Source: Clostridiales bacterium (GTDB taxonomy: Bacteria; Bacillota; Clostridia; Lachnospirales; Lachnospiraceae). Taken from it: a DNA stretch of 58,220 bases. The notes beneath the pieces are model-generated. The model saw nothing but the letters and a program-made list of their open reading frames with translations, had not been told where the DNA came from and did not search any database. Location of the stretch: contig JAQXPY010000042.1 in NCBI GenBank assembly GCA_029100885.1, positions 1 to 58,220 on the forward strand. Reading direction: 5' to 3'. Shown piece by piece: positions 1 through 58,220 of this stretch. A program made the translations under genes and the position numbers. Positions within the stretch are counted from its first letter, which is position 1, and every line of letters begins with the position of its first letter.

Positions 1-165
1 AATGGCCTCATTGACACACGCAGGTGCAGGAACATTAGGATTACCGAGGCTGAAGTCATAGACATTTTCAGCACCGATCTCAGCTTTTCTGCGGGCGCCG
101 TATTCGGAAAGCTCTCTGATGCAGCTGCGGCTTAAGCCCCAACCAAGCGTTTTTTCTGGTAACAT
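1..165 (-). CDS. PLP-dependent aminotransferase (class I/II), N-terminal ~55 codons only; the gene runs off the left edge
   Basis: Reverse-strand ATG at 163-165 preceded by AGGAGGAT (rc of 171-178). Translation is MLPEKTLGWGLSRSCIRELSEYGARRKAEIGAENVYDFSLGNPNVPAPACVNEAI; the DFSLGNPN segment is typical of Asp/Ala-type aminotransferase N-termini. It is absent from the ORF track because it is open-ended. Confidence 0.7.
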   Translation of the reverse strand, partial: MLPEKTLGWGLSRSCIRELSEYGARRKAEIGAENVYDFSLGNPNVPAPACVNEAI

Positions 166-466
166 ATCTTATCCTCCTGAAAGTGTAGATTATTTGTACA
201 ATCTGTTGTTGATCGATCATCTGTCCGGCACCCGGCAAAGTGATTTTTCTTCTGAATATCGTGCCGTGTGCTCCTGATGTGTCATGGTGTGTGCTGTTAC
301 TATTCAGCACCCGGTAAAATACATTCGCAATTCACTCGCCTTTGGCTCGCTTCTTGCTCATGTTTTTGCCGTCTGCTCCTCAGACCCGTCACGATCTCAT
401 ACGGAAAAATATGCAGGCACATTTTTCCTACTGATATCGCGGCATGTGCTGAATAGTTACCGTTTT

Positions 467-2755
467 TTACAACTTGCTTCTGATGACGGTGCCGTTGGCA
501 GTCTTAGGAAGCTCTGATCTGAACTCTACTATACGCGGATACCTGTAAGCAGCGGTATGTGTTTTGACATAGTTCTGTATCTCTTCCTTAAGATCGTCGG
601 ATGGCTCCTTATCGTCTATAAGAACCACGCTGGCCTTGACGACCTGTCCTCTTATTTCGTCAGGAACAGCCGATACTCCGCATTCCTTTACATAAGGAAG
701 CTCCATGATGACGCTTTCCACCTCATAAGGACCTATACGGTAGCCCGAGCATTTGATAACATCATCGACTCTTCCGATCGGCCAGAAATAGCCGTCCTCA
801 TCCTTCCATGCCAGATCGCCTGTATGGAAATAACCGCCTGCAAATACCTTTGCGTTCGAATCCGGGGAGTTGTAGTAGCCTGTCATAAGTCCGATAGGCA
901 TGCCCTGACTTATGGAAATGCATATCTCGCCGGGTTCCCCGGTCTCTACCTCGTTAAGTTCGGTGTCAAGAAGACGGATATCGAAGATAGGATTGACCTT
1001 TCCTACAGCTCCGGCCTTAGGCGTCATGCCGATAAAGGAGCCGAGCAGAAGTGAGGTCTCCGTAAGTCCGTATCCTGTCATGATGGAAAGACCGGTCTCT
1101 TTCCTGAAGTGGTTGAATACTTCGGCGCTGAGGTTATCCCCGACGGAGCACACATGCTTAAGGGAAGACAGATCGAAGCTCTTCAGATCCTCATGTAGAA
1201 GAGCCCTGAACATGGATCCTGGAGCGGTAAACGAGGCGATCCTGTATCTTTCGATAAGCTTCAGAAGGTCAGAAGGCTTAATCTTTCTGAAATCATAGGC
1301 AAATACTCCCGATTCGCAGATCCACGGACCAAAGAGCTTTCCCCAAAGAGCCTTTGCCCAGGCGGTGTCGGAAAGACAGAAGCTTAACGTATCGGGCTCA
1401 TTGCAGTTCCAGTAATAGCCTGTAACAAAATGCGCCAGCGGATATCTGCAGTCAAAGCAGGTCGCCTTTGGCATGCCGTCCGAGTAGGACTGGAATATCA
1501 TCATCAGTGGATCACTGCCGCAGGCGGAATCTCTTGATCTCAAAAACCTTGCCGACATCCTGTCATATTCGGTATCGAAATCATACCAGCCATCAGGAGC
1601 GGAGCCTGCAGCTATCTTAATAAGAGACCTGCCGTATCTGGAAGCCGCACTGTCAATCTGTCCGGTTATAAAGCTGTCGCCGCAGGCTATGACTGCGCTT
1701 ATGCCTGCCGCTCTGAACCTGTACAGGTAATCCTTCTCAAGCAGCTGGTCGATAACGGGAACGGCTACCGCACCGATCTTCTGGAGAGCTGTAATTATGA
1801 TCCAGAAATGATAGGAACGACGCAGCACAAGCATGACACGATCTCCCTTTTTGATACCGAGGGAGGCAAGGTAATTGGCGGCACGTCCGCTCTTTTTCTT
1901 TATATCCTTAAATGTAAAACGGCGTTCCGTAAGGCCTTCGTCCAGATGAACGAGTGCTGTCTTATCAGGCTCTGTATCAGCGATCCTGTCAACGATATCA
2001 AAGGCAAAGTTGAACCTGTCGCTATTTTTGAAAAAAATACTTTCAAGTACGCCGCTGCCGGATTCCTTAGGCGATACAAAGTCCTCCCATACACGGCGGC
2101 GTCCGGTCTCCCTTGTAGCTGTAAGGACAGGAACCTGGGTACGCGCCTTTGAGAAGTCAATATCCTCCGGTGAGACCATAGCAGCTAAAAAAACACAGTC
2201 CTTACCGCCGGAGGCTATCATGCCGTGCGGAGCCGAGGAATCGTAAAATATCGTGTCCCCGGCATTCAGAACCTCTGTATGCTCGCCGATGCGGATCTTC
2301 AGACTGCCGCTGAGAATATAGTCAAATTCCTGACCTATGTGAGAGGAGACCTCTATAGGGAGGTTTTCCTTTTCCGGATCGTATTCAACAGTCACAATGA
2401 GCGGTTCCACCATTCTGTTTCGGAATTTTGAGGCAAGATTATGAACTGTCATGCCGTTGGCTCTGCTGACAGTACCGGTATCTCCTCCGCGGTTTACCGA
2501 GTATGAGCTCAGATTAGGCACAGCTCCTTCGATAAGCTCATTGATATCTACATTAAAGACCTGGGAGCAGGTATAGAGAAAAGCATAGTTCAGCTCATGC
2601 TCACCGTTTTCAAAGGCAGAATAGTCTTCCGCGGAAATACTTAAGATACCTGCCATATATTCCTTTGTAAAATTATGAATATGCCGCAGATCTCGGATAC
2701 GCCTTCTGATATCAGATGAACTGAGATCAGGCATGGTTGTTTCAGACATGATCAT
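467..2755 (-). CDS. XRE-HTH + cupin domain fused to an AMP-forming acyl-CoA synthetase-like domain (762 aa); the catalytic motifs are degenerate, so it may be a non-catalytic sensor or regulator paralog
   Basis: The N-terminus has an HTH_3-like segment (IRDLRHIHNFTKEYMAGILSISAEDYSAFENGE) and a cupin (GQEFDYILSGSLKIRIGEHTEVLNAGDTIFYDSSAPHGM). The C-terminal ~520 aa align along their length with the neighbouring paralog and carry adenylate-forming motifs (GYGLTET, YFHTGDLAWKDEDGYFW, GRVDDVIKCSGYRIGPYEVE). The A3 loop reads FQSYSDGMPKA and A10 reads PKTANGTVIR (Lys replaced by Thr). Confidence 0.85.
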   Translation of the reverse strand: MIMSETTMPDLSSSDIRRRIRDLRHIHNFTKEYMAGILSISAEDYSAFENGEHELNYAFLYTCSQVFNVDINELIEGAVPNLSSYSVNRGGDTGTVSRANGMTVHNLASKFRNRMVEPLIVTVEYDPEKENLPIEVSSHIGQEFDYILSGSLKIRIGEHTEVLNAGDTIFYDSSAPHGMIASGGKDCVFLAAMVSPEDIDFSKARTQVPVLTATRETGRRRVWEDFVSPKESGSGVLESIFFKNSDRFNFAFDIVDRIADTEPDKTALVHLDEGLTERRFTFKDIKKKSGRAANYLASLGIKKGDRVMLVLRRSYHFWIIITALQKIGAVAVPVIDQLLEKDYLYRFRAAGISAVIACGDSFITGQIDSAASRYGRSLIKIAAGSAPDGWYDFDTEYDRMSARFLRSRDSACGSDPLMMIFQSYSDGMPKATCFDCRYPLAHFVTGYYWNCNEPDTLSFCLSDTAWAKALWGKLFGPWICESGVFAYDFRKIKPSDLLKLIERYRIASFTAPGSMFRALLHEDLKSFDLSSLKHVCSVGDNLSAEVFNHFRKETGLSIMTGYGLTETSLLLGSFIGMTPKAGAVGKVNPIFDIRLLDTELNEVETGEPGEICISISQGMPIGLMTGYYNSPDSNAKVFAGGYFHTGDLAWKDEDGYFWPIGRVDDVIKCSGYRIGPYEVESVIMELPYVKECGVSAVPDEIRGQVVKASVVLIDDKEPSDDLKEEIQNYVKTHTAAYRYPRIVEFRSELPKTANGTVIRSKL

Positions 2756-2825
2756 TTCCTCTCAATCTTTGTTTGCCGAGGCTGTCCCCCTGCAGGAAAC
2801 GTCCTTGGTATTATCTTATTTTATC

Positions 2826-2850
2826 ATATGTGGAGTTATATATGTGGAGT
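2826..2850. promoter_or_regulatory. Direct repeat ATATGTGGAGT x2 (2826-2836 and 2840-2850, 14-bp period) overlapping the putative promoter of the 467-2755 gene; candidate operator
   Basis: Two exact 11-mers read directly from the sequence. On the minus strand they lie just upstream of an extended -10 (TGaTAAAAT, rc of 2818-2826), covering the -35/spacer positions. Confidence 0.35.
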
Positions 2851-2940
2851 ATTTTTTCATTTATTCGTAAGAGGATCGGTGTTCAATGAGGGTGTGAATG
2901 ATCTTCGCCGGTAACCAGATCGGATCACCGAAACTCATAT

Positions 2941-2977
2941 AAAAACAGCCATCGGCCAATAAAGAGACTGATGGCTG
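2941..2977 (-). terminator. Rho-independent terminator downstream of the 3027-5336 gene
   Basis: Minus-strand hairpin CAGCCATC(16-nt loop)GATGGCTG followed by UUUUU (rc of the A-run at 2941-2945), about 50 nt after the stop codon. Confidence 0.6.
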
Positions 2978-3026
2978 CGGATGCTTATTATAGCGTAAAT
3001 ATTAATGATAATTATCCTTATTGGAT

Positions 3027-5336
3027 TTAAAGCTTGTTTCTCTGGATCTTTCCGCTGACTGTCTTAGGCAGTGAATCGCGGAATACTACTATACGAGGAT
3101 ACTTGTAAGGAGCAGTCTTTTCCTTAACATAGTTCTGGATATCCTTCTTGAGCTCTTCTGTAGGCTCCGTACCCTTTACAAGCACGATGCTTGCCTTAAC
3201 GACCTGACCTCTCGTCTCATCCGGCTCGGCGGATACTCCGCATTCTAAAACATAAGGAAGCTCCATGATGACAGACTCGATCTCGAAAGGTCCGATACGA
3301 TAGCCGGAGGACTTGATGATGTCGTCGGTCCTGCCCACATACCAGAAGTATCCGTCCTCATCTCTCCATGCCAGATCGCCTGTGTGATACCAGCCGTCGT
3401 GCATAGCTCTCTTTGTGGTCTCGGGATCATTGTAATAGCCCTTGAAGAGTCCGCAAGGAGTACCCTTGGAATAGTTGATGACGATCTCGCCCGGCTCTCC
3501 TGTACCGACTGACTCCCCGTCGGAATTTACGAGGTCGATCTGATACATAGGACTCGGCTTGCCCATTGAGCCTGGCTTTGGAGTCATTCCTACGAAGTTT
3601 CCGACTGTCAGCGTTGTTTCTGTCTGTCCGAAGCCCTCCATGATGCTCAAGCCCGTAGCTTCCTTAAATCTGTCAAATACTTCAGGGTTCATCGCCTCAC
3701 CGGCTATGCTGGCATGCTTGATGCTTGACAGATCGTATTTGCTGAGATCCTCCTTGATAAAGAAACGGTACATCGTAGGCGGAGCACAGAAGGTAGTGAT
3801 ATTGTATTTCGCGAACAGAGGAAGCAGATCGTCGGAATGGAATCTGTCGAAATCGTATACAAAGGTTGCTGCTCCGTTCATCCACTGACCGTAGATCTTC
3901 CCCCAGAGAGCCTTGCCCCAGCCTGTATCCGATATGGTGAAGTGGATGCCGTCAGGATCCACATCGTGCCAGTAACGGGCTGTTGCAAAATGACCGAGAG
4001 GATATTTGCAGCTGTGCTCCACAGCCTTCGGATACCCGGAGGTACCGGAGGAAAAGAGCATGAGCATGGTATCTTCTCCGCAGATGCATTCGCCTGTGCG
4101 GCGGTAACGGCTTGAATACATATCATATTCGTCATCGAAATCATGCCAGCCCTCTGCTTCGGCTCCCTCACAGAGACCGCCTGTCATGATCTTGAGCTCC
4201 ACGGTAGGGCACTGAGGCAGAGCCTTTTCGACCTCCTCATGAACGGTGCCGAAGGAGGTGCAGACGACCGCCCTGACAGATGCCGCATTGAAGCGGTATT
4301 CCAGATCCTTTTTAAGCAGCTGGTCTGTGGCAGGTATGGCAACGGCTCCCAGCTTGTGCAGGCCTACGAGAATAGGCCAGAATTCCCAGTTTCTGCGAAG
4401 AAGCAGAAGCACCTTATCACCCTTTCTGATACCCTGTGCCTTGAAATAATTGGCTGCTCTGGCGCTCATTTTCTTCATATCGTTGAAGGTGAAGCGGCGC
4501 TCGTTCTTTTCACGGTCAAGGTGGAGCATGCACAGACGGTCAGGCTGCTCTTCGGCGACAGCGTCCACAACATCAAAGGCAAAATTAAAGTTTTCTGTAT
4601 TCTTAAATACTAGCTTAGTCGGATAGCCTGCCTCATTCTCCTCTGTCTGTATAAAATCTTCGACGAAATTAGGCACAGGCTTGCGGTACACGGCAGGAGC
4701 TGTCTGAACAGAAGCACTGTTTCTCAGGTGACCGTCCTTCCATACTACCTCCGAACCCTCTTCAGGGAGAATGACTGAAAGGAATGTGACATCCTCTCCG
4801 TTGAGAGCTATCATTCCGTGAGGATTTGAAGAGCTGTAAAAGGCACTGTCACCCACATTAAGAATCTCTTCGTGTTCACCGATCTTAAGCTTCATAGAGC
4901 CCTTGAGTACTATATCGAATTCCTGACCGGAATGGGTGACCTGATGGATAGGAGCAGTTTGCTCCTCCTCGGAGTATTTGTATGTTACCCAATACGGATC
5001 TGCCTTACGGTTTTTGAAAAGAGGTGCAATGCTCTTGATCTCAATACCCGGCTCTACAGCTGTGATCTGTCCTTCACCGGCTCTTGTGATCTCATAGCCT
5101 GTAAGCCGCGGGCTGGTTCCCTCAAGCAGCTCCATCATTTCAACGCCGAACACATTGGCGCATTTGTGAATGAAGGAGAACGGAAGGTCTGCCTCACCCT
5201 GTTCGTAGAGCTCGTAATCCGAAAGGCTGAAGGCGGTAAGAGCAGCCATCTCCTCGGTGGAATATCCGCTGTCGAGACGGAGCTGTCTGATTCTCTCGGC
5301 TACCTCATGAAGCATTTTTCCTGTTGTTTCTGTCAT
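3027..5336 (-). CDS. XRE-HTH + cupin domain fused to a medium-chain (ACSM/Macs-like) AMP-forming acyl-CoA synthetase, 769 aa, catalytic motifs intact
   Basis: HTH (RIRQLRLDSGYSTEEMAALTAFSLSDYELYEQGE) and cupin (GQEFDIVLKGSMKLKIGEHEEILNVGDSAFYSSSNPHGM) are present. Intact adenylation motifs: A3 LFSSGTSGYPKAV, A5 GFGQTET, A7 YHTGDLA, A8 GRTDDIIKSSGYRIGPFEIE, A10 PKTVSGKIQR. RBS GGAGGAAAAG lies upstream of the ATG at 5336. Confidence 0.9.
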   Translation of the reverse strand: MTETTGKMLHEVAERIRQLRLDSGYSTEEMAALTAFSLSDYELYEQGEADLPFSFIHKCANVFGVEMMELLEGTSPRLTGYEITRAGEGQITAVEPGIEIKSIAPLFKNRKADPYWVTYKYSEEEQTAPIHQVTHSGQEFDIVLKGSMKLKIGEHEEILNVGDSAFYSSSNPHGMIALNGEDVTFLSVILPEEGSEVVWKDGHLRNSASVQTAPAVYRKPVPNFVEDFIQTEENEAGYPTKLVFKNTENFNFAFDVVDAVAEEQPDRLCMLHLDREKNERRFTFNDMKKMSARAANYFKAQGIRKGDKVLLLLRRNWEFWPILVGLHKLGAVAIPATDQLLKKDLEYRFNAASVRAVVCTSFGTVHEEVEKALPQCPTVELKIMTGGLCEGAEAEGWHDFDDEYDMYSSRYRRTGECICGEDTMLMLFSSGTSGYPKAVEHSCKYPLGHFATARYWHDVDPDGIHFTISDTGWGKALWGKIYGQWMNGAATFVYDFDRFHSDDLLPLFAKYNITTFCAPPTMYRFFIKEDLSKYDLSSIKHASIAGEAMNPEVFDRFKEATGLSIMEGFGQTETTLTVGNFVGMTPKPGSMGKPSPMYQIDLVNSDGESVGTGEPGEIVINYSKGTPCGLFKGYYNDPETTKRAMHDGWYHTGDLAWRDEDGYFWYVGRTDDIIKSSGYRIGPFEIESVIMELPYVLECGVSAEPDETRGQVVKASIVLVKGTEPTEELKKDIQNYVKEKTAPYKYPRIVVFRDSLPKTVSGKIQRNKL

Positions 5337-5488
5337 TTCTTTTCCTCCGTATCAGTAAAGTATTGATGCAGGCATATAGAATGATTGAATGCAGTGACGG
5401 CGTCGGGCACTTACGTTTTATAAAAATGCCGAGCCCGGGCCGTATCTACGGGATAGAGCTGACCGGAATAGGAAACCGGATATAAAAC

Positions 5489-5757
5489 AAAAAAGCCCGT
5501 CCCAAGAAAAAACCTTGAGACGAGCTGCTTATATGCATACCCGCGGTACCACTCAAATTGCGCTTTGACACGCCACTCATCAGACTCCTGCAAGTCCTGA
5601 GCACTAACGTAGCTTACACGTGAGACCCTACCCGGTATTCGCTCGGATCTCCGACTCGGAAGTGATGGATCATTGGGATGCCCTTCGCCCTGCTTCCAGC
5701 CAGTGACAGGTTCTCTGTTCTCCGGACGCTTCCCGATCGTCTTCGTCAATGTCTTTT
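5489..5757 (-). promoter_or_regulatory. T-box riboswitch leader (candidate specifier AUC = Ile) with intrinsic terminator, upstream of the 3027-5336 gene
   Basis: Elements on the minus strand: the Stem I base GGAAG...CUUCC; an AGAGA bulge followed by the distal loop UCACUGGCUGGAAG; an F-box-like ACGUUAG; and the T-box core AAUUUGAGUGGUACCGCGG (rc of 5541-5560). The terminator is AGCUCGUCUCAAGG-UUUUUU-CUUGGGACGGGCU (rc of 5494-5526) followed by a U-run. The candidate specifier is rc of 5664-5666 followed by A. Confidence 0.85.
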
Positions 5758-5762
5758 GACAC

Positions 5763-5791
5763 ATTAAAGCACAAGAGCATTGATATGTCAA
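5763..5791 (-). promoter_or_regulatory. Sigma-70-type promoter for the T-box leader (TTGACA-17 nt-TTTAAT)
   Basis: rc of 5786-5791 is TTGACA and rc of 5763-5768 is TTTAAT, with an exact 17-nt spacer. It sits immediately upstream of the first T-box helix. Confidence 0.6.
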
Positions 5792-5816
5792 TAAAAAATT
5801 TCGCAGGTGCGGGCTG

Positions 5817-5843
5817 GCGTTTTTGAAAGCGTTTTTGAAAGCG
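5817..5843. repeat. Tandem 12-mer GCGTTTTTGAAA x2 (+GCG) in the divergent intergenic region
   Basis: Read directly: gcgtttttgaaa gcgtttttgaaa gcg. It lies between the T-box promoter (minus strand) and the putative moxR promoter (plus strand). Confidence 0.6.
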
Positions 5844-5846
5844 GGT

Positions 5847-5875
5847 TTGCCATCAGGTCTGAATGGGGATATAAT
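5847..5875 (+). promoter_or_regulatory. Putative promoter of the MoxR operon (TTGCCA-17 nt-TATAAT)
   Basis: TTGCCA at 5847-5852 and TATAAT at 5870-5875 with a 17-nt spacer. It would give a ~120-nt leader containing 14-mer direct repeats (5895-5908 and 5939-5952). Confidence 0.35.
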
Positions 5876-5999
5876 CGATTTATCAATTGAGAAAATAATC
5901 AGGCTGCAAACGGAGATATATACAGTCTGCAAGGAGATATAATCAGGCTGCATACCGGGATTATGATAGTGGATATATTCAGAACTGACGGAGGTAATA

Positions 6000-6968
6000 A
6001 TGGAGGCTGAAAGGATAAGAGAGCTGTCAGACAGGCTGCTTTTTGAAACTGAAAAGATAATAGTCGGAAAATCCGACAGAATAAGGCTCATGATAATGGC
6101 AGTACTTGCCGGAGGGCATGTGCTTATAGACGATCTTCCGGGGTTGGGCAAAACAACGTTGATCAAGGCACTTTCGGCAGCGCTTGGCTGTGAGTTCAGG
6201 AGAGTGCAGTTTGTGCCGGATCTGATGCCTTCGGATATTTCAGGAATGAGGATATTCAATCAGAGGACAGGAGCCTTCGAGCTGTCGGAGGGTCCTGTCA
6301 TGACAAATATTCTGCTGGCAGACGAGATCAACAGAGCTATTCCGAGGACTCAGTCGGCTCTGCTGGAGGCAATGGAGGAGAGACAGGTCACCATTGACGG
6401 AGACTCCATCAGACTGCCGCAGCCGTTCATCGTGCTGGCTACTCAGAACCCGGTGGAGTCGGAAACTACATTTCCGCTTCCTGCAGCCCAGATGGACAGA
6501 TTTCTTATCAGGCTGTCTATAGGCTATCCTTCTCATGAGGAGGAGCTGCGTATGCTTGGAGTGCTCGGAGACAGGATACCATTTGAAAGCGTTGAAGCAG
6601 TAACGAATGCCGGTGAGCTTTCAGTTCTTATAGGGGAGCTTTCGGAGGTGTCGGTGTCAGAAAAGGTTGCGGACTATATCGTAAGAATAACCGAGGCTAC
6701 CAGACATAGCAACGAGCTTAGATCCGGCGCCAGCCCGAGAGCATCAAGGGCATTATATAAGGCTTCTAAGGTGTGGGCTGCTATGAAGGGCAGGGATTAT
6801 GTTACACCTGATGATGTGAGAGAGCTGGCGCATCCTGTGCTGGAGCATAGACTGATCCTGTCATCCCAGGCCGCATTTTCCGGAAGAACCGCAGGAGATG
6901 TACTGGAAGAGATACTGAAGGGTACAGTTCCTCCGCCTGATGCGGACGGTATTCTCGGTATTGGATAG
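6000..6968 (+). CDS. MoxR-family AAA+ ATPase
   Basis: Walker A DDLPGLGKTT, Walker B LLADEINRA, sensor region VLATQNP and the C-terminal ASPRAS motif are typical of MoxR/AAA_3. RBS GGAGG lies before the ATG. Confidence 0.9.
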   Translation: MEAERIRELSDRLLFETEKIIVGKSDRIRLMIMAVLAGGHVLIDDLPGLGKTTLIKALSAALGCEFRRVQFVPDLMPSDISGMRIFNQRTGAFELSEGPVMTNILLADEINRAIPRTQSALLEAMEERQVTIDGDSIRLPQPFIVLATQNPVESETTFPLPAAQMDRFLIRLSIGYPSHEEELRMLGVLGDRIPFESVEAVTNAGELSVLIGELSEVSVSEKVADYIVRITEATRHSNELRSGASPRASRALYKASKVWAAMKGRDYVTPDDVRELAHPVLEHRLILSSQAAFSGRTAGDVLEEILKGTVPPPDADGILGIG

Positions 6969-6994
6969 TCACAGCAGAATTAAACAGGGCAGGA

Positions 6995-8347
6995 ATGCTT
7001 TTGAAAACAGGAACAAAAGAAATTATGAAACGTGGCAGGAACCCTTTTGCAAACATAATCAAAAGGAATTATGATACACGAATCAGACTTGTATCTATGA
7101 GATCTTCCTTCCTGACAGGAAAGGCTGTGGCGGTCTCGCTGCTCGCAGGCGGCGCGGCCTCTTTTGCGATGCACAGAACACAGCCTGGAATCGTCCTGAT
7201 TTTTTTCGGAGCTGCGGCGCTTTTGTCCCGGAAAATGGCTCTTGACTCACTGAGGGATGTTGAATTTGAGGCAGAGGGAAGCAGATATGCAATGTTTCCG
7301 GACTCGGACTTCGAACTGATACTTAAGATAAATAATCATAAGGCTCTGCCGCTCATATGGCTGGAGGCGGCTTTCCCTGTAGAGGAGGATTCCCCTGTTC
7401 GTCCGGTAAACGAAGAGGATATATTTAGATCCGACGGACTCACCAGGGCGGATGAGGATCTGCCGGACTGTCCGATGCTGAGAATAAAGACAGCCTTTAT
7501 TATGCCTTATCAGGAATTGAAGATAAAGGTTCCGATGAAGGCAGTAAGGAGAGGAATCTTCAGCTTTGATATGATCAGGCTGTATTCGGGAGACGGTCTC
7601 GGTCTTGCGCAGGCCGGTATGACAGCGGCAGCCCCTGGCAGAAGCTTTGCCGTATTTCCGAGACCGGCTGATGTGAGCACAGAGCTGTTTACCAGAAATC
7701 AATGGATGAGCAAGGGCGGCAGCAGAGGCTGTACGGAGGATCCGACTCTTATAAGAGGCACAAGAGAATATCAGACGGGCGATCAGTGGAAGCGCATAAA
7801 CTGGAGGATGACTGCAAGGGGACTGCCTCTGACGGTCAATCTCCCGGAAATGATACTGCCTGCGTCGTCCCATTTTATTGTAGACGGTGAGAGCTTTGGA
7901 GGGACTGAGCCGCTAAGAGAGGAATTTGAACAGATGCTGGGCATTCTGTCCGGAATCATCCTCAGACTGGATGAAATGGGGCTCTCCTGTGGACTTACTC
8001 TGCCGGATTCTCTGCGTGGCAGAGGACAGACTCTGGATGCGGGAACAGATCCTGTGGGGCTTTTGTATGCATTAGCCGAATATGAGTTGAAAATGCCGGT
8101 ATATGATGAAAATAACGAATATATTCCGTCGGCATCGTTTTTTGACAAAAGGAGACTTATGAGGAGCATATCCTCGTCAGGTGCGGTTTATTATTTTACG
8201 GAAAATGCTTCCGCTGCCGATAAAGAAATCATAAGGATGGCAGAAGGAAGGATAATGCTGATAACATCAAGACAGCCGTCGGAAAAGGAGATCAGGTCCT
8301 CCGGCTGCAGAATAGTACCGTTTTCCGCGATACTCAGAAAGAAGTGA
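6995..8347 (+). CDS. DUF58 (vWA-like) protein, the usual MoxR partner; exact start uncertain (alternatives 7025, 7097)
   Basis: The REYQTGDQWKRINWRMTAR segment is the DUF58 signature. An N-terminal TM segment is present and the gene immediately follows moxR. Confidence 0.8.
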   Translation: MLLKTGTKEIMKRGRNPFANIIKRNYDTRIRLVSMRSSFLTGKAVAVSLLAGGAASFAMHRTQPGIVLIFFGAAALLSRKMALDSLRDVEFEAEGSRYAMFPDSDFELILKINNHKALPLIWLEAAFPVEEDSPVRPVNEEDIFRSDGLTRADEDLPDCPMLRIKTAFIMPYQELKIKVPMKAVRRGIFSFDMIRLYSGDGLGLAQAGMTAAAPGRSFAVFPRPADVSTELFTRNQWMSKGGSRGCTEDPTLIRGTREYQTGDQWKRINWRMTARGLPLTVNLPEMILPASSHFIVDGESFGGTEPLREEFEQMLGILSGIILRLDEMGLSCGLTLPDSLRGRGQTLDAGTDPVGLLYALAEYELKMPVYDENNEYIPSASFFDKRRLMRSISSSGAVYYFTENASAADKEIIRMAEGRIMLITSRQPSEKEIRSSGCRIVPFSAILRKK

Positions 8348-8435
8348 CAGTACACTGACATTGCGGTAATACGGAGTAATTGGAGAAGAAGTCGTCGGCA
8401 ATGCAGAGATATGGCAAAAACATGGAGGATGGAAA

Positions 8436-9770
8436 TTGGGTTCGGACAGAACTGAAAACATAAAGACGGCAGCTGCACTGTACTGCGATGTGGTGCTGTA
8501 TTTTTCCTTTTTGGTATTGAGAGATACCTTTGCAGGCGCGGGAGGTCATTCCGGAAGGGCGCTTGCGGTCTGGCTGCTTTCGGCAATGCTGGTGTATGGA
8601 GTGAACTGCCGGCTGCTGAAGAAGGAAAGGGAGCTTGGGAGCCTGATCGTTGCAAATCTTGCTATCGGAGTTCCTGCTGCCGCTGCGGTATTTTATATGA
8701 TGGGACCCTATGCTTCACTCTGGCAGATGGCATTTACGGCAGTCGGCATCATATTTATACATTGCCGCATCGTGAACCGTTTTTTTGATCGCGTTACTGT
8801 GGACGGATGTATCAGGGCCTTTGAAGTGTCAGTCTGTCTTATTACAGGCTATGTGCTTTTTAAAAGCCTCTATGAAATAGATGCTTCTACAGGTCCGTTT
8901 CTGATGTCTTCGGTGATCGCTTCGGTGGCATCGGTGATCGCTGCAAGACTGGAAAATGCTGAAAACCTCGGATCCGGACAGGGCAGGGCCGGACTCCTCG
9001 TTGTTTTTTCGCTGATTGCCGCGCTGGCAGCCGCCTGTACTCTCTTCGGTGTATATTTTTCCGATACTGCGGGGGAAATCATAAGAGGGTCTGCAGCAAC
9101 GGCAGCGGGAATAGCAGCCACGGTGATGAGGCTTCTCGGAAAGCTCGTAACGGCACTTCTGATGCTGCTTCCGGAGGGGGAATACGGAGAGTATATTCAG
9201 GAGCCTCAGCAGAGCATTGGCCTGACGGCTGAGGAGCTGCCGGAGCTAAGCTATGATCCCGGTCCTGCAGCGGTGCTGCTTGCAGCTGCGTTAGTGTCAG
9301 CGGCGCTTATCTGCGCCTTTCTGAAGCTCAGGCACCTGAAGCTGTCAGTACACAAAAAAAGACCTGTGCGTAAAGCTGCAAAGGCAGAATCGACAGGTTT
9401 TGCCGGAATGATCCGGCATATGCTTGAAGCTGTCCGCAGATCATTAAGGAGATTGATCGGAAGGCTTAGTATCAGAAATACTCCTGCGGGATCCGCTTTG
9501 TCCGCAGAGCGGATACTTAAGTATACACGGTATTCAAAGTCGGAGGGAGAAACATATCCTGCCTATATGCGCAGACTTGCGGACGAGCTGAAGGCTGAGG
9601 ACGTAAATCAGGCATCAATGCTGCTTGTGAGACTGGCCGACGAATTTGACAGGCAGTTTTTTGCAGGTGCCGCTCCGGTCACCTTGAGCCGGACCGAAAC
9701 AGCCGTCATAAAACGTGCGGTCAGACAGCTTGCGATTGCTGCACGAGCTGACAGCAGCGAAACAGAATGA
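8436..9770 (+). CDS. Polytopic membrane protein with a DUF4129-like C-terminal tail; third gene of the MoxR operon (TTG start)
   Basis: There are multiple hydrophobic helices, a late TM (AAVLLAAALVSAALICAF) followed by a basic stretch, and a C-terminal helical region. GGAGGA at 8424-8429 lies 6 nt before the TTG. I saw no transglutaminase Cys-His-Asp core. Confidence 0.55.
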   Translation: MGSDRTENIKTAAALYCDVVLYFSFLVLRDTFAGAGGHSGRALAVWLLSAMLVYGVNCRLLKKERELGSLIVANLAIGVPAAAAVFYMMGPYASLWQMAFTAVGIIFIHCRIVNRFFDRVTVDGCIRAFEVSVCLITGYVLFKSLYEIDASTGPFLMSSVIASVASVIAARLENAENLGSGQGRAGLLVVFSLIAALAAACTLFGVYFSDTAGEIIRGSAATAAGIAATVMRLLGKLVTALLMLLPEGEYGEYIQEPQQSIGLTAEELPELSYDPGPAAVLLAAALVSAALICAFLKLRHLKLSVHKKRPVRKAAKAESTGFAGMIRHMLEAVRRSLRRLIGRLSIRNTPAGSALSAERILKYTRYSKSEGETYPAYMRRLADELKAEDVNQASMLLVRLADEFDRQFFAGAAPVTLSRTETAVIKRAVRQLAIAARADSSETE

Positions 9771-9853
9771 CCGGAACAGAACAGAATGAGCTGAACCGTA
9801 TAGAATAAAATAATCCGAACGGCGGGGCTCACAGCTTATTATGAAAGACTCCT

Positions 9854-11059
9854 TCAGGGTATGATAACGGGAGAGCGCTCATATTCATTGGATGACAGTG
9901 CAGCCTGATAATACAGATTACTGAATCGGATCTCCTGTTTTAAAAGCTCTCTGTGGTCAGCGGTCTTGGTTATAACGGGCACTGAGGCGGCAGCCTTCAG
10001 CAGCGATAGAAGTCCGGCGGAGGAACGACGAAAACCAAGTATTTTCAGATAAGAGATCATGCCTTCGCTTATGGCGGAGGCTTTTTCCTTATCGGTGATT
10101 CCTATGGCAGCAGCCAGCAGGGCTCTTGAAATACGGGTATATGTATACTGCTTTGTCTTTGTATCCAGGACACGTTCGGTGAAGCTCAGAGAAAGGTCTG
10201 CTCTGTTGACAAGCCGTCGGGCAATGTCCGGAGAGATTCCCGCGTATTGCTCTAACGGCAGACCGAGATAGGCTGCGTCCAGCAGAACCTTTGAGAGGAC
10301 TAATGAAAAGGCGTCAGGATATACGGGTGATGCAGCACGGTACAGCCTTTCCGCTTCATGAGGAATAAAACTGCCGAGGCTATCTGCAGCAGAAGACTTC
10401 AGGATTTTTCTCAGGTATGTGGCAGAACAGTAGCGTGAGTCTGCAGAATACTCCATGGAATAATTATCACCGACTCTTGCTATGGCAATGGGCGTTATTC
10501 TGTGTTCCGGATCATATTTTTTCAGAGCTCTCAGATATTCTGCCGCAAGGATGTTGTTGGCTGAAGAGATCCCGGGGATCTCTCTTCCGCCGAAAAATGC
10601 GGCGGCACGGGAAACAGCCTTAGGGTATGTATACCCGGATCTTAACAGCTCTCTTATATATTCAGAGGCTTCCGGCGACTCGTCATCCAGAAGCTCAGCA
10701 TAGCCTTCGAGCTCTCTGAGAGTAATTCCCTCCTCGGTTCCGAAGCATAGGAAGTCTGCTATGCCTGATAAAAGAGCTGTTTTTACTCCGGCCTGCGCAA
10801 ATTCACCGGCAGGAGCAGTGGAAAACAGTGTAGGAAGCTCTATTACAAGATCTGCATAGCCATCGGCGCCGTCTCCCTTAAGAGCGGCAGCTGTCCGGAT
10901 ATATTTGTCAAATACAGCAGGCTCTCCCCGCTGTACGTAATTGCCGCTCATTATGGCAATGATATGATCCGCGCCCAGCTCTTTTCTTATCTTACCGAGC
11001 AGATAGGCGTGGCCGTTATGAAAAGGATTGAATTCACATATTACAGCAGCGATCCTCAA
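9854..11059 (-). CDS. tmcAL: tRNA(Met) cytidine acetate ligase (TmcAL, YlbM/UPF0348 nucleotidyltransferase family)
   Basis: The N-terminus (M)RIAAVICEFNPFHNGHAYLLGKIR carries the HIGH-type nucleotidyltransferase motif characteristic of TmcAL. TTG start with GAGGAGG RBS. Confidence 0.8.
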   Translation of the reverse strand: MRIAAVICEFNPFHNGHAYLLGKIRKELGADHIIAIMSGNYVQRGEPAVFDKYIRTAAALKGDGADGYADLVIELPTLFSTAPAGEFAQAGVKTALLSGIADFLCFGTEEGITLRELEGYAELLDDESPEASEYIRELLRSGYTYPKAVSRAAAFFGGREIPGISSANNILAAEYLRALKKYDPEHRITPIAIARVGDNYSMEYSADSRYCSATYLRKILKSSAADSLGSFIPHEAERLYRAASPVYPDAFSLVLSKVLLDAAYLGLPLEQYAGISPDIARRLVNRADLSLSFTERVLDTKTKQYTYTRISRALLAAAIGITDKEKASAISEGMISYLKILGFRRSSAGLLSLLKAAASVPVITKTADHRELLKQEIRFSNLYYQAALSSNEYERSPVIIP

Positions 11060-11276
11060 AGCTTCTGAAACCTCCTCACGGACATATGATCATTATGTGA
11101 TCCGAAGTGTTAATACAGTCTGAAGGTTTATGACTTTTTAACGGTTCGGAACATTTCGGGACATTAATTTCATTTTCAGTTATACTATTAAAATATATTA
11201 TTAGAATATACTATATCAGTTATCAAATATCAAAAAGAAAGGAGCGGATCAGAGACGCACCGACGATCCGCAATAT

Positions 11277-12926
11277 ATGGATATGGATTCAAAACTATAT
11301 TATATTCTTGCGTATTTTATCCTCTATTCTTTTCTTGGCTGGTGTCTGGAGGTGGCGTTCAATGCGGTGACTTCGGGAAGGATCGTAAACAGGGGCTTTC
11401 TGAACGGACCTCTGTGCCCGATATACGGCTTCGGAATGACGGCTGTCATTCTCATACTTACACCGGTCAAGGACAATCTGCTGCTGCTGTTTTTTGGAGG
11501 AGCCATGTTTGCAACGCTTATCGAGCTTGCCGGAGGCTTCATACTGCTGAAGCTTTTTTCAATGAGATGGTGGGATTATACGAACGAGCCCTTTAATCTC
11601 GGAGGCTACATCTGCCTCAGGTTTTCCGCAGCATGGGGTATATGTATACTATTTGCTATGAAGATAATACATCCTGTGGTTGAGCTGAATGTTTATCTGC
11701 TGGACGGATTTATCGGACACTTCCTTCTGATCGCCGCATATCTGGTGTTTGCGGCTGATCTTGCGGCAACTGTTATGACCATAACCAAGCTCAATAAAAG
11801 ACTTTCGAGGCTTAATGAGTTCTCTCATGATATACGTTCCTTCAGTGATGAGCTGACGGATAAAATAGGAAAAACTGCATTTGATGCCAATATCAGGTAT
11901 CAGAGGGGAAGAGTTCAGGCGGCACTTGGCATGGCGGAGCTTGAGGAGGAGCTGGACGAATTAAGAGACAGGATCGATACAGACAGAGCTCGCAAAAGGT
12001 CTGAGCTGCGCTTAAGAACAGAAGAGATCAGGGACAGGGTAGAGGAATCCTTTGAAAGCATTTTCGAAGAAACAGCGGAAAGGATCAGAAAACACAAGCA
12101 CTTCGGATACGGAAGACTCTTAAGAGCATTTCCGGATGCGAAGCATGCGCAGTACAATGAAGAGCTGAGGAGGCTGATAATGGCAATTAATGTTCAGTCC
12201 GGGGAGACAGAATATGTAAAGTCTGCAGAGAAAAAAAACACACAAGACAGGGAAGCGGATGATGTACAGGGAGAAGAGACAGATGTACGATCTGCTCCCG
12301 AAGAGGCCCAGAAATCGTCAAAAACAGGAACCGTAATATGCTTCGGGGATTCCAATACATACGGCTATGATCCGTATACAGGCAGTCGGTATCCGTCATC
12401 AGTCAGATGGACAGATATCATCGAAAGAGAGACAGGTATAAAAACGGTAAATGCAGGTCTTAACGGCAGACAGATACCCCATACTCCGTATGAGCTATCC
12501 GAGCTTATTTCCTATTTAGACAAGGCGGCAGAGGGAGCCTATGATGCTCCGGTGATGCTGTGGATAATGCTGGGTACAAATGATATTCAGATGAACTATG
12601 GTTACACAGCCGAAAAGGCGGTCGAAAGGATGAGAAGCCTTCTTACGGAGCTTATGAAACACAGAGCAGTCAGAGAACAGACAGTGAAGCTATGCGTTAT
12701 CAGCCCTGCAGGTGTAAGAGAGGGCTCCTGGTCAGACAGCCGGTGCGTGACAGAGATCGACAGGCTCCGGGGGCTTCTGCAGATGCTGTGCGGAGAGCTG
12801 GGGCTTTGCTTTGCGGATCTCGGAGGAGAACCGATAGAGCTTGGTCCCGACGGAGATCATTTTACTCCTGCCGGGCATCGCAGAGCGGCGGATTTTATGA
12901 TGCAGACGCTTGTGTTACAAAATTAA
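11277..12926 (+). CDS. Fusion protein: N-terminal membrane domain of the 'putative ABC-transporter type IV' (CmpB-like) family, a coiled-coil/acidic linker, and a C-terminal SGNH/GDSL hydrolase
   Basis: The N-terminus YSFLGWCLEVAFNAV...GFLNGPLCPIYGFG is typical of that membrane family. The C-terminal domain has all four SGNH blocks: ICFGDSNTYG (I), NAGLNGRQ (II), LGTNDI (III), DGDHFTPAGH (V). Confidence 0.75.
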   Translation: MDMDSKLYYILAYFILYSFLGWCLEVAFNAVTSGRIVNRGFLNGPLCPIYGFGMTAVILILTPVKDNLLLLFFGGAMFATLIELAGGFILLKLFSMRWWDYTNEPFNLGGYICLRFSAAWGICILFAMKIIHPVVELNVYLLDGFIGHFLLIAAYLVFAADLAATVMTITKLNKRLSRLNEFSHDIRSFSDELTDKIGKTAFDANIRYQRGRVQAALGMAELEEELDELRDRIDTDRARKRSELRLRTEEIRDRVEESFESIFEETAERIRKHKHFGYGRLLRAFPDAKHAQYNEELRRLIMAINVQSGETEYVKSAEKKNTQDREADDVQGEETDVRSAPEEAQKSSKTGTVICFGDSNTYGYDPYTGSRYPSSVRWTDIIERETGIKTVNAGLNGRQIPHTPYELSELISYLDKAAEGAYDAPVMLWIMLGTNDIQMNYGYTAEKAVERMRSLLTELMKHRAVREQTVKLCVISPAGVREGSWSDSRCVTEIDRLRGLLQMLCGELGLCFADLGGEPIELGPDGDHFTPAGHRRAADFMMQTLVLQN

Positions 12927-13059
12927 CAAATACAGATGCCGTTCCTGTTGTATTTTTGTGTATTTTTATCGCTTTTTCCAAAAAGAATATTGTAATTAAA
13001 GAAAAAAATGTTAAACTTTTTAAATATAAGTTAAGTATGGTGATTGCAGAAAGATAACA

Positions 13060-13899
13060 ATGAAGTCTGAATTCTGGGAAAAAATGTTATACGGACCGAG
13101 ACGTATCCTTGTTACCGGTCATTTCGGAAGCGGGAAGACAGAGTTTTCTGTTTCTCTCGCTTTTGCACTTGCTGAAAGGATGTCAGTCGCAGGAAACAGA
13201 GTAAATGACACAACGGGAGCGATCGTTCCGGGTGCCTCCGGGACAGGAGCTGCAGTGGATGATGCCGTGTACGGGCGGCCGCTCAGGGAGAGCAGGCTGG
13301 CTCTTGCCGATCTGGATATAGAAAACCCATATTTCAGAAGCCGTGAGCGTCAGGATGAGTTGAATGCCGCAGGCGTCAGAGTCTATTCCGATCCCTTTAA
13401 CGGCAGAAACGGGTCGGAGCTTCAGGTCATCAGCGCCTCAGTCCTGGCTCCTGTACAGGATCCGGAATGCCGCATAATCATCGACACCGGCGGAGACAAG
13501 TCGGGAGCCATGGTCCTCAATCAGTTCAGCAGACATTTCGGAGATGATTATCAGCTCTTAAGCGTGGTCAACTGCAACAGACCGGGAACCGATACACCGG
13601 AAAAGGCTGCCGTTCAGATTCGGGAAGCCCAGGCTGTGACCGGTCTTAAGGTCACCGGACTTGTTTCAAACGCTCATTTTATCAGATATACTTCGGCAGA
13701 GGATGTTTTGCATGGTCTTGATTTTACTATGAAGGTCTCAGAGCTTACCGGAATCCCGGTTCTGTGTGCCTGTGCCATGGATTCTGTCTGTTCGGAGGTC
13801 CGGAAGGCTGTTTCCGAGGGCAAAGCGGAGCTTAAGGGTGCGGAGCTTTTCAGGATCGGCATGTATATGAGAGAGTCATACCTCGATAAGAGAGTATAA
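13060..13899 (+). CDS. P-loop NTPase (SIMIBI/MinD-Mrp-like), first gene of the 2-oxoacid:ferredoxin oxidoreductase cluster
   Basis: Walker A GHFGSGKTE, an ADLDIENPYF switch-like segment, a Walker B-like IIIDTGGD and VVNCNRPG. A low-complexity insert (NDTTGAIVPGASGTGAAVDD) follows the Walker A helix. Confidence 0.65.
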   Translation: MKSEFWEKMLYGPRRILVTGHFGSGKTEFSVSLAFALAERMSVAGNRVNDTTGAIVPGASGTGAAVDDAVYGRPLRESRLALADLDIENPYFRSRERQDELNAAGVRVYSDPFNGRNGSELQVISASVLAPVQDPECRIIIDTGGDKSGAMVLNQFSRHFGDDYQLLSVVNCNRPGTDTPEKAAVQIREAQAVTGLKVTGLVSNAHFIRYTSAEDVLHGLDFTMKVSELTGIPVLCACAMDSVCSEVRKAVSEGKAELKGAELFRIGMYMRESYLDKRV

Positions 13900-13949
13900 A
13901 TTTTAATGAAAACCATTCTTCTTTAAAATATCAGAAAGGAGTTCAGGTA

Positions 13950-14174
13950 ATGAAAAGAAGATTTAAAGTACTTTTCAACAAGGAGAAATGCAAGGGCTGT
14001 GAGCTGTGTATTTCCTTCTGTCCTAAGAAGATACTGGGTCTGGATCCTGAGGTGAATTCCAAGGGCTATCATCCTGCCGGTATTATCAACGAGGAGGAAT
14101 GCATAGGCTGCCGGAGCTGTGCGACCATGTGTCCTGACTGCTGCATTACCATTCAGGAGATTGAGGAGGCATAA
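13950..14174 (+). CDS. 2-oxoacid:ferredoxin oxidoreductase delta subunit (2x[4Fe-4S] ferredoxin domain)
   Basis: Two CxxCxxCxxxCP motifs (CKGCELCISFCP and CIGCRSCATMCP). GGAG RBS. It immediately precedes the alpha subunit. Confidence 0.85.
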   Translation: MKRRFKVLFNKEKCKGCELCISFCPKKILGLDPEVNSKGYHPAGIINEEECIGCRSCATMCPDCCITIQEIEEA

Positions 14175-14176
14175 TT

Positions 14177-15253
14177 ATGAGCAAGGTTTTAATGAAAGGA
14201 AATGAGGCATTTGCGGAGGCTGCTATCAGAGGCGGCTGTAAATGCTACTTTGGTTACCCTATCACTCCTCAGAACGAGGTTCCCGAGTACATGAGCCATG
14301 AGCTGCCTAAGGCAGGCGGAGCATTTATTCAGGCCGAGAGCGAGCTGGCTGCCGTCAATATGGCGTATGGCGCAGCTGCCAGCGGAGGAAGAGTATTTAT
14401 ATCTACCAGTTCTCCGGGACTTGCGCTTATGCAGGAGGGACTTGGCTTTATCTGCTCCTGTGAGGTTCCGCTGGTCGTTATGAATGTTTCAAGAGGCGGT
14501 CCCGGTGTCGGAGGTATTCAGCCAGGTCAGGCGGACTATTTCCAGGTCACCAGAGGCGGATACAACGGTGATGCAAGGATTCCGGTTTTTGCCCCTGCAA
14601 ATATTCAGGAGAGCGTGGATCTTATTTATGAATGCTTTGATATCGCCGAGAAATACCGCAATCCTGTTGTCATCTTTGCCGACGGTATGCTCGGTCAGAT
14701 GATGGAGCCGGTAGAGCTTCCGGAGCACAAGGGAATCCTTCCTGAGGATAAGATCTCAGAGGTCAAGCCATGGGCTATTACCGGAACCGATAATCATGAG
14801 GGAAGAAACGTTATCTATTCGCTCAGACTTCAGCCTGATGTGCTCGAGAATCATGTACACCATATGTTTGAAAAGTATGCAGAGGCTGAGAGGGAGCTGG
14901 TACGCTATAAGACTGTCGGTCTTGAGGATGCGGAGATCGTATTTGTTGCATTCGGAACTATGTCCAGGATCTGCGCAGAGGCTATTGAGCTTCTTGAGGA
15001 GCAGGGAGTTAAGGCCGGTCTTATCAGACCGATAAGCCTGTGGCCGTTCCCTAAGGCCGCCTTTGATGAGATCGGAGCAAAGACAAAGCTCGTTATTTCC
15101 ACAGAGCTTTCCATGGGACAGATGATCGAGGATGTAAAGATGGCATGTGCCGGAAGATGGCCGGTGGGTCTTATCAACCGTACAGGCGGAATCGTTCCGT
15201 CTTCAAGAGAGGTTGCGGACCGTGCTCTCAAAGCCCTTCAGGAGGTGAAATAA
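14177..15253 (+). CDS. 2-oxoacid:ferredoxin oxidoreductase alpha subunit (VorB/KorA-like)
   Basis: MKGNEAFAEAAIRGGCKCYFGYPITPQNE...AESELAAVNMAYGAAASGGR is the conserved OFOR alpha N-terminus. The gene is packed tightly against its neighbours. Confidence 0.9.
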   Translation: MSKVLMKGNEAFAEAAIRGGCKCYFGYPITPQNEVPEYMSHELPKAGGAFIQAESELAAVNMAYGAAASGGRVFISTSSPGLALMQEGLGFICSCEVPLVVMNVSRGGPGVGGIQPGQADYFQVTRGGYNGDARIPVFAPANIQESVDLIYECFDIAEKYRNPVVIFADGMLGQMMEPVELPEHKGILPEDKISEVKPWAITGTDNHEGRNVIYSLRLQPDVLENHVHHMFEKYAEAERELVRYKTVGLEDAEIVFVAFGTMSRICAEAIELLEEQGVKAGLIRPISLWPFPKAAFDEIGAKTKLVISTELSMGQMIEDVKMACAGRWPVGLINRTGGIVPSSREVADRALKALQEVK

Positions 15254-15997
15254 ATGAAGACGATATTTGAGCCTACAAAGGGAATGCTCCCTGTTGATAC
15301 AAGCTACTGCCCTGGATGCACTCACGGAATCGCTCACCGCATTATCATGGAGGTCCTTGAGGAGAGAGGAGATCTCGGCAAGACTATCGGAGTGGTTCCG
15401 ATCGGATGCTCCATCAATGCACATCATTTTATGAATATCGATATGTGCGAGTCTACCCACGGAAGAGCTCCGGCAATTGCTTCAGGTATCAGAAGAGTAC
15501 ATCCGGACAAGGTGATCTTCACCTATCAGGGTGACGGAGATCTGGCATCTATCGGTGCGGGAGAGATTATACATGCCGCCCACAGAGGCGAAAAGTTTAC
15601 CACCTTCTTTATCAATAACGGTATCTACGGCATGACCGGAGGACAGATGGCTCCGACCACCCTTATCGGACAGAAGGCTACCACCTGTGTTGACGGAAGA
15701 ACCGTAGAGCAGGCGGGCAAGCCTCTCAGAATGTGTGAGATCATTTCTCAGATAGACTGTGCTGTATTTGTAGAAAGGGTCATGCTCAACAACCCTGCAA
15801 ATGTCCGCAAGGCAAAGGAGGTTGTCCGCAAGGCTCTCGAGATCCAGGATGCCCGTCTCGGCTTTACCTTTGTCGAATTCCTGAGCTCCTGCCCAACCAA
15901 CTGGGGCCTGACTCCTGTGGATTCTCTGAAGTTCATTGAGAAGGACATGGCTGAGTATTATCCAGTTAAAAACTTTAAGACACCGGAGGGATTTTGA
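15254..15997 (+). CDS. 2-oxoacid:ferredoxin oxidoreductase beta subunit (TPP-binding)
   Basis: CPGCTHG cluster ligands near the N-terminus and the TPP motif GDGDLASIGAGE...NNGIYGMTGGQ. Confidence 0.9.
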   Translation: MKTIFEPTKGMLPVDTSYCPGCTHGIAHRIIMEVLEERGDLGKTIGVVPIGCSINAHHFMNIDMCESTHGRAPAIASGIRRVHPDKVIFTYQGDGDLASIGAGEIIHAAHRGEKFTTFFINNGIYGMTGGQMAPTTLIGQKATTCVDGRTVEQAGKPLRMCEIISQIDCAVFVERVMLNNPANVRKAKEVVRKALEIQDARLGFTFVEFLSSCPTNWGLTPVDSLKFIEKDMAEYYPVKNFKTPEGF

Positions 15998-16527
15998 TTA
16001 TGAAAAAGAAGATGTTCTTTGCAGGAAGCGGAGGACAGGGGGCCCTCGCAATTGGTCAGATGATAGCAAAAGCAGGTATGGAAGAAGGAAATGAAGTCAC
16101 ATGGCTTCCTTCCTACGGCCCGGAAATGAGAGGCGGTACGGCAAACTGTACGGTGATAGTATCTGACAAGCCTATCAGCTGTCCGCTCATCAATGATGCC
16201 GATGTTCTGGTTGCCATGAATCTGCCGTCGCTCAGAAAATTTGAATCCATGGTCAATCCGGGCGGTTATATTTTTATCAACAGCTCCATGGTTCCGGAGA
16301 CCTCGACACGTACAGATGTCAAGGTTATCGAAATTCCGGCAAACGAAAAGGCTGTGGAGATCGGGAATGACAGGGCGGCAAACATCGTCATGCTCGGTGC
16401 GATCCTTGCGGAGACAGGCTGCTGTAAAAAGGAGACTATCCTTCATCAGATGGAGAAGATGTTCTCCGGCAGAAAGGCAAAGTTCCTTCCTGCAAATATC
16501 GCGGCGCTGGAGCTCTACTGCAAATGA
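15994..16527 (+). CDS. 2-oxoacid:ferredoxin oxidoreductase gamma subunit
   Basis: GSGGQGALAIGQMIAKAG...SYGPEMRGGTANC is the conserved gamma-subunit signature. Its start overlaps the beta-subunit stop by 4 nt. Confidence 0.9.
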   Translation: MIMKKKMFFAGSGGQGALAIGQMIAKAGMEEGNEVTWLPSYGPEMRGGTANCTVIVSDKPISCPLINDADVLVAMNLPSLRKFESMVNPGGYIFINSSMVPETSTRTDVKVIEIPANEKAVEIGNDRAANIVMLGAILAETGCCKKETILHQMEKMFSGRKAKFLPANIAALELYCK

Positions 16528-16590
16528 TCTGCTGCAAACCTTATAAACATATTTTGCATATAATTGTTTTATTTTCTCAGGAGGAAAATT

Positions 16591-17430
16591 ATGGCAGGAA
16601 AAAAGATGACAGTCATTGACTTTCAGAAGTACAAGGACGAGGGAAAAAAGTTCAGCTTCGTAACAGCATATGACTATACAACAGCTTCTATTATCAATGA
16701 TTCGGATGTTGAGGTCATCCTCGTAGGTGATTCCCTTGGAATGATCATGCTTGGTTATGATTCTACCGTTCCGGTAACACTGGATGATGTTATTCATCAT
16801 GCGAAGCCTGTTGTTAAGGGTGCTCCTGATAAGTTTATTATCGGTGACATGCCGTTCGGCTCATACAATGTCAGCATCGAAGAGGCTATCAGAAATGCAA
16901 ACCGCATGGTCAAGGAGACAGGCTGCGATTGTATTAAGCTGGAGGGAGGCGTTGAGATGGCAGACACCATCCGTGCCCTCGTTAAGGCCGGAATCAATGT
17001 TATGGGTCATATAGGTATGACTCCTCAGACAGCTACCTCCTTCGGCGGCTTCAAGGTTCAGGGAGGAACTCCTGAGTCAGCAAGAAAGCTTATCGAGGAT
17101 GCCAAGGCTCTTCAGGACGCAGGCGTTTTCTCTATCGTAGTCGAGTGTGTTCCGAGCGTTGTTGCCAAGGCTATGCAGGAAGAGGTAAGAGTACCTATAC
17201 TTGGAATCGGTGCCGGTCCTGATGTTGACTGTCAGGTTCTTGTTACACAGGATCTTTTAGGAATGTACGGCGACTTCAAGCCTAAGTTCGTAAAGCAGTT
17301 TGCGCATATCCGTGAGGAGATGGTTAGAGGACTCAACCAGTTCCATGAGGAGACTATCAGCGGAGAGTTCCCGACACCTGAGTTTAGCTTCAACAAGGCT
17401 GTGGATATCCCTAAGGTATATGGCGGCTGA
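16591..17430 (+). CDS. panB: 3-methyl-2-oxobutanoate hydroxymethyltransferase
   Basis: The ATG at 16591 follows AGGAGGA. FSFVTAYDYTTA...VGDSLGM...GDMPFGSY...IKLEGG...GHIGMTPQ are PanB signatures. The ORF-track start at 16564 is probably too far upstream. Confidence 0.9.
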   Translation: MAGKKMTVIDFQKYKDEGKKFSFVTAYDYTTASIINDSDVEVILVGDSLGMIMLGYDSTVPVTLDDVIHHAKPVVKGAPDKFIIGDMPFGSYNVSIEEAIRNANRMVKETGCDCIKLEGGVEMADTIRALVKAGINVMGHIGMTPQTATSFGGFKVQGGTPESARKLIEDAKALQDAGVFSIVVECVPSVVAKAMQEEVRVPILGIGAGPDVDCQVLVTQDLLGMYGDFKPKFVKQFAHIREEMVRGLNQFHEETISGEFPTPEFSFNKAVDIPKVYGG

Positions 17431-17675
17431 TATTAATATTTTGCCGGATTTTTTATTTGAAAACTGCGGCAGCGTGACTATATCCGGGGCTGGGCTTCAG
17501 TCCCGGATGTAGCTGCATAATAGTGCGAGCTCTGAAAGGTATTATTTCGAATGTCTGACCACATTTTTGATAGTCGCAAGCTGTTGTGTCTGTCAGAGCT
17601 GCTGCGAAAAAGCAACATCAAGTAACAGTTCCACAGAAACTGTTGCGGTTTTTAAGAAAAAGGGGATATAAAGAA

Positions 17676-18224
17676 TTGTTAGGGGATAAGGTTAGGGAAG
17701 CCAGAAAGAGCAAGCATATTACGCTTGAACAGCTGGCCGAGGCAAGCGGACTGACTGCAAGTTATATTTCGCAGTTGGAAAGGAATCTGACAGAGCCTTC
17801 TATTTCTTCGCTAAGAAAGATAGCCCAGGAGCTGCAGATGCCGATTTATGCTTTTCTTGAAGAGGAGAGTCCGCAGACATTTGTGATCAGAAGGGGAAGG
17901 AGAAAGTCCCTGAGACTTGAGCAGAGCGGAATAGAGTATGAGTACCTTACTCCTCTGGGTGCAAATCGCAATCCGATGATGGAGATAGTGGAGTTCAAGC
18001 TCAAGCCGGGCAAATGGACAAATGATGACTATCTGCGTCATTCACTTTCCGAGGAGTGCATAGTTGTTCTTGAAGGCGCGCTGACTGTTGACTGCGTGGA
18101 CCAGACTTATATTCTGGAGCAGGGTGACAGCATTTACCTGAACAACAATACACCGCACAATATTTATAATCACACTGATAAAAATGCCGCAGCGCTGTTT
18201 TTTGCAACGCCGCCGGTTTTGTAA
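17676..18224 (+). CDS. XRE-HTH + cupin transcriptional regulator (stand-alone); TTG 17676 preferred, GTG 17586 is an alternative start
   Basis: HTH LGDKVREARKSKHITLEQLAEASGLTASYISQLERN followed by a C-terminal cupin (ECIVVLEGALTVDCVDQTYILEQGDSIYLNNNTPHNIYN). AGGGGA lies 9 nt before the TTG. Confidence 0.75.
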   Translation: MLGDKVREARKSKHITLEQLAEASGLTASYISQLERNLTEPSISSLRKIAQELQMPIYAFLEEESPQTFVIRRGRRKSLRLEQSGIEYEYLTPLGANRNPMMEIVEFKLKPGKWTNDDYLRHSLSEECIVVLEGALTVDCVDQTYILEQGDSIYLNNNTPHNIYNHTDKNAAALFFATPPVL

Positions 18225-18237
18225 GGAGGAAAAAGCA

Positions 18238-19176
18238 ATGAAGATCGGATTTCTCGGTTGCGGAGCTATCGGAAGCATCTATGCAGGTTATCTGACAAAG
18301 GCTCATGAGGTATGCGTGGTTGATACCTTTGCACCGGTCATCGAAGCAGTAAAAAAAGACGGAATTCTTATTGACGAATGTGTACCGGGATCGGGAAGCG
18401 GAGAAACAGTCTCATTCAGACCTGCAATGGCATCTACCGATCCGAAGGAGATTGGAGTTGTAGATATTCTTATCGTCTTTGTAAGATATATGTTCCTTGA
18501 GGCTGCCTGCAGAAATGCACTCCCTATGATAGGACCTGACACTGTGGTAGTAACACTTCAGAACGGTATCGGCAACTATGATGAGATCGCAAAGGTCGTT
18601 CCTGAGGATCAGATCGTAATAGGAAACACAGCCTTCGGCTCCACCGGCTTAGCCCCGGGACATGTAAAGCATACAGGAACCGGAACCACATTCATGGGAA
18701 CTCTTGCAGCGCCTATCGAAAAGGCAGAGAAGGCTGCGGCAGCACTCAGAGAGGCCGGTTTTGAGGTGGTAGTCAAGGAAAATGTTATGGAGGTCATCTG
18801 GCATAAGGCTTTTGCCAATGTTGCTATCAATGCTATTACAGCTCTGATGGATCAGACTAACATTTTCATCAACGACAATCAGTATGCCAGAGAGGCTGCA
18901 AGACTTCTGGTGGAGGAGGCTCTTGATGTTGCCATTGCCAGCGGCTGCAGGTTTGACAGGGAAGCGGAGCTTGCGCATGCCTATGAGATCGCTGTGGCTA
19001 CAGGTACGAACAGATCCTCAACGCTTCAGGATGTTACACACCAGAAGGAGACTGAGATCAGGATCATCAACGGAGCGGTCTCCAGGATCGGACGCCAGTA
19101 CGGGATCCCTACTCCGTATAACGATATGATCTGTCAGCTTATGCTTGCAAAGCAGTCAATTTATCTCGGCAGATAA
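18238..19176 (+). CDS. panE: 2-dehydropantoate 2-reductase (ketopantoate reductase, PanE/ApbA family)
   Basis: The ATG at 18238 follows AAGGAGGA. It has an N-terminal Rossmann fold MKIGFLGCGAIGSIYAG and the C-terminal STLQDV...KETEI motif typical of the family. Confidence 0.85.
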   Translation: MKIGFLGCGAIGSIYAGYLTKAHEVCVVDTFAPVIEAVKKDGILIDECVPGSGSGETVSFRPAMASTDPKEIGVVDILIVFVRYMFLEAACRNALPMIGPDTVVVTLQNGIGNYDEIAKVVPEDQIVIGNTAFGSTGLAPGHVKHTGTGTTFMGTLAAPIEKAEKAAAALREAGFEVVVKENVMEVIWHKAFANVAINAITALMDQTNIFINDNQYAREAARLLVEEALDVAIASGCRFDREAELAHAYEIAVATGTNRSSTLQDVTHQKETEIRIINGAVSRIGRQYGIPTPYNDMICQLMLAKQSIYLGR

Positions 19177-19285
19177 TTGTAATAACACAGACTGCCGGTC
19201 TCTTCGCGCCCATACCTGCTGCAGGTCAGCCGGCACGAAGAGACGCGGTCACTGATTTACTTCATTTACGGAGGATTATTAAATC

Positions 19286-20812
19286 ATGTTTCAGATCATG
19301 AGTGCCAGAGAGGCAGTGAGCCTCATCAAGGACGGCGATGTAATCGGTCTTAATTCATTCGTAGGTATTGCGAATCCTGAAAAGATTCATGATGCGATCA
19401 CCGAGAGCTTCAGAGAAACAGGCTCACCGAAGAATCTGACCCTCGTATCCGCTTCCGGTTTCGGAACCTTTGATCCAAACAGAAGTGCGGAAAACTATAT
19501 CCGTGAAGGAGCTGTAAGCAGGATCATCTGCGGCCATTACGGAGCAATGCCAAGCACAAAGAGGCTGGTTCTGGAGGACAAATTTGAGGCTTATAACATA
19601 CCTCTAGGTCCGATGTCCCATACCATGCGTGCCCAGGCAGGCGGACATGACGGCTATCTCAGCAAGGTAGGCCTCGGGATTTTTGTGGATCCGAGAGTGG
19701 AGGGTCCGGGACTCAACAGCATTTCCCGGGACAAATCCCTTGTCAAGGTTGTTGATGTGGACGGAGAGGAGTATCTTCAGTACAGACTTCCTGCATTTAA
19801 TGTAGCCATAATCAAGGCCAGCAGCGTGGACGCATACGGAAATATTTCCTTTGAGGACGAGTACTGTACGATTGATGCTCTTTCCATTGCTCAGCTCACA
19901 AAGCGAAACAAGGGAAAGGTAATAGTTCAGGTCGACAGGGTAAAGCATGATTTCAGCAGACCGAGGGATGTCATCATTCCGGCTGTATTCGTGGATGCGG
20001 TAGTGGTATGTGAGCCTGAGACCTCCAGCGATGCCAACGGAACACTTTCAGGAAACATTCATGTTCCGTCAACTCATATGCAGTATTGGTACAGAAGGCT
20101 TTCCGATCAGAATGCCAAGAGCGGAAAAGCAAGAAGTGATTTTTCGGCTGATATTATCGGCAGAAGAGCGGCGAAGGAGCTGAAGAGGGGAGACATCGTT
20201 AATATCGGTGTAGGTATCCCTGAGATGGTCAGCAAATATGCAGCTGCAGGAGGTATCCTTCAGGATCTTACACTTTCTGTTGAGTCAGGAGGAACAGGCG
20301 GTCTTCCTGCCGGCGGACTTGACTTCGGAGCAATGATAGGCGCAGGAACCATCTGTGATATGGCGAACCAGTTTGATTTTTATGACGGAGGCGGTCTTGA
20401 TATCTGCTTCATGGGCGGTTTAGAGATGGACAGGTTCGGAAATGTCAACTCACACAGAGGCGCTGATCAGGTCTCCGGTATCGGCGGCTTCGGAAATATT
20501 ACTGCTGCGACTCGCAATGTGGTCTTCTGCTTTACCTTCAATACAAAGGGACTTAATGTTACCGAGGAGAACGGAAAAGTTGTGATCAATTCCGAGGGAA
20601 GCATTCCAAAGCTTGTTGAGAAGGTCAGAAGCATCAGCTTTTCCGGAGAGAGAGCCATTAAGAACGGACAGCATGTTATCTATGTAACGGAGCGATGCGT
20701 ATTTGAGCTGAAGCCGGAGGGTCTGACGCTTATTGAGGTGTATCCGGGCATAGATGCACAGAAGGATATCTTTGACAGGCTTCCTTTCAAGGTAATTGAC
20801 GGCAGACAGTGA
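19286..20812 (+). CDS. Family-I acyl-CoA:carboxylate CoA-transferase (YdiF/propionate CoA-transferase type)
   Basis: N-terminus SAREAVSLIKDGDVIGLNSF and a central LSVESGGTGG (catalytic Glu region). Single-chain fused A/B architecture of about 510 aa. Confidence 0.85.
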   Translation: MFQIMSAREAVSLIKDGDVIGLNSFVGIANPEKIHDAITESFRETGSPKNLTLVSASGFGTFDPNRSAENYIREGAVSRIICGHYGAMPSTKRLVLEDKFEAYNIPLGPMSHTMRAQAGGHDGYLSKVGLGIFVDPRVEGPGLNSISRDKSLVKVVDVDGEEYLQYRLPAFNVAIIKASSVDAYGNISFEDEYCTIDALSIAQLTKRNKGKVIVQVDRVKHDFSRPRDVIIPAVFVDAVVVCEPETSSDANGTLSGNIHVPSTHMQYWYRRLSDQNAKSGKARSDFSADIIGRRAAKELKRGDIVNIGVGIPEMVSKYAAAGGILQDLTLSVESGGTGGLPAGGLDFGAMIGAGTICDMANQFDFYDGGGLDICFMGGLEMDRFGNVNSHRGADQVSGIGGFGNITAATRNVVFCFTFNTKGLNVTEENGKVVINSEGSIPKLVEKVRSISFSGERAIKNGQHVIYVTERCVFELKPEGLTLIEVYPGIDAQKDIFDRLPFKVIDGRQ

Positions 20813-20924
20813 TGCTGCCGATGCCGGATATCGCCGGTGATAACGGCAGGAGCAATAATGCTTAGTCTATCGGCCGTCCGACAGTGCTGGATTTGTCAAA
20901 TTCAATAAAAATATGATTTTTTTC

Positions 20925-20952
20925 TTGACAATTCTTCCTCGGATACTATAAT
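20925..20952 (+). promoter_or_regulatory. Promoter of the ilvE leader (TTGACA-16 nt-TATAAT)
   Basis: TTGACA at 20925-20930 and TATAAT at 20947-20952. Confidence 0.55.
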
Positions 20953-20990
20953 GAAAAACAAGTTTTAGTAAGCGGTTCAAGGAGAAAACA

Positions 20991-21062
20991 GTGAGTAGAT
21001 TATTTACTGCAAACATCATTATCGTCGTGAAGGGTGTCGTGATCGAGACTCTTAATTCGTAA
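20991..21062 (+). CDS. Leader peptide of the ilvE attenuator, 23 codons: (M)SRLFTANIIIVVKGVVIETLNS
   Basis: GTG start 6 nt after AAGGAGA (20979-20985). Eight of the 23 codons are Ile or Val (4 each), in two runs (III-VV and VVI), and there are 2 Leu codons. The TAA stop is at 21060-21062, just before segment 2 of the attenuator. Confidence 0.6.
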   Translation: MSRLFTANIIIVVKGVVIETLNS

Positions 21063-21133
21063 GCAATGGAAACGACGATACCGCTATAAATGTATTTTAT
21101 GACCTCGTTTCCGCAACGAGGTCTTTTCATTTT
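21020..21133 (+). promoter_or_regulatory. Four-segment transcription attenuator (1:2, 2:3 anti-terminator, 3:4 terminator) upstream of ilvE
   Basis: Segment 1 UAUCGUCGU (21020-21028, the Ile/Val codons) is perfectly complementary to ACGACGAUA (21072-21080). GGAAACGA (21068-21075) is perfectly complementary to UCGUUUCC (21105-21112). The terminator is GACCUCGUU (21101-21109) / AACGAGGUC (21115-21123) followed by UUUUCAUUUU. Confidence 0.65.
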
Positions 21134-21154
21134 CAAGAGAGGAAGGAAATCATC

Positions 21155-22225
21155 ATGGAAATTAAAATCACAAGAACAGAAAATCCCGGACAGAAGCCTG
21201 CAGATGAGTCAAAGCTCGGCTTCGGTAAGATCTTTACAGATCATATGTTCATCTATGACTGGGACGATCAGATCGGTTGGCACGATGCCAGAATAGTACC
21301 TTTCGGAAGCCTTGAGCTTCATCCGGCAGCTACTGTATTCCATTATGCTCTCGAGGTTTTTGAGGGACTTAAGGCATACAGAACAGCTGATGGAACAGTA
21401 CAGCTTTTCAGACCTGACGAGAACGCAAAGCGTATGATCAATTCAGCAGAGAGAATCGGCCTTCCTCCTGTCCCTGTTGATGATTTCGTACAGGCTGTCA
21501 AGACACTTATTTCCGTTGACAAGGACTGGTGTCCGCATTCAGACGGATGTTCTCTGTATATCAGACCGTTCCTGTTCGGTACCGATGCCAGCGTAGGACT
21601 TCATACTCTTCATTCAGCTAAGTTTGTAATTATCGTGGCTCCGTCAGGCGCTTATTACGCAAACGGAATCAATCCTGTTGACATCATGATCGAGACAGAG
21701 GATGTAAGAGCTGTAAGAGGCGGTACAGGATACACAAAGTGCGGAGGAAACTACGCGGCTGCCCAGAGAGCAACAGTTGAGGCCGAGAAGAAGGGCTTCT
21801 CTCAGGTACTGTGGCTGGACGGAGTTGAGCGTAAGTATATTGAAGAAGTAGGTTCCATGAACATTATGTTCAAGATCGACGGAAAAGTGGTTACTCCGAG
21901 CATCGAGGAGAAGACGGTTCTTCCGGGCATTACCAGAAAGAGTATGCTGGAGGTGCTTCGCGACAGGGGATTTGCTGTTGAGGAGCGCAAGATCAGTATT
22001 GAAGAGATCGAAGAGGCTGCCAAGGCAGGAAAGTTAGAGGAGGCCTGGGGTACAGGCACGGCTGCTGTCGTTTCTCCTGTAGGAAGACTTCAGATAGACG
22101 GTGTTGATTATATTATCAATAACGGAAAGATAGGCGAAGTTACACATATGCTTTACAATACACTTACGGGTATTCAGTGGGGCAAGATCGAAGATACGTA
22201 CGGCTGGACAGTAAAGGTTGACTGA
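21155..22225 (+). CDS. ilvE: Branched-chain amino acid aminotransferase
   Basis: FGKIFTDHMF...FHYALEVFEGLKAYR...GGTGYTKCGGNYAA...PGITRKS...GTGTAAVVSPV are class-IV BCAT signatures. Confidence 0.92.
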   Translation: MEIKITRTENPGQKPADESKLGFGKIFTDHMFIYDWDDQIGWHDARIVPFGSLELHPAATVFHYALEVFEGLKAYRTADGTVQLFRPDENAKRMINSAERIGLPPVPVDDFVQAVKTLISVDKDWCPHSDGCSLYIRPFLFGTDASVGLHTLHSAKFVIIVAPSGAYYANGINPVDIMIETEDVRAVRGGTGYTKCGGNYAAAQRATVEAEKKGFSQVLWLDGVERKYIEEVGSMNIMFKIDGKVVTPSIEEKTVLPGITRKSMLEVLRDRGFAVEERKISIEEIEEAAKAGKLEEAWGTGTAAVVSPVGRLQIDGVDYIINNGKIGEVTHMLYNTLTGIQWGKIEDTYGWTVKVD

Positions 22226-22258
22226 TCTTTATTATTTTTATATAGTAATTACAAAAAT

Positions 22259-22296
22259 GAGGCGGGCAGTATTGATCCGCCTCCTTCTGTATTTTT
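22259..22296 (+). terminator. Probable ilvE terminator
   Basis: GAGGCGG(11-nt loop)CCGCCTC hairpin at 22259-22283 followed by a T-rich tract (ctgtattttt). Confidence 0.45.
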
Positions 22297-22329
22297 CAGA
22301 CGTCCCCTAAGGAGAAAGGAACGAATAAT

Positions 22330-22602
22330 ATGGATAAAATGATCATAACAGTAGTCGGCAAAGACACCATAGGCATTATCGCAAAGGTCTGCACGTATCT
22401 TTCAGACAATAATATCAACATCCTCGACATTTCGCAGACTATCGTTGACGAGTTTTTCAATATGATCGTTATCGCCGATATGTCGAAAAGCACCCGCGAA
22501 TTTGCTGCTATTGCCGATGAGCTGAGAAAGCTGGGAGAGGATATGGGTCTTCGCATTCTGGCACAGAAGGAAGAGATCTTTACAAAGATGCACAGAATCT
22601 GA
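22330..22602 (+). CDS. ACT-domain protein (UPF0237 family)
   Basis: [34 protein letters not shown] is an ACT fold signature. It is paired with the downstream UPF0210 gene, as is usual. Confidence 0.85.
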
Positions 22603-22619
22603 GACGGAAGGGTATTAAA

Positions 22620-23984
22620 ATGATCAGTATTAATGAGGTTCTTGAAACCAATAAGATGATAGAAAGAGATCTTCTTGATGTCCGTACTATTACTCTCGGT
22701 ATCAGTCTTCTGGACTGTGCGGATACGGATCTTCATAGACTCAATGAAAATATCTACAATAAGATAACACGTTTGGGCAGGGATCTGGTCAGAACCGGTG
22801 ATGAGATTGCCGGTGATTTCGGTATTCCTATAGTAAACAAGCGTGTTTCGGTCACACCGGTCGCTCTGGTGGGCGCAGGAGCCTGCAGGTGCGCGGATGA
22901 TTTTGTATCTGTCGCAAAGACTCTCGACAGAGCGGCAAAGGCAATTGGGATCAACTTCCTCGGAGGATATTCTGCACTTGTCAACAAGGGAATGACCGAA
23001 GCCGACAGGCTGCTGATAGAGTCCATACCACGGGCTCTTTCAGAGACGGATTTTGTCTGCTCCTCCGTAAATGTAGGCTCCACAAAGACAGGTATCGATA
23101 TGGATGCGGTAAGACTGATGGGAAAGGTCATCAAACAGACCTCAGAACTTACGGCTGACAGGGATTCGATCGGATGTGCCAAGCTGGTAGTATTTTGTAA
23201 TGCACCTGATGACAATCCGTTTATGGCGGGAGCCTTTCACGGAGTTACCGAGGGAGATGCGGTGATAAATGTAGGAGTCAGCGGACCGGGAGTTGTCAAG
23301 GCAGCCCTTTCCAAGGTCAGAGGAGAGAGCTTTGAGGTGCTGTGCGAGACTATAAAAAAGACGGCCTTCAAGGTTACAAGAGTCGGACAGCTCGTTGCTA
23401 AGGAGGCGGCTTCCAGATTAAATGTCCCGTTCGGTATCGTAGACCTGTCACTGGCTCCTACTCCGGCGGTAGGAGATTCGGTCGCGGAGATTCTTGAGGA
23501 GATAGGTCTGGAGAGGACAGGCGCGCCGGGAACTACAGCAGCGCTTGCCATACTTAACGATCAGGTCAAGAAGGGCGGAGTCATGGCATCCTCATATGTA
23601 GGAGGGCTTTCGGGGGCATTTATTCCGGTAAGTGAGGATCAGAGCATGATAGATGCTGTTGAGGCCGGTGCATTGAGCCTGGAGAAGCTGGAGGCCATGA
23701 CCTGTGTATGCTCAGTCGGTCTTGATATGATAGCGATCCCGGGTGATACCTCCGCAGCCACGATATCCGGCATTATTGCCGACGAGGCAGCTATAGGCAT
23801 GATCAATCAGAAAACAACCGCTGTCAGACTTATACCTGTTGCGGGAAAGAATGTTGGTGATAAGGCTGTGTTCGGCGGTCTGCTTGGATATGCTCCTATT
23901 ATGGCAGTAAACAGCTTTTCCTGTGAGGCTTTTGTTAACAGAAAGGGCAGGATCCCTGCACCGATCCACAGCTTTAAAAACTGA
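22620..23984 (+). CDS. UPF0210/DUF711 'PFL-like' family protein
   Basis: [13 protein letters not shown]..., a conserved C-terminus ...[11 protein letters not shown] and a length of about 450 aa are typical of the family. Confidence 0.85.
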
Positions 23985-23985
23985 T

Positions 23986-24777
23986 ATGGCAGGGCTGGCA
24001 TTTTTTGATCTGGACGGAACCCTGCTGGATAACGACAGAGACATCATTCCCGAAAGCTCGCTAAAGGCTTTGGAGCTTCTGAGAAGAGGCGGATGGAGAA
24101 TAGTATTGTCCACCGGCAGGGATATGGATACTCATTACAGTATAAGATATCGTAGTATTGTCAGACCGGATGCGGTGATACATCAGAACGGCGGCAAGGT
24201 AACGGTGGGCGATAAGCTGTTGTATAAGCATGTTATGGATAAGAAGCTGCTGTCAGAGATCCTTTCCTTTTGCAGGGAAAAGGGCTTCTGTATGGGAAGC
24301 TCTGTGGGAGATAAGGATTATTTTATCAATCCTGAAAAGAAAACTGCCGCAGACAGAGCCTATAACCGCTTTATAGAGAGACATTTCGTTCCCTTTGAAG
24401 GACTTCTTGATCCGGATATAGAGGTGGTAGGATTATCCTTTGCCGGAAATATACAGGAAGAAAAGCCTCAGATCGAAAAGCATTTCCCTCAGCTTGAGCT
24501 GTTTGCATTCAGCAGCAATGCCGGAGCGGATGTAGTAGAACGTGGTTTCTCCAAGGCTGAGGGAATGAAGAGGCTATGCAGCTATTATGATGCTGAGGGA
24601 GAACAGACTGTGGCCTTTGGGGATTCACCCAACGATATAGCTCTTCTTAAAGCGGCAGACATCGGAGTTGCCATGGGAAATGCGGATGAAGCTGTAAAGC
24701 GTGCTGCGGATCATGTTACGGATGATATAAGACATGACGGAATTTTTAATGCATGCAGATATTTGGGAATGATATGA
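23986..24777 (+). CDS. Cof-type HAD-IIB phosphatase
   Basis: The start at 23986 gives MAGLAFFDLDGTLL (HAD motif I). Also present are STGR (motif II) and GDSPNDIALLKAADIGVAMGNA (motifs III/IV). Confidence 0.8.
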   Translation: MAGLAFFDLDGTLLDNDRDIIPESSLKALELLRRGGWRIVLSTGRDMDTHYSIRYRSIVRPDAVIHQNGGKVTVGDKLLYKHVMDKKLLSEILSFCREKGFCMGSSVGDKDYFINPEKKTAADRAYNRFIERHFVPFEGLLDPDIEVVGLSFAGNIQEEKPQIEKHFPQLELFAFSSNAGADVVERGFSKAEGMKRLCSYYDAEGEQTVAFGDSPNDIALLKAADIGVAMGNADEAVKRAADHVTDDIRHDGIFNACRYLGMI

Positions 24778-26672
24778 AAAAAAATATGAGAAAACAGCTG
24801 AAGGATCTGCGTCTTAAGATGCAGGAATATGATATTGAGATATATATAGTATCGGACAAGGATGAGCACCTGAGTGAATACACAGGAGCTCATTTTTGTG
24901 CTCTGGGTGAATTCAGCGGATTTACAGGCGGAGACGGGACGCTGGCGGTGACGCCGAACGAAGCGGCGCTCTGGACTGACGGAAGATATTTCATTCAGGC
25001 TGAAGTTGAACTTAAGGACAGTGGAATAGATCTGATGAGAATGGGCGAAAAAGATACGCCCTCAGTAAATATGTGGATAAGAGAGCATCTTTCCGAGAAC
25101 GGCAGGATAGGCTTTGACGGAAGATGTACTCCGTATCTTGAGGGAGTAATGCTGGCGAGAGAGGACAGAAGCGGCCTCGGACCCCTTACGGATACGGATA
25201 TGTGCGGGCTTGTCTGGAAAAACAGGCCTGAAGAATATGTTTCAGAATGCTGGATACTGCAGGAAGGGTATTGCGGGCAGTCTGCGGGTGAGAAGCTTTC
25301 TATGGTGAGAAGAGCCATGAGCCTCGCAGGTGCTGCGGTTCATGTTATTGCGTCCCTTGACGACATAGCGTGGATCACAAATCTCAGAGCTGACGATATT
25401 CCATGCAATCCGGTATTTTCAGCTTATATGATCATAAAGAAGGAAACTGCATTTTTATACAGTGACATACGCCATTTTAACAGCGAAGTCACGGCTTATC
25501 TTACGGATATCGGTATAGAAATAAGAGACAAGGACAGTGTTTTTGAGGATACGGCAAATTGCGAAGGCCCTGTTCTTCTCGACAGGAAGAGATGCAGCTA
25601 TGAGCTTGTAAACAGGCTGAAGGCGGGAACACGGATAATCGACAGACTAAACCCGGCCATGACCGCAAAATGCAGAAAGAACGCGGTTGAGACAGAGAAT
25701 ATTCGACTGGCCCAGCATATGGACAGCTTAGCGGTCACAAGATTTATATACTGGTTTAAAAATACCGTGTTTTGTGAAGGAGAAGCGAGTAATAAGAAAG
25801 TCCGGAATGCCTCCGATGCCGCTTCCGCGCTTTTCAATGAGGAGCATAAGGAGGGACAAAGGTATATCACCGAATGGGACTGCGTTCGTAAGCTTCATGA
25901 ACTGAGATGCGAGTGCGGCAAAGGGCATTTTATCGGGGAGAGCTTTAATACTATATCGGCCTACGGACCTAATGCGGCGATGGCTCATTATATGCCTTCG
26001 GAAAATGCCGAGGTACCTATAGAGCCGCACGGGTTTTATCTTGTGGATTCCGGAGGACAGTATTATGAAGGAACTACCGATATCACAAGAACCCTCGGCT
26101 GCGGAGAGCTTACTGACCGGGAAAGAAGAGCCTTTACCCTGACTCTGTGTGCTAACCTGCGATTGGCAGCCGCGGTATTTCCTTCGGGCTGTTCAAATCT
26201 CGTACTGGATTATGCCGCCAGAGAACCCTTTTGGAAATACGGCATGAACTATAATCACGGTACGGGTCACGGGGTCGGCTACCTGCTGAATGTTCATGAG
26301 GCGCCCGTCGGAATCAGGTATAAGGCTTCAACTCAGGAGGGAATATATCCTCTTGAGGAGGGAATGTATCTTTCTGATGAGCCGGGTTTTTATCAGCAGG
26401 GAAGCTTCGGGGTCAGACTTGAAAACCTTCTGCTTGTAAAAAAACTGTATGAAAATGAATACGGCAGCTTTCTGTCCTTTGAGACTTGCACATTAGTGCC
26501 CTTTGATACCTCCTGTATCGAGCCTTCTCTTATGACGGCAGAGGATATCCGCCTTCTCAACAGCTATCATGAGAGGGTCTATAGGGAGCTTTCCGCAGAT
26601 CTGAACGAAAGGGAGCGCAAGTGGCTTGAGATGCAGTGCAGACCCGTTGCTTTTGAATTGTATTCCTGTTAA
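24774..26672 (+). CDS. M24B Xaa-Pro aminopeptidase (aminopeptidase P family, creatinase-like N-domains)
   Basis: The C-terminal pita-bread domain has the metal ligands DSGGQY...DITRT...HGTGHGVG...SDEPGFY...RLENLL. The start overlaps the HAD stop (ATGA). Confidence 0.85.
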   Translation: MKKNMRKQLKDLRLKMQEYDIEIYIVSDKDEHLSEYTGAHFCALGEFSGFTGGDGTLAVTPNEAALWTDGRYFIQAEVELKDSGIDLMRMGEKDTPSVNMWIREHLSENGRIGFDGRCTPYLEGVMLAREDRSGLGPLTDTDMCGLVWKNRPEEYVSECWILQEGYCGQSAGEKLSMVRRAMSLAGAAVHVIASLDDIAWITNLRADDIPCNPVFSAYMIIKKETAFLYSDIRHFNSEVTAYLTDIGIEIRDKDSVFEDTANCEGPVLLDRKRCSYELVNRLKAGTRIIDRLNPAMTAKCRKNAVETENIRLAQHMDSLAVTRFIYWFKNTVFCEGEASNKKVRNASDAASALFNEEHKEGQRYITEWDCVRKLHELRCECGKGHFIGESFNTISAYGPNAAMAHYMPSENAEVPIEPHGFYLVDSGGQYYEGTTDITRTLGCGELTDRERRAFTLTLCANLRLAAAVFPSGCSNLVLDYAAREPFWKYGMNYNHGTGHGVGYLLNVHEAPVGIRYKASTQEGIYPLEEGMYLSDEPGFYQQGSFGVRLENLLLVKKLYENEYGSFLSFETCTLVPFDTSCIEPSLMTAEDIRLLNSYHERVYRELSADLNERERKWLEMQCRPVAFELYSC

Positions 26673-26698
26673 AATTATTTTTCAGAGGTTGAAGAATC

Positions 26699-29278
26699 AT
26701 GAAAAGAAATGTTCTTGTTGTGGAAGACAATGATCTTAACAGGGAAATGCTGACTGAAATACTCAGTGATGAGTATACGGTGCTGCAGGCGGAAAACGGA
26801 CAGAGGGCATTGGAGATTCTCAGAGGAAATGAGAATATATCCCTTATACTGCTGGATGTGATGATGCCTGTGATGGACGGCTATACGTTTTTACGCATAA
26901 TCAAGGCTGATAATGAGCTTTCTCTTATTCCGGTCATAGTTATGACTCAGGGCGATACAGAGAAGGATGAGATAGAGGCGCTTTCAAACGGTGCCACGGA
27001 TTTTGTTCCGAAGCCCTACAGACCAAAGGTCATCCTGCACAGAGCTGCCAGTCTGATCAGGCTCCGGGAAACAGCCGCCATGGTCAACCAGCTCAAATAT
27101 GACAGTCTGACCGGTCTCTATACCAAGGAGTATTTTTACAGGATAGTCAAGGACATTCTCGATGAGCATCCGGATATCAGATATTCGATAGTATGCACCA
27201 ATATTGAGAGCTTCAAGCTCTATAATGATTCGTATGGAAGAGATGCGGGGGATGAACTGTTAAAAAAGACTGCAAGGCGGATGCTGGAGATAATAGCTCC
27301 TTATGGTATCGGTGCAAGGATATCGGCAGACAGATTCCTGTGTCTCGTAAAAAGCTCCAGAGAGGACGAATTTGAAGACTTCAGGGCGGGAGCGGGTTTT
27401 GCCAATAATTTTTTTAATAATAACAATACTCAGATAAAGTGGGGTGTCTTTGAGATAAAGGACCGCAGTATTGACGTCGAACATATGTGTGACTTTGCCG
27501 AGATGGCGGTAAACAGTATCAAGGGTCAGTACAACACACCTTACAGCCTGTATGATGAAAAGCTGATGAATAAGCTGCTCCGTGAGAAGGCTATTACGGA
27601 TTCTATGGAGAAGGCGCTTGCAGGCGATCAGTTTGAAATTTATTTTCAGCCGAAATATGATCTGAAAAACGAATGCATGTCAGGAGCGGAGGCTCTTGTC
27701 AGGTGGCAGCATCCGGAGATCGGATTCATGTCACCGGGAGAGTTTATTCCGTTATTTGAAAAGAACGGTTTTATCTCAAGGCTGGACAATTATGTATGGG
27801 ACCGGACATGTCGCTATCTGAGTGAGTGGCAAAAGCAGGGGATTGCTGCAGTTCCTGTGTCCGTCAATGTTTCGAGAGCCGATGTATTCATCGGAGACCT
27901 GACAGATATATTCAGCTCATTAGTTAAAAAATACGATATTAGCCCTTCTCTCTTGCATCTGGAAATCACAGAAAGCGCATATTCTGAGAATCCGGCCAAG
28001 ATCATTTCTGCAGTCGAGAAGCTGCGCAGTCTGGGCTTTGTTATTGAAATGGATGATTTTGGCAGCGGCTACTCGTCTTTGAATATGCTCAGTCAGATGA
28101 GCCTGGATATTCTTAAGCTGGATATGTCATTTATCAGAAACGAGCTTCAAAAGCCTTTAGGACACAGCGTCTTAAGCGACGTAATAAAAATGGCTCACAG
28201 GATGGGGCTTAAGGTCGTTGCTGAAGGAGTTGAGACAAAGGAGCAGGTCAGAAGGCTTAAGCAGGTGGACTGTGATTATGTTCAGGGCTACTATTTTGCA
28301 AAGCCGATGCCGGCTGCACAGTTTTCGGAGCTGATTTCCGAGATTCGGGAAAAGACCTCTGAAGATATATGCAGAAAGTATATTCGTGCCGGGAACAAAA
28401 GGTACATTATTGCGGCAGACAAGGATGCAAATTTCAGAAACCGTATAATTAATTTGTTAGGGAAGGATTATCACATACTTGAGGCTGAGACTATCGGTGC
28501 CGTTACAGAGCTTATAGAGGCCTGTTCCGATGCCGATTCCCTGACTGTTCTTATCAACCCTGCACTTCCGGGAGGGGATACCGCAGATATTATAAGGAAG
28601 ATCAGACAAAACCCGGCTCATTGGAATATACCGATACTTGCAGTCATTGATGGTCCGGGTCATGCTGAAAGCTTCAGGTCACTGGAAGCATTCGATGATT
28701 TTCTCTGCAAGGCTCATCCGCTCTTTGATGTTAAGCGCAGGGTCGAAAACATGTCTGAGCTGGCCTTTATCAGACGCAGAGAGCGATTGCTTCAGGAGGA
28801 GGCAAATTCAGATCCTCTTACAGGTCTTCTGAACAGAAGAGGCTTCAATGCCGCGATCGGCAGGATAAAAAATGAGGACTATCCGATTGCCCTGTATATT
28901 TTTGATCTGGATAATCTGAAGATGATCAATGACAGGTTTGGACACGATGCAGGAGACAGAGTCATTACAGCCTTTGCCGAAATACTTAAGGAAAATACGC
29001 GGGTCGGAGACATTCTCTGCAGATACGGCGGAGATGAGTTTGTAGCTGTTCTTGGGAACATCAACGATAAAGAGTCGGTTTTAGAAAGAGGCAACATGAT
29101 ATGCAGTCTTCTGAGGCAGACATTTGAGGGGGATATAATTCCTGCTGCCTGCTCAGCCGGAGCAGTGCTTGCCTGCAGCGACACAGAGCTTTCACAAAAA
29201 CTGGTGGACATGGCGGACAAGGCTCTTTATGAGGCAAAGAATCATAATAAAGGAACTTGCCGTATCATTGAAGTATGA
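26699..29278 (+). CDS. Multidomain c-di-GMP signalling protein: REC - degenerate GGDEF - EAL - pseudo-receiver - GGDEF (with I-site)
   Basis: REC: VLVVEDNDLNR...LLDVMMPVMDGY...KP. The first GGDEF-like domain has SADRF in place of GGDEF. EAL motifs: EALVRW, NVS, EITES, DDFGSGYSS, EGVET, QGYY. The second receiver-like domain has N at the phospho-acceptor position (VLINPALPG). The C-terminal domain reads RVGDILCRYGGDEF. Confidence 0.9.
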   Translation: MKRNVLVVEDNDLNREMLTEILSDEYTVLQAENGQRALEILRGNENISLILLDVMMPVMDGYTFLRIIKADNELSLIPVIVMTQGDTEKDEIEALSNGATDFVPKPYRPKVILHRAASLIRLRETAAMVNQLKYDSLTGLYTKEYFYRIVKDILDEHPDIRYSIVCTNIESFKLYNDSYGRDAGDELLKKTARRMLEIIAPYGIGARISADRFLCLVKSSREDEFEDFRAGAGFANNFFNNNNTQIKWGVFEIKDRSIDVEHMCDFAEMAVNSIKGQYNTPYSLYDEKLMNKLLREKAITDSMEKALAGDQFEIYFQPKYDLKNECMSGAEALVRWQHPEIGFMSPGEFIPLFEKNGFISRLDNYVWDRTCRYLSEWQKQGIAAVPVSVNVSRADVFIGDLTDIFSSLVKKYDISPSLLHLEITESAYSENPAKIISAVEKLRSLGFVIEMDDFGSGYSSLNMLSQMSLDILKLDMSFIRNELQKPLGHSVLSDVIKMAHRMGLKVVAEGVETKEQVRRLKQVDCDYVQGYYFAKPMPAAQFSELISEIREKTSEDICRKYIRAGNKRYIIAADKDANFRNRIINLLGKDYHILEAETIGAVTELIEACSDADSLTVLINPALPGGDTADIIRKIRQNPAHWNIPILAVIDGPGHAESFRSLEAFDDFLCKAHPLFDVKRRVENMSELAFIRRRERLLQEEANSDPLTGLLNRRGFNAAIGRIKNEDYPIALYIFDLDNLKMINDRFGHDAGDRVITAFAEILKENTRVGDILCRYGGDEFVAVLGNINDKESVLERGNMICSLLRQTFEGDIIPAACSAGAVLACSDTELSQKLVDMADKALYEAKNHNKGTCRIIEV

Positions 29279-29386
29279 TATCGTGACGAGTTTGAGGATC
29301 GGACGGCATATTACAGAGCTGCACCCGGTCTAAGACGAGTGCATTGCGAATGTACATTGACGCCTGCTGAAAAGCTTAAAGAAAAT

Positions 29387-29450
29387 AAGGCTCCCTTCGG
29401 TATGGATCAGACGTAATGAAATGTCTGTCCTGTTCGAAGGGAGCTTTTTG
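29387..29450. terminator. Bidirectional terminator between convergent genes
   Basis: 10-bp stem GCTCCCTTCG (29390-29399) / CGAAGGGAGC (29435-29444) with an inner CAGAC/GTCTG helix. It is flanked by an A-rich tract 5' and TTTTT 3'. Confidence 0.6.
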
Positions 29451-29528
29451 TTTCAAAAGATCGCAGATTATAAACTGACCGTTATAAAGAAGTGAACTCT
29501 ATTCCGTCGGAAAAGGACCGTATCAATA

Positions 29529-30170
29529 TCAATATCCGAGATCCTCGTTTACAACGATCACATGCATGCGGTCAGGCAGCTTATTGCAGCGTGTCACAAG
29601 GAACTCACTGCAGATAGTCTTAGGGTTAAGACAATTGAGACAGGAGCCGGCTTTCTGACAAGGAGTATCTATGCTGAGTCTTGCACAGTTTATCGGAGCC
29701 GCTACATTACGGGCGCGGCTCATGGCTGTATCCATGTCCTTGGCTATCTTGTTTATGCCGATTATAAATACTACCTTCCTCGGACCGTAGCTGATGGCTG
29801 AGACACGATTTCCGTTTCCGTCAATATTAATAATGATTCCGTCCTCGGTAACGGCATTCGCGCTTGTGATGTACACATCTGCGCCGTAGATCTGGATGTA
29901 CTTTTCACGCATTTCCTCCGGATTCTTCGCAAGCTCACGGCGGATAAGATTGTATTTTTTGTTATCCAGAGCATCCTTCAGACCGATCTCGTCAAGAGTC
30001 ATGGATCCGCCGTATCCTACAGAACTGCCTTCCGGAATAAGATCAAGAGCGAGTTTAAGTGCCTCCTCTTTTGTTTCTGCATAGTAGCCGTGGATCCAGC
30101 GCTTTTCAAAAGCATCTATTACCTTATGACATAGAATGTTTCCTATTTTCTTTCGGTTCGCATCATTCAT
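29529..30170 (-). CDS. LUD-domain protein (lactate-utilisation LutC/YkgG-like, DUF162)
   Basis: GSSVGYGGSMTLDEIGL...ITSANAVTEDGIIINIDGNGNRV...VIVVNEDLGY matches the LUD-domain pattern. Confidence 0.75.
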   Translation of the reverse strand: MNDANRKKIGNILCHKVIDAFEKRWIHGYYAETKEEALKLALDLIPEGSSVGYGGSMTLDEIGLKDALDNKKYNLIRRELAKNPEEMREKYIQIYGADVYITSANAVTEDGIIINIDGNGNRVSAISYGPRKVVFIIGINKIAKDMDTAMSRARNVAAPINCARLSIDTPCQKAGSCLNCLNPKTICSEFLVTRCNKLPDRMHVIVVNEDLGY

Positions 30171-30276
30171 GTTAATTACCTCGCAATAAATTGAAATTAT
30201 TGATATTTTTCGGTATTATTATAAGGATTTAAATTGTTGAGGACAAGTATTTTGTTCGGAAGAGGAACTTAAGCAT

Positions 30277-30489
30277 ATGAGTGAAAAAAAGATAAGATAC
30301 GATTACAACAGACTGCGCAGAGATATGCAGGACGAATATCTGGCTGCAATGCTTGTCGGCTTTGATGAGAATACCCCGGATCTTATGGACCTGCAGATGG
30401 CAGGCTGGTCCGAGCTGCTGGAGGCGGCGCCGAGGCTCGGATATGATATCAATGACTATATTATTCCGGATGAAGAGGAGCAGCCTTGA
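30277..30489 (+). CDS. Small acidic hypothetical protein (70 aa), translationally coupled to trmO
   Basis: ATG at 30277 with a purine-rich GAAGAGGAA upstream. Its stop TGA (30487-30489) overlaps the TTG start of the next gene (cTTGA). I recognise no motif. Confidence 0.45.
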   Translation: MSEKKIRYDYNRLRRDMQDEYLAAMLVGFDENTPDLMDLQMAGWSELLEAAPRLGYDINDYIIPDEEEQP

Positions 30490-31175
30490 ATATTGAACCC
30501 GTAGCTCATATATATACCGATTTTCCGGCAAAATTCGGTCTTCCGAGGCAGAGCGGACTCATTAACGGACTCAAGGGCAGGATAGTGTTTGAACCTCCCT
30601 TCAGAAATCCGGAATCTGTCAGGGGGCTGTCGGAATTCAGCCATATATGGCTGCTTTGGGATTTTTCCATGGCTCACCGCAAGGGCTTCTGTGCTACGGC
30701 CTGTCCTCCGAGACTGGGCGGGAAAACTCATATGGGTATCTGGGCAACAAGGTCGCCGTTTCGTCCAAACAGCATCGGTCTGTCCTCAGTCAGACTGGAC
30801 AGGGTGGAGCTTACCGATGAGGGTCCCGTTCTCTGGGTATCCGGTATTGATATGACAGATGGTACTCCTGTTTATGATATCAAGCCGTATATCAGATACG
30901 ACTGTCATCCTGATGCGGTGGACGGCTATGTGGAGCATACTGAATGTCACAGCCTCAGAGTACAGGATCCTGATGGCCTCATTGATGCTCTGGATATAGG
31001 GGATGAGAGGAAACAGGCTCTGAGGGAGGTGCTTTCACAGGATCCCCGCCCCCAGTATGATGCGGATGATATAGGAAACAGAAGGTACGGGTTTTATTTT
31101 ATGGATCTCGATGTCAGGTTTCGCGTACGGGGAGATATACTTGAGGTATGCGAGATAGTAACCGCAGTCCTGTGA
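30486..31175 (+). CDS. trmO: tRNA (N6-threonylcarbamoyladenosine37-N6)-methyltransferase TrmO (TsaA/YaeB family)
   Basis: VAHIYTDFPAKFGLPRQSGL...FSHIWLLWDF...RSPFRPNSIGLSSVRL...GIDMTDGTPVYDIKPY are TsaA-family signatures. Confidence 0.85.
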   Translation: MNIEPVAHIYTDFPAKFGLPRQSGLINGLKGRIVFEPPFRNPESVRGLSEFSHIWLLWDFSMAHRKGFCATACPPRLGGKTHMGIWATRSPFRPNSIGLSSVRLDRVELTDEGPVLWVSGIDMTDGTPVYDIKPYIRYDCHPDAVDGYVEHTECHSLRVQDPDGLIDALDIGDERKQALREVLSQDPRPQYDADDIGNRRYGFYFMDLDVRFRVRGDILEVCEIVTAVL

Positions 31176-31375
31176 AGCCTGCCGAGATACTGTCCTTTCT
31201 GTTGTTTTATGATTGAAACAGAGCTGCCGCAGCAGCTTAGGCTTAATGTAATGGGCAGCTTTACATATCGTTCTGTTTTATTGATTGAAGTTCTGTCATG
31301 CAGCTCTGCACTGTAATATTTTGGTTGACATTTCGGAAACATATATGATATAGTGTATGGGCTTCAGGTAAGCAG

Positions 31376-31448
31376 GCTGATATAGCACAGGTGGTAGTGC
31401 GTCGCATTGGTAATGCGGAGGTCTCGGGTCCGAGTCCCGATATCAGCT
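31376..31448 (+). tRNA. tRNA-Thr (anticodon GGU), 73 nt, CCA not encoded
   Basis: Manual cloverleaf: acceptor GCTGATA/TATCAGC, D-stem GCAC/GTGC, anticodon stem TCGCA/TGCGG, loop TT-GGT-AA, variable AGGTC, T-stem TCGGG/CCCGA. The T-loop is TCCGAGT (C at position 55). Confidence 0.85.
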
Positions 31449-31454
31449 TATGGC

Positions 31455-31486
31455 AGGCAGGTCTTCGGATCTGCCTTTTGTTTTTT
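31455..31486 (+). terminator. Terminator after tRNA-Thr
   Basis: AGGCAGGTC-TTCG-GATCTGCCT hairpin followed by TTTTGTTTTTT. Confidence 0.6.
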
Positions 31487-31557
31487 ACTATGGAGTAAAC
31501 CGGGAGCCGGGTCAGAGCCGGAGCCTGAAGGAATAGGAATGACGGAGATTGATTTTT

Positions 31558-32241
31558 ATGAAGGATATTAAACATATCAGCGTGGCGATAGACGGCCCGT
31601 CCGGAGTCGGCAAGTCAACCATAGCAAAGCTTCTTTCCCAAGAGCTCGGATTTGTATACATCGATACCGGAGCCATGTTCAGAACTTTGGCGGTCCATGT
31701 TTTAGATAAAAACACCAGGCTTTCCGACTGCGAACAGGTGGAGCGGGCTATTGAGGATGCTGATATCGCTGTCAGATATATCGGCGGAACTCAGCATATG
31801 CTTCTGAACGGAGAGGATGTAACAGATAGGCTGAGGACAGAGCGGGTATCGGCGGCGGCCTCCGTTATTTCCCAGTATCCCAAGGTCAGGCAGACTCTGC
31901 TTCATCTTCAGAGGTCTATTGCCGAAAAGGAAGATGTAATCATGGACGGCAGAGATATAGGAACCGTCGTGCTTCCCGATGCGGATGTAAAAATATTCCT
32001 TACCGCCGCACCGGAAATCAGGGCGCAGCGACGCTTTGACCAGCTGAAGGCAGCCGGAAAATTAGAGGGAGCCTTATTGGAGGATATTCTCAGGGATCAG
32101 CAGGAAAGAGACCACAGGGATTCTAACAGAGAGGCTGCTCCTTTAAGGGCAGCGGAGGATGCTGTTCTGATCGATACCTCGTTTCTTTCCGCAGATGAGG
32201 TCAAGACACTTATATGCAGCGAAATCAGGGGCATCGGATAA
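31558..32241 (+). CDS. cmk: Cytidylate kinase
   Basis: ISVAIDGPSGVGKSTIAKLLSQELGFVYIDTGAMFR is the Cmk N-terminal signature. ATG at 31558 lies 10 nt after GGAG. Confidence 0.9.
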   Translation: MKDIKHISVAIDGPSGVGKSTIAKLLSQELGFVYIDTGAMFRTLAVHVLDKNTRLSDCEQVERAIEDADIAVRYIGGTQHMLLNGEDVTDRLRTERVSAAASVISQYPKVRQTLLHLQRSIAEKEDVIMDGRDIGTVVLPDADVKIFLTAAPEIRAQRRFDQLKAAGKLEGALLEDILRDQQERDHRDSNREAAPLRAAEDAVLIDTSFLSADEVKTLICSEIRGIG

Positions 32242-32245
32242 GGAC

Positions 32246-33118
32246 ATGGAAGTAAGATTAGCTGAAACTGCAGGCTTCTGCTACGGAGTGGAAAGAGCTG
32301 TCAATACAGTATACGAAGAGATAGAAAAGGGTACGCGCCCGATATTTACATACGGTCCGATCGTACATAATGACCTTGTGGTCAATGAGCTCGGAGCAAA
32401 GGGCGTCCGGGTGATCAAAGATCCGGATATGCTCAGGAATATGTCAGTATCCGGAGAACTCAGAGGTTCTGCGGTGATTATCAGAGCTCACGGTGTCGGC
32501 CGCGATGTGACGGAGATTTTAGATAACACTGAGGATGTTGTGACTGTGGATGCGACCTGTCCGTTTGTGAAAAAGATCCATCGTATCGTCACTGCCCGCC
32601 ATGCCGGCGGAGAGAATATTATTGTAACCGGATCGGCTTCCCATCCGGAGGTTATAGGGATCCTCGGACAGATAGGAAATCAGGCTGTTGTGCTTGAAAG
32701 CACTGAGGATGCGGAAAGGTTCTGCCCGGTACCGGACAGGCATTACTGCGTAGTCTCGCAGACTACTTTTAATGTCCAAAAATTTCAAGATATTGTTGAT
32801 ATTTTGAAAAAAAAGATATATTATGTTCATATTGTTGATACTATTTGCAATGCTACACAACTAAGGCAGAAAGAAGCCTTGGCTTTAAGTCGTGAATGCG
32901 ATGCCATGATAGTGATCGGAGGCAGACATTCGTCAAATACAACCAAGCTTTTCGATATCTGTTCTAAGGAATGTAGTATGACCTATTTTATAGAGTCTTT
33001 ACAAGACTTCACAGAGAAACTCGATAGTTCCGTGCGTTGCGTTGGTATTACTGCAGGGGCATCAACCCCAAAAACCATTATTCAGGAGGTCCTAAAATAT
33101 GTCAGAGATGAGTTTTGA
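32246..33118 (+). CDS. ispH: 4-hydroxy-3-methylbut-2-enyl diphosphate reductase
   Basis: AGFCYGVERAV...CPFVKK...VVSQTT...ICNAT...SSNT...GASTP are LytB/IspH signatures including the three cluster cysteines. Confidence 0.9.
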   Translation: MEVRLAETAGFCYGVERAVNTVYEEIEKGTRPIFTYGPIVHNDLVVNELGAKGVRVIKDPDMLRNMSVSGELRGSAVIIRAHGVGRDVTEILDNTEDVVTVDATCPFVKKIHRIVTARHAGGENIIVTGSASHPEVIGILGQIGNQAVVLESTEDAERFCPVPDRHYCVVSQTTFNVQKFQDIVDILKKKIYYVHIVDTICNATQLRQKEALALSRECDAMIVIGGRHSSNTTKLFDICSKECSMTYFIESLQDFTEKLDSSVRCVGITAGASTPKTIIQEVLKYVRDEF

Positions 33119-34232
33119 AGATATGCTCAATGAGTCTTTCAAAACAATAAGAACAGGAGAGGTGGTTACAGGCAAGGTGATCGATGTAAAGCCGGAATGC
33201 ATTCTGCTTAACATTGGTTATAAGTCCGACGGTATTATCAGCAGAGCCGATTACTCGGCAGATAACTCTCTTGACCTTACAACAGCAGTAAGCGTTGGCG
33301 ACGAGCTGGAGGCTAAGGTGAGAAAGGTTAACGACGGAGAGGGTCTTGTAGTTCTCAGCCACAGGGACATTCTCAACGAGAAGAACAATCAGAAGATCCA
33401 GGAAGCATTCGATAACAAGGAGATCCTTATCGGAACTGTAGACAGAGCCGTTAACGGAGGTCTTTCTGTAGTATACGACGGCGTCAAGCTGTTTGTTCCT
33501 GCAAGCCTTGTTTCAGACACCTTCGAGAGAGACCTTACAAAGTATGTGGGTCAGGATATTGAGTTCATCATCACAGAGTTCAATCCTCAGAAGCACAGGA
33601 TCATCGGTGACCGCAAGAGGATCATTTCAGAGCGTAAGGCAAGCGCTAAGAAGGCTCTTCTTGAGAGCATTCATGAGGGTGATGTTATCGACGGAACAGT
33701 TAAGAACGTCACAGACTTCGGTGCATTTATCGATCTCGGCGGAGCTGACGGACTGCTTCATATCTCAGAGATGGGATGGGGCAGGACAGAGAGCCCTAAG
33801 AAGGCATTCAGGTCAGGCGATACTATCAGGGTTATGATCAAGAGCATCAGCGAAGACGGAAAGATCGCTCTTACACGTAAGTTCCCTGATGAGAACCCAT
33901 GGGTACTTGCTCTTACAAAATATGCTGTCGGCAATGTTGTTGAAGGAAAAGTAGCAAGACTTGCTGATTTCGGTGCGTTTGTTAATCTTGAGCAGGGCAT
34001 CGATGCGCTCCTTCATGTCTCTCAGATCTCAACAGAGAGAATTGAGAAGCCTGCTGATGTCCTCAAGGTAGGAGATATCGTAAGAGCAAAGGTTACTGAT
34101 CTTGATGCAGAGGCTAAGAAGATCTCGCTTTCTGTCAAGGCTCTTCTTAACGCAGAGGCTAAGAAGGAAAAGGAAGAGGAGGCAGACGCAGAGGTTGCCG
34201 ACGCTTATACTGATGACGCTTCAGAGGAATAA
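33099..34232 (+). CDS. rpsA: 30S ribosomal protein S1 (four S1 motifs, short Firmicute type)
   Basis: Repeated S1/OB motifs (GKVIDVKPECILLNIGYKSDGII, GTVDRAVNGGLSV, GTVKNVTDFGAFIDLGGADGLLHISE, GKVARLADFGAFVNLEQGIDALLHVSQ). The start overlaps the ispH end by 20 nt in another frame. Confidence 0.88.
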   Translation: MSEMSFEDMLNESFKTIRTGEVVTGKVIDVKPECILLNIGYKSDGIISRADYSADNSLDLTTAVSVGDELEAKVRKVNDGEGLVVLSHRDILNEKNNQKIQEAFDNKEILIGTVDRAVNGGLSVVYDGVKLFVPASLVSDTFERDLTKYVGQDIEFIITEFNPQKHRIIGDRKRIISERKASAKKALLESIHEGDVIDGTVKNVTDFGAFIDLGGADGLLHISEMGWGRTESPKKAFRSGDTIRVMIKSISEDGKIALTRKFPDENPWVLALTKYAVGNVVEGKVARLADFGAFVNLEQGIDALLHVSQISTERIEKPADVLKVGDIVRAKVTDLDAEAKKISLSVKALLNAEAKKEKEEEADAEVADAYTDDASEE

Positions 34233-34284
34233 TGATATCATGTCCTGCTGAGCTCCTGCAGATCAAGCTGAATATATGATCATC

Positions 34285-34317
34285 CGGGCTGTCGCGGTTG
34301 CGGCAGCCCGTTTATTT
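34285..34317 (+). terminator. rpsA terminator
   Basis: CGGGCTGTCGC-GGTT-GCGGCAGCCCG hairpin followed by TTTATTT. Confidence 0.65.
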
Positions 34318-34358
34318 ATGTAGATACAATTGAAAGGATAGTTCTGAGGTTTTGTTTT

Positions 34359-34838
34359 ATGGGAATTGAAATTGAGAGAAAATGGCTTGTTTCATTGGAG
34401 GATATCCCCTTTGATAAGAGTACTTATCCTCACAGGCATCTTGAGCAGTACTATATCAGTACAGATCCTGTTTTGCGTATCAGAAGAGAGGATAACGATT
34501 ATTATCTTACCTATAAAGGAAAGGGAAGACTCAGCAGGACCGAATATGAGATTCCCGTAGATGCCTATGCCTTTAAAAAGCTGATGAACAGAGCTGTAGG
34601 CAGAGTTATTGTCAAGGATAGATATGATATACCTCTCACTGATCAAATGCTTACAGTCCAGGTGGATATATTCGGATCATATCATGAAGGTCTGATATAT
34701 GCAGAGGTTGAATTTGATTCTGAAGGAGCCGCATCAGCTTTTGCTGCTCCTCAATGGTTTGGAAAAGAGGTTACAGATATCCCGGGATACTCCAATGCCG
34801 AATTATGTCTCTGCGGCAGTCTGTCTGCCGTCAGATGA
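34359..34838 (+). CDS. CYTH-domain protein (triphosphate tunnel metalloenzyme family)
   Basis: The N-terminal EIERKWLV (ExExK) signature and a size of about 160 aa fit the family. Confidence 0.8.
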   Translation: MGIEIERKWLVSLEDIPFDKSTYPHRHLEQYYISTDPVLRIRREDNDYYLTYKGKGRLSRTEYEIPVDAYAFKKLMNRAVGRVIVKDRYDIPLTDQMLTVQVDIFGSYHEGLIYAEVEFDSEGAASAFAAPQWFGKEVTDIPGYSNAELCLCGSLSAVR

Positions 34839-35033
34839 TGATTGTTTTCTCTTTTATACAAGGCTATAGCATACAATGTTGAAAAAAGTATTTTTAATGC
34901 TATTATAAATGAATACATAATAGTGATCGTCAGATCGAAGCAGAGAAAGCTATAACCTGGTGTGCTTATTACTTTCCCCGTTCCGGGCGGTGCATTTTGC
35001 GGGGTCAATGCAGATCATATTACGGAGTTGAAT

Positions 35034-35906
35034 ATGAGAGATATCACTGATGGGATATTTGACAGATTGAGTTCCGCTTATTATCATTTCACCGCATCCG
35101 AGAAGAAAATAGCGGATTATATTCTGAATCACAGAATAGAAGTTCAGTTTATGTCTATTACCGAGCTTTCGGCTGAGGCCGGTGTCTCCGAAGCTACCAT
35201 TTCCAGATTTTGTAAAAATATGGGGCTGAGAAGCTATAATGACTTCAAGCTGTCAGCGGCCAAGGCGTGCGCCGTGATACACAGCGAAAGTGATGGAGAC
35301 AGTCAGACTGTACCGTTCATTAGACCCTCGGAGGAAATAAACATTCTGTCTAAAAGGCTGATGGATCAGTACTGCGAAGCTGTCAGGCTTGCTGCATCTT
35401 TTCTCAACGAGGAAGACCTTAATGCTGCCGCTGACATTCTCACTAATGCCAGAATGGTACTGTGCATCGGTCAGGGAGGCTCGATGATCGCAGCCGAAGA
35501 AGCCTCACATCTGTTCGGCACCGTTTCCCCTAAGTTTTTTTCGGTCAGAGGCTCCCATGCCCAGGCTCTGAAGCTGTCCCTGCTGGATTCCGGGGATGCT
35601 GTCATTTTCTTTTCCTATTCCGGAGCTGACATTGAGATCGTTGAGCTTTTGAAGATAGCCAGGAATAACGGTACAAAGGTCATTCTTATAACAAGATTTC
35701 TTAAATCGCCTGCTTCAAAGCTGTCGGATGTGGTGCTGCAATGCGGAGCGAATGATGGATCTGTTCAGTACGGCAGTGTTCCGGCGTTTGTTTCCTCCGT
35801 ATTTGTATTAGATATGCTTTTCGGTACCTACTGCAGGAGAAACAGTGCAGAAGCCATGGTGAATAAAGAGAAGACAACGGATGTGATGCTGCATATGAAT
35901 ATATGA
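35034..35906 (+). CDS. MurR/RpiR-family transcriptional regulator (HTH_6 + SIS)
   Basis: FTASEKKIADYILNH...SITELSAEAGVSEATISRFCKNMGLRSYNDFK (HTH) followed by a SIS domain (CIGQGGS...FFSYSGADIEIVELLKIARNNGTKVILIT). The ATG at 35034 is preferred over the ORF-track start. Confidence 0.85.
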   Translation: MRDITDGIFDRLSSAYYHFTASEKKIADYILNHRIEVQFMSITELSAEAGVSEATISRFCKNMGLRSYNDFKLSAAKACAVIHSESDGDSQTVPFIRPSEEINILSKRLMDQYCEAVRLAASFLNEEDLNAAADILTNARMVLCIGQGGSMIAAEEASHLFGTVSPKFFSVRGSHAQALKLSLLDSGDAVIFFSYSGADIEIVELLKIARNNGTKVILITRFLKSPASKLSDVVLQCGANDGSVQYGSVPAFVSSVFVLDMLFGTYCRRNSAEAMVNKEKTTDVMLHMNI

Positions 35907-36035
35907 TGCCAGGAGCATTTTAATTTATGTAATTCAGCGCTGTTTTATCATATTGAAATGTTTAAAAGGGTATGATAGAATATCAACTTGGTTATTTATA
36001 TGTAAACAAAATATTTCTTTAGGAGACATAAAGCA

Positions 36036-37403
36036 ATGAGCGTAAAAGTTGACAATCTTGAAAAGAATATGGCGAAGCTTACTGTTGAGGTTTCTGCCGG
36101 CGAGCTGGATAATGCTATTGAGATAGCCTATAAGAAGAACAAGAACAAGTTCAGTATTCCGGGCTTCAGAAAAGGCAAGGTCCCGATGGCTACCATTGAG
36201 AAGATGTATGGTGCAGGTGTTTTTTACGAGGACGCTGTCAATACACTTCTTGATTATTCATACCCTGATGCGGTCAGAGAGTCCGGTCTTGAGGTAGTGA
36301 GCCGTCCTGAGATCGAGGTCGTTGAGCTTGAGAAGGGAAAGCCTTTTGTTTATACCGCTTTAGTTGCTGTAAAGCCTCCTGTTGAACTTGGTCAGTACAA
36401 GGGTGTTTCGGTTCCGAAGGCAGATGTTTCGGTAACAGCAAAGGATGTTGATGCCGAGCTCGTACGTGTTCAGGAGCAGAATGCGCGTATGGTATCAATG
36501 GATGATCCAGAGTATGCTGTCAAGAACGGAGATATCGTTACTATTGATTTTGACGGATCTGTTGACGGAGTGCCGTTTGACGGAGGAAAGGGCGAGAGCT
36601 ATCCTCTTACGATCGGATCTCACAGTTTTATAGATACCTTTGAAGAACAGCTTATCGGACACAAGACCGGTGATCATGTGGATGTAAACGTTACATTCCC
36701 TACACCTTATGCTTCTAAGGAGCTCGAAGGCAAGGCAGCGCTCTTTAAGGTAGTTATTCACGAAATAAAGCAGAAGCAGCTGCCTGAGCTGGATGATGAG
36801 TTTGCATCCGAGGTATCTGAGTTTGAGACTCTCAAGGAGTACAAGGCTTCAGTTAAGAATGAGCTTAAGCTCAGAAAAGAGAAGCTTGCCGCTCAGGAAA
36901 ACGAGAACAATGTCATGAAGGCAGTAGTTGCAAATGCCAAGATCGAGATTCCTGAGGCAATGATAAGAACCAATGTTGAGAACATGATCTATGATTACGA
37001 GCGCAGCATGTCTCAGCAGGGACTCAAGCTGGAGCAGTATCTGTCATATATAGGACAGACAGCAGAGGAATTCAAAAAGTCACTTGAGCCTCAGGCAGAG
37101 GAGTCTATCAAGGCACAGCTGGTAGTTGAGGCTATAGTTAAGGCTGAGAATATCACAGCAAGCGATGAAGCCGTTGAAGCTAAGATCAACGAGATGGCCG
37201 AGCAGTACAAGATGGAAGCTGCAAAGATCAGGGAGATCCTCGGAGAGCAGCAGCTCAATGCTCTGAAGGCTGATATCTGCGCTCATGAGGCTGTGGATCT
37301 CTGTGTTGCCGAGGCAGTCCTTACCGATGCCAAGAAGTCCAGAAAGGCTAAGGATGGAGAGGCAGAGGATGCAGAGGTCAAGGTAGAGAAGATAGAAAAG
37401 TAA
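36036..37403 (+). CDS. tig: Trigger factor
   Basis: GFRKGKVP ribosome-binding signature, a central FKBP-type PPIase domain (GDIVTIDFDGSVDGVPFDGG) and the position upstream of clpP-clpX. Confidence 0.92.
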   Translation: MSVKVDNLEKNMAKLTVEVSAGELDNAIEIAYKKNKNKFSIPGFRKGKVPMATIEKMYGAGVFYEDAVNTLLDYSYPDAVRESGLEVVSRPEIEVVELEKGKPFVYTALVAVKPPVELGQYKGVSVPKADVSVTAKDVDAELVRVQEQNARMVSMDDPEYAVKNGDIVTIDFDGSVDGVPFDGGKGESYPLTIGSHSFIDTFEEQLIGHKTGDHVDVNVTFPTPYASKELEGKAALFKVVIHEIKQKQLPELDDEFASEVSEFETLKEYKASVKNELKLRKEKLAAQENENNVMKAVVANAKIEIPEAMIRTNVENMIYDYERSMSQQGLKLEQYLSYIGQTAEEFKKSLEPQAEESIKAQLVVEAIVKAENITASDEAVEAKINEMAEQYKMEAAKIREILGEQQLNALKADICAHEAVDLCVAEAVLTDAKKSRKAKDGEAEDAEVKVEKIEK

Positions 37404-37425
37404 TTATTGAGAAAGAGGTATATTA

Positions 37426-38010
37426 ATGCCATATTCAATTCCATATGTTATAGAGCAGACCTCCAGAGGAGAACGTTCATATGACATATTTTCAAGGCTC
37501 CTCAAGGACAGGATCATTTTCCTCGGAGAAGAGGTCAATGAGACGAGCGCATCTCTTATAGTAGCGCAGCTGCTCTTTCTGGAGTCGGAGGATCCGAATA
37601 AGGATGTGCACCTTTATATCAACAGTCCCGGCGGTGTAATTACCGCCGGTATGGCTATTTATGACACAATGCAGTATATCAAGTGCGATGTATCCACGAT
37701 CTGTATAGGCATGGCTGCCAGCATGGGAGCGTTCCTGCTTGCCGGCGGCGCAAAGGGAAAGAGGTTTGCTCTTCCTAATGCAGAGGTCATGATACATCAG
37801 CCTTCGGGCGGAGCCCAGGGTCAGGCAACTGAGATACAGATAACGGCTGAGTGGATCCTCAGAACCAAAAAGAAGATGAATGAGATCTTAGCGGCCAACA
37901 CCGGAAACACGTATGAGAGACTTGCTGCCGATACTGAGCGTGATAAATGGATGACGGCCGAAGAGGCTCTGGAATACGGCATAATTGACAGCATCATCAA
38001 TAATCACTAA
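37426..38010 (+). CDS. clpP: ATP-dependent Clp protease proteolytic subunit
   Basis: [27 protein letters not shown]...[11 protein letters not shown]...MIHQP carries the catalytic Ser/His signatures. Confidence 0.95.
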
Positions 38011-38025
38011 GGAGACGGCGTATAT

Positions 38026-39345
38026 ATGGCGGGAAAAACACCCGATAAAATTAGATGCAGCTTCTGCGGAAAGTCGCGCGGTCAGGTTCAGCGTCTGATA
38101 GCCGGCTCCAACAATACGTACATATGTGACGAATGCATTGAACTGTGCAACGAGATCCTGCAGGACGAGCTGGGCAGCGGAAGCGGACACAGGCATAGCG
38201 GCAGCGCAGATATCAGACTGCAGAAGCCTAAGGAGATAAAGGAATTTCTCGACGAATATGTTATCGGTCAGGATGAAGCCAAGCGGGTTCTGTCGGTGGC
38301 TGTCTACAACCATTACAAAAGGGTCATGGGAGATATTTCCGATATAGATGTTCAGAAAAGCAATATCCTCATGATCGGACCTACAGGCTCCGGAAAGACA
38401 TATCTTGCCCAGAGTCTTGCAAGGCTCCTGGGAGTACCTTTTGCAATTGCTGATGCAACATCCCTCACAGAAGCGGGATATGTAGGCGAGGATGTTGAGA
38501 ACATTCTGCTTAAGCTTATCCAGGCTGCGGATTATGACATAGAGAGAGCGGAACTCGGTATCATTTATATCGATGAGATAGATAAGATTACGAAAAAATC
38601 CGAAAATGTTTCCATCACCAGAGATGTTTCCGGCGAAGGTGTTCAGCAGGCTCTGCTCAAGATCATCGAAGGCACTGTAGCATCTGTTCCTCCTCAGGGC
38701 GGAAGAAAGCATCCTCACCAGGAAATGATGAATATCGATACTACTAATATTCTGTTTATCTGCGGAGGCGCGTTTGACGGGCTTGAAAAGATAATAAGTC
38801 AGAGAGTATCAGCAGGAGGGATCGGCTTCGGAGCGGAGCTTGCAAACAAGAGTGAAGAGAACTTTGATGATCTTGTAGCCCAGACAGAGCCGGAGGATCT
38901 TGCCAAGTTCGGTCTCATTCCGGAGTTTATTGGTCGAGTGCCTATCACTGTTGCTTTAAAGTCTCTGGACGAGGAAGCCCTTGTCAGAATACTGAAGGAA
39001 CCCAGGAACGCGCTTTCCAAGCAGTATATCAAGCTGTTTGAGATAGACGGTGTTAAGCTGGAGTTTACGGATGAGGCGCTCAGAGCCGTTGCTGCCAAGG
39101 CTGTCAGAAAGAAGACGGGAGCCAGAGGCTTAAGAAGCATTCTTGAGGCTTCGATGCTGGATATAATGTATGAGATCCCGTCGGATCCTTCTATCGAGAG
39201 TGTAATAATAACAGGGGAATGCATCGAGGATGGCTGTGAGCCTGTTATTACGCACAGCAACGTGTCACCAGAGAATTCCGAGGATTTGCCGGCTGAGGAA
39301 AATGAAGGCATAGAGCCGCTTGATCTGGATGCGGTCAGCAGATAA
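38026..39345 (+). CDS. clpX: ATP-dependent Clp protease ATP-binding subunit ClpX
   Basis: An N-terminal zinc-binding domain (CSFCGK...CDECI), Walker A GPTGSGKT, Walker [10 protein letters not shown] and the IGF-type loop region. Confidence 0.95.
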
Positions 39346-39354
39346 GGATCGCCT

Positions 39355-39975
39355 ATGAGTCTTGACGCAGGTAAAGTTATAAAAAAAGCAGAGCTTGAAA
39401 CAGTCTGCGGTATTAAGAGCAGGTTTCCGGAGCATGATATACCGGAATTTGCTTTCGCCGGAAAGTCGAATGTCGGTAAGTCGAGCCTTATCAATTCTCT
39501 TATGCAGAGAAAGGCTTTGGCGAGAACATCCGCCTCACCGGGAAAGACTCAGACCATCAATTTCTACAATGTGAACGATGAGTTTTATTTTGTGGATCTG
39601 CCCGGATACGGTTACACAAAGGCGTCTGAGTCTGTGAGAGCCGATTGGGGAAAGATGGTGGAGAGATATCTTAAGCACAGCAAAATGCTGCTCAGAGTAT
39701 TTCTTCTTGTAGATATAAGGCATAAGCCTACGGCGGATGACAGACTGATGTATGACTGGGTTCGTTCTCAGGGATTTGAGCCTGTAATAATCGCTACAAA
39801 GTCTGATAAGCTTGGAAAGAACGATAAGCCGAAGGCTCTTAAGCTTATCAGGGAGACGCTGAAAATGAAGGAACAGGAACTTCTTATCCCGTATTCCTCT
39901 GAAAACAGAGAGGGAAGAGAAGATATTTATAGTTTATTGGAGGAAATCTGTGATGGCAAAGATCACAATGCATGA
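39355..39975 (+). CDS. engB: Ribosome-biogenesis GTPase YihA/YsxC (EngB)
   Basis: G1 AGKSNVGKSS, G3 DLPGYGY, G4 TKSDK, and the conserved position after clpX. Confidence 0.9.
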   Translation: MSLDAGKVIKKAELETVCGIKSRFPEHDIPEFAFAGKSNVGKSSLINSLMQRKALARTSASPGKTQTINFYNVNDEFYFVDLPGYGYTKASESVRADWGKMVERYLKHSKMLLRVFLLVDIRHKPTADDRLMYDWVRSQGFEPVIIATKSDKLGKNDKPKALKLIRETLKMKEQELLIPYSSENREGREDIYSLLEEICDGKDHNA

Positions 39976-41725
39976 CGGAAGTATTAAGGAATTATCCGAA
40001 GATGATGAGCTTTATCTCTCTACGCTTCGTCATAGCTGTTCACATGTTCTCGCACAGGCTGTAAAGCATTTATATCCAAATGCAAAGCTTGCTATAGGTC
40101 CGTCGATCAGCGATGGCTTCTATTACGATATTGATTTCGAGACACCTATCTCGGATAAGGATCTCAGTGCTATCGAAACCGAGATGAGAAAGATCGTTAA
40201 GGCAAACGAGCGCATCGAGTATTTCTCTCTTTCCAGAGAAGAGGCTGTTGCGTTAATGACGGAAAAGGATGAGCCTTACAAGGTGGAGCTTATTAATGAT
40301 CTTCCGGAGGGAGAACTCATTTCCTTCTTCAGACAGGGAGATTTTACGGATCTGTGTGCCGGTCCGCATCTCCTTAGTACCAAAGAGGTTGGAAAGGCCT
40401 TCAAGCTTCAGTCACTGGCAGGCGCATACTGGAGAGGCTCCGAAAAGAACAAGATGCTCACACGTATCTACGGCACGGCATTCAGGTCAAAGGAGGAGCT
40501 TGAGGCATATCTCACAAGACTGGAAGAGGCTAAAAAGCGTGATCACCGAAAGCTCGGTAAGGAGCTGGGGCTCTTTATGTTCAGTGAATACGGTCCGGGA
40601 TTTCCGTTTTTCCTTCCTAACGGTATGGTTCTCAGAAATACTCTCATGGATTTCTGGAGAAAGATGCATTATGCAAATGACTATGTAGAGATCTCTACAC
40701 CGATCATTCTTAACCGTTCCCTTTGGGAGACATCCGGTCACTGGGATCATTATAAGGAAAACATGTATACGACGGTCATCGATGAGGAGGACTATGCTGT
40801 AAAGCCTATGAACTGTCCGGGTTCGATACTCGTATATCAGAATGAGCCGAGATCCTATAAGGATCTTCCTCTTCGTCTTGCCGAGTGCGGTCTTGCTCAC
40901 CGCCATGAAAAGCGAGGAGAACTGCATGGTCTGATGAGAGTCAGATGCTTTACACAGGATGACGCTCATATTTTCATTACTCCCGACCAGATCCAGGACG
41001 AGGTAACTCGCATTACCAGGCTCATCGATGAGTTTTATAATGTTTTCGGTTTTGAATATCATGTAGAGCTTTCTACCAGACCGGAGGATTCGATGGGCTC
41101 CGATGAGGACTGGGAGAGAGCGGAAGCCGGTCTTAAGAGTGCGCTTGAGTCCATGAATATGCCTTATGTTGTGAATGAGGGAGACGGAGCATTCTACGGA
41201 CCAAAGATCGACTTCCATCTTGTGGACTGCATAGGCAGAACCTGGCAGTGCGGTACGATACAGCTTGATTTCCAGCTGCCTCAGAGATTTGAACTTGAGT
41301 ATATGGGGGCTGACGGAGAAAAACATCAGCCTATCATGATTCACAGAGTATGCTTCGGTTCTGTAGAAAGATTTATTGGTATTCTGACAGAACACTTCGC
41401 CGGCGCATTCCCTGTCTGGCTTGCTCCGGTTCAGGTCAAGGTGCTTCCTGTTTCTGATAAATATCTGGATTATGCAAATGAGGTGGCTGCAAAGATAGGA
41501 GCAGCAAATATCAGGGTAAAGACAGATACACGATCGGAAAAGCTTGGCTGGAAGATCAGAGAGGCTCAGAAGGAAAAGGTTCCGTTCATGGTCATTGTGG
41601 GAGAAAAGGACATGACCGACAGAACGGTTTCCGTAAGATCGAGAGCAAACGGTGACGAAGGTGCATGCTCCTGTGAGGAGTTTATCAGTCGGGTAAGAAA
41701 TGATATAGATAATCTTGCAAGATAA
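39953..41725 (+). CDS. thrS: Threonine--tRNA ligase (short N-terminus with a truncated TGS region)
   Basis: Editing-domain motif LRHSCSHVLAQAV, class-II motifs (FRSEEL-like..., HRHEKRGELHGLMRVRCFTQDDAHIF, GAFYGPKID...QCGTIQLDF) and an anticodon-binding domain. The ATG at 39953 lies 8 nt after GGAGGA and overlaps the engB end. Confidence 0.9.
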   Translation: MAKITMHDGSIKELSEDDELYLSTLRHSCSHVLAQAVKHLYPNAKLAIGPSISDGFYYDIDFETPISDKDLSAIETEMRKIVKANERIEYFSLSREEAVALMTEKDEPYKVELINDLPEGELISFFRQGDFTDLCAGPHLLSTKEVGKAFKLQSLAGAYWRGSEKNKMLTRIYGTAFRSKEELEAYLTRLEEAKKRDHRKLGKELGLFMFSEYGPGFPFFLPNGMVLRNTLMDFWRKMHYANDYVEISTPIILNRSLWETSGHWDHYKENMYTTVIDEEDYAVKPMNCPGSILVYQNEPRSYKDLPLRLAECGLAHRHEKRGELHGLMRVRCFTQDDAHIFITPDQIQDEVTRITRLIDEFYNVFGFEYHVELSTRPEDSMGSDEDWERAEAGLKSALESMNMPYVVNEGDGAFYGPKIDFHLVDCIGRTWQCGTIQLDFQLPQRFELEYMGADGEKHQPIMIHRVCFGSVERFIGILTEHFAGAFPVWLAPVQVKVLPVSDKYLDYANEVAAKIGAANIRVKTDTRSEKLGWKIREAQKEKVPFMVIVGEKDMTDRTVSVRSRANGDEGACSCEEFISRVRNDIDNLAR

Positions 41726-41741
41726 ATTTTAAAATAACCCG

Positions 41742-41770
41742 TTGACAAATTGCTAAACAGTAGTTATACT
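41742..41770 (+). promoter_or_regulatory. Promoter of rpmF (TTGACA-17 nt-TATACT)
   Basis: TTGACA at 41742-41747 and TATACT at 41765-41770. Confidence 0.55.
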
Positions 41771-41806
41771 TCAAATGTTGTTTTTTGAGAAAAAGGAGGT
41801 GTAGAC

Positions 41807-41989
41807 ATGTCAATCTGCCCAAAGAATAGATCGTCAAGAGCGAGAAGAGATTCAAGAAGAGCTAACTGGAAGATGAGCACAACAAATCTTGTAAAGTGCA
41901 GTAAGTGCGGAGCACTTGTTATGCCTCACAGAGTTTGCAAGACCTGCGGTTCATACAACAAGCGTGAGATCGTTAAGGTTGAAGCTTAA
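41807..41989 (+). CDS. rpmF: 50S ribosomal protein L32
   Basis: MSICPKNRSSRARRDSRRANWK...CSKCGALVMPHRVCKTCGSY is the typical zinc-ribbon L32. Confidence 0.92.
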   Translation: MSICPKNRSSRARRDSRRANWKMSTTNLVKCSKCGALVMPHRVCKTCGSYNKREIVKVEA

Positions 41990-42011
41990 TTTGATTCGTA
42001 CAAGATAACAG

Positions 42012-42046
42012 GGCTTTCGGCTTTTTGCCGAAAGCCTATTATTTTA
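42012..42046 (+). terminator. rpmF terminator or attenuator
   Basis: GGCTTTCGG-CTTTTTG-CCGAAAGCC hairpin followed by TATTATTTTA. Confidence 0.6.
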
Positions 42047-42110
42047 CAAAAAGGGTAACTGCTCAGCAGAAAACAGATTTATTACTTAACGGTTTGCGAG
42101 GAAAACTAAT

Positions 42111-43124
42111 ATGATAAATATTGCATTAGACGTTATGGGCGGTGACAATTGTCCGCAATGCAATCTGAAGGGCGCACTTGAGGCACTGAAATCGGACGAT
42201 GAAATAATACTTCATCTTTACGGACCGGAGGATATTATCAGCAGTGAGATCGCTTCCTGGGATAAGGATGTAAGAAGCAGAGTCACGGTCGTCAATGCAC
42301 AGGAGGTCATAACTACTGAGGAATCACCGGCTGCTGCTGTAAGAAAGAAGAAGAATTCAAGTATTGTAATGGGTGCCCGTGCCGTAAGGGAGGGTCGCTG
42401 CGATGCCCTGGTTTCCGCAGGCTCATCGGGAGCTGTGCTTGCTGCGGGTCAGCTTATAGTCGGCAGACTGCCGGGAGTTCACAGACCGCCGCTTGCCTCC
42501 ATGATCCCTACAAAGAAGGGCTTCAAGCTGTTTCTTGATTTAGGCGCAAATGTCGATGCCAGACCGGAATGGCTCGTTCAGTTTGCTCTGATGGGCAAGC
42601 TGTATATGCAGAGGGTTCAGAATATTCCGGATCCTGAGATAAGACTTATGAATCTTGGTGTAGAAGAGGAAAAGGGCAATGCTCTGACAAAGGCTGCAAA
42701 TGAGCTGCTTCGTGCCCGCAGTGATATGAATTATGCCGGATATATAGAGACCAGAGACGTTATTTTCGGAGGCGCTGATGTTATTGTTGCGGATGCCTTT
42801 ACGGGCAATGCCGTGCTGAAGACCATGGAGTCCACGGTCGAGTTTGTTTTGGGCATTCTTAAGGAGGTATTAAAGAGCTCTCTGTCGACAAAGCTTGCGG
42901 CACTGGCTATCATGGGACCGCTGAAAAATAAGATGAAGGAGTTCAGCTCTGCCGAACAGGGCGGCGCCATGCTGCTGGGACTTAACGGGCTGGTCATGAA
43001 ATGCCATGGAAATGCTGAGGAGCTGGATATAAAAAATGCAGTTCTTAAAAGCGCACGTTTCATCCGTGAGGGTACGGGCGATATCATAAGGGAAGCTTTT
43101 GCAGCAGAAAATACAGTGAGATGA
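42111..43124 (+). CDS. plsX: Phosphate acyltransferase PlsX
   Basis: IALDVMGGDNCP...VSAGSSGA...LDLGANVD...KCHGN are PlsX signatures. Confidence 0.92.
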   Translation: MINIALDVMGGDNCPQCNLKGALEALKSDDEIILHLYGPEDIISSEIASWDKDVRSRVTVVNAQEVITTEESPAAAVRKKKNSSIVMGARAVREGRCDALVSAGSSGAVLAAGQLIVGRLPGVHRPPLASMIPTKKGFKLFLDLGANVDARPEWLVQFALMGKLYMQRVQNIPDPEIRLMNLGVEEEKGNALTKAANELLRARSDMNYAGYIETRDVIFGGADVIVADAFTGNAVLKTMESTVEFVLGILKEVLKSSLSTKLAALAIMGPLKNKMKEFSSAEQGGAMLLGLNGLVMKCHGNAEELDIKNAVLKSARFIREGTGDIIREAFAAENTVR

Positions 43125-43213
43125 AATAATTACCGTATTGAAAATTGCTCTTATGTATAGTATATATTTTTATAACCGCTGTAGCGGAATACACTATTAT
43201 AGAGGAAGACATT

Positions 43214-43441
43214 ATGGAATTTGAAAAATTGGCTTCAATTATTGCAGAACAGCTCTCGGTAGACCCGGAGGAGATCACGCCGGATACTTCTTTTGCTGAT
43301 GATTTAGGTGCTGATTCGTTAGACCTTGTAGAAGTGGTAGTGGCTCTTGAGGACGAGCTTGATGTTACTATTGAGGACGAGGAGCTTCAGACTATCAAAA
43401 CTGTAGGTGATGCTTACGATCTGATCAGATCAAAGATGTGA
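43214..43441 (+). CDS. acpP: Acyl carrier protein
   Basis: The ATG at 43214 gives [16 protein letters not shown]...[19 protein letters not shown] (phosphopantetheine Ser in DSLD). The longer ORF-track start is unlikely. Confidence 0.9.
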
Positions 43442-43458
43442 TATTTCAATTTTCATTT

Positions 43459-44154
43459 ATGATCAAAGATTTACAAAAATTCCAAAAAACGATTGGATAC
43501 AGCTTTAAGGATCAGTCGATTCTTAAACAGGCGCTTGTGCATCCCTCGTACAGCGGGGAGATGCACATGTGCAGATATGAGAGCAATCAGAGACTTGAGT
43601 TTCTCGGAGATGCAGTACTGGAGCTTGCTATATCCGAATATTTATATCATGAACATCCGAGAGTAGAAGAGGGGGAGCTTACAAGAAAGCGTTCCTCTCT
43701 TGTTTTTGAGACGGCATTGGATGTCTGTGCCAGGTCCATAGCTCTCGGCGACTATCTTTATCTGGGAAAGGGAGAGGATGCAGGCTCGGGCAGAAACAAG
43801 CCGTCTATCCTTTCGGATGCTTTCGAGGCAGTTATCGGCGCTATCTATCTTGACGGAGGCTTTGATGAAGCAAGAAGATTCATAAAGACCTTTGTCATCA
43901 ATAATGTCGATGAGATGAGTCTGCTGAGAGATGGAAAGAGTCTGATACAGAAATATGTTCAGAGTATGCACGAATCGGATCTCAGGTATGAAGTCGATGA
44001 GATAGCGGCTCCGGGTCATGCCGAGAGATTCAGGGCCCGTCTGTTTATCAATGATAAGCTCTATTCCGAGGGCACCGGTCAATCAAAGAAATCCGCCGAA
44101 CAGAATGCGGCTGTTGCGGCATGCAGAATACTGAATATCAGCAATGTATCTTAA
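43459..44154 (+). CDS. rnc: Ribonuclease III
   Basis: Catalytic signature NQRLEFLGDAVLEL plus SDAFEAVIGAIYLDGG and a C-terminal dsRBD (GQSKKSAEQNAA). A start at ATG 43459 or GTG 43438 is possible. Confidence 0.9.
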   Translation: MIKDLQKFQKTIGYSFKDQSILKQALVHPSYSGEMHMCRYESNQRLEFLGDAVLELAISEYLYHEHPRVEEGELTRKRSSLVFETALDVCARSIALGDYLYLGKGEDAGSGRNKPSILSDAFEAVIGAIYLDGGFDEARRFIKTFVINNVDEMSLLRDGKSLIQKYVQSMHESDLRYEVDEIAAPGHAERFRARLFINDKLYSEGTGQSKKSAEQNAAVAACRILNISNVS

Positions 44155-47100
44155 GAGTATAGAGATCCAGGGTTTTAAGTCCTTTGCACATAAGACCCTG
44201 CTTACATTTAATAACGGAGTAACAGGCATCGTCGGTCCCAACGGCTCGGGCAAATCCAATATTTCCGATGCTGTAAGATGGGTGCTCGGAGAGCAGAAGG
44301 TCAGACAGCTTAGAGGATCTGCGATGCAGGATGTTATTTTTGCAGGAACTGAGTTGAGAAAGGCTCAGGGCTTTGCTGCGGTCTCGATTACTCTTGATAA
44401 TTCCGACCGTTCTCTTCCGGTGGATTATTCTGAGGTCACAGTTACAAGAAAGCTCTTCAGATCCGGCGAATCGGATTATCTGCTCAACGGACAGAGCGTC
44501 AGACTCAAGAGCATTCAGGAGCTTTTTTATGATACGGGAATAGGCCGGGAGGGTTATTCGATCATAGGTCAGGGTCAGATAGATGCCATTATAAACGGAA
44601 AGCCACAGGACAGAAGGGGCCTTTTTGATGAGGCGGCAGGCATCGTAAAGTTTAAAAAAAGAAAGCTTTCCGCCCTGAAACGGCTTGAAAGCGAGAGGGA
44701 AAGCCTCGTCAGAGTAGCTGATATTCTTGGTGAGCTGGAGAAAAGGCTCAAGCCTCTTTTACAGCAGTCTGAAGCTGCCAGAAGCTATCTGAAGCTCAGG
44801 GACGAGCAGAAGGCATTGGATATCAATCTGTTTGTCAGACAGACAGACGTCATTCTTTCCGAACTGGAAAAGACCGCGAAGGATACAGAGATAATCAGGG
44901 CTTCATTATCCGAAGCCGAAGAGGAAAACATCAGGCTGAGACAGAGCGGAACAGAATGCTATGAAAAGATAGTGTCCATTGAAAGGGAGATCGAACAGAA
45001 ACGTACGGAGCTTTCCAGGGCTGCCCTGCTTAAGGAGAATCTGTCCGGTCAGATAAATGTGAGCGAGGCTCAGATCCGGTCGGATGAAGCAAATATGACA
45101 AGGGCAGAGCTGTCCCTTAATACCGTATCCGAAAGACTTGCCTCAGGTCTTCAGACCCTGCTGAAGTATTCGGATGCACTGAATGAATATGAGTCCTCCC
45201 TCGATGCGCTGGATCTCAGGGGCGAGGATGAATTTGATAGCTCCGAGGCAGCGGGGCTTCGTTCAAGGATAGCCTCTCTGAGAGCAGTCATCTCTGCGGT
45301 GGATCCGGTAAGCCTTCTCGCAACTCTTAATATCGTTTCAGAAGAAAACATTACAGTTTCCGACGGAGACAGCGCTGCGGATGAGCAGGAGGATGAGGAT
45401 CTGTTTGTGCTTCCGGAATGGATGCAGTCCATCGGTATGAGGAGAGACGAGCTTTCGGAGGTAAAGCAAAGGGAGTCAGACAATCTGAAGTGGCTCAATA
45501 AAGCAACCGATGAGTACAATTCTCTTTCCGAATCCATCAGAAGAACCGAGGATGAATTAAGAGGCATTCAGGACAGGATCACCTCCGTGAGCGCCAGACT
45601 CGAGACGATCAGGAATTTAGCGGAACGCTATGAGGGATACGGGGAAAGCGTACGGTCGGTAATGCGGGAGAAGCACAGGCTCAAGGGAATCCGGGGAGTA
45701 GTTGCGGATATTATTTCCACTGACCGGGATTATGAAACGGCCATAGAGACAGCTCTTGGGGGACGTCTTCAGAATATAGTAACTGAGTCGGAACCGGATG
45801 CAAAACGCTGCATCGAGTATCTGAAAAGCTCCAGACAGGGAAGAGCTACCTTCCTTCCGCTGGATTCTTTGAAATACAGGATACAGAATGAAATAGATAA
45901 GGCAGTCAGAGAACCCGGAATACTCGGCACGGCGGCAGAGCTGGCACATGCGGGTGAAGAGTATACAGAGCTGAAGAACTATCTCCTTGGTTCCGTGCTT
46001 GTTGCCGATAAAATAGATAATGCTCTTGCAGCAGCAAGAAAATTCGGTCATTCACTGCGAATCGTAACGCTTGAAGGAGAATTGCTTTCTCCTGGCGGAG
46101 CCATTTCCGGAGGAGCCTACAGAAATAATTCCAGGCTGATGGGAAGGGGCAGAGAAATTTCCGAGATGGAGGCAGGCATCGTTTCTCTGAGACGGCGGGC
46201 TGCCGAAGTCAGGGAAAGGATCAATCTGCAGGAAAAGGAGCTGCTTGACAAGAACTCAGAAATAGACAGACTGAATGAAGCTCTGAGGGAGGTTTCTGAG
46301 GAAAAAAACAGGCTCAGCTTCAGCATCAGTGCGGATATGCGTCTGAAGTTTTCCGAATTGAGCCAGAAGATTGTATTTACAGGGGAAAATATCAGTACTG
46401 CTGCCGCTTCGGTACAGGCTGACATGGAAAGCCTTAAAAATACTGAAAATGAGATCAAGGACTGCAGTAAGAGGATAGACGACAATAAACAAAATATTTC
46501 CGACCGCAAGGCTGACATTTCCCACATCGAAGCAGAGATAAAAGCCTCAGAGCGGGTCATCGGTGAAAGGCTTAATGAAAAGGAAGAGCTGAACCAGCAG
46601 CAGTCAGGCTTTGCCGACAGAAAAGAGGAGCTGTCTTCGGAGATACTTGAACTTCAGAAGGAGCTTGTGAGGCTTGAGGCTCAGTCGGAGAGGGAACAGC
46701 AGAAGCTGGACTCTGCCACTGAATATATTTGGAATGAATATGAGCTTGGTCTGAGCCGGGCAAAGGAGTTGTTTGACGATAATCTAGGTACTCTGCCTGA
46801 GGTCAGATCAAGACTCAACACAGTAAAGAATGATATCCGGAGGCTTGGACCGGTCAATGTTTCGGCTATCGAGGAATACAGGGAGGTATCTGAGAGATAC
46901 GGCTTTATGAAGAGTCAGTATGATGATCTGTCAGCCTCGGAAAAATCTATCCTTGGTATTATCGAGGAGCTGGATACCGGAATGAAGGAGCAGTTTGACA
47001 GGAGCTTTGCCGCAATAAAGGTTCAGTTCAGGGATACCTTCAGGGAGCTGTTCGGAGGCGGCGAGGCTGACCTCGGACTGGTATATGACAATGATGAAGT

Positions 47101-47476
47101 TTCCGGAGACACAGGAGAGGAGCTGGATGCGGGTATTTCTATTTATGTCCAGCCGCCGGGAAAGAAGCTCCAGAGCATCATGCAGCTTTCCGGAGGCGAG
47201 AAGGCTCTCACCGCCATTGCGCTGCTGTTTGCTATTCAGAACCTTAAGCCGTCTCCGTTCTGTCTTCTGGACGAGATAGAAGCGGCTCTGGATGACTCCA
47301 ATGTATCAAGATTCGCGGATTATCTGCACAAGCTGACAGATCATACACAGTTTATAGTCATAACCCACAGAAGAGGAACAATGGAGGCTGCAGACAGGCT
47401 TTACGGTGTCACCATGCAGGAAAAGGGAATCTCCAAGCTTATATCGGTGGATCTTATCAGAGATCAGCTGAGCTGA
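44144..47476 (+). CDS. smc: Chromosome partition protein Smc (1110 aa)
   Basis: N-terminal Walker A GPNGSGKSN, long coiled coils, a hinge (GIRGVVADII...ETALGG), and the C-terminal LSGGEKALTAIALLFA signature with Walker B LLDEIEAALD. Confidence 0.93.
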   Translation: MYLKSIEIQGFKSFAHKTLLTFNNGVTGIVGPNGSGKSNISDAVRWVLGEQKVRQLRGSAMQDVIFAGTELRKAQGFAAVSITLDNSDRSLPVDYSEVTVTRKLFRSGESDYLLNGQSVRLKSIQELFYDTGIGREGYSIIGQGQIDAIINGKPQDRRGLFDEAAGIVKFKKRKLSALKRLESERESLVRVADILGELEKRLKPLLQQSEAARSYLKLRDEQKALDINLFVRQTDVILSELEKTAKDTEIIRASLSEAEEENIRLRQSGTECYEKIVSIEREIEQKRTELSRAALLKENLSGQINVSEAQIRSDEANMTRAELSLNTVSERLASGLQTLLKYSDALNEYESSLDALDLRGEDEFDSSEAAGLRSRIASLRAVISAVDPVSLLATLNIVSEENITVSDGDSAADEQEDEDLFVLPEWMQSIGMRRDELSEVKQRESDNLKWLNKATDEYNSLSESIRRTEDELRGIQDRITSVSARLETIRNLAERYEGYGESVRSVMREKHRLKGIRGVVADIISTDRDYETAIETALGGRLQNIVTESEPDAKRCIEYLKSSRQGRATFLPLDSLKYRIQNEIDKAVREPGILGTAAELAHAGEEYTELKNYLLGSVLVADKIDNALAAARKFGHSLRIVTLEGELLSPGGAISGGAYRNNSRLMGRGREISEMEAGIVSLRRRAAEVRERINLQEKELLDKNSEIDRLNEALREVSEEKNRLSFSISADMRLKFSELSQKIVFTGENISTAAASVQADMESLKNTENEIKDCSKRIDDNKQNISDRKADISHIEAEIKASERVIGERLNEKEELNQQQSGFADRKEELSSEILELQKELVRLEAQSEREQQKLDSATEYIWNEYELGLSRAKELFDDNLGTLPEVRSRLNTVKNDIRRLGPVNVSAIEEYREVSERYGFMKSQYDDLSASEKSILGIIEELDTGMKEQFDRSFAAIKVQFRDTFRELFGGGEADLGLVYDNDEVSGDTGEELDAGISIYVQPPGKKLQSIMQLSGGEKALTAIALLFAIQNLKPSPFCLLDEIEAALDDSNVSRFADYLHKLTDHTQFIVITHRRGTMEAADRLYGVTMQEKGISKLISVDLIRDQLS

Positions 47477-47504
47477 CAAACATGATAAAGGACAGGGGAT
47501 AGTT

Positions 47505-48410
47505 ATGGGATTTTTTGACAGATTAAAAGAGGGTCTTAAGAAGACCAGAACAAACATAGCAAACGGACTGGATTCTGTGTTTGGCGATTATTCTCAGGTA
47601 GACGATGATTTTTTTGAGGAGCTGGAAGAGGTGCTTATCATGGCAGATGTGGGCGTCACCGCTGCCGACAGGATCATCTCACGAATGAAGGAACGCATAA
47701 GGGAGGAGCACATCAAGGATCCTTCCGAGGCTCGAAATGCTCTTATTGCTACATTGTCCGAATCTATGGGTAAGCAGACCGGTTTTTCCGCCTCTGACGA
47801 AAGGACTGTCATTCTTGTTATAGGCGTAAACGGAGTAGGAAAGACGACCTCCATCGGCAAGCTTGCCATGAACTTTAAAAAACAGGGCAGGAGCGTTATC
47901 CTTGCGGCAGCTGATACTTTCCGTGCAGGAGCCAGAGAGCAGCTGGAGGTCTGGGGCGACAGATGCGGCTGTCCTGTGATCGGACATGAGGACGGAGCCG
48001 ATCCGGCGGCCGTTGTATATGATGCCGTTGACGCCTTTGAAAGCAGACAGGCAGATATTCTTATCTGCGATACTGCAGGCCGGCTCCATAACAAAAAGAA
48101 TCTTATGGATGAGCTCGGAAAGATAAACCGGATATTTGACAAAAAGCTGCCGGATGTAAGGAAAGAGGTACTGCTGGTTCTGGATGCCACAACAGGACAG
48201 AATGCACTTTCCCAGGCCAGAGAGTTTAAGTCGGTCTGTGCTCCTACAGGTATCATACTCACAAAAATGGACGGCTCTGCCAAGGGAGGAATCGTTATCG
48301 CTATTGCCAATGAATTTGATATCCCTGTCAGATTTATCGGTGTGGGAGAACAGGCGGAGGATCTCCAGACATTTGATCCCGAGGAATTTATCAGGGCTAT
48401 CTTCTGCTGA
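47505..48410 (+). CDS. ftsY: Signal recognition particle receptor FtsY (short form, NG domain only)
   Basis: GVNGVGKTTSIGKLA, DTAGRL and TKMDGSAKGG motifs. Confidence 0.93.
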   Translation: MGFFDRLKEGLKKTRTNIANGLDSVFGDYSQVDDDFFEELEEVLIMADVGVTAADRIISRMKERIREEHIKDPSEARNALIATLSESMGKQTGFSASDERTVILVIGVNGVGKTTSIGKLAMNFKKQGRSVILAAADTFRAGAREQLEVWGDRCGCPVIGHEDGADPAAVVYDAVDAFESRQADILICDTAGRLHNKKNLMDELGKINRIFDKKLPDVRKEVLLVLDATTGQNALSQAREFKSVCAPTGIILTKMDGSAKGGIVIAIANEFDIPVRFIGVGEQAEDLQTFDPEEFIRAIFC

Positions 48411-48540
48411 CAGGCTGAATTGTCTGAGCCTGGCTGCGGAAGTCCTTATATAAAGTGCCCGGCATATAGGGACCTGATATACAAGATGTACAAGAACATT
48501 ACATACGAGAGTCTAATCTGATGATAGAGGTAAGCGGCTT

Positions 48541-49428
48541 ATGAAATACGACTATAAAATACTTATAGATGCATCAGCTGATATTCTTCCGGATTTTGCT
48601 GTTCATTATGATATAGGCATCATTCCGATGGTCTATACCATAGATGAGGAGGAGCATTTATGCGACCATGTGGAAACACAGGAGGAGAGAAAGCGTTTTT
48701 ATCAGGCGCAAAGGGAAGGCAGACTTACTAAAACGTCCCAGACATCACCTCAGATGTGCATGGATGCCTTCAGGGAATTTGCATCACAGGGAATATCAGT
48801 GCTTTGCATTTCTCTTTCCAGCGGCCTTTCCGGGTCGTTTTCTTCTGCGGGGATGGCTGCGGAGGAACTTATGGAAGAATATCCGAATGTGAGCATAGTA
48901 TGTGTTGACAGCCTTGCGGCATCTGCCGGTATCGGGCTTTTAGCCGAGAGAGCGGCATTGAATCGTGAAAAGGGAATGTCACTGTCAGAAAACGCGGCGG
49001 ATCTCAATGAAATGAGAATGAGGCTGCAGCACTGGTTTATGGTGGATGATCTGATGTATCTGAGAAGGGGCGGACGTCTTTCCGCTGCGTCGGCTGTTAT
49101 AGGTACTGCTCTCAGCATCAAGCCTATCCTGAAAATTGAAAGCGACGGAAAGCTCGTTAATTTTGCAAAGAAAAGAACGGCAAAAATGGCAATGTCTGCG
49201 CTTGTTTCCTTTTATAATGAGAGCGCCGACAGATCCGGTGACGAGCATGTATTCATCGTTCATTCGGATAATCCGGAGGGGGCTGAGTTTCTGAAGTCAG
49301 AGGTTGCTTCGGTAAGTCCGGACAGCAGGATAGATATCGTTCAGCTTTCTCCGATCATCGCGGCTCATACAGGCCCCGGACTTTGTGCTGTCATACATTT
49401 TTCAAGAGAAGAGGCAAAGCGCGGCTGA
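48541..49428 (+). CDS. DegV-family fatty-acid-binding protein
   Basis: TSQTSP...LSSGLSGSF...MYLRRGGRLS... is the typical DegV pattern. Confidence 0.88.
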   Translation: MKYDYKILIDASADILPDFAVHYDIGIIPMVYTIDEEEHLCDHVETQEERKRFYQAQREGRLTKTSQTSPQMCMDAFREFASQGISVLCISLSSGLSGSFSSAGMAAEELMEEYPNVSIVCVDSLAASAGIGLLAERAALNREKGMSLSENAADLNEMRMRLQHWFMVDDLMYLRRGGRLSAASAVIGTALSIKPILKIESDGKLVNFAKKRTAKMAMSALVSFYNESADRSGDEHVFIVHSDNPEGAEFLKSEVASVSPDSRIDIVQLSPIIAAHTGPGLCAVIHFSREEAKRG

Positions 49429-49451
49429 ATTATGGTGTAAAGAAAAACTAC

Positions 49452-49480
49452 TTGACACCCCGCAGGCGCTTGTATATAAT
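49452..49480 (+). promoter_or_regulatory. Consensus sigma-70 promoter (TTGACA-17 nt-TATAAT) for the ylxM-ffh-rpsP...rplS cluster
   Basis: TTGACA at 49452-49457 and TATAAT at 49475-49480, an exact consensus with a 17-nt spacer. Confidence 0.65.
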
Positions 49481-49561
49481 CTAACCGTTGTCGATACTGC
49501 GTTGTTTTTTTTGTGTTTTTATACGCAGAGAGCACTATTGCTGTATAAAAGGATCTGATTT

Positions 49562-49798
49562 ATGGAGAAACTCGTTAGACAGGGCATGCTATATGATCTG
49601 TACGGCGAACTGCTGACGGAGCACCAGAGAAGTATATACGGTGAGCTTGTCAATGACGATCTCTCTTTATCTGAAATTGCTGAGATTCACGGTATTACAC
49701 GGCAGGGAGTGCATGACCTGATAAAAAGATGTGACAGGATACTGGAAGGATATGAGGATAAGCTTCATCTCCTTGCAAAGAAGCTCGAGGAAGATTGA
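49562..49798 (+). CDS. ylxM: YlxM/p13-like putative DNA-binding protein (UPF0122)
   Basis: [47 protein letters not shown] is a sigma-70 region-4-like HTH. The position directly upstream of ffh is conserved. Confidence 0.85.
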
Positions 49799-49804
49799 CA
49801 TTCT

Positions 49805-51160
49805 ATGGCCTTTGAAAGTTTATCGGACAAATTACAGAATATTTTCAAAAACCTTCGGGGCAAGGGTAAGCTGAATGCCGATGATGTCCATCAGGCTATG
49901 AAGGAAGTGAAGTTTGCTCTTCTTGAAGCGGATGTCAATTTCAAGGTAGTCAAGCGCTTCATAAAGGACACCGAGGAAAAGGCTGTAGGCGCTGAAATCC
50001 TCAACAGTCTGTCTCCGGCACAGATGGTCATCAAGATAGTGAGAGAGCAGTTGGTGGAGCTAATGGGCGGAGAACCGGCTGAGCTCAGTCTGAAGCCTGC
50101 AAACCAGATCACTGTCATCATGATGGCCGGTCTCCAGGGCGCCGGTAAGACCACAACGGCAGCAAAGCTGGGAGGAAAGCTCAAATCCGCCGGAAGAAGG
50201 GTTCTGCTTGCGGCGGGAGACGTTTACAGACCGGCAGCCATCAGACAGCTTGAGGTCAATGCCGGACAGCTGGGACTTGAGGTCTTTTCCATGGAGCAGG
50301 GACATTCCCCTGTGGAGATTGCGTCAGCTGCCTACAGACTTGCGCAGGAAAAGTCCTACAGTGTTCTTATTATAGATACTGCCGGAAGACTGCATATAGA
50401 CGAGGATATGATGAAGGAGCTCGCGGATATCAAGACTGCGGTTCCTGTAGATTATACCCTTCTCACCGTAGATGCCATGACAGGACAGGATGCGGTGGCT
50501 GTGGCAGAGGATTTCTCGGAAAAGGTAGGCGTTGACGGGCTTATCGTTACCAAACTTGACGGTGATACCAGAGGCGGAGCTGTCCTTTCCATCAGATCTG
50601 TCACAGGCAAGCCCGTGTATTATGCCGGAATGGGTGAAAAGCTTTCGGAGCTGCAGGAGTTTTATCCTGACAGAATGGCATCCAGGATCATCGGCATGGG
50701 CGATGTGCTTTCCCTGATTGAGAAGGCAGAGCAGACCGCTGATATCGAGGAGCAGAAAAAGGTCAGCCGGAACCTGCGTAAGGGTCAGTTCACCTATGAT
50801 GACTTCCTTACCCAGCTTAATCAGATGAAGCGAATGGGAGGTCTGTCAGGCATCATGTCCATGCTGCCCGGTATGAAGGGCATTGATCCGGATCAACTGG
50901 ATGAAAAGCAGTTTGACCGGGTGGAGGCGATCATTCTCAGCATGACAAAGGCTGAGCGCTCCAATCCGAAGCTCATGAATCCTTCCAGAAAACGCAGGAT
51001 CGCCCGGGGAGCGGGAGTGGATATTGCGGAGGTCAACAGACTGGTAAAGCAGTTTGAACAGATGCAGAAGCTTATGAAGCAGATGAACGGCATGCGTAAG
51101 CACGGCGGACTCGGCAATATTTTCGGGAACAATCTGTTCAGAGGAAAAGGAATGTTCTGA
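49805..51160 (+). CDS. ffh: Signal recognition particle protein Ffh
   Basis: GLQGAGKTTTAAKL, DTAGRL, TKLDGDTRGG and the Met-rich M domain. Confidence 0.95.
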   Translation: MAFESLSDKLQNIFKNLRGKGKLNADDVHQAMKEVKFALLEADVNFKVVKRFIKDTEEKAVGAEILNSLSPAQMVIKIVREQLVELMGGEPAELSLKPANQITVIMMAGLQGAGKTTTAAKLGGKLKSAGRRVLLAAGDVYRPAAIRQLEVNAGQLGLEVFSMEQGHSPVEIASAAYRLAQEKSYSVLIIDTAGRLHIDEDMMKELADIKTAVPVDYTLLTVDAMTGQDAVAVAEDFSEKVGVDGLIVTKLDGDTRGGAVLSIRSVTGKPVYYAGMGEKLSELQEFYPDRMASRIIGMGDVLSLIEKAEQTADIEEQKKVSRNLRKGQFTYDDFLTQLNQMKRMGGLSGIMSMLPGMKGIDPDQLDEKQFDRVEAIILSMTKAERSNPKLMNPSRKRRIARGAGVDIAEVNRLVKQFEQMQKLMKQMNGMRKHGGLGNIFGNNLFRGKGMF

Positions 51161-51230
51161 TAATGCCAGAAACATGGCTTATCGTTACATAATACAGCAA
51201 ACATATTTTTATTTATAAGGAGTTAGAAAA

Positions 51231-51476
51231 ATGTCAGTTAAGATCAGATTAAGAAGACTCGGAGCTAAAAAGAAGCCTTTCTACAGAGTTATCGTTGCAG
51301 ATTCAAGAGCGCCTCGCAACGGCAGATTTATCGAGGAGATCGGTTATTACGATCCTAATGAGGAGCCGAGCGTTGTCAAGATCGATGCAGAGGCTGCAAA
51401 GAAATGGCTTGGCAACGGTGCTATCCCTACAGCTACATGCGAGAAGCTTCTTAAGAGTGCGGGAATTACAAAATAA
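51231..51476 (+). CDS. rpsP: 30S ribosomal protein S16
   Basis: [42 protein letters not shown]. Confidence 0.95.
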
Positions 51477-51507
51477 TCTTGTTTGGCATTATATTAAGGA
51501 GTGACTG

Positions 51508-51735
51508 ATGAAGGAAGTTTTAGAAGCTATCGCCAAGTCACTTGTTGATAATAAGGATGAAGTTGTAGTCACTGAAGAGATCAATAATGACGTGATCGTG
51601 CTTAATCTTAAGGTTGCCCAGTCTGATATGGGCAAGGTAATAGGCAAGTCCGGCAGAGTTGCAAAGGCTATAAGACAGGTCCTGAACGCTGCGGCTTCCC
51701 GCGATAAGCTTAAAGTAATAGTCGATATCGGCTGA
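51508..51735 (+). CDS. KH-domain RNA-binding protein (YlqC family)
   Basis: VIGKSGRVAKAIR (a GxxG KH motif), about 75 aa, located between rpsP and rimM. Confidence 0.88.
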   Translation: MKEVLEAIAKSLVDNKDEVVVTEEINNDVIVLNLKVAQSDMGKVIGKSGRVAKAIRQVLNAAASRDKLKVIVDIG

Positions 51736-51754
51736 TACCGGATAACTGATAATT

Positions 51755-52270
51755 ATGACGACAGATCTCAGAGTCGGAGTTATCACTAAATCACATGGAA
51801 TCAAAGGAGAGGTCAAGGTCTATCCGACCACTGACTCTCCTTTGCGTTTTGATGAGATAACCCGCGTAAAGGTTTATATACAAAACAAATATGTCACCGA
51901 TCTTAAGATCGCTTCCGTAAAGCACTTTAAGGATATAGTGATACTTAAGTTCAAAGGCATCAATGACATTAACGAGGCGGAGAAATACCGCGGTGCAGAG
52001 CTTTATATCCCACGCGAGGAGGGTGCTGCGCTGGAGGAAGGCGAGTACTATATTGCCGATATTATCGGTATCAGAGTCGTCTCCGATGAGGGAACAGAGC
52101 TTGGTACGGTCAGGGATGTTATGGAGACCGGAGCCAATGATGTATATGTCATTTCCATGCCGGACGGCAGGGAGCTGCTTCTGCCTGCAATAAAGCAGTG
52201 TATTCTGGATACCGATATCGAAAACGATATTATGACCGTTCATGTTCTTGACGGTCTGATGGAGCTTTGA
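51755..52270 (+). CDS. rimM: 16S rRNA processing protein RimM
   Basis: VGVITKSHGIKGEVKV..., a PRC barrel C-terminus, and conserved position. Confidence 0.9.
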   Translation: MTTDLRVGVITKSHGIKGEVKVYPTTDSPLRFDEITRVKVYIQNKYVTDLKIASVKHFKDIVILKFKGINDINEAEKYRGAELYIPREEGAALEEGEYYIADIIGIRVVSDEGTELGTVRDVMETGANDVYVISMPDGRELLLPAIKQCILDTDIENDIMTVHVLDGLMEL

Positions 52271-52279
52271 TCTTTAGAT

Positions 52280-53056
52280 ATGGATTTTTATGTGATGACA
52301 TTGTTTCCGCAGATGATAAATGATGCTCTGGGGCAGAGCGTGATCGGCAGAGCCGTGTCCAGGGGCATAATAACTATCGATGCGGTAGATATCAGGGAAT
52401 ATACTAATGAGAAGCACGGAAAGACCGATGATTATCCCTACGGCGGCGGCGCCGGAATGGTCATGCAGGTGCAGCCTGTTTATGATTGCTGGAAGGCTGT
52501 CTCGGAAAAGATATCCGCAAAGCATTCCGCAATAGACAATGCGGAGTCTTGTGCTAAGCCGAGAGTTCTGTATATGTCTCCCCAGGGCAGAGTATTTGAT
52601 CAGAGCTTTGCCGAAGAACTGTCAAAGGAACGGGAGCTTGTTTTTCTCTGCGGGCATTATGAAGGGATAGACGAGAGAGCGCTGGAGCTTGTCGGTGCCG
52701 AGGAGGTCTCGCTGGGTGACTTTGTCCTTACGGGAGGGGAACTTCCGGCTATTACAATGATAGACTGTATTTCGAGACTGATACCGGGAGTTCTCGGCAG
52801 CACCAGCTCGGCACAGATAGAGTCCTTCCATGACAACCTGCTGGAATACCCCCAGTATTCCAGACCGGAGGAGTTTATGGGGCTTAAGGTCCCGGATATT
52901 CTGTTATCAGGACATCATGCAAATGTTGAAAAATGGAGAAGAGAACAGTCTATAATCAGAACTCTCGAGAAACGTCCGGATCTGATAGCGAAGGCGGCTC
53001 TGAGCAAAAAAGAGCAAAAGTTTCTTGAGCAATTGCTTGACGAAAGAAACAAATAA
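52280..53056 (+). CDS. trmD: tRNA (guanine37-N1)-methyltransferase TrmD
   Basis: LFPQM...DYPYGGGAGMVM...CGHYEGIDER...SLGDFVLTGGELPA are TrmD trefoil-knot signatures. Confidence 0.95.
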   Translation: MDFYVMTLFPQMINDALGQSVIGRAVSRGIITIDAVDIREYTNEKHGKTDDYPYGGGAGMVMQVQPVYDCWKAVSEKISAKHSAIDNAESCAKPRVLYMSPQGRVFDQSFAEELSKERELVFLCGHYEGIDERALELVGAEEVSLGDFVLTGGELPAITMIDCISRLIPGVLGSTSSAQIESFHDNLLEYPQYSRPEEFMGLKVPDILLSGHHANVEKWRREQSIIRTLEKRPDLIAKAALSKKEQKFLEQLLDERNK

Positions 53057-53145
53057 TGGTAATATAAATCGGCTTAAAAATGATGGTCCGCTGACATTCC
53101 CGGAATGTGAATGAACATCAGATAATTTTAAAGGAGGATAATAAA

Positions 53146-53496
53146 ATGCAGGAGATCATCGAGAAGATCGAGCAGGCACAGCTTGAGGGCAAGGAAGCAG
53201 CAGACTTCAATGTCGGCGATACGATCAGAGTTCACAACCTTATCAAGGAGGGCAACAGAGAGCGTATCCAGATATACGAGGGTACGGTCATGCAGAAGCA
53301 GGGTCATGGCATCCGTGCTACCTTTACTGTAAGAAAGCTCTCCAACGGAGTTGGTGTTGAGAAGACATGGCCTGTCTACAGCCCGTTCGTAGCTAAGATC
53401 GAGGTTATAAGAAGAGGTAAGGTAAGACGTGCAAAGCTCAACTATCTCAGAGACAGAGTTGGTAAGGCAGCTAAGGTCAAGGAGCTCATGAGATAA
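53146..53496 (+). CDS. rplS: 50S ribosomal protein L19
   Basis: The ATG at 53146 follows [36 protein letters not shown]...RRAKLYYLR-like C-terminus. Confidence 0.93.
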
Positions 53497-53514
53497 TCTT
53501 ATATCCGTTTTGAA

Positions 53515-53586
53515 ATCTGCGCAGCGGTTCTCCGCTGCGTTTTTTCAAAATCAGATCTGTGCAGCGGTTCTCCGCTGCGTTTTTTT
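53515..53586 (+). terminator. Tandem duplicated rho-independent terminator (two ~31-bp copies, 40-bp period, 1 mismatch)
   Basis: ATCTG[C/T]GCAGCGGTTCTCCGCTGCGTTTTTT occurs at 53515-53545 and 53555-53586. Each copy forms GCAGCGG-TTCT-CCGCTGC plus a T-run. Confidence 0.8.
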
Positions 53587-53588
53587 AA

Positions 53589-53618
53589 TTGACATCGGAA
53601 GTTCTTTTTCCGTATAAT
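53589..53618 (+). promoter_or_regulatory. rnpB promoter (TTGACA-18 nt-TATAAT)
   Basis: TTGACA at 53589-53594 and TATAAT at 53613-53618, just upstream of the P1 helix of RNase P RNA. Confidence 0.6.
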
Positions 53619-53623
53619 ATCCA

Positions 53624-53976
53624 AGAGCAGCATAAACGGTCGCTGCCGCAGCAAAGGCTGCGGGAGAGGAAAGTCCGGGCTTCACAGGGCAGGATGCCTG
53701 ATAGCGTCAGGTGGGAGCGATCCTAAGGAAAGTGCAACAGAAAGTATACCGCCTCAATGCCGCGTCATTGGGGTAAGGGTGAAATGGCAGTGTAAGAGAC
53801 TACCGGCTCTGCGGTAACGCGGCAGCGCATTGTAAACCCCATCCGAAGCAAGTCCATGAAGAAACGATATGGCGGCCCGTCATGTTTCGGGTAGGACGCT
53901 TGAGGTATACGGTGACGTATATCCTAGATAGATGACCGTTCACGACATAACCCGGCTTACAGTGCTGCTCATTTTT
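53624..53976 (+). ncRNA. rnpB: RNase P RNA (bacterial, apparently type A)
   Basis: Universal blocks GAGGAAAGTCCGGGC, ACAGAAAGTATACCGCC, GGTAAGGGTGAAA, GTAAACCCCA, AGATAGATGA and ACATAACCCGGCTTA are present. P1 pairs GAGCAGCA (5') with TGCTGCTC (3'). The ends are approximate (+/-5 nt). Confidence 0.9.
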
Positions 53977-54106
53977 GTACAAAAAAATACACCTTTTTGA
54001 TTGGATTTATGATATAATTTGTACAAATGTGGCGCTGTGTCATATGTTTAATTTTTTTGGAAGCAGGTCCGGCAGTCACTGAATCTTATACGAAGGGAGC
54101 TATATC

Positions 54107-56197
54107 ATGAAAGCGTATGATACAAAAGACATCAGAAATGTGGTATTTCTTGGACACGGAGGGGCCGGTAAAACGACGGTAGTCGAAGCATTGGCTTACA
54201 TTTCAGGTATTACTACGCGCCCTGGTAAGGTTACTGACGGCAATACCATCAGTGACTTTGATAAGGAGGAGCAGAAGCGTAAGTTCTCTATTTCCACTTC
54301 TATCGTTCCTATTGAGTTCAAGGATGAAAAGGAGACCGTCAAGATCAATCTTCTTGATACTCCAGGATATTTTGATTTCGTCGGAGAAGTTGAAGAAGCT
54401 GTCAGTGTAGCTGATGCTGCGGTTATTGTTGTTAACTGCAAGTCCGGTATCGAGCCTGGCACCAGAAAGGCATGGGAGCTTTGCGAGCAGTACAAGCTGC
54501 CTCGTATTTTCTTTGTTACCAATATGGACGATGACGATGCCTCCTTCAGAGAGCTCACCATCAAGCTCACCACCGAATTCGGCAGAAGCATCTCACCTCT
54601 TCAGATCCCTATCAGAGAGGACGGTAAGTTTGTCGGATATGTAAATGTTATCAAGCAGAAGGGCCGTAAATATACTACAGCCTCCAATAAGGTTGAGGTT
54701 CCGGTTCCTGACTATCTTCAGAAGCAGCTTGATACTGCCAGAGCATCCCTTATGGAAGCTGTTGCGGAGACATCAGAGGAGCTTATGGAGAGATATTTTG
54801 AGGGAGATGAGTTCACTCCTGATGAGATCTATGATGCTCTCAGAGCCAATGTTGCCACATGCAGTCTTGTACCTGTCTGCATGGGATCTGGCATTGCCGC
54901 ACAGGGAATGAATTATCTGCTTCAGTGCATCAACAGATACGTTCCTGCTCCTGATTATAAGGAGGCAGTAGGTAAGGATCTTGCCACAGGCGAGAGATTT
55001 ACCGCAAAATGCAAGAATGATTCTTCAACGTCGGTTCTTATCTGGAAGACCATTGTTGATCCTTTTATCGGCAAGTACAGTCTCTTCAAAGTAATGACCG
55101 GTGAGATCAAGCCTGATACAGTTCTCTACAATACTGCCAAGGAGCAGGATGAAAAGATCGGCAAGGTCTATATCATGTGCGGCAAGGATGTAAAGGAAAC
55201 AGACAGACTCTGCGCAGGAGATATCGGTGCGCTTTCCAAGCTTGACGTTACCCAGACAGGCGATACGCTTGTAGCTCAGAGAAATGCACCTGTTGCCTAC
55301 AACATGGCTGAGATCGATAAGCCGTATACATATATGGCTTACAAAACTGTCACAAAGGGCGATGACGATAAGGTAGCAGCAGGCTTTGCAAAGCTTCTTG
55401 AAGAGGACAAGACTCTTAAGGTGGTAAATGATGCAGAAAACCGTCAGTCTCTTGTTTATGCAATAGGAGAACAGCAGCTTGATATTGTCAAGTCCAAGCT
55501 TGAAGACAGATATAAGGTCAAGATTGAGCTCTCCAAGCCTAAGTTTGCATACAGAGAGACTCTTCGCAAGAAGGTCGAAGTCAGAGGAAAGCATAAGAAG
55601 CAGTCCGGCGGACACGGTCAGTACGGAGATGTTCTTATGGAGTTTGAACCATCCGGAGATCTTACTGTTCCGTATATCTTCGAAGAAAGAGTATTCGGAG
55701 GATCTGTTCCGAAGAACTACTTCCCTGCAGTTGAAAAGGGACTTCAGGAATGTGTTCTCAAGGGACCTATGGCCGGTTATCCTGTTGTAGGAGTTAAGGC
55801 TACACTTACCGACGGATCATATCATCCTGTTGATTCTTCAGAGATGGCATTCAAGATGGCAAGTACACTTGCCTTCAAGGAAGGCTTCATGAAGGCAAAC
55901 CCTGTTATCCTCGAGCCTATCGCAGCGCTTAAGGTAACGGTTCCTGACGCATTTACAGGCGATGTTATGGGTGATCTGAACAGAAGGAGAGGCCGTGTAC
56001 TCGGAATGAATTCCAATCACCACGGCAAGCAGATCATTGAGGCTGAGGTTCCTATGTCAGAGCTTTACGGCTACGGAACAGATGTTCGTTCCATGACCGG
56101 TGGACTCGGACATTTTGAGTACGAGCTGGCAAGATATGAGCAGGCTCCTACAGATGTTCAGAACGCTGTAATTGCAGCTGCAGCAGAAGAGGAATAA
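54107..56197 (+). CDS. EF-G2-type elongation factor G paralog (696 aa)
   Basis: G1 GHGGAGKTT, G3 DTPGYFDF (Tyr where canonical EF-G has His), NMDD, and KKQSGGHGQYGDV and SYHPVDSSEMAFKMA in domains IV/V. It resembles the Thermus EF-G-2 class and lies outside an rpsL-rpsG-fusA context. Confidence 0.85.
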   Translation: MKAYDTKDIRNVVFLGHGGAGKTTVVEALAYISGITTRPGKVTDGNTISDFDKEEQKRKFSISTSIVPIEFKDEKETVKINLLDTPGYFDFVGEVEEAVSVADAAVIVVNCKSGIEPGTRKAWELCEQYKLPRIFFVTNMDDDDASFRELTIKLTTEFGRSISPLQIPIREDGKFVGYVNVIKQKGRKYTTASNKVEVPVPDYLQKQLDTARASLMEAVAETSEELMERYFEGDEFTPDEIYDALRANVATCSLVPVCMGSGIAAQGMNYLLQCINRYVPAPDYKEAVGKDLATGERFTAKCKNDSSTSVLIWKTIVDPFIGKYSLFKVMTGEIKPDTVLYNTAKEQDEKIGKVYIMCGKDVKETDRLCAGDIGALSKLDVTQTGDTLVAQRNAPVAYNMAEIDKPYTYMAYKTVTKGDDDKVAAGFAKLLEEDKTLKVVNDAENRQSLVYAIGEQQLDIVKSKLEDRYKVKIELSKPKFAYRETLRKKVEVRGKHKKQSGGHGQYGDVLMEFEPSGDLTVPYIFEERVFGGSVPKNYFPAVEKGLQECVLKGPMAGYPVVGVKATLTDGSYHPVDSSEMAFKMASTLAFKEGFMKANPVILEPIAALKVTVPDAFTGDVMGDLNRRRGRVLGMNSNHHGKQIIEAEVPMSELYGYGTDVRSMTGGLGHFEYELARYEQAPTDVQNAVIAAAAEEE

Positions 56198-56304
56198 TTA
56201 TAGATTTCATACGCTTAAGGCTGACGCAGATCCTTCGATGATCTGCCGCTGCTTAAGACATAATACTGAGGGCGCGTTGTAATCCGTAATACATGATCGG
56301 TTTT

Positions 56305-56346
56305 ATACAGCCTTTTCCGGTTAATGATCCGGTAAAAAGGCTGTAT
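56305..56346. repeat. Strong intergenic inverted repeat / hairpin (12 bp + 4 bp stem, 8-nt loop)
   Basis: ATACAGCCTTTT-CCGG-ttaatgat-CCGG-ta-AAAAGGCTGTAT. There is no adjacent U-tract on either strand. Confidence 0.7.
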
Positions 56347-56516
56347 GAAGGAGATATTGTGACAGCGGATATACAGCGCGCCGTTAGTTTAGGCGTATTC
56401 ATGGTCTGCCTTTTCTGTTTAGGTGAAGCTGAGTTTCTTTTGGTTATTCCTGTATTATCTGTGAGGATTACTGCACGATTGCAGAGGGATTATTTTTTGT
56501 GTTATACTTATATGCC

Positions 56517-58007
56517 ATGAAAGGTATCAATTTTCGGAAAAATTTAATACATATTCAGTTTACATGGCATTTTTACAGAAATCTTTTTTCTGCAGCAGCT
56601 TTTATTTGCATGCTGCTTATTTCTTCCTGTGCGAGATATGAGCCGGCAGCCCTCGATCCTGGATATGATGCTGAATCATTAAATAATGAGTCCATCTCCA
56701 TCAGCATAGAGGAGAGCATTGATGAAACAGAATCGGAGGGATCGGGTAAGGAAGCTGCTGAGGCTCTGTCTGAGGAAGCATCTAAGCAGGCTGACAGTAG
56801 AGTGCCAGCCCGTGTAAAAGGAATCTATGTCGCATCCAAGCCTCTTGCAAATGAGTCTTTTATGTCATCTTTCTGGGATGTTATGGACAGCACAGAGCTG
56901 AATGCGGTAGTTATCGATATTAAGGATGATTACGGAAAGATAACCTACGATATGAAGGGCGTACCTGCCCTGGATGAACTGAACAGTATTGAGGCGGTCA
57001 TAGAGGATATGCCCTCTCTTATGAAAAAATTTAAAGAGCATGGTATTTATACCATAGCAAGGATAGTCTCACTGCGTGATCCTAATCTGGCAGATGCGTG
57101 GCCGGAAGTATGTATGACCAATCCGGACGGCACTGTTTTTAAGGATGGAAGCGGATATGCATGGGTCAATCCGTACAAGACGGAATACTGGGAGCTTCTT
57201 CTGGATATTGCGATGCAGTGTGCCGAGGACGGATTTGATGAGATCCAGTTCGACTATATGCGTTTCTGCACCGAGAAGGGTTCCGATGACTGTATTTTTG
57301 ATGAAGAAGAAGTAAAAGGAAGAGACAAGATAAGCATCATTACAGAACTTGTCGATTATCTGTACTGCAATCTCAGAGAACGGGGAGTGTTTGTTTCGGT
57401 GGACTGCTTCGGAACGATCATCGGCAGTAAGGTAGATTCGAGGGCGGTCGGTCAGAATTACGGACAGTTGTCATCGGTTCTGGATTATATATGTCCTATG
57501 ATCTATCCGTCCCATTATTCCTCAGGCAACTTTGGTCTGGAGCATCCGGATACCAGGCCTTATGAGGCCGTCTCAGGTGCTCTGAATAGATCTCGAAACG
57601 AGCTTGCGAGAGCAAAGAATGATGCAAATGAGCATCAGGCAGTGGTCAGACCATGGCTTCAGTCCTTTACAGCCAGCTGGCTGGGAGAGGGCAATTATAT
57701 TAAATATGATGCGGATGCCATAAGAAAGCAGATACAGGCTGTGTATGATTCCGGCTATGACGAATGGCTGCTCTGGTCGGCTTCGGTAAGCTATGATTTT
57801 GATGCCATGCTGACCGACTCACAGGCAGCTGAAGAGGATCAGAGAATAGCGGAGTCAAGAGCCGCCCTTCCTCCGGAGGAGGATCCGTTGATTTCCGAGG
57901 AGGAGACATTCCCGGATGAATTGCAGAAGGCACTGGAAAATGATGACCTAAGACCTGAGGATGAGCAGATACTACTTGAGGACGGACCTATAGTTACTTA
58001 TGAATAA
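56517..58007 (+). CDS. Putative lipoprotein with a TIM-barrel glycoside-hydrolase-like domain (DUF4015/GHL-type)
   Basis: Signal peptide with a lipobox-like LLISSC. The core VKGIYV...[16 protein letters not shown]...ARIVSLRDP...WVNPY...[12 protein letters not shown] matches the putative glycosyl-hydrolase-like family. The C-terminus is acidic. Start at ATG 56517 or GTG 56499. Confidence 0.6.
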
Positions 58008-58220
58008 TGACAGCAGCTTTGATATACAGGAAGAATTAAAAAAACTCCCGACCAGACCGGGAGTTTATATTATGCACGGACCCAGGGACGAGATCATATA
58101 TGTCGGAAAGGCTGTTAATCTGAAAAACAGAGTCAGGCAGTATTTTCAGTCAGATAAAAACAAGACAGAAAAGATAAAGAAAATGATCTCTCTGATCAGA
58201 CGCTTCGAGTACATCGTTGT
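58000..58220 (+). CDS. uvrC: Excinuclease ABC subunit C, N-terminal GIY-YIG domain (partial; runs off the right edge)
   Basis: The ATG at 58000 overlaps the preceding stop. Translation is [49 protein letters not shown]..., the UvrC GIY-YIG signature. Confidence 0.85.

Follow-up and report, generated by a model that had tools for sequence, protein, structure and literature searches.

At one end of a 58,220-nt stretch of DNA from a Clostridiales bacterium (Lachnospiraceae; the whole stretch is hereafter called the window) two tandem minus-strand genes each join an XRE-type helix-turn-helix (HTH) domain and a cupin to an acyl-CoA ligase, which raises the question of what a regulator-like module does on a metabolic enzyme. 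An earlier note on this DNA had proposed a trigger enzyme in the manner of BirA or PutA, i.e. one polypeptide that would attach to DNA and also sense or convert an acid substrate. Both open reading frames, here called P1 and P2, are as the note had them, and Pfam bears out the three-part build, with an identical domain order in the two proteins (Table 1). They represent a known kind of enzyme in a form that is so far uncharacterised. The reading we favour, and regard as fairly probable, is that P2, an enzyme of the Macs/MbcS type, links branched-chain carboxylates to CoA, prefers 2-methylbutyrate and is gated by an isoleucine T-box, with the HTH-cupin module as an accessory and P1 as a non-catalytic paralogue.

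Table 1 Features of the window discussed in the text
Feature	Position (nt)	Strand	Remarks
Class I/II aminotransferase gene, 5' end	1..165	-	3' neighbour of P1; product 392 aa on contig L084
P1 (D-type degenerate paralogue)	467..2755	-	762 aa; probable start 2749, giving 760 aa
P1 AMP-binding_C	491-724	-	aa 678-755; Pfam, E about 2e-20
P1 AMP-binding	872-1990	-	aa 256-628; Pfam, E 1e-52
P1 cupin (Cupin_2)	2183-2350	-	aa 136-191; Pfam
P1 HTH (HTH_19)	2525-2704	-	aa 18-77; Pfam
Candidate P1 promoter	2818..2850	-	Extended -10 TGaTAAAAT (2826..2818); partly inference
Intrinsic terminator between P2 and P1	2941..2977	-	-19.2 kcal/mol, z -6.3, UUUUU
P2 (A-type, Ile-linked HTH-cupin-acyl-CoA ligase)	3027..5336	-	769 aa; every catalytic motif intact
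P2 AMP-binding_C	3048-3284	-	aa 685-763; Pfam, E about 2e-20
P2 AMP-binding	3432-4565	-	aa 258-635; Pfam, E 4e-59
P2 cupin (Cupin_2)	4773-4958	-	aa 127-188; Pfam
P2 HTH (HTH_31)	5115-5303	-	aa 12-66; Pfam
Terminator hairpin of P2 T-box leader	about 5484..5526	-	14 bp, -21.7 kcal/mol, z -6.5, U-run
T-box leader of P2	5513..5758	-	RF00230, 67.2 bits, E 2e-13
T-box sequence AAUUUGAGUGGUACCGCGGG in P2 leader	5559..5540	-	
Specifier codon AUC (Ile) in P2 leader	5666..5664	-	RF00230 alignment
P2 leader promoter	5763..5791	-	TTGACA 5791..5786, 17-nt spacer, TTTAAT 5768..5763
P-loop protein	13060..13899	+	Falls in one sequence group with the ~222-aa CbiA/ParA-like protein of related loci
vor-type 2-oxoacid:ferredoxin oxidoreductase genes	13950..16527	+	Delta, alpha, beta, gamma
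vor delta	13950-14174	+	
vor alpha	14177-15253	+	NCBIfam VorB, 475 bits, cut-off 399
vor beta	15254-15997	+	
vor gamma	15994-16527	+	

The HTH matches exceed their Pfam cut-offs (P1, HTH_19, 39.4 bits vs. 30.2; P2, HTH_31, 30.0 bits vs. 27) and, with the cupin that follows, give both proteins the domain content of XRE-cupin repressors, while AMP-binding and AMP-binding_C are present in each, as in members of the ANL superfamily. The predicted structure of the module consists of five helices followed by a beta-barrel. Judged by its ribosome-binding site, P1 more likely starts at ATG 2749, the start called on a contig of the same species, L084. Identical or near-identical proteins on independent contigs rule out an assembly or frameshift artefact, and hundreds of full-length homologues, 60-86% identical, share the fusion architecture. 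The two copies are only 47% identical over their full length, so that their duplication must be old; this value and their placement in different, widely distributed clades rule out a recent tandem duplication. The fusion family is large, occurs in gut and rumen Clostridia and is not rare, with at least 599 loci in species-representative genomes, and its cultured members include Sporobacter termitidis. Targeted full-text literature searches found no paper on it, in line with the earlier note, which did not recognise it as a characterised family. The same note was right about a hairpin terminator between the genes, about P1 and P2 forming separate transcription units and about a lone HTH-cupin gene at 17676-18224, which encodes HTH_3 plus Cupin_2 and is PuuR-like.

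Residues 246-767 of P2 align end to end with PDB 3ETC, the Macs of M. acetivorans (MacsMa; E 6e-196), which is its closest solved structure. The P-loop of P2 (FSSGTSGYPK, nt 4026-4055, minus strand) agrees with the A3 consensus [ST]SG[ST][ST]GxPK and its A10 motif (PKTVSGK, catalytic Lys763 at nt 3048-3050, minus strand) with PKTxSGK, and the CoA-pocket residues G459, Y460, R490, K519, Y525 and Y527 of MacsMa are kept. The best NCBIfam model is MbcS, but the scores (P2, 432.9 bits; P1, 339.3 bits) lie far below the equivalog cut-off of 850 bits, and both proteins are thus related to MbcS without being equivalogs. MacsMa and S. aureus MbcS share ligase fold and subfamily with P2, and characterised members prefer 2-methylbutyrate, as does MacsMa (PMC10455477), or short branched acids; unlike P2, they are stand-alone proteins of ~525-560 aa with neither an N-terminal HTH-cupin module nor reported T-box control. 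2-Methylbutyrate is therefore proposed as the most likely preferred substrate of P2.

The spacer upstream of P2 (5337-5999) had been taken for a promoter region, and a promoter is indeed present, its core being kept in close relatives, but a T-box leader with its own terminator also lies there and had been missed. The leader matches RF00230 over the full length of the model (1-219), and its score of 67 bits is below the Rfam gathering cut-off of 93, while homologous leaders reach 84-96 bits. Like the T-boxes of ilv/leu and aminoacyl-tRNA synthetase genes it has a full Stem I with K-turn, specifier loop, AGAGA and distal-loop motifs, the T-box sequence UGGUACCGCG and an antiterminator/terminator switch, in which the 5' arm of the terminator overlaps the 3' strand of the antiterminator; unlike them it lacks the AGUA S-turn element in Stem I (Rfam alignment), and the regulated gene is a carboxylate:CoA ligase. 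In the related loci, 53/54 A-type and 34/37 B-type genes are preceded by the motif AGTGGTACCGCG. AUC is the usual specifier of Ile T-boxes. It is the specifier in 65 of the 68 A-type (Ile) leaders as in the window, GUA or GUC occupies this position in 45 of the 47 B-type (Val) leaders, and leuA-like genes carry CUC or CUG (Leu), so that specifier and pathway agree. Synonymous variation and the Leu control fix the reading register. The register CAU is ruled out because the preceding base varies, and UCA/UCC both by the Rfam alignment and by the B-type leaders, in which the triplet read would be UAG, a stop. As judged from sequence, expression of P2 is controlled by a tRNA-sensing T-box: transcription would start at the near-consensus promoter and RNA polymerase would read into P2 only with tRNA-Ile uncharged. 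A search of the window found no riboswitch or T-box before P1, the aminotransferase or the vor genes, and in targeted full-text literature searches no acyl-CoA ligase described as being under T-box control came up.

The usual neighbours of Ile- and Val-type ligase copies are genes for vor (2-oxoisovalerate:ferredoxin oxidoreductase) and ilvE. Among 80 related loci, vor alpha was found in 37, beta in 31 and gamma in 35, ilvE in 27 and a leuA-like gene in 28, and in 42 a ~222-aa CbiA/ParA-like protein is encoded between the ligase and vor genes. From this context, the T-box specifier and the likeness to MacsMa we infer ATP-dependent formation of a branched-chain acyl-CoA, and with it the activation of branched-chain acids for isoleucine/valine synthesis by reductive carboxylation. 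A vor-type 2-oxoacid:ferredoxin oxidoreductase would reductively carboxylate the acyl-CoA made by P2, and transamination would then yield isoleucine, a route established long ago in the biochemistry of rumen anaerobes; the valine-linked sister paralogue, under GUA/GUC T-boxes, presumably takes isobutyrate. Two features of the window count against the isoleucine route: the aminotransferase adjoining P1 is of class I/II and not IlvE, and the vor genes lie 8 kb from P2 beside panB/panE, without a T-box, and may serve pantothenate or valine metabolism instead.

P1 has lost residues that count as essential for adenylation, namely the P-loop and the A10 lysine: the former is replaced (FQSYSDGMPK, nt 1466-1495, minus strand) and the latter is Thr756 in the motif PKTANGT (nt 488-490, minus strand); its closest relatives have no intact P-loop either. 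By these motifs P2 is a member of the ANL superfamily, whereas P1 is one by fold only. Positions invariant in A and B types are changed in 28% of cases in the N-terminal ligase domain of P1 vs. 4% in its cupin, and P1 still has the equivalents of the MacsMa CoA residues Y460, R490, Y525 and Y527. Together with a few relatives it forms a small, conserved subclade, and on its motifs it is probably a pseudoenzyme. In this lineage, which probably descends from or near the valine-linked side of the family, the T-box is gone along with the ATP P-loop and the catalytic lysine, and the metal triad of the cupin and the CoA pocket persist. P1 would thus act, most likely, as a partner or sensor that binds a ligand without catalysis; here it is probably transcribed from its own promoter together with the aminotransferase. 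We consider it very unlikely that P1 remains active as a ligase in spite of its unconventional motifs, or that it is decaying and functionless. In favour of this view, the A5, A7 and A8 motifs of P1 are largely kept and its reading frame is intact, but activity is hard to reconcile with the loss of both P-loop and lysine. Decay is disfavoured by derived residues common to five full-length proteins (P1, P0122, P0123, P0126 and P0131, the others only 55-61% identical to P1) and by conserved synteny: the aminotransferase keeps its position 3' of the gene in D-type loci, and the order A-type, D-type, aminotransferase recurs on contigs of other subclade members (L085, L086) and on L084. Both observations point to selection on a new role.

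For P2, the main competing role would be the supply of 2-methylbutyryl-CoA as FabH primer for anteiso fatty acids, with isoleucine secondary. This role is documented for S. aureus MbcS (PMC10026030, PMC11167679), the best NCBIfam model, and a relative of P2 that is 86% identical (P0002) is encoded immediately upstream of acpP-accBCDA-fabHKDGFZ, which points to fatty-acid priming. We nevertheless hold it unlikely as the main role, since the Ile T-box ties expression to tRNA-Ile charging and not to membrane state, vor and ilvE are the usual neighbours, and P2 scores 433 bits where the MbcS equivalog cut-off is 850. Fatty-acid priming and isoleucine synthesis are compatible roles of P2, whose CoA ester might serve in addition as a primer for fatty acids of the anteiso type.

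Turning to the module, the trigger-enzyme reading holds that an XRE-cupin dimer binds an operator while the ligase domain, which catalyses in P2 but no longer in P1, signals whether acid, acyl-AMP or acyl-CoA is available, with P1 as a dedicated regulator derived from the enzyme. BzdR, which derives from shikimate kinase, and NadR use XRE-type HTH domains. With BirA, PutA and FadD1 of P. aeruginosa, an acyl-CoA ligase reported as a transcription factor binding the lasR promoter (PMC12754631), they have in common with the present proteins a metabolic-enzyme fold tied covalently or functionally to gene regulation, and P1, which loses catalysis yet keeps module and CoA pocket, is like BzdR an enzyme-like domain without catalysis. 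Stand-alone XRE-cupins are proven local repressors (PsdR, PuuR, PauR, ErfA; PMC7901475); they too combine an XRE-type helix bundle at the N terminus with a cupin behind it, belong to the same Pfam families and are comparable to ~185-aa stand-alone relatives of the module, for which the sources consulted gave no names. Furthermore, 11 of the 13 residues that distinguish Ile from Val types lie in the module, including HTH helices 3-4, a pattern that a DNA- or ligand-specific role predicts, while the ligase domain has a single one (G474 vs. Ala in the SDTGW(G/A)K motif). Palindromes occur near the -10 box in some T-box-less split pairs, and the candidate -10 box of P1 is overlapped by two direct repeats ACTCCACATAT (plus strand, 2826-2836 and 2840-2850). 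Conservation of the candidate P1 promoter region is limited to the same-species contig, and the repeats at 2826-2850 and at 5895-5961 were dropped as operator evidence, being uninformative without conservation beyond the species.

Against this stand several properties of the module itself. The HTH is strongly acidic. Its net charge, which is a proxy for DNA binding and no more, averages -7.5 for a stretch of 66 residues (225 family members) and is -9 in P2, compared with +2 in 1Y9Q, +2 in SinR and -2 in the XRE-cupin of the window, and the third helix, where DNA would be contacted, reads S-x-E-E/D-Y-x-x-Y-E and so begins with Glu-Glu/Asp. No conserved operator was found: 111 promoters of family genes aligned on the -10 box share only a consensus -35 and an extended -10 without a palindrome, and nothing is conserved upstream of the core promoter among four close relatives. 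A AATTGAAT-like box near the transcription start was considered as an operator (21/111 promoters, 2.5 expected) and rejected as not palindromic. Unlike the known repressors, the module is fused 1:1 to a highly expressed enzyme or translationally coupled with it; in other organisms it is a separate ~185-aa gene -1 to 26 nt before a stand-alone ligase gene, and such split, coupled pairs occur in 38 metagenomic loci. In the Leu-linked paralogue a xylose-isomerase-like TIM barrel takes its place. Control of P2 is, moreover, already provided by an RNA leader, which further sets it apart from trigger enzymes. Together with the HppE-like fold described below, these findings weaken the trigger-enzyme reading, which we find doubtful; of the proposed BirA/PutA-like protein, the enzymatic half is plausible for P2, the DNA-binding half is not borne out, and the module probably binds no DNA.

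The cupin offers a further reading, in which it is catalytic, an HppE-like mononuclear-metal enzyme, and the fusion is bifunctional and modifies the acid or its CoA ester before or after ligation. H135, E139 and H173 show no variation across 81 sequences and make up a full H/E/H triad that also sets the module apart from the XRE-cupin repressors, and the spacing H135-x3-E139...H173 is that of the 2-His-1-Glu site of HppE. The top Foldseek matches of the module are HppE (E ~5e-13), HEPD, MPnS and Psf4, and it resembles the iron enzymes HppE, HEPD and MPnS, which have the same two-domain helical and cupin fold and the same ligand pattern, as closely as the only HTH-cupin "regulator" structure; the HTH-like domain of HppE does not bind DNA. 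The Leu paralogue, with its TIM barrel, likewise carries another metal-enzyme fold. Identity to HppE is, however, only ~20% with TM-scores of 0.4-0.5, the domains are oriented differently, the phosphonate chemistry is unrelated, metal ligands are kept in many cupin sensors too, and the series from acid through acyl-CoA and 2-oxoacid to amino acid needs no further chemical step. A catalytic cupin is therefore highly improbable. It is rather unlikely, too, that the module is a metal-dependent small-molecule sensor acting on gene expression or partner enzymes, with P1 as an acyl-CoA- or amino-acid-sensing pseudoenzyme regulator, either a transcription factor or an allosteric subunit. On the accessory reading that we prefer, the module most likely contains a metal and is joined physically to the ligase; it may sense end product or substrate allosterically or serve for dimerisation, and is less likely to be a repressor of the classical kind that binds an operator. 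A full-length AF2 model (pTM 0.69, low-confidence flexible linkers) docks the module onto the enzyme with no confidence, which counts against this reading but is not decisive.

The family bears on an old observation on anaerobes. Work of Allison and Bryant reportedly showed, from the 1960s on, that rumen and gut Clostridia depend on branched short-chain acids, out of which they make isoleucine, valine and leucine through reductive carboxylation. Literature searches turned up no genes assigned to the enzymes that activate these acids. The present locus and its relatives would supply such a gene set, with ligase paralogues, vor and ilvE, in which the T-box specifier names the amino acid served by each ligase and so predicts its substrate. 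A carboxylate:CoA ligase is thereby added to the genes under T-box control, and, if the module were a sensor after all, scavenging of branched-chain acids would be under two controls, the T-box responding to tRNA charging and a ligase-derived sensor to substrate or product. The module also illustrates that calling every HTH_3-plus-cupin protein a regulator is a risky annotation, and split, fused, module-swapped and catalytically dead members form a natural series for the evolution of accessory domains and pseudoenzymes around a metabolic enzyme. For the host animal, the findings bear on the supplementation of ruminants with branched-chain volatile fatty acids and on the amino-acid economy of the gut.

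P1 and P2, the two tandem minus-strand ORFs, share an identical four-part Pfam layout of an XRE-type HTH (HTH_19 or HTH_31), Cupin_2, AMP-binding (E-values 1e-52 and 4e-59 for the two ORFs) and AMP-binding_C, the HTH-cupin-ligase order being as the earlier note had read from the sequence alone, and are 47% identical over their entire length. Judging by the ribosome-binding site, the likelier start of P1 is ATG 2749 (760 aa), and the gene call in L084, a contig of the same species, agrees. The best 120 matches in each of two database searches were all full-length homologues with the same Pfam architecture, which rules out that the fusion is an artefact; in the databases they bear no annotation beyond "AMP-binding protein", "cupin domain-containing protein", "XRE family with cupin sensor" or "acetyl-CoA synthetase". 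When one genome per species was scanned by pattern, at least 599 loci with the HTH-cupin-ligase fusion turned up, nearly all in MAGs of herbivore, rumen or gut origin that belong to Oscillospiraceae, Acutalibacteraceae, Christensenellaceae and Ruminococcus. That it is not a characterised family holds: targeted full-text literature searching turned up neither a report of the fusion nor one of an acyl-CoA ligase under T-box control.

Features of the P1/P2 locus and of related or neighbouring genes in the window
Feature	Position	Strand	Remarks
Insertion	166-466, esp. 296-460	-	inverted repeat 296-310/446-460
P1	467..2755	-	762 aa ORF
Candidate P1 promoter	2826..2818	-	extended -10 TGaTAAAAT, from sequence
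Terminator between P1 and P2	2941-2977		-19.2 kcal/mol, z -6.3, then UUUUU
P2	3027..5336	-	769 aa ORF
Leader terminator	5526..5494	-	14 bp, -21.7 kcal/mol, U-run
T-box leader	5758..5513	-	whole Rfam model positions 1-219; 67 bits, E 2e-13, below the curated Rfam cut-off of 93 bits
Specifier	5666..5664	-	AUC, then A, in Rfam alignment
P2 promoter	5791..5786; 5768..5763	-	TTGACA, 17-nt spacer, TTTAAT; near-consensus, by reading sequence
Direct repeats	5895-5961		three, ~22 nt
moxR-like gene	6000-6968		divergent
P-loop gene	13060-13899		
vor delta	13950-14174		2x[4Fe-4S]
vor alpha	14177-15253		NCBIfam VorB 475 bits, cut-off 399 passed
vor beta	15254-15997		
vor gamma	15994-16527		
panB	16564-17430		
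XRE-cupin gene	17676-18224		PuuR-like
panE	18184-19176		overlaps XRE-cupin gene by 41 nt
Fused CoA-transferase	19286-20812		508 aa, FadX-like below cut-off
tRNA gene	31376-31448		
RNase P RNA	53624-53975		310 bits

The 663-nt spacer upstream of P2 carries a promoter, a T-box leader, which the earlier note had missed, and a terminator, all on the minus strand. The 5' arm of the leader terminator is common to terminator and antiterminator, the specifier is an isoleucine codon, and compared with known T-boxes the leader is an ordinary one. The stretch separating the P2 promoter from the divergent moxR-like gene contains three direct repeats (ATAATCAGGCTGCA...) that are unconserved in relatives and could form an operator array serving the moxR/DUF58 operon.

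In a survey of 80 related loci, 53 of 54 A-type (P2-like) genes have the T-box sequence AGTGGTACCGCG 80-200 nt in front of them, and 34 of 37 B-type genes are preceded by it; in 25 loci the B-type copy follows the A-type in tandem. Family leaders score 84-96 bits in Rfam. The specifier was taken as the base triplet before the last unpaired base ahead of the helix that closes onto the K-turn; on this rule AUC stands in 65 of 68 A-type leaders, and GUA or GUC in 45 of 47 B-type leaders. This register is fixed because the valine codons of B-type leaders vary synonymously, the alternative register would give these leaders the stop codon UAG, and the same rule applied to neighbouring leuA-like genes gives CUC or CUG (one such leader, at 116 bits, has CUC at the Rfam specifier columns). 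Given these specifiers, one paralogue, the A-type, is predicted to answer to tRNA-Ile and the B-type to tRNA-Val, and the T-box appears to be a property of the whole family that sorts its paralogues. AT-rich palindromes like the CodY box lie upstream of the -35 of A-type promoters on several contigs (L010, AATTTTCAGAAAATT; L046, L021, L031 and others), which may point to additional CodY-type control. A 6S RNA (L019 6809-6997) adjoins another family locus.

The earlier note regarded both proteins as candidate trigger enzymes, combining DNA binding with acid conversion; BirA, PutA, NadR, BzdR and FadD1 (PMC12754631) are the relevant comparisons. The module, i.e. the N-terminal HTH plus cupin, is indeed alike in fold to XRE-cupin repressors (PMC7901475), but the charge and operator tests both go against such a role. 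Over the HTH (P2 residues 10-75) the net charge averages -7.5 among 225 fused proteins (-9 in P2) and -5.9 among stand-alone module relatives of ~185 aa, compared with +2 each for the aligned segments of 1Y9Q and SinR and -2 for the window's stand-alone XRE-cupin, which the earlier note had rightly listed and which is a canonical one. Helix 3 of the module reads S-x-E-E/D-Y-x-x-Y-E-x-G, and the invariant HTH residues R15, R20, E45 and G73 are presumably those holding the fold. No operator was found in 111 family promoters, where only TTGACA, an extended -10 and AT-rich upstream tracts are conserved, and four close relatives have nothing in common upstream of the core promoter.

The nearest stand-alone relatives of the module (35-43% identity) are encoded directly upstream of a stand-alone Macs-type ligase gene (~550-570 aa). 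Such split pairs occur at 38 metagenomic loci with gaps of mostly -1 to 26 nt, and T-box leaders precede 11 of 41 pairs, with readable specifiers for Ile or Val in all but one. Because split and fused forms of one pair exist, the arrangement would indicate a stoichiometric partnership. The Leu-linked paralogue, which follows a leuA-like gene controlled by a Leu T-box, has a xylose-isomerase-like TIM barrel in place of the module. An AF2 model of residues 1-245 (pLDDT 86.5) has two kinds of structural match of about the same quality (E 3e-13 to 1e-8): V. cholerae 1Y9Q, labelled an "HTH_3 regulator" but uncharacterised, and the iron enzymes HppE, HEPD, MPnS and Psf4. The observation in the earlier note stands, and its interpretation is supported in part only: HTH charge, absent operator, split forms, module swap and fold matches disfavour the DNA-binding half. 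DNA binding as a classical regulator or trigger enzyme is a possibility only, most attractive for P1, and the module is probably an accessory metal-cupin unit with a non-DNA-binding function. Two observations speak for a specific function of the module itself: H135, E139 and H173 are invariant in 81 sequences, dead paralogues included, with the H-x3-E...H spacing of HppE, and 11 of the 13 positions separating Ile-type from Val-type lie in the module. These features would fit a metal-centred ligand sensor (e.g. Ile or Val feedback) or a paralogue-specific dimer interface; in the full-length model (pLDDT 87, pTM 0.69, low-confidence linkers 75-78 and 200-220) placement of the module on the enzyme is ambiguous. 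Split pairs without a T-box, in the closely related sequences L155, L163, L164 and L165, have a conserved inverted repeat, AGATTG-CGCC-CAATCT, downstream of the -10 box and ~50 nt upstream of the start codon, a possible operator or 5'-UTR hairpin.

P1 belongs to a degenerate subclade (D-type). Almost all of 229 family members keep the ATP P-loop [FL][ST]SG[ST][ST]GYPK and the A10 lysine motif PKTxSGK, where P1 has FQSYSDGMPK and PKTANGT. Its four nearest relatives (P0122, P0123, P0126 and P0131; 55-61% identical) share the QSYS-type P-loop, two of the four also lack the A10 lysine, and two have TGT in place of TGD. Among positions invariant in A and B types, those altered in at least four of five D-type proteins amount to 28% in the N-terminal and 15% in the C-terminal ligase domain, 17% in the HTH and 4% in the cupin. 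Many replacements are the same in all five (G431Y, Y435M, H441F, H457N, C517T and others); they had a single origin and have since been retained. At the equivalents of the MacsMa CoA pocket, Y460, R490, Y525 and Y527 are unchanged in P1 and K461 is Arg. P1 is probably a conserved pseudoenzyme, unable to adenylate, with an intact cupin and probably with CoA or acyl-CoA binding retained; it might act as a sensor or as a regulatory partner, either of P2 or of the aminotransferase. D-type genes, none with a T-box of its own, are always flanked by an A-type gene that carries an Ile T-box on one side and a class I/II aminotransferase gene on the other, and on contig L085 the gaps (73 and 28 nt) indicate a putative single operon. 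In the window, the stability and U-run of the hairpin bear out the terminator reported in the earlier note and, with the candidate promoter, predict P1 to be its own transcription unit, in line with the proposed separate expression. In the gap from the P1 stop to the start of the aminotransferase gene lies a ~200-nt insertion that is missing from L084. It is bounded by the inverted repeat 296-310/446-460, weakly matches Rfam "Clostridiales-1 RNA" (29 bits, E 0.0023) and is perhaps a small element, either mobile or coding for a structured RNA.

The ligase portion of P2 is a typical Macs/MbcS subfamily enzyme. It aligns end to end with PDB 3ETC (E 6e-196), the Macs of M. acetivorans, whose preferred substrate is 2-methylbutyrate (PMC10455477); among NCBIfam models the top match is MbcS, the branched-chain ligase of S. 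aureus, with a score far under the equivalog cut-off. Conserved neighbours of A/B pairs in the 80 loci are a ~222-aa CbiA/ParA-like P-loop protein (42), 2-oxoacid:ferredoxin oxidoreductase alpha (37), beta (31) and gamma (35), a leuA-like gene (28) and a class IV branched-chain aminotransferase (27; NCBIfam BCAT 504 bits, cut-off 307), and the window has the same oxidoreductase genes (vor, 2-oxoisovalerate:ferredoxin oxidoreductase) 8 kb from P2. Classical rumen microbiology describes reductive carboxylation of 2-methylbutyrate to isoleucine and of isobutyrate to valine. Ligase, Vor and aminotransferase would be the three steps of this route, the T-box specifiers allotting each paralogue one branch, and we infer 2-methylbutyrate and isobutyrate as substrates of the Ile-type and Val-type ligases. 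The sole consistent class difference within the ligase domain, Gly474 (Ile-type) versus Ala (Val-type) in SDTGW(G/A)K, would suit the smaller valine precursor if the residue lines the acyl pocket.

The third, TIM-barrel paralogue (AP_endonuc_2 N-terminus, ~820-840 aa; L022 3239-5767(-), similar genes in L036, L046, L070 and L073), with leuA-like T-box codon CUC/CUG, may represent the isovalerate/leucine branch. The P-loop protein (L031 6129-6800 and 41 other loci), with a GHYGSGKTN motif and a weak CbiA/ParA match, is conserved between ligase and vor genes and is a possible maturation factor of the Fe-S oxidoreductase; the window copy has a ~55-aa extra insert and no Pfam or NCBIfam match. Directly after the window's vor genes, the XRE-cupin gene between panB and panE suggests a 2-oxoisovalerate-to-pantoate module (16564-19176) with its own local repressor. 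Isobutyryl-CoA could come from the fused CoA-transferase nearby instead of from a ligase, which would offer a possible reason for the Val-type ligase having become dispensable and degenerate in the window's lineage. At L081 12558-21883 an A-type gene with an Ile T-box (86% identical to P2) lies directly upstream of acpP-accBCDA-fabH-fabK-fabD-fabG-fabF-fabZ, which hints that 2-methylbutyryl-CoA also primes anteiso fatty acids.

In the best-supported account, P2 is a branched-chain acid:CoA ligase that is gated by an Ile T-box and serves amino-acid synthesis, accompanied by a catalytically dead paralogue and an accessory metal-cupin module, probably not DNA-binding; since a close relative of P2 sits beside a fab operon, the P2-type ligase possibly also serves lipid priming.

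What the first reader, a model, noticed from the sequence alone, without database searches (positions are those of the whole stretch)
467..2755. The downstream paralog has lost hallmark catalytic residues of adenylate-forming enzymes (P-loop and A10 lysine)
I compared the two paralogs motif by motif.
- A3 phosphate-binding loop: LFSSGTSGYPKAV in the 769-aa protein, but IFQSYSDGMPKAT in the 762-aa protein. The Gly and Thr/Ser residues of the (S/T)(S/G)G(S/T)(S/T)G consensus are replaced.
- A10 motif: PKTVSGKIQR becomes PKTANGTVIR. This replaces the invariant lysine needed for the adenylation half-reaction, which is also the usual acetylation site in Acs-type enzymes.
- DTGWGK becomes DTAWAK.
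- Motifs A5, A7 and A8 remain intact.

This pattern fits a pseudoenzyme that keeps the fold and possibly ligand binding but not adenylation. It could be a dedicated ligand-sensing transcription factor derived from the active, T-box-controlled copy.
Basis: seen in the sequence. Interest (0 to 1): 0.62.

Follow-up and report, generated by a model that had tools for sequence, protein, structure and literature searches.

The report
Conserved dead copy of acyl-CoA ligase
A pig-gut bacterium keeps, expresses and conserves a copy of a branched-chain acid-activating enzyme whose ATP-handling residues are destroyed, so it most likely now works as a non-catalytic sensor or partner rather than as an enzyme.

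Summary
The 762-aa protein (467-2755, minus strand) has the full HTH + cupin + AMP-binding architecture. Its A3 P-loop reads FQSYSDGMPK instead of F[ST]SG[ST][ST]GYPK. Its A10 lysine is Thr756, by alignment to Macs (3ETC) and ACSM2A.

This is not random decay:
- Five proteins from related bacteria share the same remodelled loop (QSYS..M) and 42 substitutions at otherwise near-invariant positions.
- Different lineages then lose further catalytic residues: A3 Lys, A7 Asp, A8 Lys, A10 Lys.
- All reading frames are intact. dN/dS is 0.09 for the one unsaturated ortholog pair, and strain SNPs are 11 synonymous to 1 non-synonymous.
- Four metatranscriptomes hold contigs of this gene but almost none of the adjacent T-box-controlled active copy. 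Four DNA runs cover both genes evenly.

The dead copy does not descend from its neighbour. It nests within valine-T-box enzymes (AU test p = 1.5e-8). The transcription-factor role is unproven: the fused HTH is strongly acidic and no conserved operator was found.

Best reading: a selected, expressed ANL pseudoenzyme, first gene of an operon with a PLP aminotransferase. Its non-catalytic role in branched-chain acid to amino acid salvage is inferred.

The parts
467..2755 (-). Degenerate paralog ('dn', W762): HTH-cupin-ANL protein of 762 aa. The likely true start is Met3 at 2749, judged from the spacing to the GAGAGGAA ribosome-binding site.
2525..2704 (-). HTH_19 domain (residues 18-77). Family invariants R19, R24, Y45, E49, F59 and G77 are kept. 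Net charge of the domain is -5.
2183..2350 (-). Cupin_2 domain (residues 136-191). The putative metal or ligand triad H139/E143/H177 is invariant in all 58 aligned family members.
872..1990 (-). AMP-binding N-terminal domain (residues 256-628). 28% of its near-invariant columns are changed.
1460..1498 (-). Degenerate A3 P-loop IFQSYSDGMPKAT. The QSYS..M form is shared by all five clade members.
1352..1369 (-). DTAWAK. G465A sits at a position that is invariant in active relatives.
491..724 (-). AMP-binding_C domain (residues 678-755).
479..508 (-). A10 motif PKTANGTVIR. Thr756 replaces the catalytic and acetylatable lysine.
2818..2850 (-). Own promoter of the dn gene. It has an extended -10 TGATAAAAT (2826-2818) and two 11-bp direct repeats ACTCCACATAT (2850-2840 and 2836-2826) over the -35 and spacer. 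An RNA contig reaches 2794.
2941..2978 (-). Terminator-like hairpin (GCAGCCATC...GATGGCTG followed by TTTTT) after the upstream gene. It separates the two transcription units.
   Evidence: read from sequence; expression pattern
3027..5336 (-). Catalytically intact paralog ('up', W769). It belongs to the Ile-T-box clade and is probably a 2-methylbutyrate-CoA ligase.
5513..5758 (-). T-box leader with an AUC (Ile) specifier. It controls only the upstream copy.
1..165 (-). 5' part of a class I/II PLP aminotransferase gene (PRK06836 type in the orthologous loci). It is co-transcribed with dn.
201..422 (-). Strain-specific 222-bp insertion carrying a dispersed repeat of about 130 nt (Clostridiales-1-like). 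Most strains have 22 nt here instead.

Best explanation
The 762-aa gene encodes a pseudoenzyme, maintained by selection and transcribed, of the branched short-chain acyl-CoA ligase family (Macs/MbcS-like ANL enzymes with an N-terminal HTH-cupin module).

Origin and decay (shown):
- It arose by duplication of a whole valine-type, probably isobutyrate-activating, tri-domain gene in one lineage of a pig-gut Clostridia genus.
- It came to lie between the isoleucine-type ligase and a PLP aminotransferase. It has no T-box and has its own sigma-70-type promoter.
- In the common ancestor of the clade the ATP-phosphate loop and about 40 other active-site-proximal invariant positions were replaced by a new conserved set (QSYS..M, F434, A441, N450, S458, A465, P477, T510, C669, R738).
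- Individual lineages then lost further catalytic residues: K430Q, D647T, K668E, R702C, K756T/V.

Inferred from established ANL biochemistry: it can no longer carry out the adenylation half-reaction.

Inferred function: it keeps the ANL fold, the cupin triad and the HTH scaffold, so it probably still binds a small ligand (a branched acid, acyl-CoA, adenine nucleotide or amino acid). It would act non-catalytically as a sensor or regulatory partner for the aminotransferase step of branched-chain acid to amino acid salvage. Whether the output is DNA binding or protein-protein contact is not resolved.
For: - Motif loss confirmed against solved enzymes.
- The degenerate P-loop is shared by five proteins only 56-61% identical to W762, which form a 100%-supported clade on a long stem of 0.88. 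They fall in a single 50%-identity cluster among 1.84 billion representatives.
- Synteny is conserved in three further contigs from at least two metagenome assemblies: T-box, intact copy, degenerate copy, aminotransferase.
- Upstream copies are 85-97% identical between these genomes. Downstream copies are 56-85% identical, with no stop or frameshift.
- dN/dS is 0.089 overall for L002 versus L003 (HTH 0.011, ACS-N 0.095). The active copy gives 0.038.
- Strain SNPs in dn are 11 synonymous to 1 non-synonymous, with no indels inside dn in four DNA runs.
- Real pseudogenes of this family, with stop codons, exist in other genomes.
- W762 changes 28% of ACS-N and 16% of ACS-C near-invariant columns, but only 6% in the HTH and 12% in the cupin. 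Active-member controls reach at most 6.5%, 4.6%, 12.5% and 11.8%.
- Contigs from four metatranscriptomes cover dn at depth 5-11 and join it to the aminotransferase. The up gene is near zero. Four DNA runs, one from the same sample as an RNA run, cover both genes evenly.
- The fold is retained: pLDDT 82, 3ETC TM 0.82.
- Nesting in the Val-T-box clade holds for both halves of the protein.
Against: - No activity was measured. ANL enzymes with impaired P-loops can keep residual activity.
- Two clade members (P0002, P0003) still have the A10 Lys. W762 still has the A5 Thr-Glu, the A7 Asp, the A8 motif and the A3 Lys, so nucleotide binding or a partial reaction is not excluded.
- dS is saturated for all ortholog pairs except one. 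That pair shows unequal dS for the two adjacent genes (0.42 versus 1.02).
- Logan contig depth is a poor measure of expression, and missing contigs do not prove missing RNA.
- The regulatory or sensor role is inference only. The HTH is acidic and no conserved operator was found.
- The clade is small: five full-length proteins plus one fragment.
Confidence: 0.72

Rival explanations
1. Dedicated ligand-sensing transcription factor. The dead ANL domain and cupin bind a branched acid or acyl-CoA. The XRE HTH binds an operator at the protein's own promoter and represses or activates the dn-aminotransferase operon. This is a special case of the best explanation.
For: - HTH_19 and Cupin_2 score above the Pfam cut-offs.
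- The HTH is the most conserved part in the closest ortholog pair: 97% identity, dN/dS 0.011.
- HTH invariants are kept.
- A perfect 11-bp direct repeat overlaps the -35 and spacer of the dn promoter and is unique in the genome.
- There is a precedent for an acyl-CoA ligase acting as a signal receptor and DNA-binding regulator: P. aeruginosa FadD1 (PMC12754631).
Against: - The fused HTH is strongly acidic in the whole family (median net charge -7, pI 4.4).
- The recognition helix carries E/D where XRE regulators carry S/T/Q/R. The stand-alone HTH-cupin in the same window has a canonical LTASYISQLERN helix.
- The 11-mer repeat does not appear in the promoter regions I read in L001 and L002. Two matches to a single 11-mer are within chance for the window: 29 of 100 shuffles reach that number.
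- Over longer distances the HTH diverges faster (46-53% identity) than the ANL domain (59-75%).
Confidence: 0.25
2. Non-catalytic partner subunit. The dead copy pairs with an active ligase, with the aminotransferase or with the oxoacid:ferredoxin oxidoreductase, through its cupin or ANL surfaces. It would modulate or scaffold the pathway, like the 'prozyme' type of dead paralog. This is also a special case of the best explanation.
For: - Gene order with an active paralog and an aminotransferase is conserved in every locus seen.
- dn and the aminotransferase are co-transcribed.
- The cupin triad and many surface-forming blocks are conserved.
- The acidic HTH argues against DNA binding.
- Earlier scan notes on active relatives reached a similar view of the HTH-cupin module. 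These are unchecked leads.
Against: - In four metatranscriptomes dn is present while the adjacent active ligase is almost absent, so an obligate complex with that ligase is unlikely.
- No interaction data exist and no co-folding could be run.
Confidence: 0.3
3. Still an enzyme. The remodelled, conserved active site (QSYS..M and the other fixed replacements) supports a different or partial reaction, for example acyl-CoA or acyl-AMP binding and turnover, or a reaction that does not need the P-loop and A10 Lys.
For: - The replacements are themselves conserved across the clade instead of drifting.
- W762 keeps the A5 Thr-Glu, A7 Asp and A8.
- Purifying selection acts on the ANL domain: dN/dS 0.03-0.10.
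- The gene sits in an operon with a metabolic enzyme.
Against: - Different clade members lose different remaining catalytic residues (A3 Lys, A7 Asp, A8 Lys, R702, A10 Lys). This is the pattern expected once catalysis is gone, not for a new conserved mechanism.
- As far as I know, no active ANL enzyme lacks the glycine-rich P-loop. This rests on my own knowledge, and two literature searches found nothing.
Confidence: 0.1
4. Decaying pseudogene with no function, not yet interrupted.
For: - dN is 3-6 times that of the neighbouring active copy.
- Catalytic residues are lost progressively.
- The taxonomic range is very narrow.
Against: - Reading frames are intact in five lineages that differ by about 40% in protein sequence.
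- dN/dS is 0.09.
- Strain SNPs are 11 synonymous to 1 non-synonymous, with no indels.
- The gene is transcribed.
- Genuine pseudogenes of the family do accumulate stops.
Confidence: 0.04

Closest known systems
Macs of Methanosarcina acetivorans (PDB 3ETC) and MbcS of Staphylococcus aureus (NCBIfam NF047394; PMC10026030, PMC11167679): AMP-forming ligases for branched short- and medium-chain acids
   Same: - Best sequence match (3ETC, E = 1.6e-143) and best structural match (TM 0.82).
- Same two-domain ANL fold.
- The A5 Thr-Glu and A7 motifs are recognisable; the hinge and A8 motif are recognisable with S669C and F677Y changes.
   Different: - The P-loop glycines and Thr/Ser are replaced and the A10 Lys is Thr.
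- 28% of ACS-N near-invariant columns are changed.
- It scores 339 bits against the 850-bit MbcS cut-off.
- It carries an N-terminal HTH-cupin module that those enzymes lack.
T-box-controlled HTH-cupin-acyl-CoA ligase fusions of gut Clostridia (the active family, including the neighbouring 769-aa protein and P0026 in L010)
   Same: - Identical tri-domain architecture and length.
- 47-55% identity.
- Tandem arrangement of two paralogs, also seen as Ile-type plus Val-type in L010.
   Different: - No T-box before the degenerate copy.
- Catalytic motifs are lost.
- It sits on a long stem branch and evolves 3-6 times faster at the protein level.
- It forms an operon with a PLP aminotransferase.
XRE-cupin transcription regulators (PuuR-type local repressors)
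   Same: HTH_19 followed by Cupin_2 at the N-terminus, with a conserved His/Glu/His cupin triad.
   Different: - Fused to a 520-aa ANL body.
- The HTH is highly acidic with an E/D-rich recognition helix.
- No conserved operator was found.
FadD1 of Pseudomonas aeruginosa, an acyl-CoA ligase that acts as the receptor of cis-2-decenoic acid and as a DNA-binding regulator (PMC12754631)
   Same: An ANL-family protein used as a ligand receptor with a regulatory output. It is a precedent for the transition from enzyme to sensor.
   Different: FadD1 remains catalytically active and is reported to bind DNA through a leucine-zipper motif. It has no HTH-cupin module and no motif loss.
Pseudoenzyme paralogs in general (for example the trypanosomatid AdoMetDC 'prozyme'; from my own knowledge)
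   Same: A dead duplicate of an active enzyme, retained under selection next to or together with active relatives.
   Different: No partner or activity effect has been shown here. My literature searches found no described ANL-superfamily pseudoenzyme.

Membership tests
ANL superfamily / AMP-forming acyl-CoA synthetase (Macs-MbcS-ACSM branch) | Two-domain ANL fold (PF00501 plus PF13193) | tested here: met
   PF00501 scores 179 bits and PF13193 scores 71 bits. The AF2 model matches 3ETC with TM 0.82.
ANL superfamily / AMP-forming acyl-CoA synthetase (Macs-MbcS-ACSM branch) | A3 phosphate-binding loop [ST][ST]G[ST][ST]GxPK | tested here: not met
   The loop reads QSYSDGMPK. G424Y and T422Q are at positions 100% and 96% conserved in 53 active relatives.
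ANL superfamily / AMP-forming acyl-CoA synthetase (Macs-MbcS-ACSM branch) | A10 catalytic lysine (Lys609 of S. enterica Acs) | tested here: not met
   Thr756 aligns with the Lys of 3ETC and ACSM2A. The position is Val in P0006 and P0011 and Lys in P0002 and P0003.
ANL superfamily / AMP-forming acyl-CoA synthetase (Macs-MbcS-ACSM branch) | A5 Thr-Glu, A7 Asp, A8 Arg-x-Asp-Asp...Lys-x-x-Gly | tested here: met
   W762 has GYGLTET, HTGD and GRVDDVIKCSGYRIGP. Flanking invariant residues are changed, and the orthologs P0006 and P0011 lose the A7 Asp and the A8 Lys.
ANL superfamily / AMP-forming acyl-CoA synthetase (Macs-MbcS-ACSM branch) | Score above the NCBIfam equivalog cut-off (MbcS, 850 bits) | tested here: not met
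   W762 scores 339 bits. The intact neighbour also stays below the cut-off at 433 bits.
ANL superfamily / AMP-forming acyl-CoA synthetase (Macs-MbcS-ACSM branch) | Acyl-adenylate and acyl-CoA forming activity | not testable with these tools
   This needs ATP-PPi exchange and CoA-ligase assays on the purified protein.
Pseudoenzyme (selected catalytically dead paralog) | Clear homology to active enzymes with loss of essential catalytic residues, shared by orthologs | tested here: met
Pseudoenzyme (selected catalytically dead paralog) | Purifying selection and intact frames across species and strains | tested here: met
   dN/dS is 0.089. Strain SNPs are 11 synonymous to 1 non-synonymous, with no indels. 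All five full-length orthologs have intact frames.
Pseudoenzyme (selected catalytically dead paralog) | Expression | tested here: met
   Contigs of 1.2-2.3 kb at 99% identity or more are present in RNA runs X2, X5 and X8, and shorter contigs of 0.3-0.6 kb in X15. The neighbouring gene is almost absent in all four, and DNA controls are even. This rests on contigs, not raw reads.
Pseudoenzyme (selected catalytically dead paralog) | Demonstrated absence of the ancestral activity | not testable with these tools
   Biochemical assay required.
XRE-cupin transcription regulators | XRE-type HTH followed by a cupin domain | tested here: met
   HTH_19 scores 39.4 bits (cut-off 30.2). Cupin_2 scores 41.1 bits (cut-off 27.2).
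XRE-cupin transcription regulators | DNA-binding competence and a cognate operator | tested here: inconclusive
   The HTH is acidic (net charge -5; family median -7). The 11-bp direct repeat at 2826-2850 is unique in the genome but does not appear in the promoter regions of L001 and L002 that I read.
T-box-regulated genes | T-box leader upstream of the gene | tested here: not met
   The only T-box in 1-12000 lies at 5513-5758, before the upstream copy. None precedes the degenerate copy in L001-L003. A terminator-like hairpin and a separate promoter lie between the two genes.

The most novel reading that the evidence does not exclude
The clade captures an enzyme-to-receptor transition in progress. 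A branched-chain acyl-CoA ligase lost catalysis but kept its acid, acyl-CoA or nucleotide pocket and its HTH-cupin head. It would now serve as the sensor that sets expression or activity of the aminotransferase converting salvaged branched 2-oxoacids into amino acids. Because the HTH-cupin head is retained under selection without a working ligase behind it, the head would have a function of its own. That would make the unexplained HTH-cupin module of thousands of gut-bacterial ligases directly testable.
Probability: 0.3. Interest if true: 0.7.

Novelty: new variant of a known kind. Interest (0 to 1): 0.5.

Why it matters
HTH-cupin-ligase fusions are abundant in gut and rumen Clostridia (one search found 7,881 significant hits among 8,000 candidates). 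They appear to feed branched short-chain fatty acids into valine, isoleucine and leucine synthesis. The role of their regulator-like head is unknown.

A natural variant in which the ligase chemistry is dead, but the whole protein is still conserved and expressed, separates the non-catalytic function from catalysis. Whatever W762 still does (bind a ligand, bind DNA, bind a partner) is a candidate function of the head and body that does not depend on adenylation.

I found no described pseudoenzyme of the ANL superfamily in two literature searches. The biological scope is narrow: a few species of one pig-gut genus. All functional statements beyond loss of motifs, selection and transcription are inferences.

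Tried and rejected
1. Origin from the neighbouring copy is rejected by trees and AU tests on the full length and on the N-terminal module. No gene-conversion tract links the two genes: maximum 77% nucleotide identity in 30-codon windows, longest identical run 23 nt.
2. Decaying pseudogene is rejected.
3. T-box control of dn: no T-box or remnant in 2756-3026 at E <= 0.1.
4. Operator search: the 11-mer repeat is unique in the genome but does not appear in the L001 and L002 promoter regions I read. No conserved inverted repeat was recognised, so this lead is left open.
5. Wider distribution:
   - 150 genera of the same family gave no dn-type copy; all hits were 48% identity or less.
   - 33 species of the genus gave one more, G156.
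   - The 50%-identity library shows a single cluster.
   - Fragments P0156 and P0216 are active-type; P0269 is a dn-type N-terminal fragment at 78% identity.
6. Literature searches for ANL pseudoenzymes or characterised HTH-cupin-ligase fusions returned nothing relevant except the FadD1 precedent.
7. The AlphaFold model confirmed the fold only.
8. dN/dS for all pairs except L002/L003 is unusable because dS is saturated.
Full report
**Observation**

The window carries two tandem genes on the minus strand, 3027-5336 (769 aa, 'up') and 467-2755 (762 aa, 'dn'). Both combine HTH_19, Cupin_2, AMP-binding and AMP-binding_C, and they are 47% identical.
- In dn the A3 loop is IFQSYSDGMPKAT, against LFSSGTSGYPKAV in up.
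- In dn the A10 motif is PKTANGTVIR, against PKTVSGKIQR in up.
- HMMER alignments to the closest solved enzymes, Macs of M. acetivorans (3ETC, E = 1.6e-143) and human ACSM2A, put Thr756 exactly on their A10 lysine.

Two details need correction.
- DTGWAK is the normal form in active relatives, so only G465A counts as a loss.
- A5 and A8 keep their key residues in W762 but carry changes at flanking invariant positions.

**Is it more than chance or drift in one sequence?**

A search of 5.8 billion proteins found thousands of tri-domain relatives with canonical motifs. Only four other proteins (P0002, P0003, P0006, P0011) share the degenerate loop QSYS[DY][GD]M.

In an alignment with 53 active relatives, 278 columns are at least 94% conserved.

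| Region | W762 changes | Active members left out in turn: mean | max |
|---|---|---|---|
| ACS-N | 28% | 1.9% | 6.5% |
| ACS-C | 16% | 0.8% | 4.6% |
| HTH | 6% | 2.1% | 12.5% |
| cupin | 12% | 1.5% | 11.8% |

- Forty-two columns are changed in all five clade members, often to the same new residue. Examples are T422Q, G424Y, Y428M, H434F, G441A, H450N, H458S, G465A, Q477P, C510T, S669C and K738R.
- On top of that, lineages lose different remaining catalytic residues: K430Q in P0002/P0003; D647T, K668E, R702C and K756V in P0006/P0011; K756T in W762.
- This pattern fits an ancestral remodelling of the active site, followed by free drift of residues that matter only for catalysis.

**Selection and integrity**

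Three other contigs show the same gene order: T-box, intact copy, degenerate copy, aminotransferase of 393 aa.
- Between genomes the intact copies are 85-97% identical. The degenerate copies are only 56-85% identical, but every frame is open.
- For the one pair with unsaturated dS (L002/L003), dN/dS is 0.089 for dn and 0.038 for up.
- Within dn the HTH is the most constrained part (97% identity, dN/dS 0.011) and ACS-N the least (81% identity, dN/dS 0.095).
- Over longer distances the HTH diverges more than the ANL body.
- Among strains in four metagenomes, the listed SNPs are 11 synonymous to 1 non-synonymous in dn and 26 to 1 in up. There are no indels inside dn.
- Genuine pseudogenes of the family, with 2-4 stops, exist in other genera.

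**Expression**

Public runs place the organism in pig gut.
- Four metatranscriptome runs hold contigs of up to 2.3 kb, at 99% identity or more, covering dn (513-2794) at depth 5-11.
- One of these contigs joins dn to the aminotransferase.
- The up gene is almost uncovered in the same runs. One run has a 203-nt contig on the T-box leader alone.
- Four DNA runs, one from the same sample as an RNA run, cover both genes evenly.
- So dn is transcribed from its own promoter. The extended -10 TGATAAAAT lies at 2826-2818, and a terminator-like hairpin at 2941-2978 follows up. dn is co-transcribed with the aminotransferase and is independent of the T-box.
- Caveat: these are assembled contigs, so this shows presence and not quantity.

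**Origin**

A maximum-likelihood tree of 53 proteins gives these results.
- The five degenerate proteins form one clade (support 100) on a long stem (0.88).
- That clade sits inside a 16-member clade (support 99) whose active members are preceded by T-boxes with GUC or GUA (Val) at the specifier position: P0026 in L010, L041 and L050.
- The neighbour W769 belongs to a separate clade with AUC (Ile) T-boxes.

Further tests agree.
- Forcing dn and the adjacent up copies into one clade is rejected: AU p = 1.5e-8 for the full length, and p = 1.2e-5 for the HTH-cupin part alone.
- There is no gene-conversion tract between the two genes.
- L010 shows the likely ancestral layout: an Ile-type and a Val-type active gene in tandem, each with its own T-box, next to a 2-oxoacid:ferredoxin oxidoreductase.
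- Species G156 has all three types: Ile-type, degenerate, and a separate Val-type gene with a T-box.
- The window's own genome lacks an active Val-type gene (genome 93% complete). It does carry a VOR-panB-HTH/cupin-panE-CoA-transferase-ilvE cluster at 14177-22225.
- The clade is confined to this genus, as far as 33 congeneric species, 150 other genera and the 50%-identity library show.

**Mechanism**

Shown:
- loss of the P-loop in 5 of 5 members and of the A10 Lys in 3 of 5;
- a retained fold (AF2 pLDDT 82; 3ETC TM 0.82);
- retained cupin H139/E143/H177 and HTH invariants;
- purifying selection;
- transcription together with a PLP aminotransferase of the PRK06836 type.

Inferred from established ANL biochemistry: adenylation is abolished or crippled. 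The Lys609Ala form of Acs and P-loop mutants lose the first half-reaction. This is my own knowledge; PDB 2P2J and 1PG3 appear among the hits.

Inferred: the protein works non-catalytically as a ligand-binding sensor or partner in branched-acid to amino-acid salvage.

The transcription-factor version is weakened by several points.
- The HTH is strongly acidic across the family: median net charge -7, with a recognition helix S-x-E-[ED]-Y. The stand-alone HTH-cupin in the same window has a canonical helix.
- No operator is conserved between species.
- Earlier scan notes on active relatives independently doubted DNA binding. I treat these as leads only.

An obligate complex with the neighbouring active ligase is unlikely, because dn is expressed when that gene is off.

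**Comparison and novelty**

The protein works like a pseudoenzyme paralog. It is a structural member of the ANL superfamily but fails two defining catalytic features. It has the domain layout of XRE-cupin regulators, but DNA binding is untested. P. aeruginosa FadD1 is a precedent for a ligase used as a receptor and regulator, though that protein remains active (PMC12754631). Literature searches found no described ANL pseudoenzyme and no study of the HTH-cupin-ligase fusions. I rate it a new variant of a known kind. It is of moderate interest, mainly as a natural separation-of-function allele for a large uncharacterised enzyme family.

Noticed in passing
window 201-422 (element core about 295-430): The long spacer between dn and the aminotransferase is a strain-specific 222-bp insertion. 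All four DNA runs laid and two of the four RNA runs (X2, X5) show 22 nt (TTCATAGTGTGTGCTGTAACTA) here instead. The insert carries a repeat of about 130 nt, with at least 40 copies at 75-90% identity across this 1.96-Mb genome. It matches Rfam Clostridiales-1 weakly (29 bits). The family may therefore be a dispersed repeat or mobile element.
   Followed up: partly
L053 3780-3928 (genome G159, contig C2): A Clostridiales-1 RNA match (34.8 bits, E = 6.5e-4) sits directly upstream of another HTH-cupin-ligase gene in a congeneric species, where relatives have a T-box.
   Followed up: no
window 5543-5745: One metatranscriptome (X2) has a 203-nt contig covering only the T-box leader, and almost nothing on the downstream 769-aa gene. 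This is what a terminated leader transcript would look like in the OFF state.
   Followed up: no
L034 (G126:C178:1055-3277) and L032 (G133:C55:4308-6047): Two other genera carry true pseudogenes of the HTH-cupin-ligase family, with 2 and 4 in-frame stops. They are a useful contrast to the intact degenerate clade.
   Followed up: no
L002 versus L003, both genes: The two adjacent genes have unequal synonymous divergence between the same two contigs: dS 0.42 for the intact copies and 1.02 for the degenerate copies. Possible causes are recombination or gene conversion of the intact copy, or strong codon bias. Not explained.
   Followed up: no
window 5816-5827: There is a 12-bp deletion polymorphism among strains inside the tandem 12-mer GCGTTTTTGAAA in the divergent region between the T-box promoter and moxR. 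Two of four DNA runs lack one copy.
   Followed up: no
window 14177-22225: This stretch holds a cluster of 2-oxoacid:ferredoxin oxidoreductase alpha/beta/gamma, panB, a stand-alone HTH-cupin regulator with a canonical recognition helix, panE, a 508-aa CoA-transferase and a class IV aminotransferase (ilvE-like). It offers a ligase-independent route for branched-acid activation, which may explain why this genome has no active Val-type ligase.
   Followed up: partly
window 2735-2755: The start codon is ambiguous. The longest ORF starts at 2755 (MIMSETT...). The GAGAGGAA ribosome-binding site is best spaced for Met3 at 2749. The database protein P0001 starts at Met8, giving 755 aa.
   Followed up: no

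Follow-up and report, generated by a model that had tools for sequence, protein, structure and literature searches.

A T-box leader with an isoleucine specifier precedes an HTH-cupin-acyl-CoA synthetase gene in a clostridial genome and suggests a regulated route from 2-methylbutyrate to isoleucine

The specifier of a T-box is a dependable indication, carried in the RNA itself, of the amino acid concerned. The closest described systems are class I transcriptional T-box riboswitches (RF00230), such as the Ile leaders of ileS and the ilv-leu operons in Firmicutes: these combine a Stem I, with its K-turn, specifier loop, AG bulge and distal loop, with Stem II, Stem IIA/B carrying the F-box, Stem III, and a UGGN bulge placed within competing antiterminator and terminator helices. 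The leader described here has the same overall architecture but a different target; known T-boxes act on genes for aminoacyl-tRNA synthetases, classical biosynthesis or transport, whereas this one precedes an AMP-forming acyl-CoA synthetase (ACS) fused to an HTH-cupin. Wels 2008 (PMC2494555), Sun 2013 and the TBDB paper (PMC7778990) contain no CoA, AMP or fatty-acid term. A literature search likewise found no paper linking a T-box with an acyl-CoA synthetase.

The requirement of rumen bacteria for branched-chain volatile fatty acids, and their conversion of these acids to branched-chain amino acids, are long established. The chemistry proposed below is that of classical rumen reductive carboxylation, from acid to acyl-CoA to 2-oxoacid (a ferredoxin-dependent step) to amino acid; however, the classical work is physiological, whereas this locus offers gene-level candidates labelled by tRNA specificity. 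Rumen anaerobes (rumen methanogens) use 2-methylbutyrate and isovalerate as precursors of Ile and Leu (PMC10658910), and our literature search found no assignment of activating enzymes or regulation for the rumen branched-acid route. Among acyl-CoA synthetases, MacsMa of Methanosarcina acetivorans (3ETC) prefers 2-methylbutyrate, and a Trp is critical in the alternate acyl pocket that it uses (PMC10455477); unlike the enzyme studied here, it is archaeal, no HTH-cupin is fused to its N terminus, and it is not known to be controlled by a T-box. MbcS of Staphylococcus aureus scavenges 2-methylbutyrate and isobutyrate, which it activates selectively, from the medium (PMC10026030), but its product passes through FabH into membrane lipids; it too is without an HTH-cupin, and the cited MbcS papers do not mention a T-box.

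The stretch of DNA analysed here, called the window throughout, comprises 58,220 nt of a Lachnospiraceae genome (contig JAQXPY010000042.1). An earlier note on it had read a full T-box leader on the minus strand, from promoter to terminator, and every element that it listed was found in its place: the observation is confirmed, and positions 5791-5484 are best explained as a transcription-attenuating T-box riboswitch, whose response to tRNA is inferred. The leader begins with a sigma-70-type promoter (5763-5791) that can be read from the sequence, with a −35 TTGACA at 5791-5786, a 17-nt spacer and a −10 TTTAAT at 5768-5763, extended by a TG at 5771-5770 (TGcTTTAAT, 5771-5763). Of 107 orthologous leaders, 79 have a promoter of like form, and in 70 of these the TG extension is present too; a consensus promoter scan of the window did not call the one at 5791-5763 only because the scanner requires an A at the second position of the −10 hexamer.

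The T-box leader proper (5513-5758) was matched by the RF00230 covariance model in a permissive Rfam scan: 67.2 bits against 5758-5513, over model positions 1-219, which is the entire model. The E-value is 2e-14 when the region alone is scanned and 1.9e-12 when all of the window is. Such a match is far beyond chance. A default Rfam scan nevertheless reports no T-box in the window, because 67.2 bits lies under the gathering score of 93 bits, a curation cutoff and not a structural requirement. The RF00230 search that the earlier note had proposed thus gave a full-length, highly significant match that falls short of the family cutoff; orthologous leaders score between 70 and 111 bits, many of them above 93.

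The match covers Stem I, Stem II, Stem IIA/B with the F-box, Stem III and the antiterminator. Stem I (5655-5747) lies between two K-turn halves (UGA...GAG), with GA (5747-5746) and GAAG (5744-5741) on its 5′ side and CUUC (5662-5659) and GAG (5657-5655) on its 3′ side. Its K-turn, specifier loop, AG bulge and distal loop platform are all aligned by the model, and these include the AGAGA bulge (5716-5712) and the distal helix and loop (within 5710-5688) that the earlier note had named; the GA/AGAGA/G.UG..A columns are invariant or nearly so in the leader alignment. The F-box-like ACGUUAG (5610-5604), also noticed earlier, forms the 3′ side of Stem IIA/B and aligns to the model CGUUA, its GT.A columns being invariant (alignment A1). 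Next comes the T-box core AAUUUGAGUGGUACCGCGG at 5559-5541, invariant in the 75 aligned leaders, with the UGGU bulge (5551-5548) in the position that pairs with the 3′ NCCA end of tRNA. The leader ends in an intrinsic terminator (5484-5526), a 14-bp stem at 5526-5494 followed by a T-run (fold z-score −3.2), whose 5′ arm CUCGUCUCAAGG doubles as the 3′ strand of the antiterminator by pairing with UUUGAG/GCGGG. These leaders also differ from known RF00230 T-boxes in their RNA: the sub-family has a distinctive invariant core, CAAUUUGAGUGGUACCGCG, and its Ile class has a reduced specifier loop, with AGUA partly lost, and often a pyrimidine after the codon.

Is this architecture maintained by selection on pairing? 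An explicit T-box structure of 48 base pairs was tested on 75 aligned orthologous leaders, in which 95.4% of cells pair, as against 35-48% when the partners are slid; compensatory changes occur at 33 of the 48 pairs, a value attained in none of 500 shuffles. All five pairs of the distal helix of Stem I (columns 55-59/72-76) covary, as do the K-turn stem and the base helix of Stem I. The shared arm of terminator and antiterminator was counted as helices 9 and 10, in line with the alternative pairing that the earlier note had described; pairing reaches 100% in the antiterminator flanking helix A1 and 94% in A2, again with compensatory changes. That the leader is a T-box is thus supported by both the covariance model and covariation, and its conservation in orthologs, on which the note's reading depended, is apparent from 75 alignable leaders with scores of up to 111 bits. 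The explicit structure replaced RNAalifold output for pair counting; the RNAalifold consensus contained a long-range helix (columns 50-52 with 353-355) that was rejected as spurious, and missed the base of Stem I.

Which amino acid do these leaders sense? In the window, the specifier is AUC (5666-5664, Ile), followed by A (5663), as the earlier note had it. C is favoured at the third specifier position in T-boxes (PMC7778990), and AUC conforms. A tally over 107 complete leaders from 79 related genomes, which is not the full distribution (there are more than 590 genome hits), gives 64 ATC (Ile), 40 GTA (Val), two CTC and one CTG (both Leu), with ATC invariant in all 64 leaders of the Ile class; one further genome (L081) has GUC, a synonymous Val codon, in the same slot. 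The UGGU bulge does fit an A73 discriminator, as had been suggested, but it is invariant across all specifier classes and therefore discriminates nothing, tRNA-Ile included: of the covariation that was to be sought between AUC and the UGGN base, only the specifier half varies by class. The tRNA-Ile and tRNA-Val genes sought for a discriminator test were absent from the window and from 60 loci.

The gene behind the leader (3027-5336, minus strand; ribosome-binding site GGAGG at 5348-5344) encodes a 769-aa protein in which Pfam bears out the domains proposed earlier: an XRE-type HTH and a cupin at the N terminus, then an AMP-forming acyl-CoA synthetase (AMP-binding, PF00501, 200.9 bits; AMP-binding_C, PF13193, 73.7 bits). 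Its closest PDB structure is MacsMa 3ETC, with 656 bits over residues 246-767, while any other entry reaches at most 338 bits; W456 (in YW) aligns with the MacsMa pocket Trp and is conserved, as is the GWGK motif. For the N-terminal HTH-cupin, a sequence comparison with the PDB gave no match. Among NCBIfam models, MbcS (NF047394) scores highest; at 432.9 bits, far short of the 850 required of an equivalog, the protein counts as a relative and not an ortholog of MbcS. We propose that it is most likely a 2-methylbutyrate-CoA ligase, a substrate assignment that is inferred.

The ACS had been described as the only downstream gene, which does not hold: a second HTH-cupin-ACS paralog lies at 2755-467. 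Between the two genes stands a hairpin, GCAGCCAUC...GAUGGCUG followed by UUUUU (2978-2941, minus strand; read from sequence and fold), which comes after the ACS stop codon and is likely the end of the T-box-controlled transcription unit. No T-box precedes this second paralog in a scan of the whole window at E-values up to 0.01, and the gap between the two genes is not conserved with L001, the nearest ortholog.

Homologs of the enzyme, from rumen and gut Clostridia, are variously annotated as "AMP-binding protein", "acetyl-CoA synthetase" and "XRE regulator with cupin sensor"; the specifiers tie three otherwise indistinguishable, poorly annotated ACS paralogs to Ile, Val and Leu. The proteins agree with the RNA: all GTA-led enzymes form one clade, a monophyletic sister to the Ile-class enzyme, and differ from it at the class-specific invariant residues G474A and L477M in the motif SDTGW[G/A]KA[L/M]WG. 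The GUC-led paralog has A..M, the CUG-led paralog G..L, and the window protein the Ile-class residues G474 and L477. Positions 474 and 477 would encode a substrate switch, although their location in the MacsMa pocket is not shown. Three related loci (L006, L058 and L079) have no T-box, and no degenerate T-box was found there either.

These observations can be assembled into a mechanism. When Ile is scarce, uncharged tRNA-Ile would dock on Stem I, its anticodon pairing with AUC, its elbow stacking on the platform formed by the AG bulge and distal loop, and the UGGU bulge pairing with its free NCCA end; the antiterminator would thereby be stabilized over the 14-bp terminator and transcription would enter the ACS gene (5336-3027). 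The HTH-cupin-ACS is then predicted to convert exogenous 2-methylbutyrate into 2-methylbutyryl-CoA, which a Vor-type oxidoreductase would reductively carboxylate to 2-oxo-3-methylvalerate; IlvE would transaminate this oxoacid to isoleucine. In related Clostridia the module is duplicated, with a Val-specifier T-box before a sister enzyme whose proposed substrate is isobutyrate and, more rarely, a Leu-specifier T-box before a third paralog that may act on isovalerate. We regard it as probable that a tRNA-Ile-specific T-box (AUC) controls an ACS feeding a route from 2-methylbutyrate to Ile. Of this, the analysis demonstrates the architecture of the RNA, the frame of the specifier, the correspondence of specifier with enzyme clade and, in other genomes, the vor/ilvE operon linkage; tRNA response, substrate and direction of flux are inferences. 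The same metabolic hypothesis in the earlier note is well supported by comparative genomics, because sister paralogs carry Val and Leu specifiers, the Val enzymes form a clade, one operon (L007, below) unites the steps and the enzyme is kin to MacsMa; its biochemistry is still inferred.

Several observations run against this best explanation: the window leader reaches 67 rather than 93 bits, vor and ilvE stand apart from the T-box in the window, a C follows the specifier in many Ile-class leaders, three related loci are without a T-box, no tRNA-Ile gene was found from which to read the anticodon or discriminator base, MbcS feeds lipids, and the role of the HTH-cupin is unexplained.

If a characterised relative feeds lipids, why should this enzyme feed an amino acid? 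Its product might mainly prime anteiso/iso membrane fatty-acid synthesis in the manner of MbcS, with 2-methylbutyrate scavenged for lipids when the Ile-derived primer falls; induction by uncharged tRNA-Ile would be sensible here too, and MbcS, the top-scoring NCBIfam model for the window protein, supplies FabH primers from 2-methylbutyrate and isobutyrate (PMC10026030). The window itself fits this reading. The 2-oxoacid:ferredoxin oxidoreductase genes (13950-16527, plus strand) and the branched-chain amino-acid aminotransferase gene ilvE (21155-22225, plus strand; NF009897, 460.5 against a cutoff of 307) are present, as the earlier note stated, but they lie 9-16 kb from the T-box on the opposite strand, carry no T-box and are not co-transcribed with the ACS. 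The vor genes, identified by Pfam and NCBIfam, form their own transcription unit adjoining panB and panE: delta ferredoxin (13950-14174, with two CxxCxxCxxxCP motifs), alpha/VorB (14177-15253, which passes the VorB model NF005507 with 475 against a cutoff of 399), beta (15254-15997) and gamma (15994-16527), the last two with the expected Pfam domains. The operon linkage is therefore borrowed from relatives. There, vor orthologs (81-86% identity) adjoin the ACS in six loci, in five of which (L002, L004, L007, L037 and L078) they come immediately after it, and four others (L051, L052, L055 and L071) have the order T-box(Val), ACS, vor. In L007 a single series of abutting genes with no terminator between them runs from T-box(Ile) through ACS, Fer4 (delta) and vor alpha, beta and gamma to ilvE; activation, carboxylation and transamination thus fall into one regulated unit there, though not in the window. 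An ilvE homolog ends that operon and follows the Val-class ACS in L027 and L042. Linkage of vor to the ACS in L007 and eight other loci, and of ilvE in three, speaks against a lipid role, since these genes are needed for amino-acid and not for lipid synthesis; further, Leu T-box/leuA-like genes adjoin in 14 loci, no fab or plsX gene was found beside the ACS in any locus examined, and T-boxes are known to govern amino-acid supply (PMC2494555). A mainly lipid-directed role is unlikely, though it deserves to be kept in mind; lipid and amino-acid roles are not mutually exclusive.

It is quite unlikely that the ACS activates some other carboxylate, such as acetate, propionate, a straight medium-chain or an aromatic acid, with only an indirect link to the Ile T-box. 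The protein is under the curated cutoff of every NCBIfam equivalog, some homologs are annotated as acetyl-CoA synthetase, and the first half-reaction of MacsMa adenylates C3-C8 acids (PMC10455477). Yet small branched acids are the preferred substrates of MacsMa and MbcS, the closest of the characterised relatives; W456, in the place of the MacsMa pocket Trp, is conserved; the specifiers of the three paralog classes (Ile, Val and Leu) correspond to the three branched acids; and operons join the ACS to Vor-type oxidoreductases and ilvE.

A broader extension of the 2-methylbutyrate-to-isoleucine route is about evenly balanced between right and wrong: a T-box-gated HTH-cupin-ACS family in gut and rumen Clostridia would supply the missing activation step and its regulation, each specifier reporting the substrate (AUC 2-methylbutyrate, GUA/GUC isobutyrate, CUG isovalerate), with a pocket signature of G..L for C5 and A..M for C4 acids and with the HTH-cupin as a second, protein-level control acting by DNA binding or ligand sensing. 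The linkage of ACS, vor and ilvE offers a gene-level model of acid-to-amino-acid conversion, relevant to ruminant nutrition and gut cross-feeding, and the leader would widen the T-box regulon to carboxylic-acid salvage. The paralog classes are a natural specificity-swap series at the RNA and protein levels that can be used experimentally; Sporobacter termitidis DSM 10068, which is cultured and has the Ile module, could serve as host.

Could the window leader be a decaying relic that no longer switches? It falls below the gathering score, the specifier-loop AGUA is deleted in the model alignment, and about 147 nt (5337-5483) separate the terminator from the start codon. This spacer, whose unusual length the earlier note had remarked on, is real (about 148 nt) but turns out to be filler without a part in the system, lacking both conservation and structure (fold z = −0.56); in close relatives its length ranges from about 24 to 290 nt. 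It was accordingly rejected as an extra regulatory element. Decay is very improbable, given that the functional motifs are all intact, 45 of the 48 modelled pairs (all but three) are standard, promoter, terminator and ribosome-binding site are present, and L001 retains the same leader at 78% identity; moreover, low scores are common to the whole sub-clade (L005 has 70.5 bits), which points to a divergent Stem I rather than to decay.

The remaining question is the reading frame of the specifier. AUC and the following A fall in the codon-plus-purine slot ('uuca') of RF00230, which places AUC in the codon position in every alignment inspected; the adjacent helix that sets the register (columns 12-15/105-108, GAAG/CUUC) shows 100% pairing and, at two of its pairs, compensatory changes; and the frame agrees with the TBDB rule, by which the specifier occupies nucleotides 2-4 of the specifier bulge counted from its 3′ end (PMC7778990). 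That a neighbouring frame, UCA (Ser) or CAU (His), instead senses a different tRNA is hardly credible: the base after AUC is indeed A, C or G in orthologs (C, and not the usual purine, in 25 of the 64 Ile-class leaders), a wobble-like pattern in which UCA, UCC and UCG would all read Ser, and TBDB also considers the −1 and +1 registers (PMC7778990), but the +1 frame turns the homologous Val-class leaders into UAG, a stop codon, the −1 frame of the Ile class is CAU, UAU or AAU and thus not conserved, and the genes around are those of branched-chain amino-acid metabolism. On these grounds, together with the register, both the +1 (Ser) and the −1 (His or Cys) frames were rejected. For the Val class, conservation alone does not decide, since 40 of 41 leaders have UGU in the −1 frame; what rules this frame out is the register, the GGU of L039 and the gene context.

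The minus strand at 5791-5484 holds every element that the earlier note had listed for a T-box leader, in a canonical transcription-attenuation architecture. Read from the sequence, a promoter (-35 TTGACA, 5791-5786; 17-nt spacer; extended -10 TGcTTTAAT, 5771-5763) is followed by the UGA of a K-turn 5' half and GAAG (5744-5741), an AGAGA bulge (5716-5712), the distal helix and loop (5710-5688), the specifier AUC (5666-5664) with A as the next base (5663), CUUC (5662-5659) and GAG (5657-5655), ACGUUAG (5610-5604), the T-box core AAUUUGAGUGGUACCGCGG (5559-5541), and a terminator with a 14-bp stem and a subsequent T-run (5526-5494), which folds much better than shuffled sequence (z = -3.2). With permissive filters, the Rfam T-box model RF00230 matches 5758-5513 over its full length (positions 1-219; regional E = 2e-14, whole-window E = 1.9e-12), but at 67.2 bits against a gathering score of 93, and the T-box is absent from a default Rfam scan of the window. 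The leader RNA is an ordinary, though divergent, T-box and the only one in the window: a whole-window search found no second at E up to 0.01.

A genome scan for homologs of the regulated acyl-CoA synthetase (ACS) returned at least 79 loci, mostly MAGs of rumen/gut Oscillospiraceae, Acutalibacteraceae, and Ruminococcus. The core CAATTTGAGTGGTACCGCG lies ~100-150 nt upstream of the homolog in nearly all of these 79, and the T-box is missing at three despite full upstream sequence. The orthologous leaders, whose comparison had been proposed, proved conserved, scoring 70-111 bits with the Rfam model at the eight loci scored, many above the gathering score. When pairs were counted against an explicit T-box structure in an alignment of 75 leaders, 95.4% of cells were paired, versus 35-48% with the partner columns slid; both-sided changes occurred at 33 of 48 pairs, no shuffle out of 500 matched the observed value, and RNAalifold independently found compensatory changes at 24 of 34 pairs. 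The promoter is kept in 79 of 107 leaders and the extended -10 TG in 70.

Which amino acid does the leader read? It carries an isoleucine specifier: the covariance-model slot ‘uuc-a’ (codon plus purine) is AUC-A in the window, the triplet that the earlier note had placed there, and AUC-A/C, GUA-G, or CUC/CUG in relatives. What fixes the register is the 4-bp helix directly 3' of the slot, formed by alignment columns 12-15 and 105-108: it is fully (100%) paired and shows compensation at two of its pairs, with five AU-to-GC and seven GC-to-AU changes; TBDB uses the same register (PMC7778990). Among 107 complete leaders, 64 have ATC (Ile), 40 GTA (Val), two CTC, and one CTG (both Leu); in the complete genome L081, the slot holds GUC, a synonymous Val codon. 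The other frames were rejected: at +1 the Val class would read UAG, a stop codon, and at -1 the Ile class would read CAU, UAU, or AAU, which is not conserved. The base after the specifier (alignment column 104; window 5663), which T-boxes normally conserve as a purine, is A in 37, C in 25, and G in 2 of the 64 Ile-class leaders, G in 39 of the 40 Val-class leaders (A in 1), C after both CTC codons, and A after CTG; in the Ile class, the specifier loop is shortened on its 5' side, with AGUA partly missing. The UGGU bulge would indeed fit the A73 discriminator suggested for it but, being invariant across all specifier classes, discriminates nothing; no tRNA-Ile gene for checking its pairing was found in the window or in 60 loci.

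The regulated gene (5336-3027, minus strand) encodes a 769-aa protein with HTH_31, Cupin_2, AMP-binding, and AMP-binding_C domains. Nothing in the PDB matches the sequence of its N-terminal HTH-cupin, which is 22% identical to a free-standing PuuR-like HTH-cupin protein (17586-18224, plus strand) beside the 2-oxoacid:ferredoxin oxidoreductase (vor) cluster. The long spacer after the terminator is real (~147 nt), but it is filler, because in close relatives its length ranges from ~24 to 290 nt and its fold is no better than that of shuffled sequence (z = -0.56). Nor is this ACS quite the only downstream gene, as had been thought: a 762-aa paralog of the same architecture follows (2755-467, minus strand). 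Still, a hairpin and T-run (2978-2941) separate the two and the whole-window search found no T-box before the second, so that the T-box unit, judged from sequence, is probably monocistronic in this window.

Across genomes, the specifier matches the enzyme clade. Orthologs of the window gene stand behind ATC leaders; behind GTA leaders comes another paralog, ~762 aa long and usually directly downstream of the first. All GTA-led proteins fall into one clade of a neighbour-joining tree, and the second paralog of the window, which lacks a T-box, lies outside both the ATC-led and the GTA-led group. Ile- and Val-class enzymes are told apart by only seven alignment positions; two of them, in the motif SDTGW[G/A]KA[L/M]WG, are invariant within each class (G474/L477 in Ile, A/M in Val). 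A..M is also present in the GUC-led paralog of L081, and G..L in a CUG-led paralog (L066). Pairing of G..L with two C5 acids and of the bulkier A..M with a C4 acid would fit a pocket-size code, an inference made with the residues unmapped on a structure. The window's second paralog is ~49% identical to both T-box classes and has a mixed A..L signature; after this gene comes the start of an aminotransferase-like ORF (1-165, minus strand), cut off by the window edge. Synteny of this arrangement is kept in one relative (L001), but the second gene's leader is not conserved.

The closest solved structure to the window protein is 3ETC (656 bits; next entry, 338), that of MacsMa, which prefers 2-methylbutyrate and uses an alternate pocket that contains a critical Trp (PMC10455477); this Trp is conserved at the aligned position. 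Among NCBIfam models MbcS scores best, though its 433 bits fall short of the 850-bit cutoff; in S. aureus, this enzyme selectively activates 2-methylbutyrate and isobutyrate (PMC10026030). Elsewhere, a Leu (CUC-A) T-box (L076, 2290-2543, minus strand; 129 bits) precedes a fusion of a xylose-isomerase-like TIM barrel to an AMP-binding enzyme (1-2193, minus strand; also in L046 and L027), which may be another Leu-linked acid-activating enzyme. A CoA-transferase between panE and ilvE in the window (19286-20812, plus strand; best NCBIfam model Staphylococcus FadX, 289 bits, below cutoff) could be another way of making branched acyl-CoAs, one that does not depend on ATP.

In the inferred mechanism, uncharged tRNA-Ile would stabilise the antiterminator, the enzyme would convert 2-methylbutyrate to its CoA ester, Vor would reductively carboxylate this ester, and IlvE, the branched-chain aminotransferase, would then produce isoleucine. 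The vor genes (vorD/alpha/beta/gamma, 13950-16527, plus strand; alpha scores above the VorB cutoff) and ilvE (21155-22225, plus strand) do lie in the window, as the earlier note stated, but in transcription units separate from ACS and without a T-box in the whole-window search. Operon linkage is seen in relatives. In L007, an Ile T-box with its terminator at 2933-2964 leads into ACS, a 4Fe-4S delta subunit, vor alpha/beta/gamma (alpha 83% identical to that of the window), and an ilvE homolog; from ACS through ilvE the genes abut or overlap, with no plus-strand terminator between them. ACS is followed by vor in four more loci (L002, L004, L037, L078); a Val T-box precedes ACS, a P-loop protein, Fer4, and a second Vor set in another four (L051, L052, L055, L071); and ilvE follows a Val-class ACS in two (L027, L042). 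The main rival, a lipid-primer role for the ACS product, as for MbcS, is compatible with the T-box logic and could coexist with isoleucine synthesis, but leaves these vor and ilvE operons unexplained.

PanB and PanE both consume or follow 2-oxoisovalerate. Because their genes (16564-17430 and 18184-19176, plus strand) flank vor, the arrangement suggests that 2-oxoisovalerate made by Vor is used for pantoate synthesis as well. An ORF at 13060-13899 (plus strand), with no Pfam match and a P-loop motif at its start, is 30% identical (E = 5e-34) to a CbiA/ParA-like ORF between ACS and vorD in L071 and is thus conserved alongside the Vor genes. In L081 (4.2 Mb, GCA_942492735.1; 7633-11388), the Ile T-box and ACS are followed directly by azlC and azlD, a family annotated as branched-chain amino-acid transport; its GUC-led second paralog lies at 13470-15773. 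At 14 loci, a divergent leuA-like gene is preceded by a Leu T-box with CUC or CUG (L013, L024, and 12 others; roughly 600-2440, minus strand). The proteins are short (462-469 aa) and form two groups ~40% identical to each other, and none reaches the NCBIfam 2-isopropylmalate synthase cutoffs; leaders of one group share the ACS-leader core CAAUUUGAG, those of the other have AACCGGGGUGG.

The full-text literature searched, the Wels 2008 regulon catalogue, Sun 2013, and the TBDB paper make no mention of a CoA ligase under T-box control, an earlier mention not being excluded; the novelty lies in the regulated function and in the three-way specifier/paralog pairing, not in the RNA itself. In Sporobacter termitidis DSM 10068, the ACS homolog is preceded by an ATC-A T-box (83 bits); therefore, a cultured host exists for tests. 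Other RNA features were noted in passing. No T-box was detected (E up to 0.01) upstream of the threonyl-tRNA synthetase gene of the window (39950-41725, plus strand). The window also contains a tRNA-Thr(GGU) gene (31375-31449, plus strand) and an RNase P RNA of class A (53624-53975, plus strand; 310 bits). In L082, a divergent Moco/tungsten riboswitch (7403-7537, minus strand; 84 bits) directly precedes the leader that carries the Ile T-box of ACS.

Follow-up and report, generated by a model that had tools for sequence, protein, structure and literature searches.

A probable ribosome-mediated Ile/Val transcription attenuator upstream of ilvE in Lachnospiraceae

Attenuation of transcription by a translating ribosome is, as a kind of mechanism, textbook, and the attenuated ilvGMEDA operon of E. 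coli includes ilvE itself. The enterobacterial ilvGMEDA (ilvL), ilvBN (ivbL) and trp, his, leu and thr attenuators have the same parts as the leader described here, namely a promoter, a short ORF containing the cognate codons and alternative 1:2, 2:3 and 3:4 hairpins. They also share the stop codon placed just before segment 2 and the intrinsic terminator ahead of a branched-chain amino acid (BCAA) gene. For BCAA genes, the control usually ascribed to Firmicutes is by T-boxes, CodY or riboswitches. T-box leaders (RF00230) are the usual Firmicute solution, and they too are sensors of tRNA charging that act through competition between a terminator and an antiterminator.

The original prediction for this locus overstated how rare leader-peptide control is in Firmicutes. 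An ilv-leu attenuator peptide is known from S. aureus (Kaiser et al. 2018), BCAA leaders have been predicted for leu-ilv of L. lactis and in Streptococcus (PMC5794164), and His leaders have been described or predicted in bacilli (PMC2965389). Since BCAA leader-peptide attenuators are already known in Firmicutes, the leader described here is ordinary in kind. The S. aureus, L. lactis and Streptococcus examples likewise concern Firmicute BCAA genes, and likewise pair a short leader ORF, rich in BCAA, with a choice between terminator and antiterminator. That of S. aureus is rich in Leu, is found 5′ of ilvD and works jointly with CodY, and S. aureus ilvE is described as CodY-repressed and not attenuated (PMC5794164). 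In Corynebacterium, the uORF of ilvBNC, or ilvB-II motif, joins a conserved uORF of BCAA codons to a multi-hairpin attenuator (PMC10272879, PMC11857589); like the leader described here, it is a uORF attenuator 5′ of a BCAA operon in a Gram-positive bacterium.

Here we analyse a leader found immediately 5′ of ilvE, the gene for a branched-chain aminotransferase, in a contig of 58,220 nt from a Lachnospiraceae genome, the whole of which is referred to as the window. Read from its sequence, the leader is probably a transcription attenuator of the ribosome-mediated, Ile/Val-sensing type, which would tie transcription of ilvE to the availability of charged tRNA-Ile and tRNA-Val.

Promoter, leader ORF and gene context

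The elements that define the transcription unit and its reading frames are as follows.

20925-20952, plus strand: sigma-70-type promoter (TTGACA 20925-20930, 16-nt spacer, TATAAT 20947-20952)
20980-20984, plus strand: Shine-Dalgarno sequence of the leader ORF, AGGAG, 6 nt before the GTG at 20991
20991-21062, plus strand: leader ORF, 23 codons plus stop, (M)SRLFTANIIIVVKGVVIETLNS, from translation and the seven-lineage comparison
21060-21062, plus strand: stop codon of the leader ORF, 5 nt before segment 2
21137-21147, plus strand: ilvE ribosome-binding site GAGAGGAAGGA, read from the sequence
21155-22225, plus strand: ilvE coding sequence (460 bits against NF009897, the class II branched-chain aminotransferase model, whose cutoff is 307; 385 bits against TIGR01123)

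The gene that the leader would regulate is ilvE, whose product acts last in the synthesis of Ile as well as of Val. The next gene upstream of the leader (19286-20812) encodes a CoA-transferase and not an acyl-CoA synthetase, and an ACT-domain protein is encoded just downstream of ilvE. A minus-strand ORF of 89 aa (20867-21136) was dismissed as a gene, as it is not conserved in relatives. The same leader was found 5′ of ilvE in six further lineages, represented by metagenome genomes of Lachnospiraceae/Clostridiales in which ilvE is 83-88% identical. The comparisons below therefore refer to seven lineages including the window, which together make up one narrow clade.

The promoter matches the consensus at 12 of 12 positions and is the top promoter-like site within 19000-23000; transcription would be expected to start near 20959. 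An identical TTGACA-16-TATAAT is present in seven of seven lineages, as expected when control acts downstream of initiation.

The leader peptide is MSRLFTANIIIVVKGVVIETLNS (23 codons; as translated, VSRLFTANIIIVVKGVVIETLNS, with the GTG start read as Met) and includes four Ile and four Val residues, specified by codons 9-13 (21015-21029) and 16-18 (21036-21044). Within codons 9-18, eight of the ten residues are Ile or Val in the window, and between six and eight of ten in the other lineages. This density is unusual, in that among 627 short ORFs of the window (15-40 codons, six frames) the leader ORF was the only one with at least eight Ile/Val in ten residues. Although codons 2-8 vary at every column, leaving the N-terminal third unconstrained, the length of the ORF is exactly 23 codons in all seven lineages. 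Frame 0 is open throughout, and each other frame has at least one stop in every lineage. Over the core (codons 9-20) the variable columns are distributed 7/2/8 by codon position, and the changes are Ile-Val swaps and synonymous substitutions, so that the Ile/Val character is kept. A purine-rich, Shine-Dalgarno-like motif lies 6-11 nt 5′ of the start codon in all lineages. Between the -10 box and the start codon there are 38-76 nt, between the stop codon and the CC(U/C)CG core in the 5′ arm of the terminator 40-47 nt, and between the stop codon and segment 2 3-5 nt. Judged from this comparison, the leader ORF is evolving as a translated sequence. Thus a TTGACA-16-TATAAT promoter and a 23-codon ORF with a good ribosome-binding site (AGGAG, GTG) and eight Ile/Val codons, all claimed in the original prediction, were each found where expected, and the stop codon does lie close before segment 2, at a measured 5 nt (∼6 nt as first given).

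These data also bear on a decidedly unlikely alternative, in which the leader senses translation stress in general (antibiotics or a global slowdown, as for bmrB, vmlR or erm-like leaders), or in which CodY-like repression acts at the promoter and the attenuator is secondary. The ribosome-mediated attenuators of Bacillus are mostly antibiotic-responsive (PMC4191407, PMC9226507), and ilvE is CodY-regulated in other Firmicutes (PMC5794164). However, the conserved feature of the peptide is the identity of its Ile and Val residues, with interchange between the two, and the regulated gene makes both Ile and Val. As regards CodY, one lineage (L090) does carry an operator-like palindrome around the -35 box, but every lineage has a promoter of perfect consensus, and no CodY box (AATTTTCWGAAAATT) with four or fewer mismatches was found from -120 to +90 around the window promoter, or in most lineages. 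The search across lineages returned nothing conserved, with sites at three mismatches in L090 only.

Alternative RNA pairings and the proposed mechanism

Three further elements make up the switch.

21020-21028, plus strand: segment 1, UAUCGUCGU, within the run of Ile/Val codons (codons 10-13); pairs with 21072-21080
21068-21080, plus strand: segment 2, GGAAACGACGAUA, of which 21068-21075 pairs with segment 3 and 21072-21080 with segment 1
21101-21133, plus strand: intrinsic terminator (stem 21101-21109/21115-21123, U-tract 21124-21133)

Segment 1, UAUCGUCGU (21020-21028), is the exact reverse complement of ACGACGAUA (21072-21080), and GGAAACGA (21068-21075) is that of UCGUUUCC (21105-21112). 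The latter pair forms the 2:3 antiterminator, a helix of 8 bp (21068-21075/21105-21112) that shares 21105-21109 with the terminator stem, making the two mutually exclusive. The terminator has a stem of 9 bp (5 GC) and a loop of 5, and is followed by TTTTCATTTT; segment 3 reaches 21112, and segment 4 is the 3′ arm, 21115-21123. The 1:2, 2:3 and 3:4 complementarities and the terminator before ilvE are thus as they had been predicted. The 2:3 pairing, at -8.6 to -10.2 kcal/mol, is weaker than 3:4 at -13.5 kcal/mol, which is the energy pattern of a classical attenuator.

The 1:2 helix is present in the minimum free energy (MFE) fold, as is the terminator, and in the RNAalifold consensus, with 92.9% of alignment cells paired. 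In six of the seven lineages the duplex is worth -9.9 to -13.1 kcal/mol. The exception is L090, where the codon run does not pair with segment 2 (-1.3 kcal/mol) and a pairing between the start and stop regions is found instead. No covariation was detected for the 1:2 helix among the seven lineages, because its codon side is constrained. The 2:3 duplex is stable in all seven (-11.8 to -14.5 kcal/mol), the cognate arms beating 1854 of 1854 derangements, and 93.8% of cells are paired, as against 33-64% in slid registers. Column by column, the covariation of 2:3 is not significant in these seven lineages of a narrow clade, being reached by 97 of 500 shuffles. In L090 antiterminator and terminator have been altered together, from GGAAACGA/UCGUUUCC to UCCGGAG/CUCCGGA. 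For the terminator itself, 97.5% of cells are paired, and three pairs are changed on both sides, that is, compensatorily.

Folded as a whole, the leader has an energy of -49.4 kcal/mol, compared with -36.6 ± 3.7 kcal/mol for shuffled sequences (z = -3.47), and none of 200 shuffles was as stable. RNAalifold recovers the 1:2 helix, the terminator and a further hairpin inside the ORF, with compensatory changes at four pairs. In the OFF state, pairing extends to 95.3% of cells, with a covariation score that 4 of 500 shuffles reached.

In the attenuator that we propose, the consensus promoter would drive a leader transcript of ∼175 nt, the 23-codon ORF of which would be translated by a ribosome. 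With Ile and Val plentiful, the ribosome would reach the stop codon, 5 nt before segment 2, and cover GGAAA at the start of that segment; such occlusion by a terminating ribosome would be expected from the size of the ribosome footprint. Alternatively, the ribosome would leave, and segment 2 would be captured by segment 1 and by an outer helix, P0 (see below). Either way, segment 3 would be freed to pair with segment 4, the terminator would form and transcription would end before ilvE. Under a shortage of charged tRNA-Ile or tRNA-Val, the ribosome would stall on codons 9-18 and cover segment 1. The GGAAACGA of segment 2 could then pair with the UCGUUUCC of the terminator 5′ arm, with the result that no terminator would form and transcription would read through into ilvE. 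Without translation, P0 and the 1:2 fold would form, making termination the default. The scheme supposes translation of the leader ORF, stalling within it and kinetic competition between the structures.

The 1:2/2:3/3:4 logic put forward in the original prediction is supported, because the ORF, its core, the open frame, the stop spacing and the 2:3 and 3:4 pairings are conserved. Two qualifications apply, that P0 encloses the ORF and that L090 is without 1:2.

We also simulated stalling by masking. When a stalled ribosome was masked on the full-length transcript, the terminator stayed in the MFE fold every time, since 2:3 is less stable than 3:4. It is more informative to mask segment 1 on a transcript that ends before segment 4. 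Under these conditions 2:3 appeared in the best fold at most stall positions for L001, L082 and L098, and at some for the window and L002; in the window, several stall positions gave near-isoenergetic alternative folds. For L101 and L090, masking by one ribosome did not yield 2:3 as the best nested fold, and P0 and the start:stop pairing persisted. The combination of 2:3 with P0 is a pseudoknot, which nested-fold prediction cannot represent. A further point concerns timing. Transcription and translation are reportedly uncoupled in Bacillus subtilis, and if this also holds here, the timing of attenuation would need a pause element.

The enclosing helix P0 and the inner hairpin

Two structures beyond the classical set were found.

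20971-20975, plus strand: 5′ arm of P0, GCGGU, just 5′ of the Shine-Dalgarno sequence; pairs with 21081-21085; present in the MFE fold
21081-21085, plus strand: 3′ arm of P0, CCGCU, contiguous with segment 2; the complement of GCGGU, ACCGC, is at 21080-21084
21030-21053, plus strand: inner hairpin within the ORF (AAGGGU.GUC...GAG.ACUCUU), from the MFE fold and the RNAalifold consensus

P0, which the original prediction had missed, is a covarying long-range helix that encloses the whole leader ORF. A helix is found at this position in all seven lineages, with differing sequences. Because MAFFT misaligns the P0 arms, the helix was assessed not by alignment columns but by comparing the duplex energies of cognate arms and of arms deranged between lineages. 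Cognate arms gave a mean of -12.7 kcal/mol and mismatched arms -8.3 ± 0.56 kcal/mol, and none of the 1854 lineage derangements equalled the cognate value. In the inner hairpin 94.6% of cells are paired, with one compensatory change from G-C to A-U; it could be a pause or scaffold hairpin. Either P0 or the inner hairpin may have a role such as limiting re-initiation or pausing. A hairpin at the start codon, seen in several lineages, is not claimed, as its covariation was not significant (fraction 0.15).

The leader also contains a conserved nucleotide block, GUGAAGGGUGUCGUG...GAGACC, and this, with P0, raises a reading that we regard as improbable, namely an RNA sensor that works without translation and either resembles a riboswitch or binds a protein or tRNA. 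The domain closed by P0 and 1:2 (20971-21085) would be its aptamer and the ORF incidental or overlapping; stabilisation of the aptamer domain would free segment 3, and the terminator would form. P0 does resemble the closing P1 of a riboswitch, in that covariation is seen and the 3′ strand of P0 directly adjoins that of the antiterminator. Conservation of GUGAAGGGUGUCGUG...GAGACC and of the inner hairpin fits such a sensor too, as does L090, which retains P0 and the inner hairpin without the pairing of codon run and segment 2. However, a sensor of this kind leaves unexplained the Shine-Dalgarno sequence, the start codon, the fixed 23 codons and the single open frame, as well as the 3-nt periodicity of substitution with its Ile-Val swaps and the stop codon 3-5 nt before segment 2. 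To our knowledge there is no BCAA riboswitch, which also counts against it. Nor was an Rfam family found: the whole window, searched at the gathering threshold, gave none for the leader, and cmscan of 20800-21200 against 4227 families of Rfam 15, amino-acid leader families included, gave no match at E ≤ 10.

A related idea, which we likewise hold to be unlikely, is that the P0-closed domain (20971-21085), the inner hairpin and the invariant block form a direct sensor that acts alone or together with the uORF, as a dual RNA/ribosome switch. Its ligand might be a BCAA-related metabolite, a tRNA or an ACT-domain protein like that encoded downstream of ilvE. In a milder form of the idea, P0 would gate a single round of translation or form a pseudoknot with the antiterminator, perhaps as a way of adapting to the uncoupling of transcription from translation in Firmicutes.

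The inner hairpin bears in addition on whether the 23-codon ORF could encode a functional micropeptide, with Ile and Val serving the function of the peptide and the hairpin before ilvE being a leaky or constitutive terminator or a stabiliser. We consider this highly improbable. It is true that conservation of V-(K/Q)-G-V-(V/I)-x-E-T goes further than a simple codon run calls for, but K/G and E/T sit in the arms of the conserved inner hairpin. There, the synonymous substitution AAG>AAA has a counterpart in CUU>UUU, which alters the amino acid but re-forms the base pair, and this points to constraint on the RNA itself. The peptide has no Pfam match, its N-terminal third is free to vary, and attenuation accounts for the antiterminator overlap, the stop spacing and the ilvE context, whereas a function of the peptide does not.

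Distribution and comparison with known systems

Conservation of the mini-ORF and of the pairings in relatives had been set in advance as a test of the Ile/Val attenuator. The test was run, and the seven lineages keep the 23-codon ORF and the 2:3 and 3:4 pairings. Among gut Clostridia, the group that conserves the leader is small. A scan of 80 ilvE loci, one genome per species, with presence judged by the ORF and core pattern, found the leader in L001, L002 and L004 only, and the back-translated core, used as a pattern on metagenomes, hit one contig, L081, which is a near-copy of L002. The leader is absent from the close relatives L003, L005, L006, L091 and L097 (ilvE 83-88% identical), which indicates that it is dispensable. 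No further copies 5′ of other genes were detected in an nhmmer profile search of 102 loci and the window. In L029, an Ile-rich ORF 5′ of ilvE was rejected as a leader; it encodes the C-terminal end of a small membrane protein of ordinary type, which has a terminator of its own.

In the literature, we found no described example of trp/ilv-type ribosome attenuation in gut or rumen Clostridia (Lachnospiraceae relatives). If confirmed, the leader would extend this type of ribosome-sensing attenuation to these bacteria. With its consensus promoter, 23-codon ORF and natural variants, it offers a compact test case of ∼175 nt, and would be useful for studying the timing of attenuation under possible uncoupling and the contribution of the covarying helix that encloses the ORF. 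Annotation is also improved, since the leader is an unannotated cis-regulatory element absent from Rfam.

The window had also been said to use a T-box, and one candidate is present.

5513-5758, minus strand: T-box-like leader, 67 bits, below the Rfam gathering score of 93; 15 kb from the ilvE leader

It has the canonical T-box sequence and an AUC (Ile) specifier, and lies 5′ of an HTH-cupin-AMP-binding gene. That part of the claim thus stands, as an Ile-specifier T-box-like leader before the gene of an AMP-binding enzyme, although its score falls short of the Rfam threshold. Taken together, the ilvE leader and this Ile T-box hint at how BCAA supply is regulated in these bacteria.

The ilvE leader itself differs from a T-box in lacking the T-box sequence, the specifier loop and Stem I, and is not long enough to be one; RF00230 gave no cmscan match in 20800-21200, and sensing of tRNA charging would be indirect, through the ribosome. 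The Corynebacterium motif belongs to Actinobacteria, lies 5′ of ilvB and has no sequence similarity to the ilvE leader. Compared with that of S. aureus, the present leader is Ile/Val-rich, is placed 5′ of ilvE, is without a CodY box, occurs in Clostridia (Lachnospiraceae) and is unrelated in sequence. With the enterobacterial leaders there is no detectable homology of sequence or structure (no Rfam leader match at E ≤ 10). In contrast to those leaders, the one described here comes from Clostridia, has ilvE as its single target, would sense Ile and Val with almost no Leu, and carries the extra covarying helix P0 around the leader ORF.

The leader upstream of ilvE and its relatives

The promoter, short ORF, complementarities and terminator of the original prediction were all borne out when 20925-21160 was read.

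Leader elements in the window and the gene behind them
20925-20930 and 20947-20952, +: promoter, TTGACA and TATAAT with a 16-nt spacer, 12/12 consensus match
20980-20984, +: Shine-Dalgarno AGGAG, 6 nt 5' of the GTG start at 20991
20991-21062, +: leader ORF, 23 codons with TAA at 21060-21062, product (M)SRLFTANIIIVVKGVVIETLNS
21020-21028: segment 1, UAUCGUCGU, exact complement of ACGACGAUA at 21072-21080
21068-21075: part of segment 2, GGAAACGA, exact complement of UCGUUUCC at 21105-21112
21101-21109 / 21115-21123: terminator (segments 3 and 4), 9 bp, followed by TTTTCATTTT
21155-22225: IlvE, class II branched-chain aminotransferase (NF009897, 460 bits, cutoff 307)

The promoter is the top promoter-like site in the surrounding 4 kb, and among 627 short ORFs of the window (15-40 codons, six frames) only the leader ORF has at least eight Ile/Val per 10 residues. 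The leader RNA folds to -49.4 kcal/mol, compared with -36.6 ± 3.7 for shuffled sequences (z = -3.47; equalled in 0/200 shuffles), with both the helix between segments 1 and 2 (1:2) and the terminator contained in the computed fold. The Ile/Val-rich leader pattern is confirmed as real and not a product of chance. Promoter-level control by CodY is not supported, as no CodY box was found at the window's promoter with up to four mismatches. On the other strand, an 89-aa ORF lacks conservation and was dismissed as a gene.

For comparison, IlvE was scanned in one genome per species, giving 80 loci. The three closest with an upstream intergenic region of the leader type (L001, L002 and L004, from Lachnospiraceae/Clostridiales MAGs, ilvE 87-88% identical) carry a homologous leader. 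L081 was added by a pattern scan of metagenomes, and L082-L088, L090, L098/L099 and L101 by protein search and contig look-ups. Conservation in relatives, which the original prediction had staked itself on, was found in seven independent lineages, including the window's own (WIN). Other close relatives (L003, L005, L006/L094-96, L091, L097, L100, L102) lack the leader, as does every locus with ilvE 62-70% identical, and a profile search of all 102 loci of the comparison gave no copy elsewhere; its distribution is thus limited to ilvE and to a narrow clade.

Leader peptides and arms (5' / 3') of the outer helix P0 in the seven lineages
WIN: MSRLFTANIIIVVKGVVIETLNS; GCGGU / ACCGC
L001: MRSTFADNIIIVVKGIVIETFNL; GGCAC / GUGCU
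L002: MSFNCLNNVIIVVKGIVIETLNF; AAAGUGC / GCACUUU
L082: MFNNFADNIIIVVKGVVIETFNL; GUGCGC / GCGCAU
L090: MFYLLSENVIFIVKGVVAETPSC; UACAG / CUGUA
L098: MNYRFAELSIIVVQGVVAETLDF; UCGCUU / AAGCGA
L101: MSHNYAYKVIVVVKGVIEETFDL; GCUCAGCA / UGCUGAGC

A perfect TTGACA-16-TATAAT and an ORF of 23 codons are present in 7/7 lineages, while spacing outside the ORF varies: 38-76 nt separate the -10 box from the start codon, and the stop codon is 40-47 nt from the CC(U/C)CG core of the terminator 5' arm. Frame 0 is open throughout; frames +1 and +2 are each interrupted by one or more stops in all lineages. Every column of codons 2-8 is variable. Across the core (codons 9-20), variation affects 7, 2 and 8 columns at codon positions 1, 2 and 3, and the changes are first-position A/G (Ile-Val swaps) or synonymous at the third position. 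Judged by these substitutions, the ORF bears the mark of translation and of selection for 'Ile or Val' codons.

Two features were noted in single groups of loci. The leader ORFs of L002, L004 and L081 contain two copies of a 13-nt direct repeat, AAACAATGTCATT (L002 2827-2865), one bearing the ATG start and the other setting an out-of-frame ATG just 5' of the Ile/Val codons. In L090 alone, a near-perfect palindrome (1211-1256, AAATGGCTGAAAATT ... AATTTTCAGCCATTT) surrounds the -35 box of the leader promoter; each half is three mismatches from the CodY-box consensus, and it looks like an added operator.

Pairing between the leader segments

RNAalifold on eight sequences recovered 1:2, the terminator and an inner hairpin within the ORF (arms AGGGU.UC / GA.ACCCU), with compensatory changes at four pairs. 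In the OFF-state, 95.3% of alignment cells are paired, as against 30-59% in slid registers, and its covariation score was matched in just 4/500 shuffles. For the antiterminator (2:3) the corresponding values are 93.8% and 33-64%; its column-wise covariation is not significant, 97/500 shuffles reaching the score. We also applied a register-free test in which cognate arms were set against all 1854 cross-lineage arm pairings by duplex energy.

Duplex energies (kcal/mol) of cognate and mismatched arms
2:3: cognate mean -13.1; mismatched -11.3 ± 0.55; as good, 0/1854
3:4: cognate mean -14.5; mismatched -12.3 ± 0.85; as good, fraction 0.0076
1:2: cognate mean -9.9; mismatched -9.7 ± 0.24; fraction 0.18, not significant
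P0: cognate mean -12.7; mismatched -8.3 ± 0.56; equal, 0/1854

As the codon side of 1:2 is conserved, the missing covariation signal for that helix is no surprise. The antiterminator and terminator of L090 are altered jointly, GGAAACGA/UCGUUUCC becoming UCCGGAG/CUCCGGA, and a U-A pair of the terminator becomes C-G. It is unlikely that the ORF is instead kept for a functional micropeptide: the arms of the inner hairpin hold the conserved K-G and E-T residues, a synonymous AAG>AAA on one side is compensated by a non-synonymous CUU>UUU on the other, which restores pairing, and the peptide has no Pfam match.

The helices listed in the original prediction all stand in the window, but it missed P0, a long-range helix between the bases that directly precede the Shine-Dalgarno and those that directly follow segment 2. 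The covariation of P0 indicates that the default fold is a closed domain, P0 plus 1:2, around the whole leader ORF. The likeness of P0 to a P1 helix, along with a conserved nucleotide block, would suit a translation-independent RNA sensor. We consider this very improbable, since it leaves unexplained the Shine-Dalgarno, start codon, invariant ORF length, single open frame, codon periodicity and stop spacing, and the leader matched no Rfam model. The elements, their conservation, the coding-type evolution and the retained or covarying pairings are seen directly.

The first bases 3' of the -10 box (20953-20966, AAAAACAAGUUUU) are near-identical in 5/7 lineages, including L001, L002 and L082, and could base-pair with the U-rich spacer immediately 5' of the terminator, extending P0 into a long 5'-UTR:spacer rod. 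In L090 (~1450-1490) and L101 (~455-500) the attenuator terminator is followed by an extra GC-rich hairpin, ahead of the ilvE RBS.

Predicted regulatory decision

The leader is probably a ribosome-mediated Ile/Val attenuator. By default, or with Ile/Val plentiful, transcription would terminate 5' of ilvE, whereas a ribosome stalled on codons 9-18 would allow read-through. In the window the antiterminator has an energy of -8.6 kcal/mol (-10.2 with loop hairpins), the terminator -13.5 and the P0 plus 1:2 domain -35.9; this order is that of the classical attenuator pattern, and the decision between structures must therefore be kinetic. We infer translation, stalling and their timing. To simulate stalling, transcripts that stop short of segment 4 were folded with 28 nt over the Ile/Val codons masked as if by a ribosome. 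The best structure was 2:3 at most tested stall positions in L001, L082 and L098 and at some in L002 and WIN. It was not obtained in L090 and L101, since their nested folds retain P0; 2:3 together with P0 would be a pseudoknot, beyond the folder's representation. The stop codon lies 3-5 nt 5' of segment 2 in all lineages. From known footprint sizes, a ribosome at the window's stop codon would reach roughly 21072 and so cover the first five bases of segment 2. As P0 abuts the Shine-Dalgarno, it might reinforce default termination or limit re-initiation, and the inner hairpin might serve as a pause or scaffold.

Neighbouring genes and known systems

The original prediction also placed a T-box before an acyl-CoA synthetase gene. 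No T-box in the window reaches the Rfam gathering threshold, but a search at E <= 1 gave a T-box-like match at 5513-5758 (-) that scores 67 bits where the gathering score is 93 (E about 1e-12). The canonical AAUUUGAGUGGUACCGCG is present in it, as is an AUC (Ile) specifier with A after it, and the element lies 5' of 3027-5336 (-), an unusual 769-aa HTH, cupin and AMP-binding fusion; the remark is partly right in that a T-box-like leader, below threshold, precedes an AMP-binding enzyme gene. This arrangement may link branched-chain acid activation to Ile supply. Two tRNA-charge-dependent RNA mechanisms appear to be present in the window, and both could serve one pathway, for example BCAA from branched-chain acids via acyl-CoA ligase and IlvE. 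A 762-aa paralogue of the fusion protein lies just downstream (467-2755, -), and in L007 and L009 an AMP-binding gene is directly 5' of ilvE.

Genes and sites flanking the leader and ilvE
17586-18224, +: HTH-cupin regulator, 5' of the leader
18184-19176, +: 2-dehydropantoate reductase (PanE/ApbA), 5' of the leader
19286-20812, +: CoA-transferase, FadX-like (well under the model cutoff), 5' of the leader
22218-22246: promoter-like TTGACT-17-TATAGT, between ilvE and the ACT gene
22330-22602, +: ACT-domain protein, 90 aa, PF13740, 3' of ilvE
22620-23984, +: DUF711/PRK05313 protein, 454 aa, 3' of the ACT gene

The order ilvE-ACT-DUF711 is shared by the window and nearly all close relatives, with or without the leader (ACT and DUF711 pair at L082, L086, L089-L093, L097, L100-L102), and the ACT protein could bind amino acids. 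The CoA-transferase precedes leader and ilvE in the window, L090 and L098. Two weak Rfam matches below threshold are probably fortuitous or distant: Clostridiales-1 RNA (302-454, -; 29 bits, gathering score 48) and SorY (53522-53587, +; 32.8 bits, gathering score 111), the latter just 5' of the gene for RNase P RNA (53624-53975).

The window's leader would follow the same logic as the ilv, trp, his and leu attenuators of enterobacteria. The Rfam search gave no homology to any Rfam leader, and in the literature searched, with incomplete coverage, no such attenuator was described 5' of ilvE in Clostridia. Among Firmicutes, BCAA leader-peptide attenuators have been described for S. aureus ilv-leu, with predicted ones in L. 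lactis and Streptococcus (PMC5794164); bacilli are reported to have His leaders (PMC2965389), and comparative genomics routinely finds uORF attenuators (PMC8632094, PMC10272879). The type of mechanism is already known, P0 being the one unusual structural detail of the window's leader.
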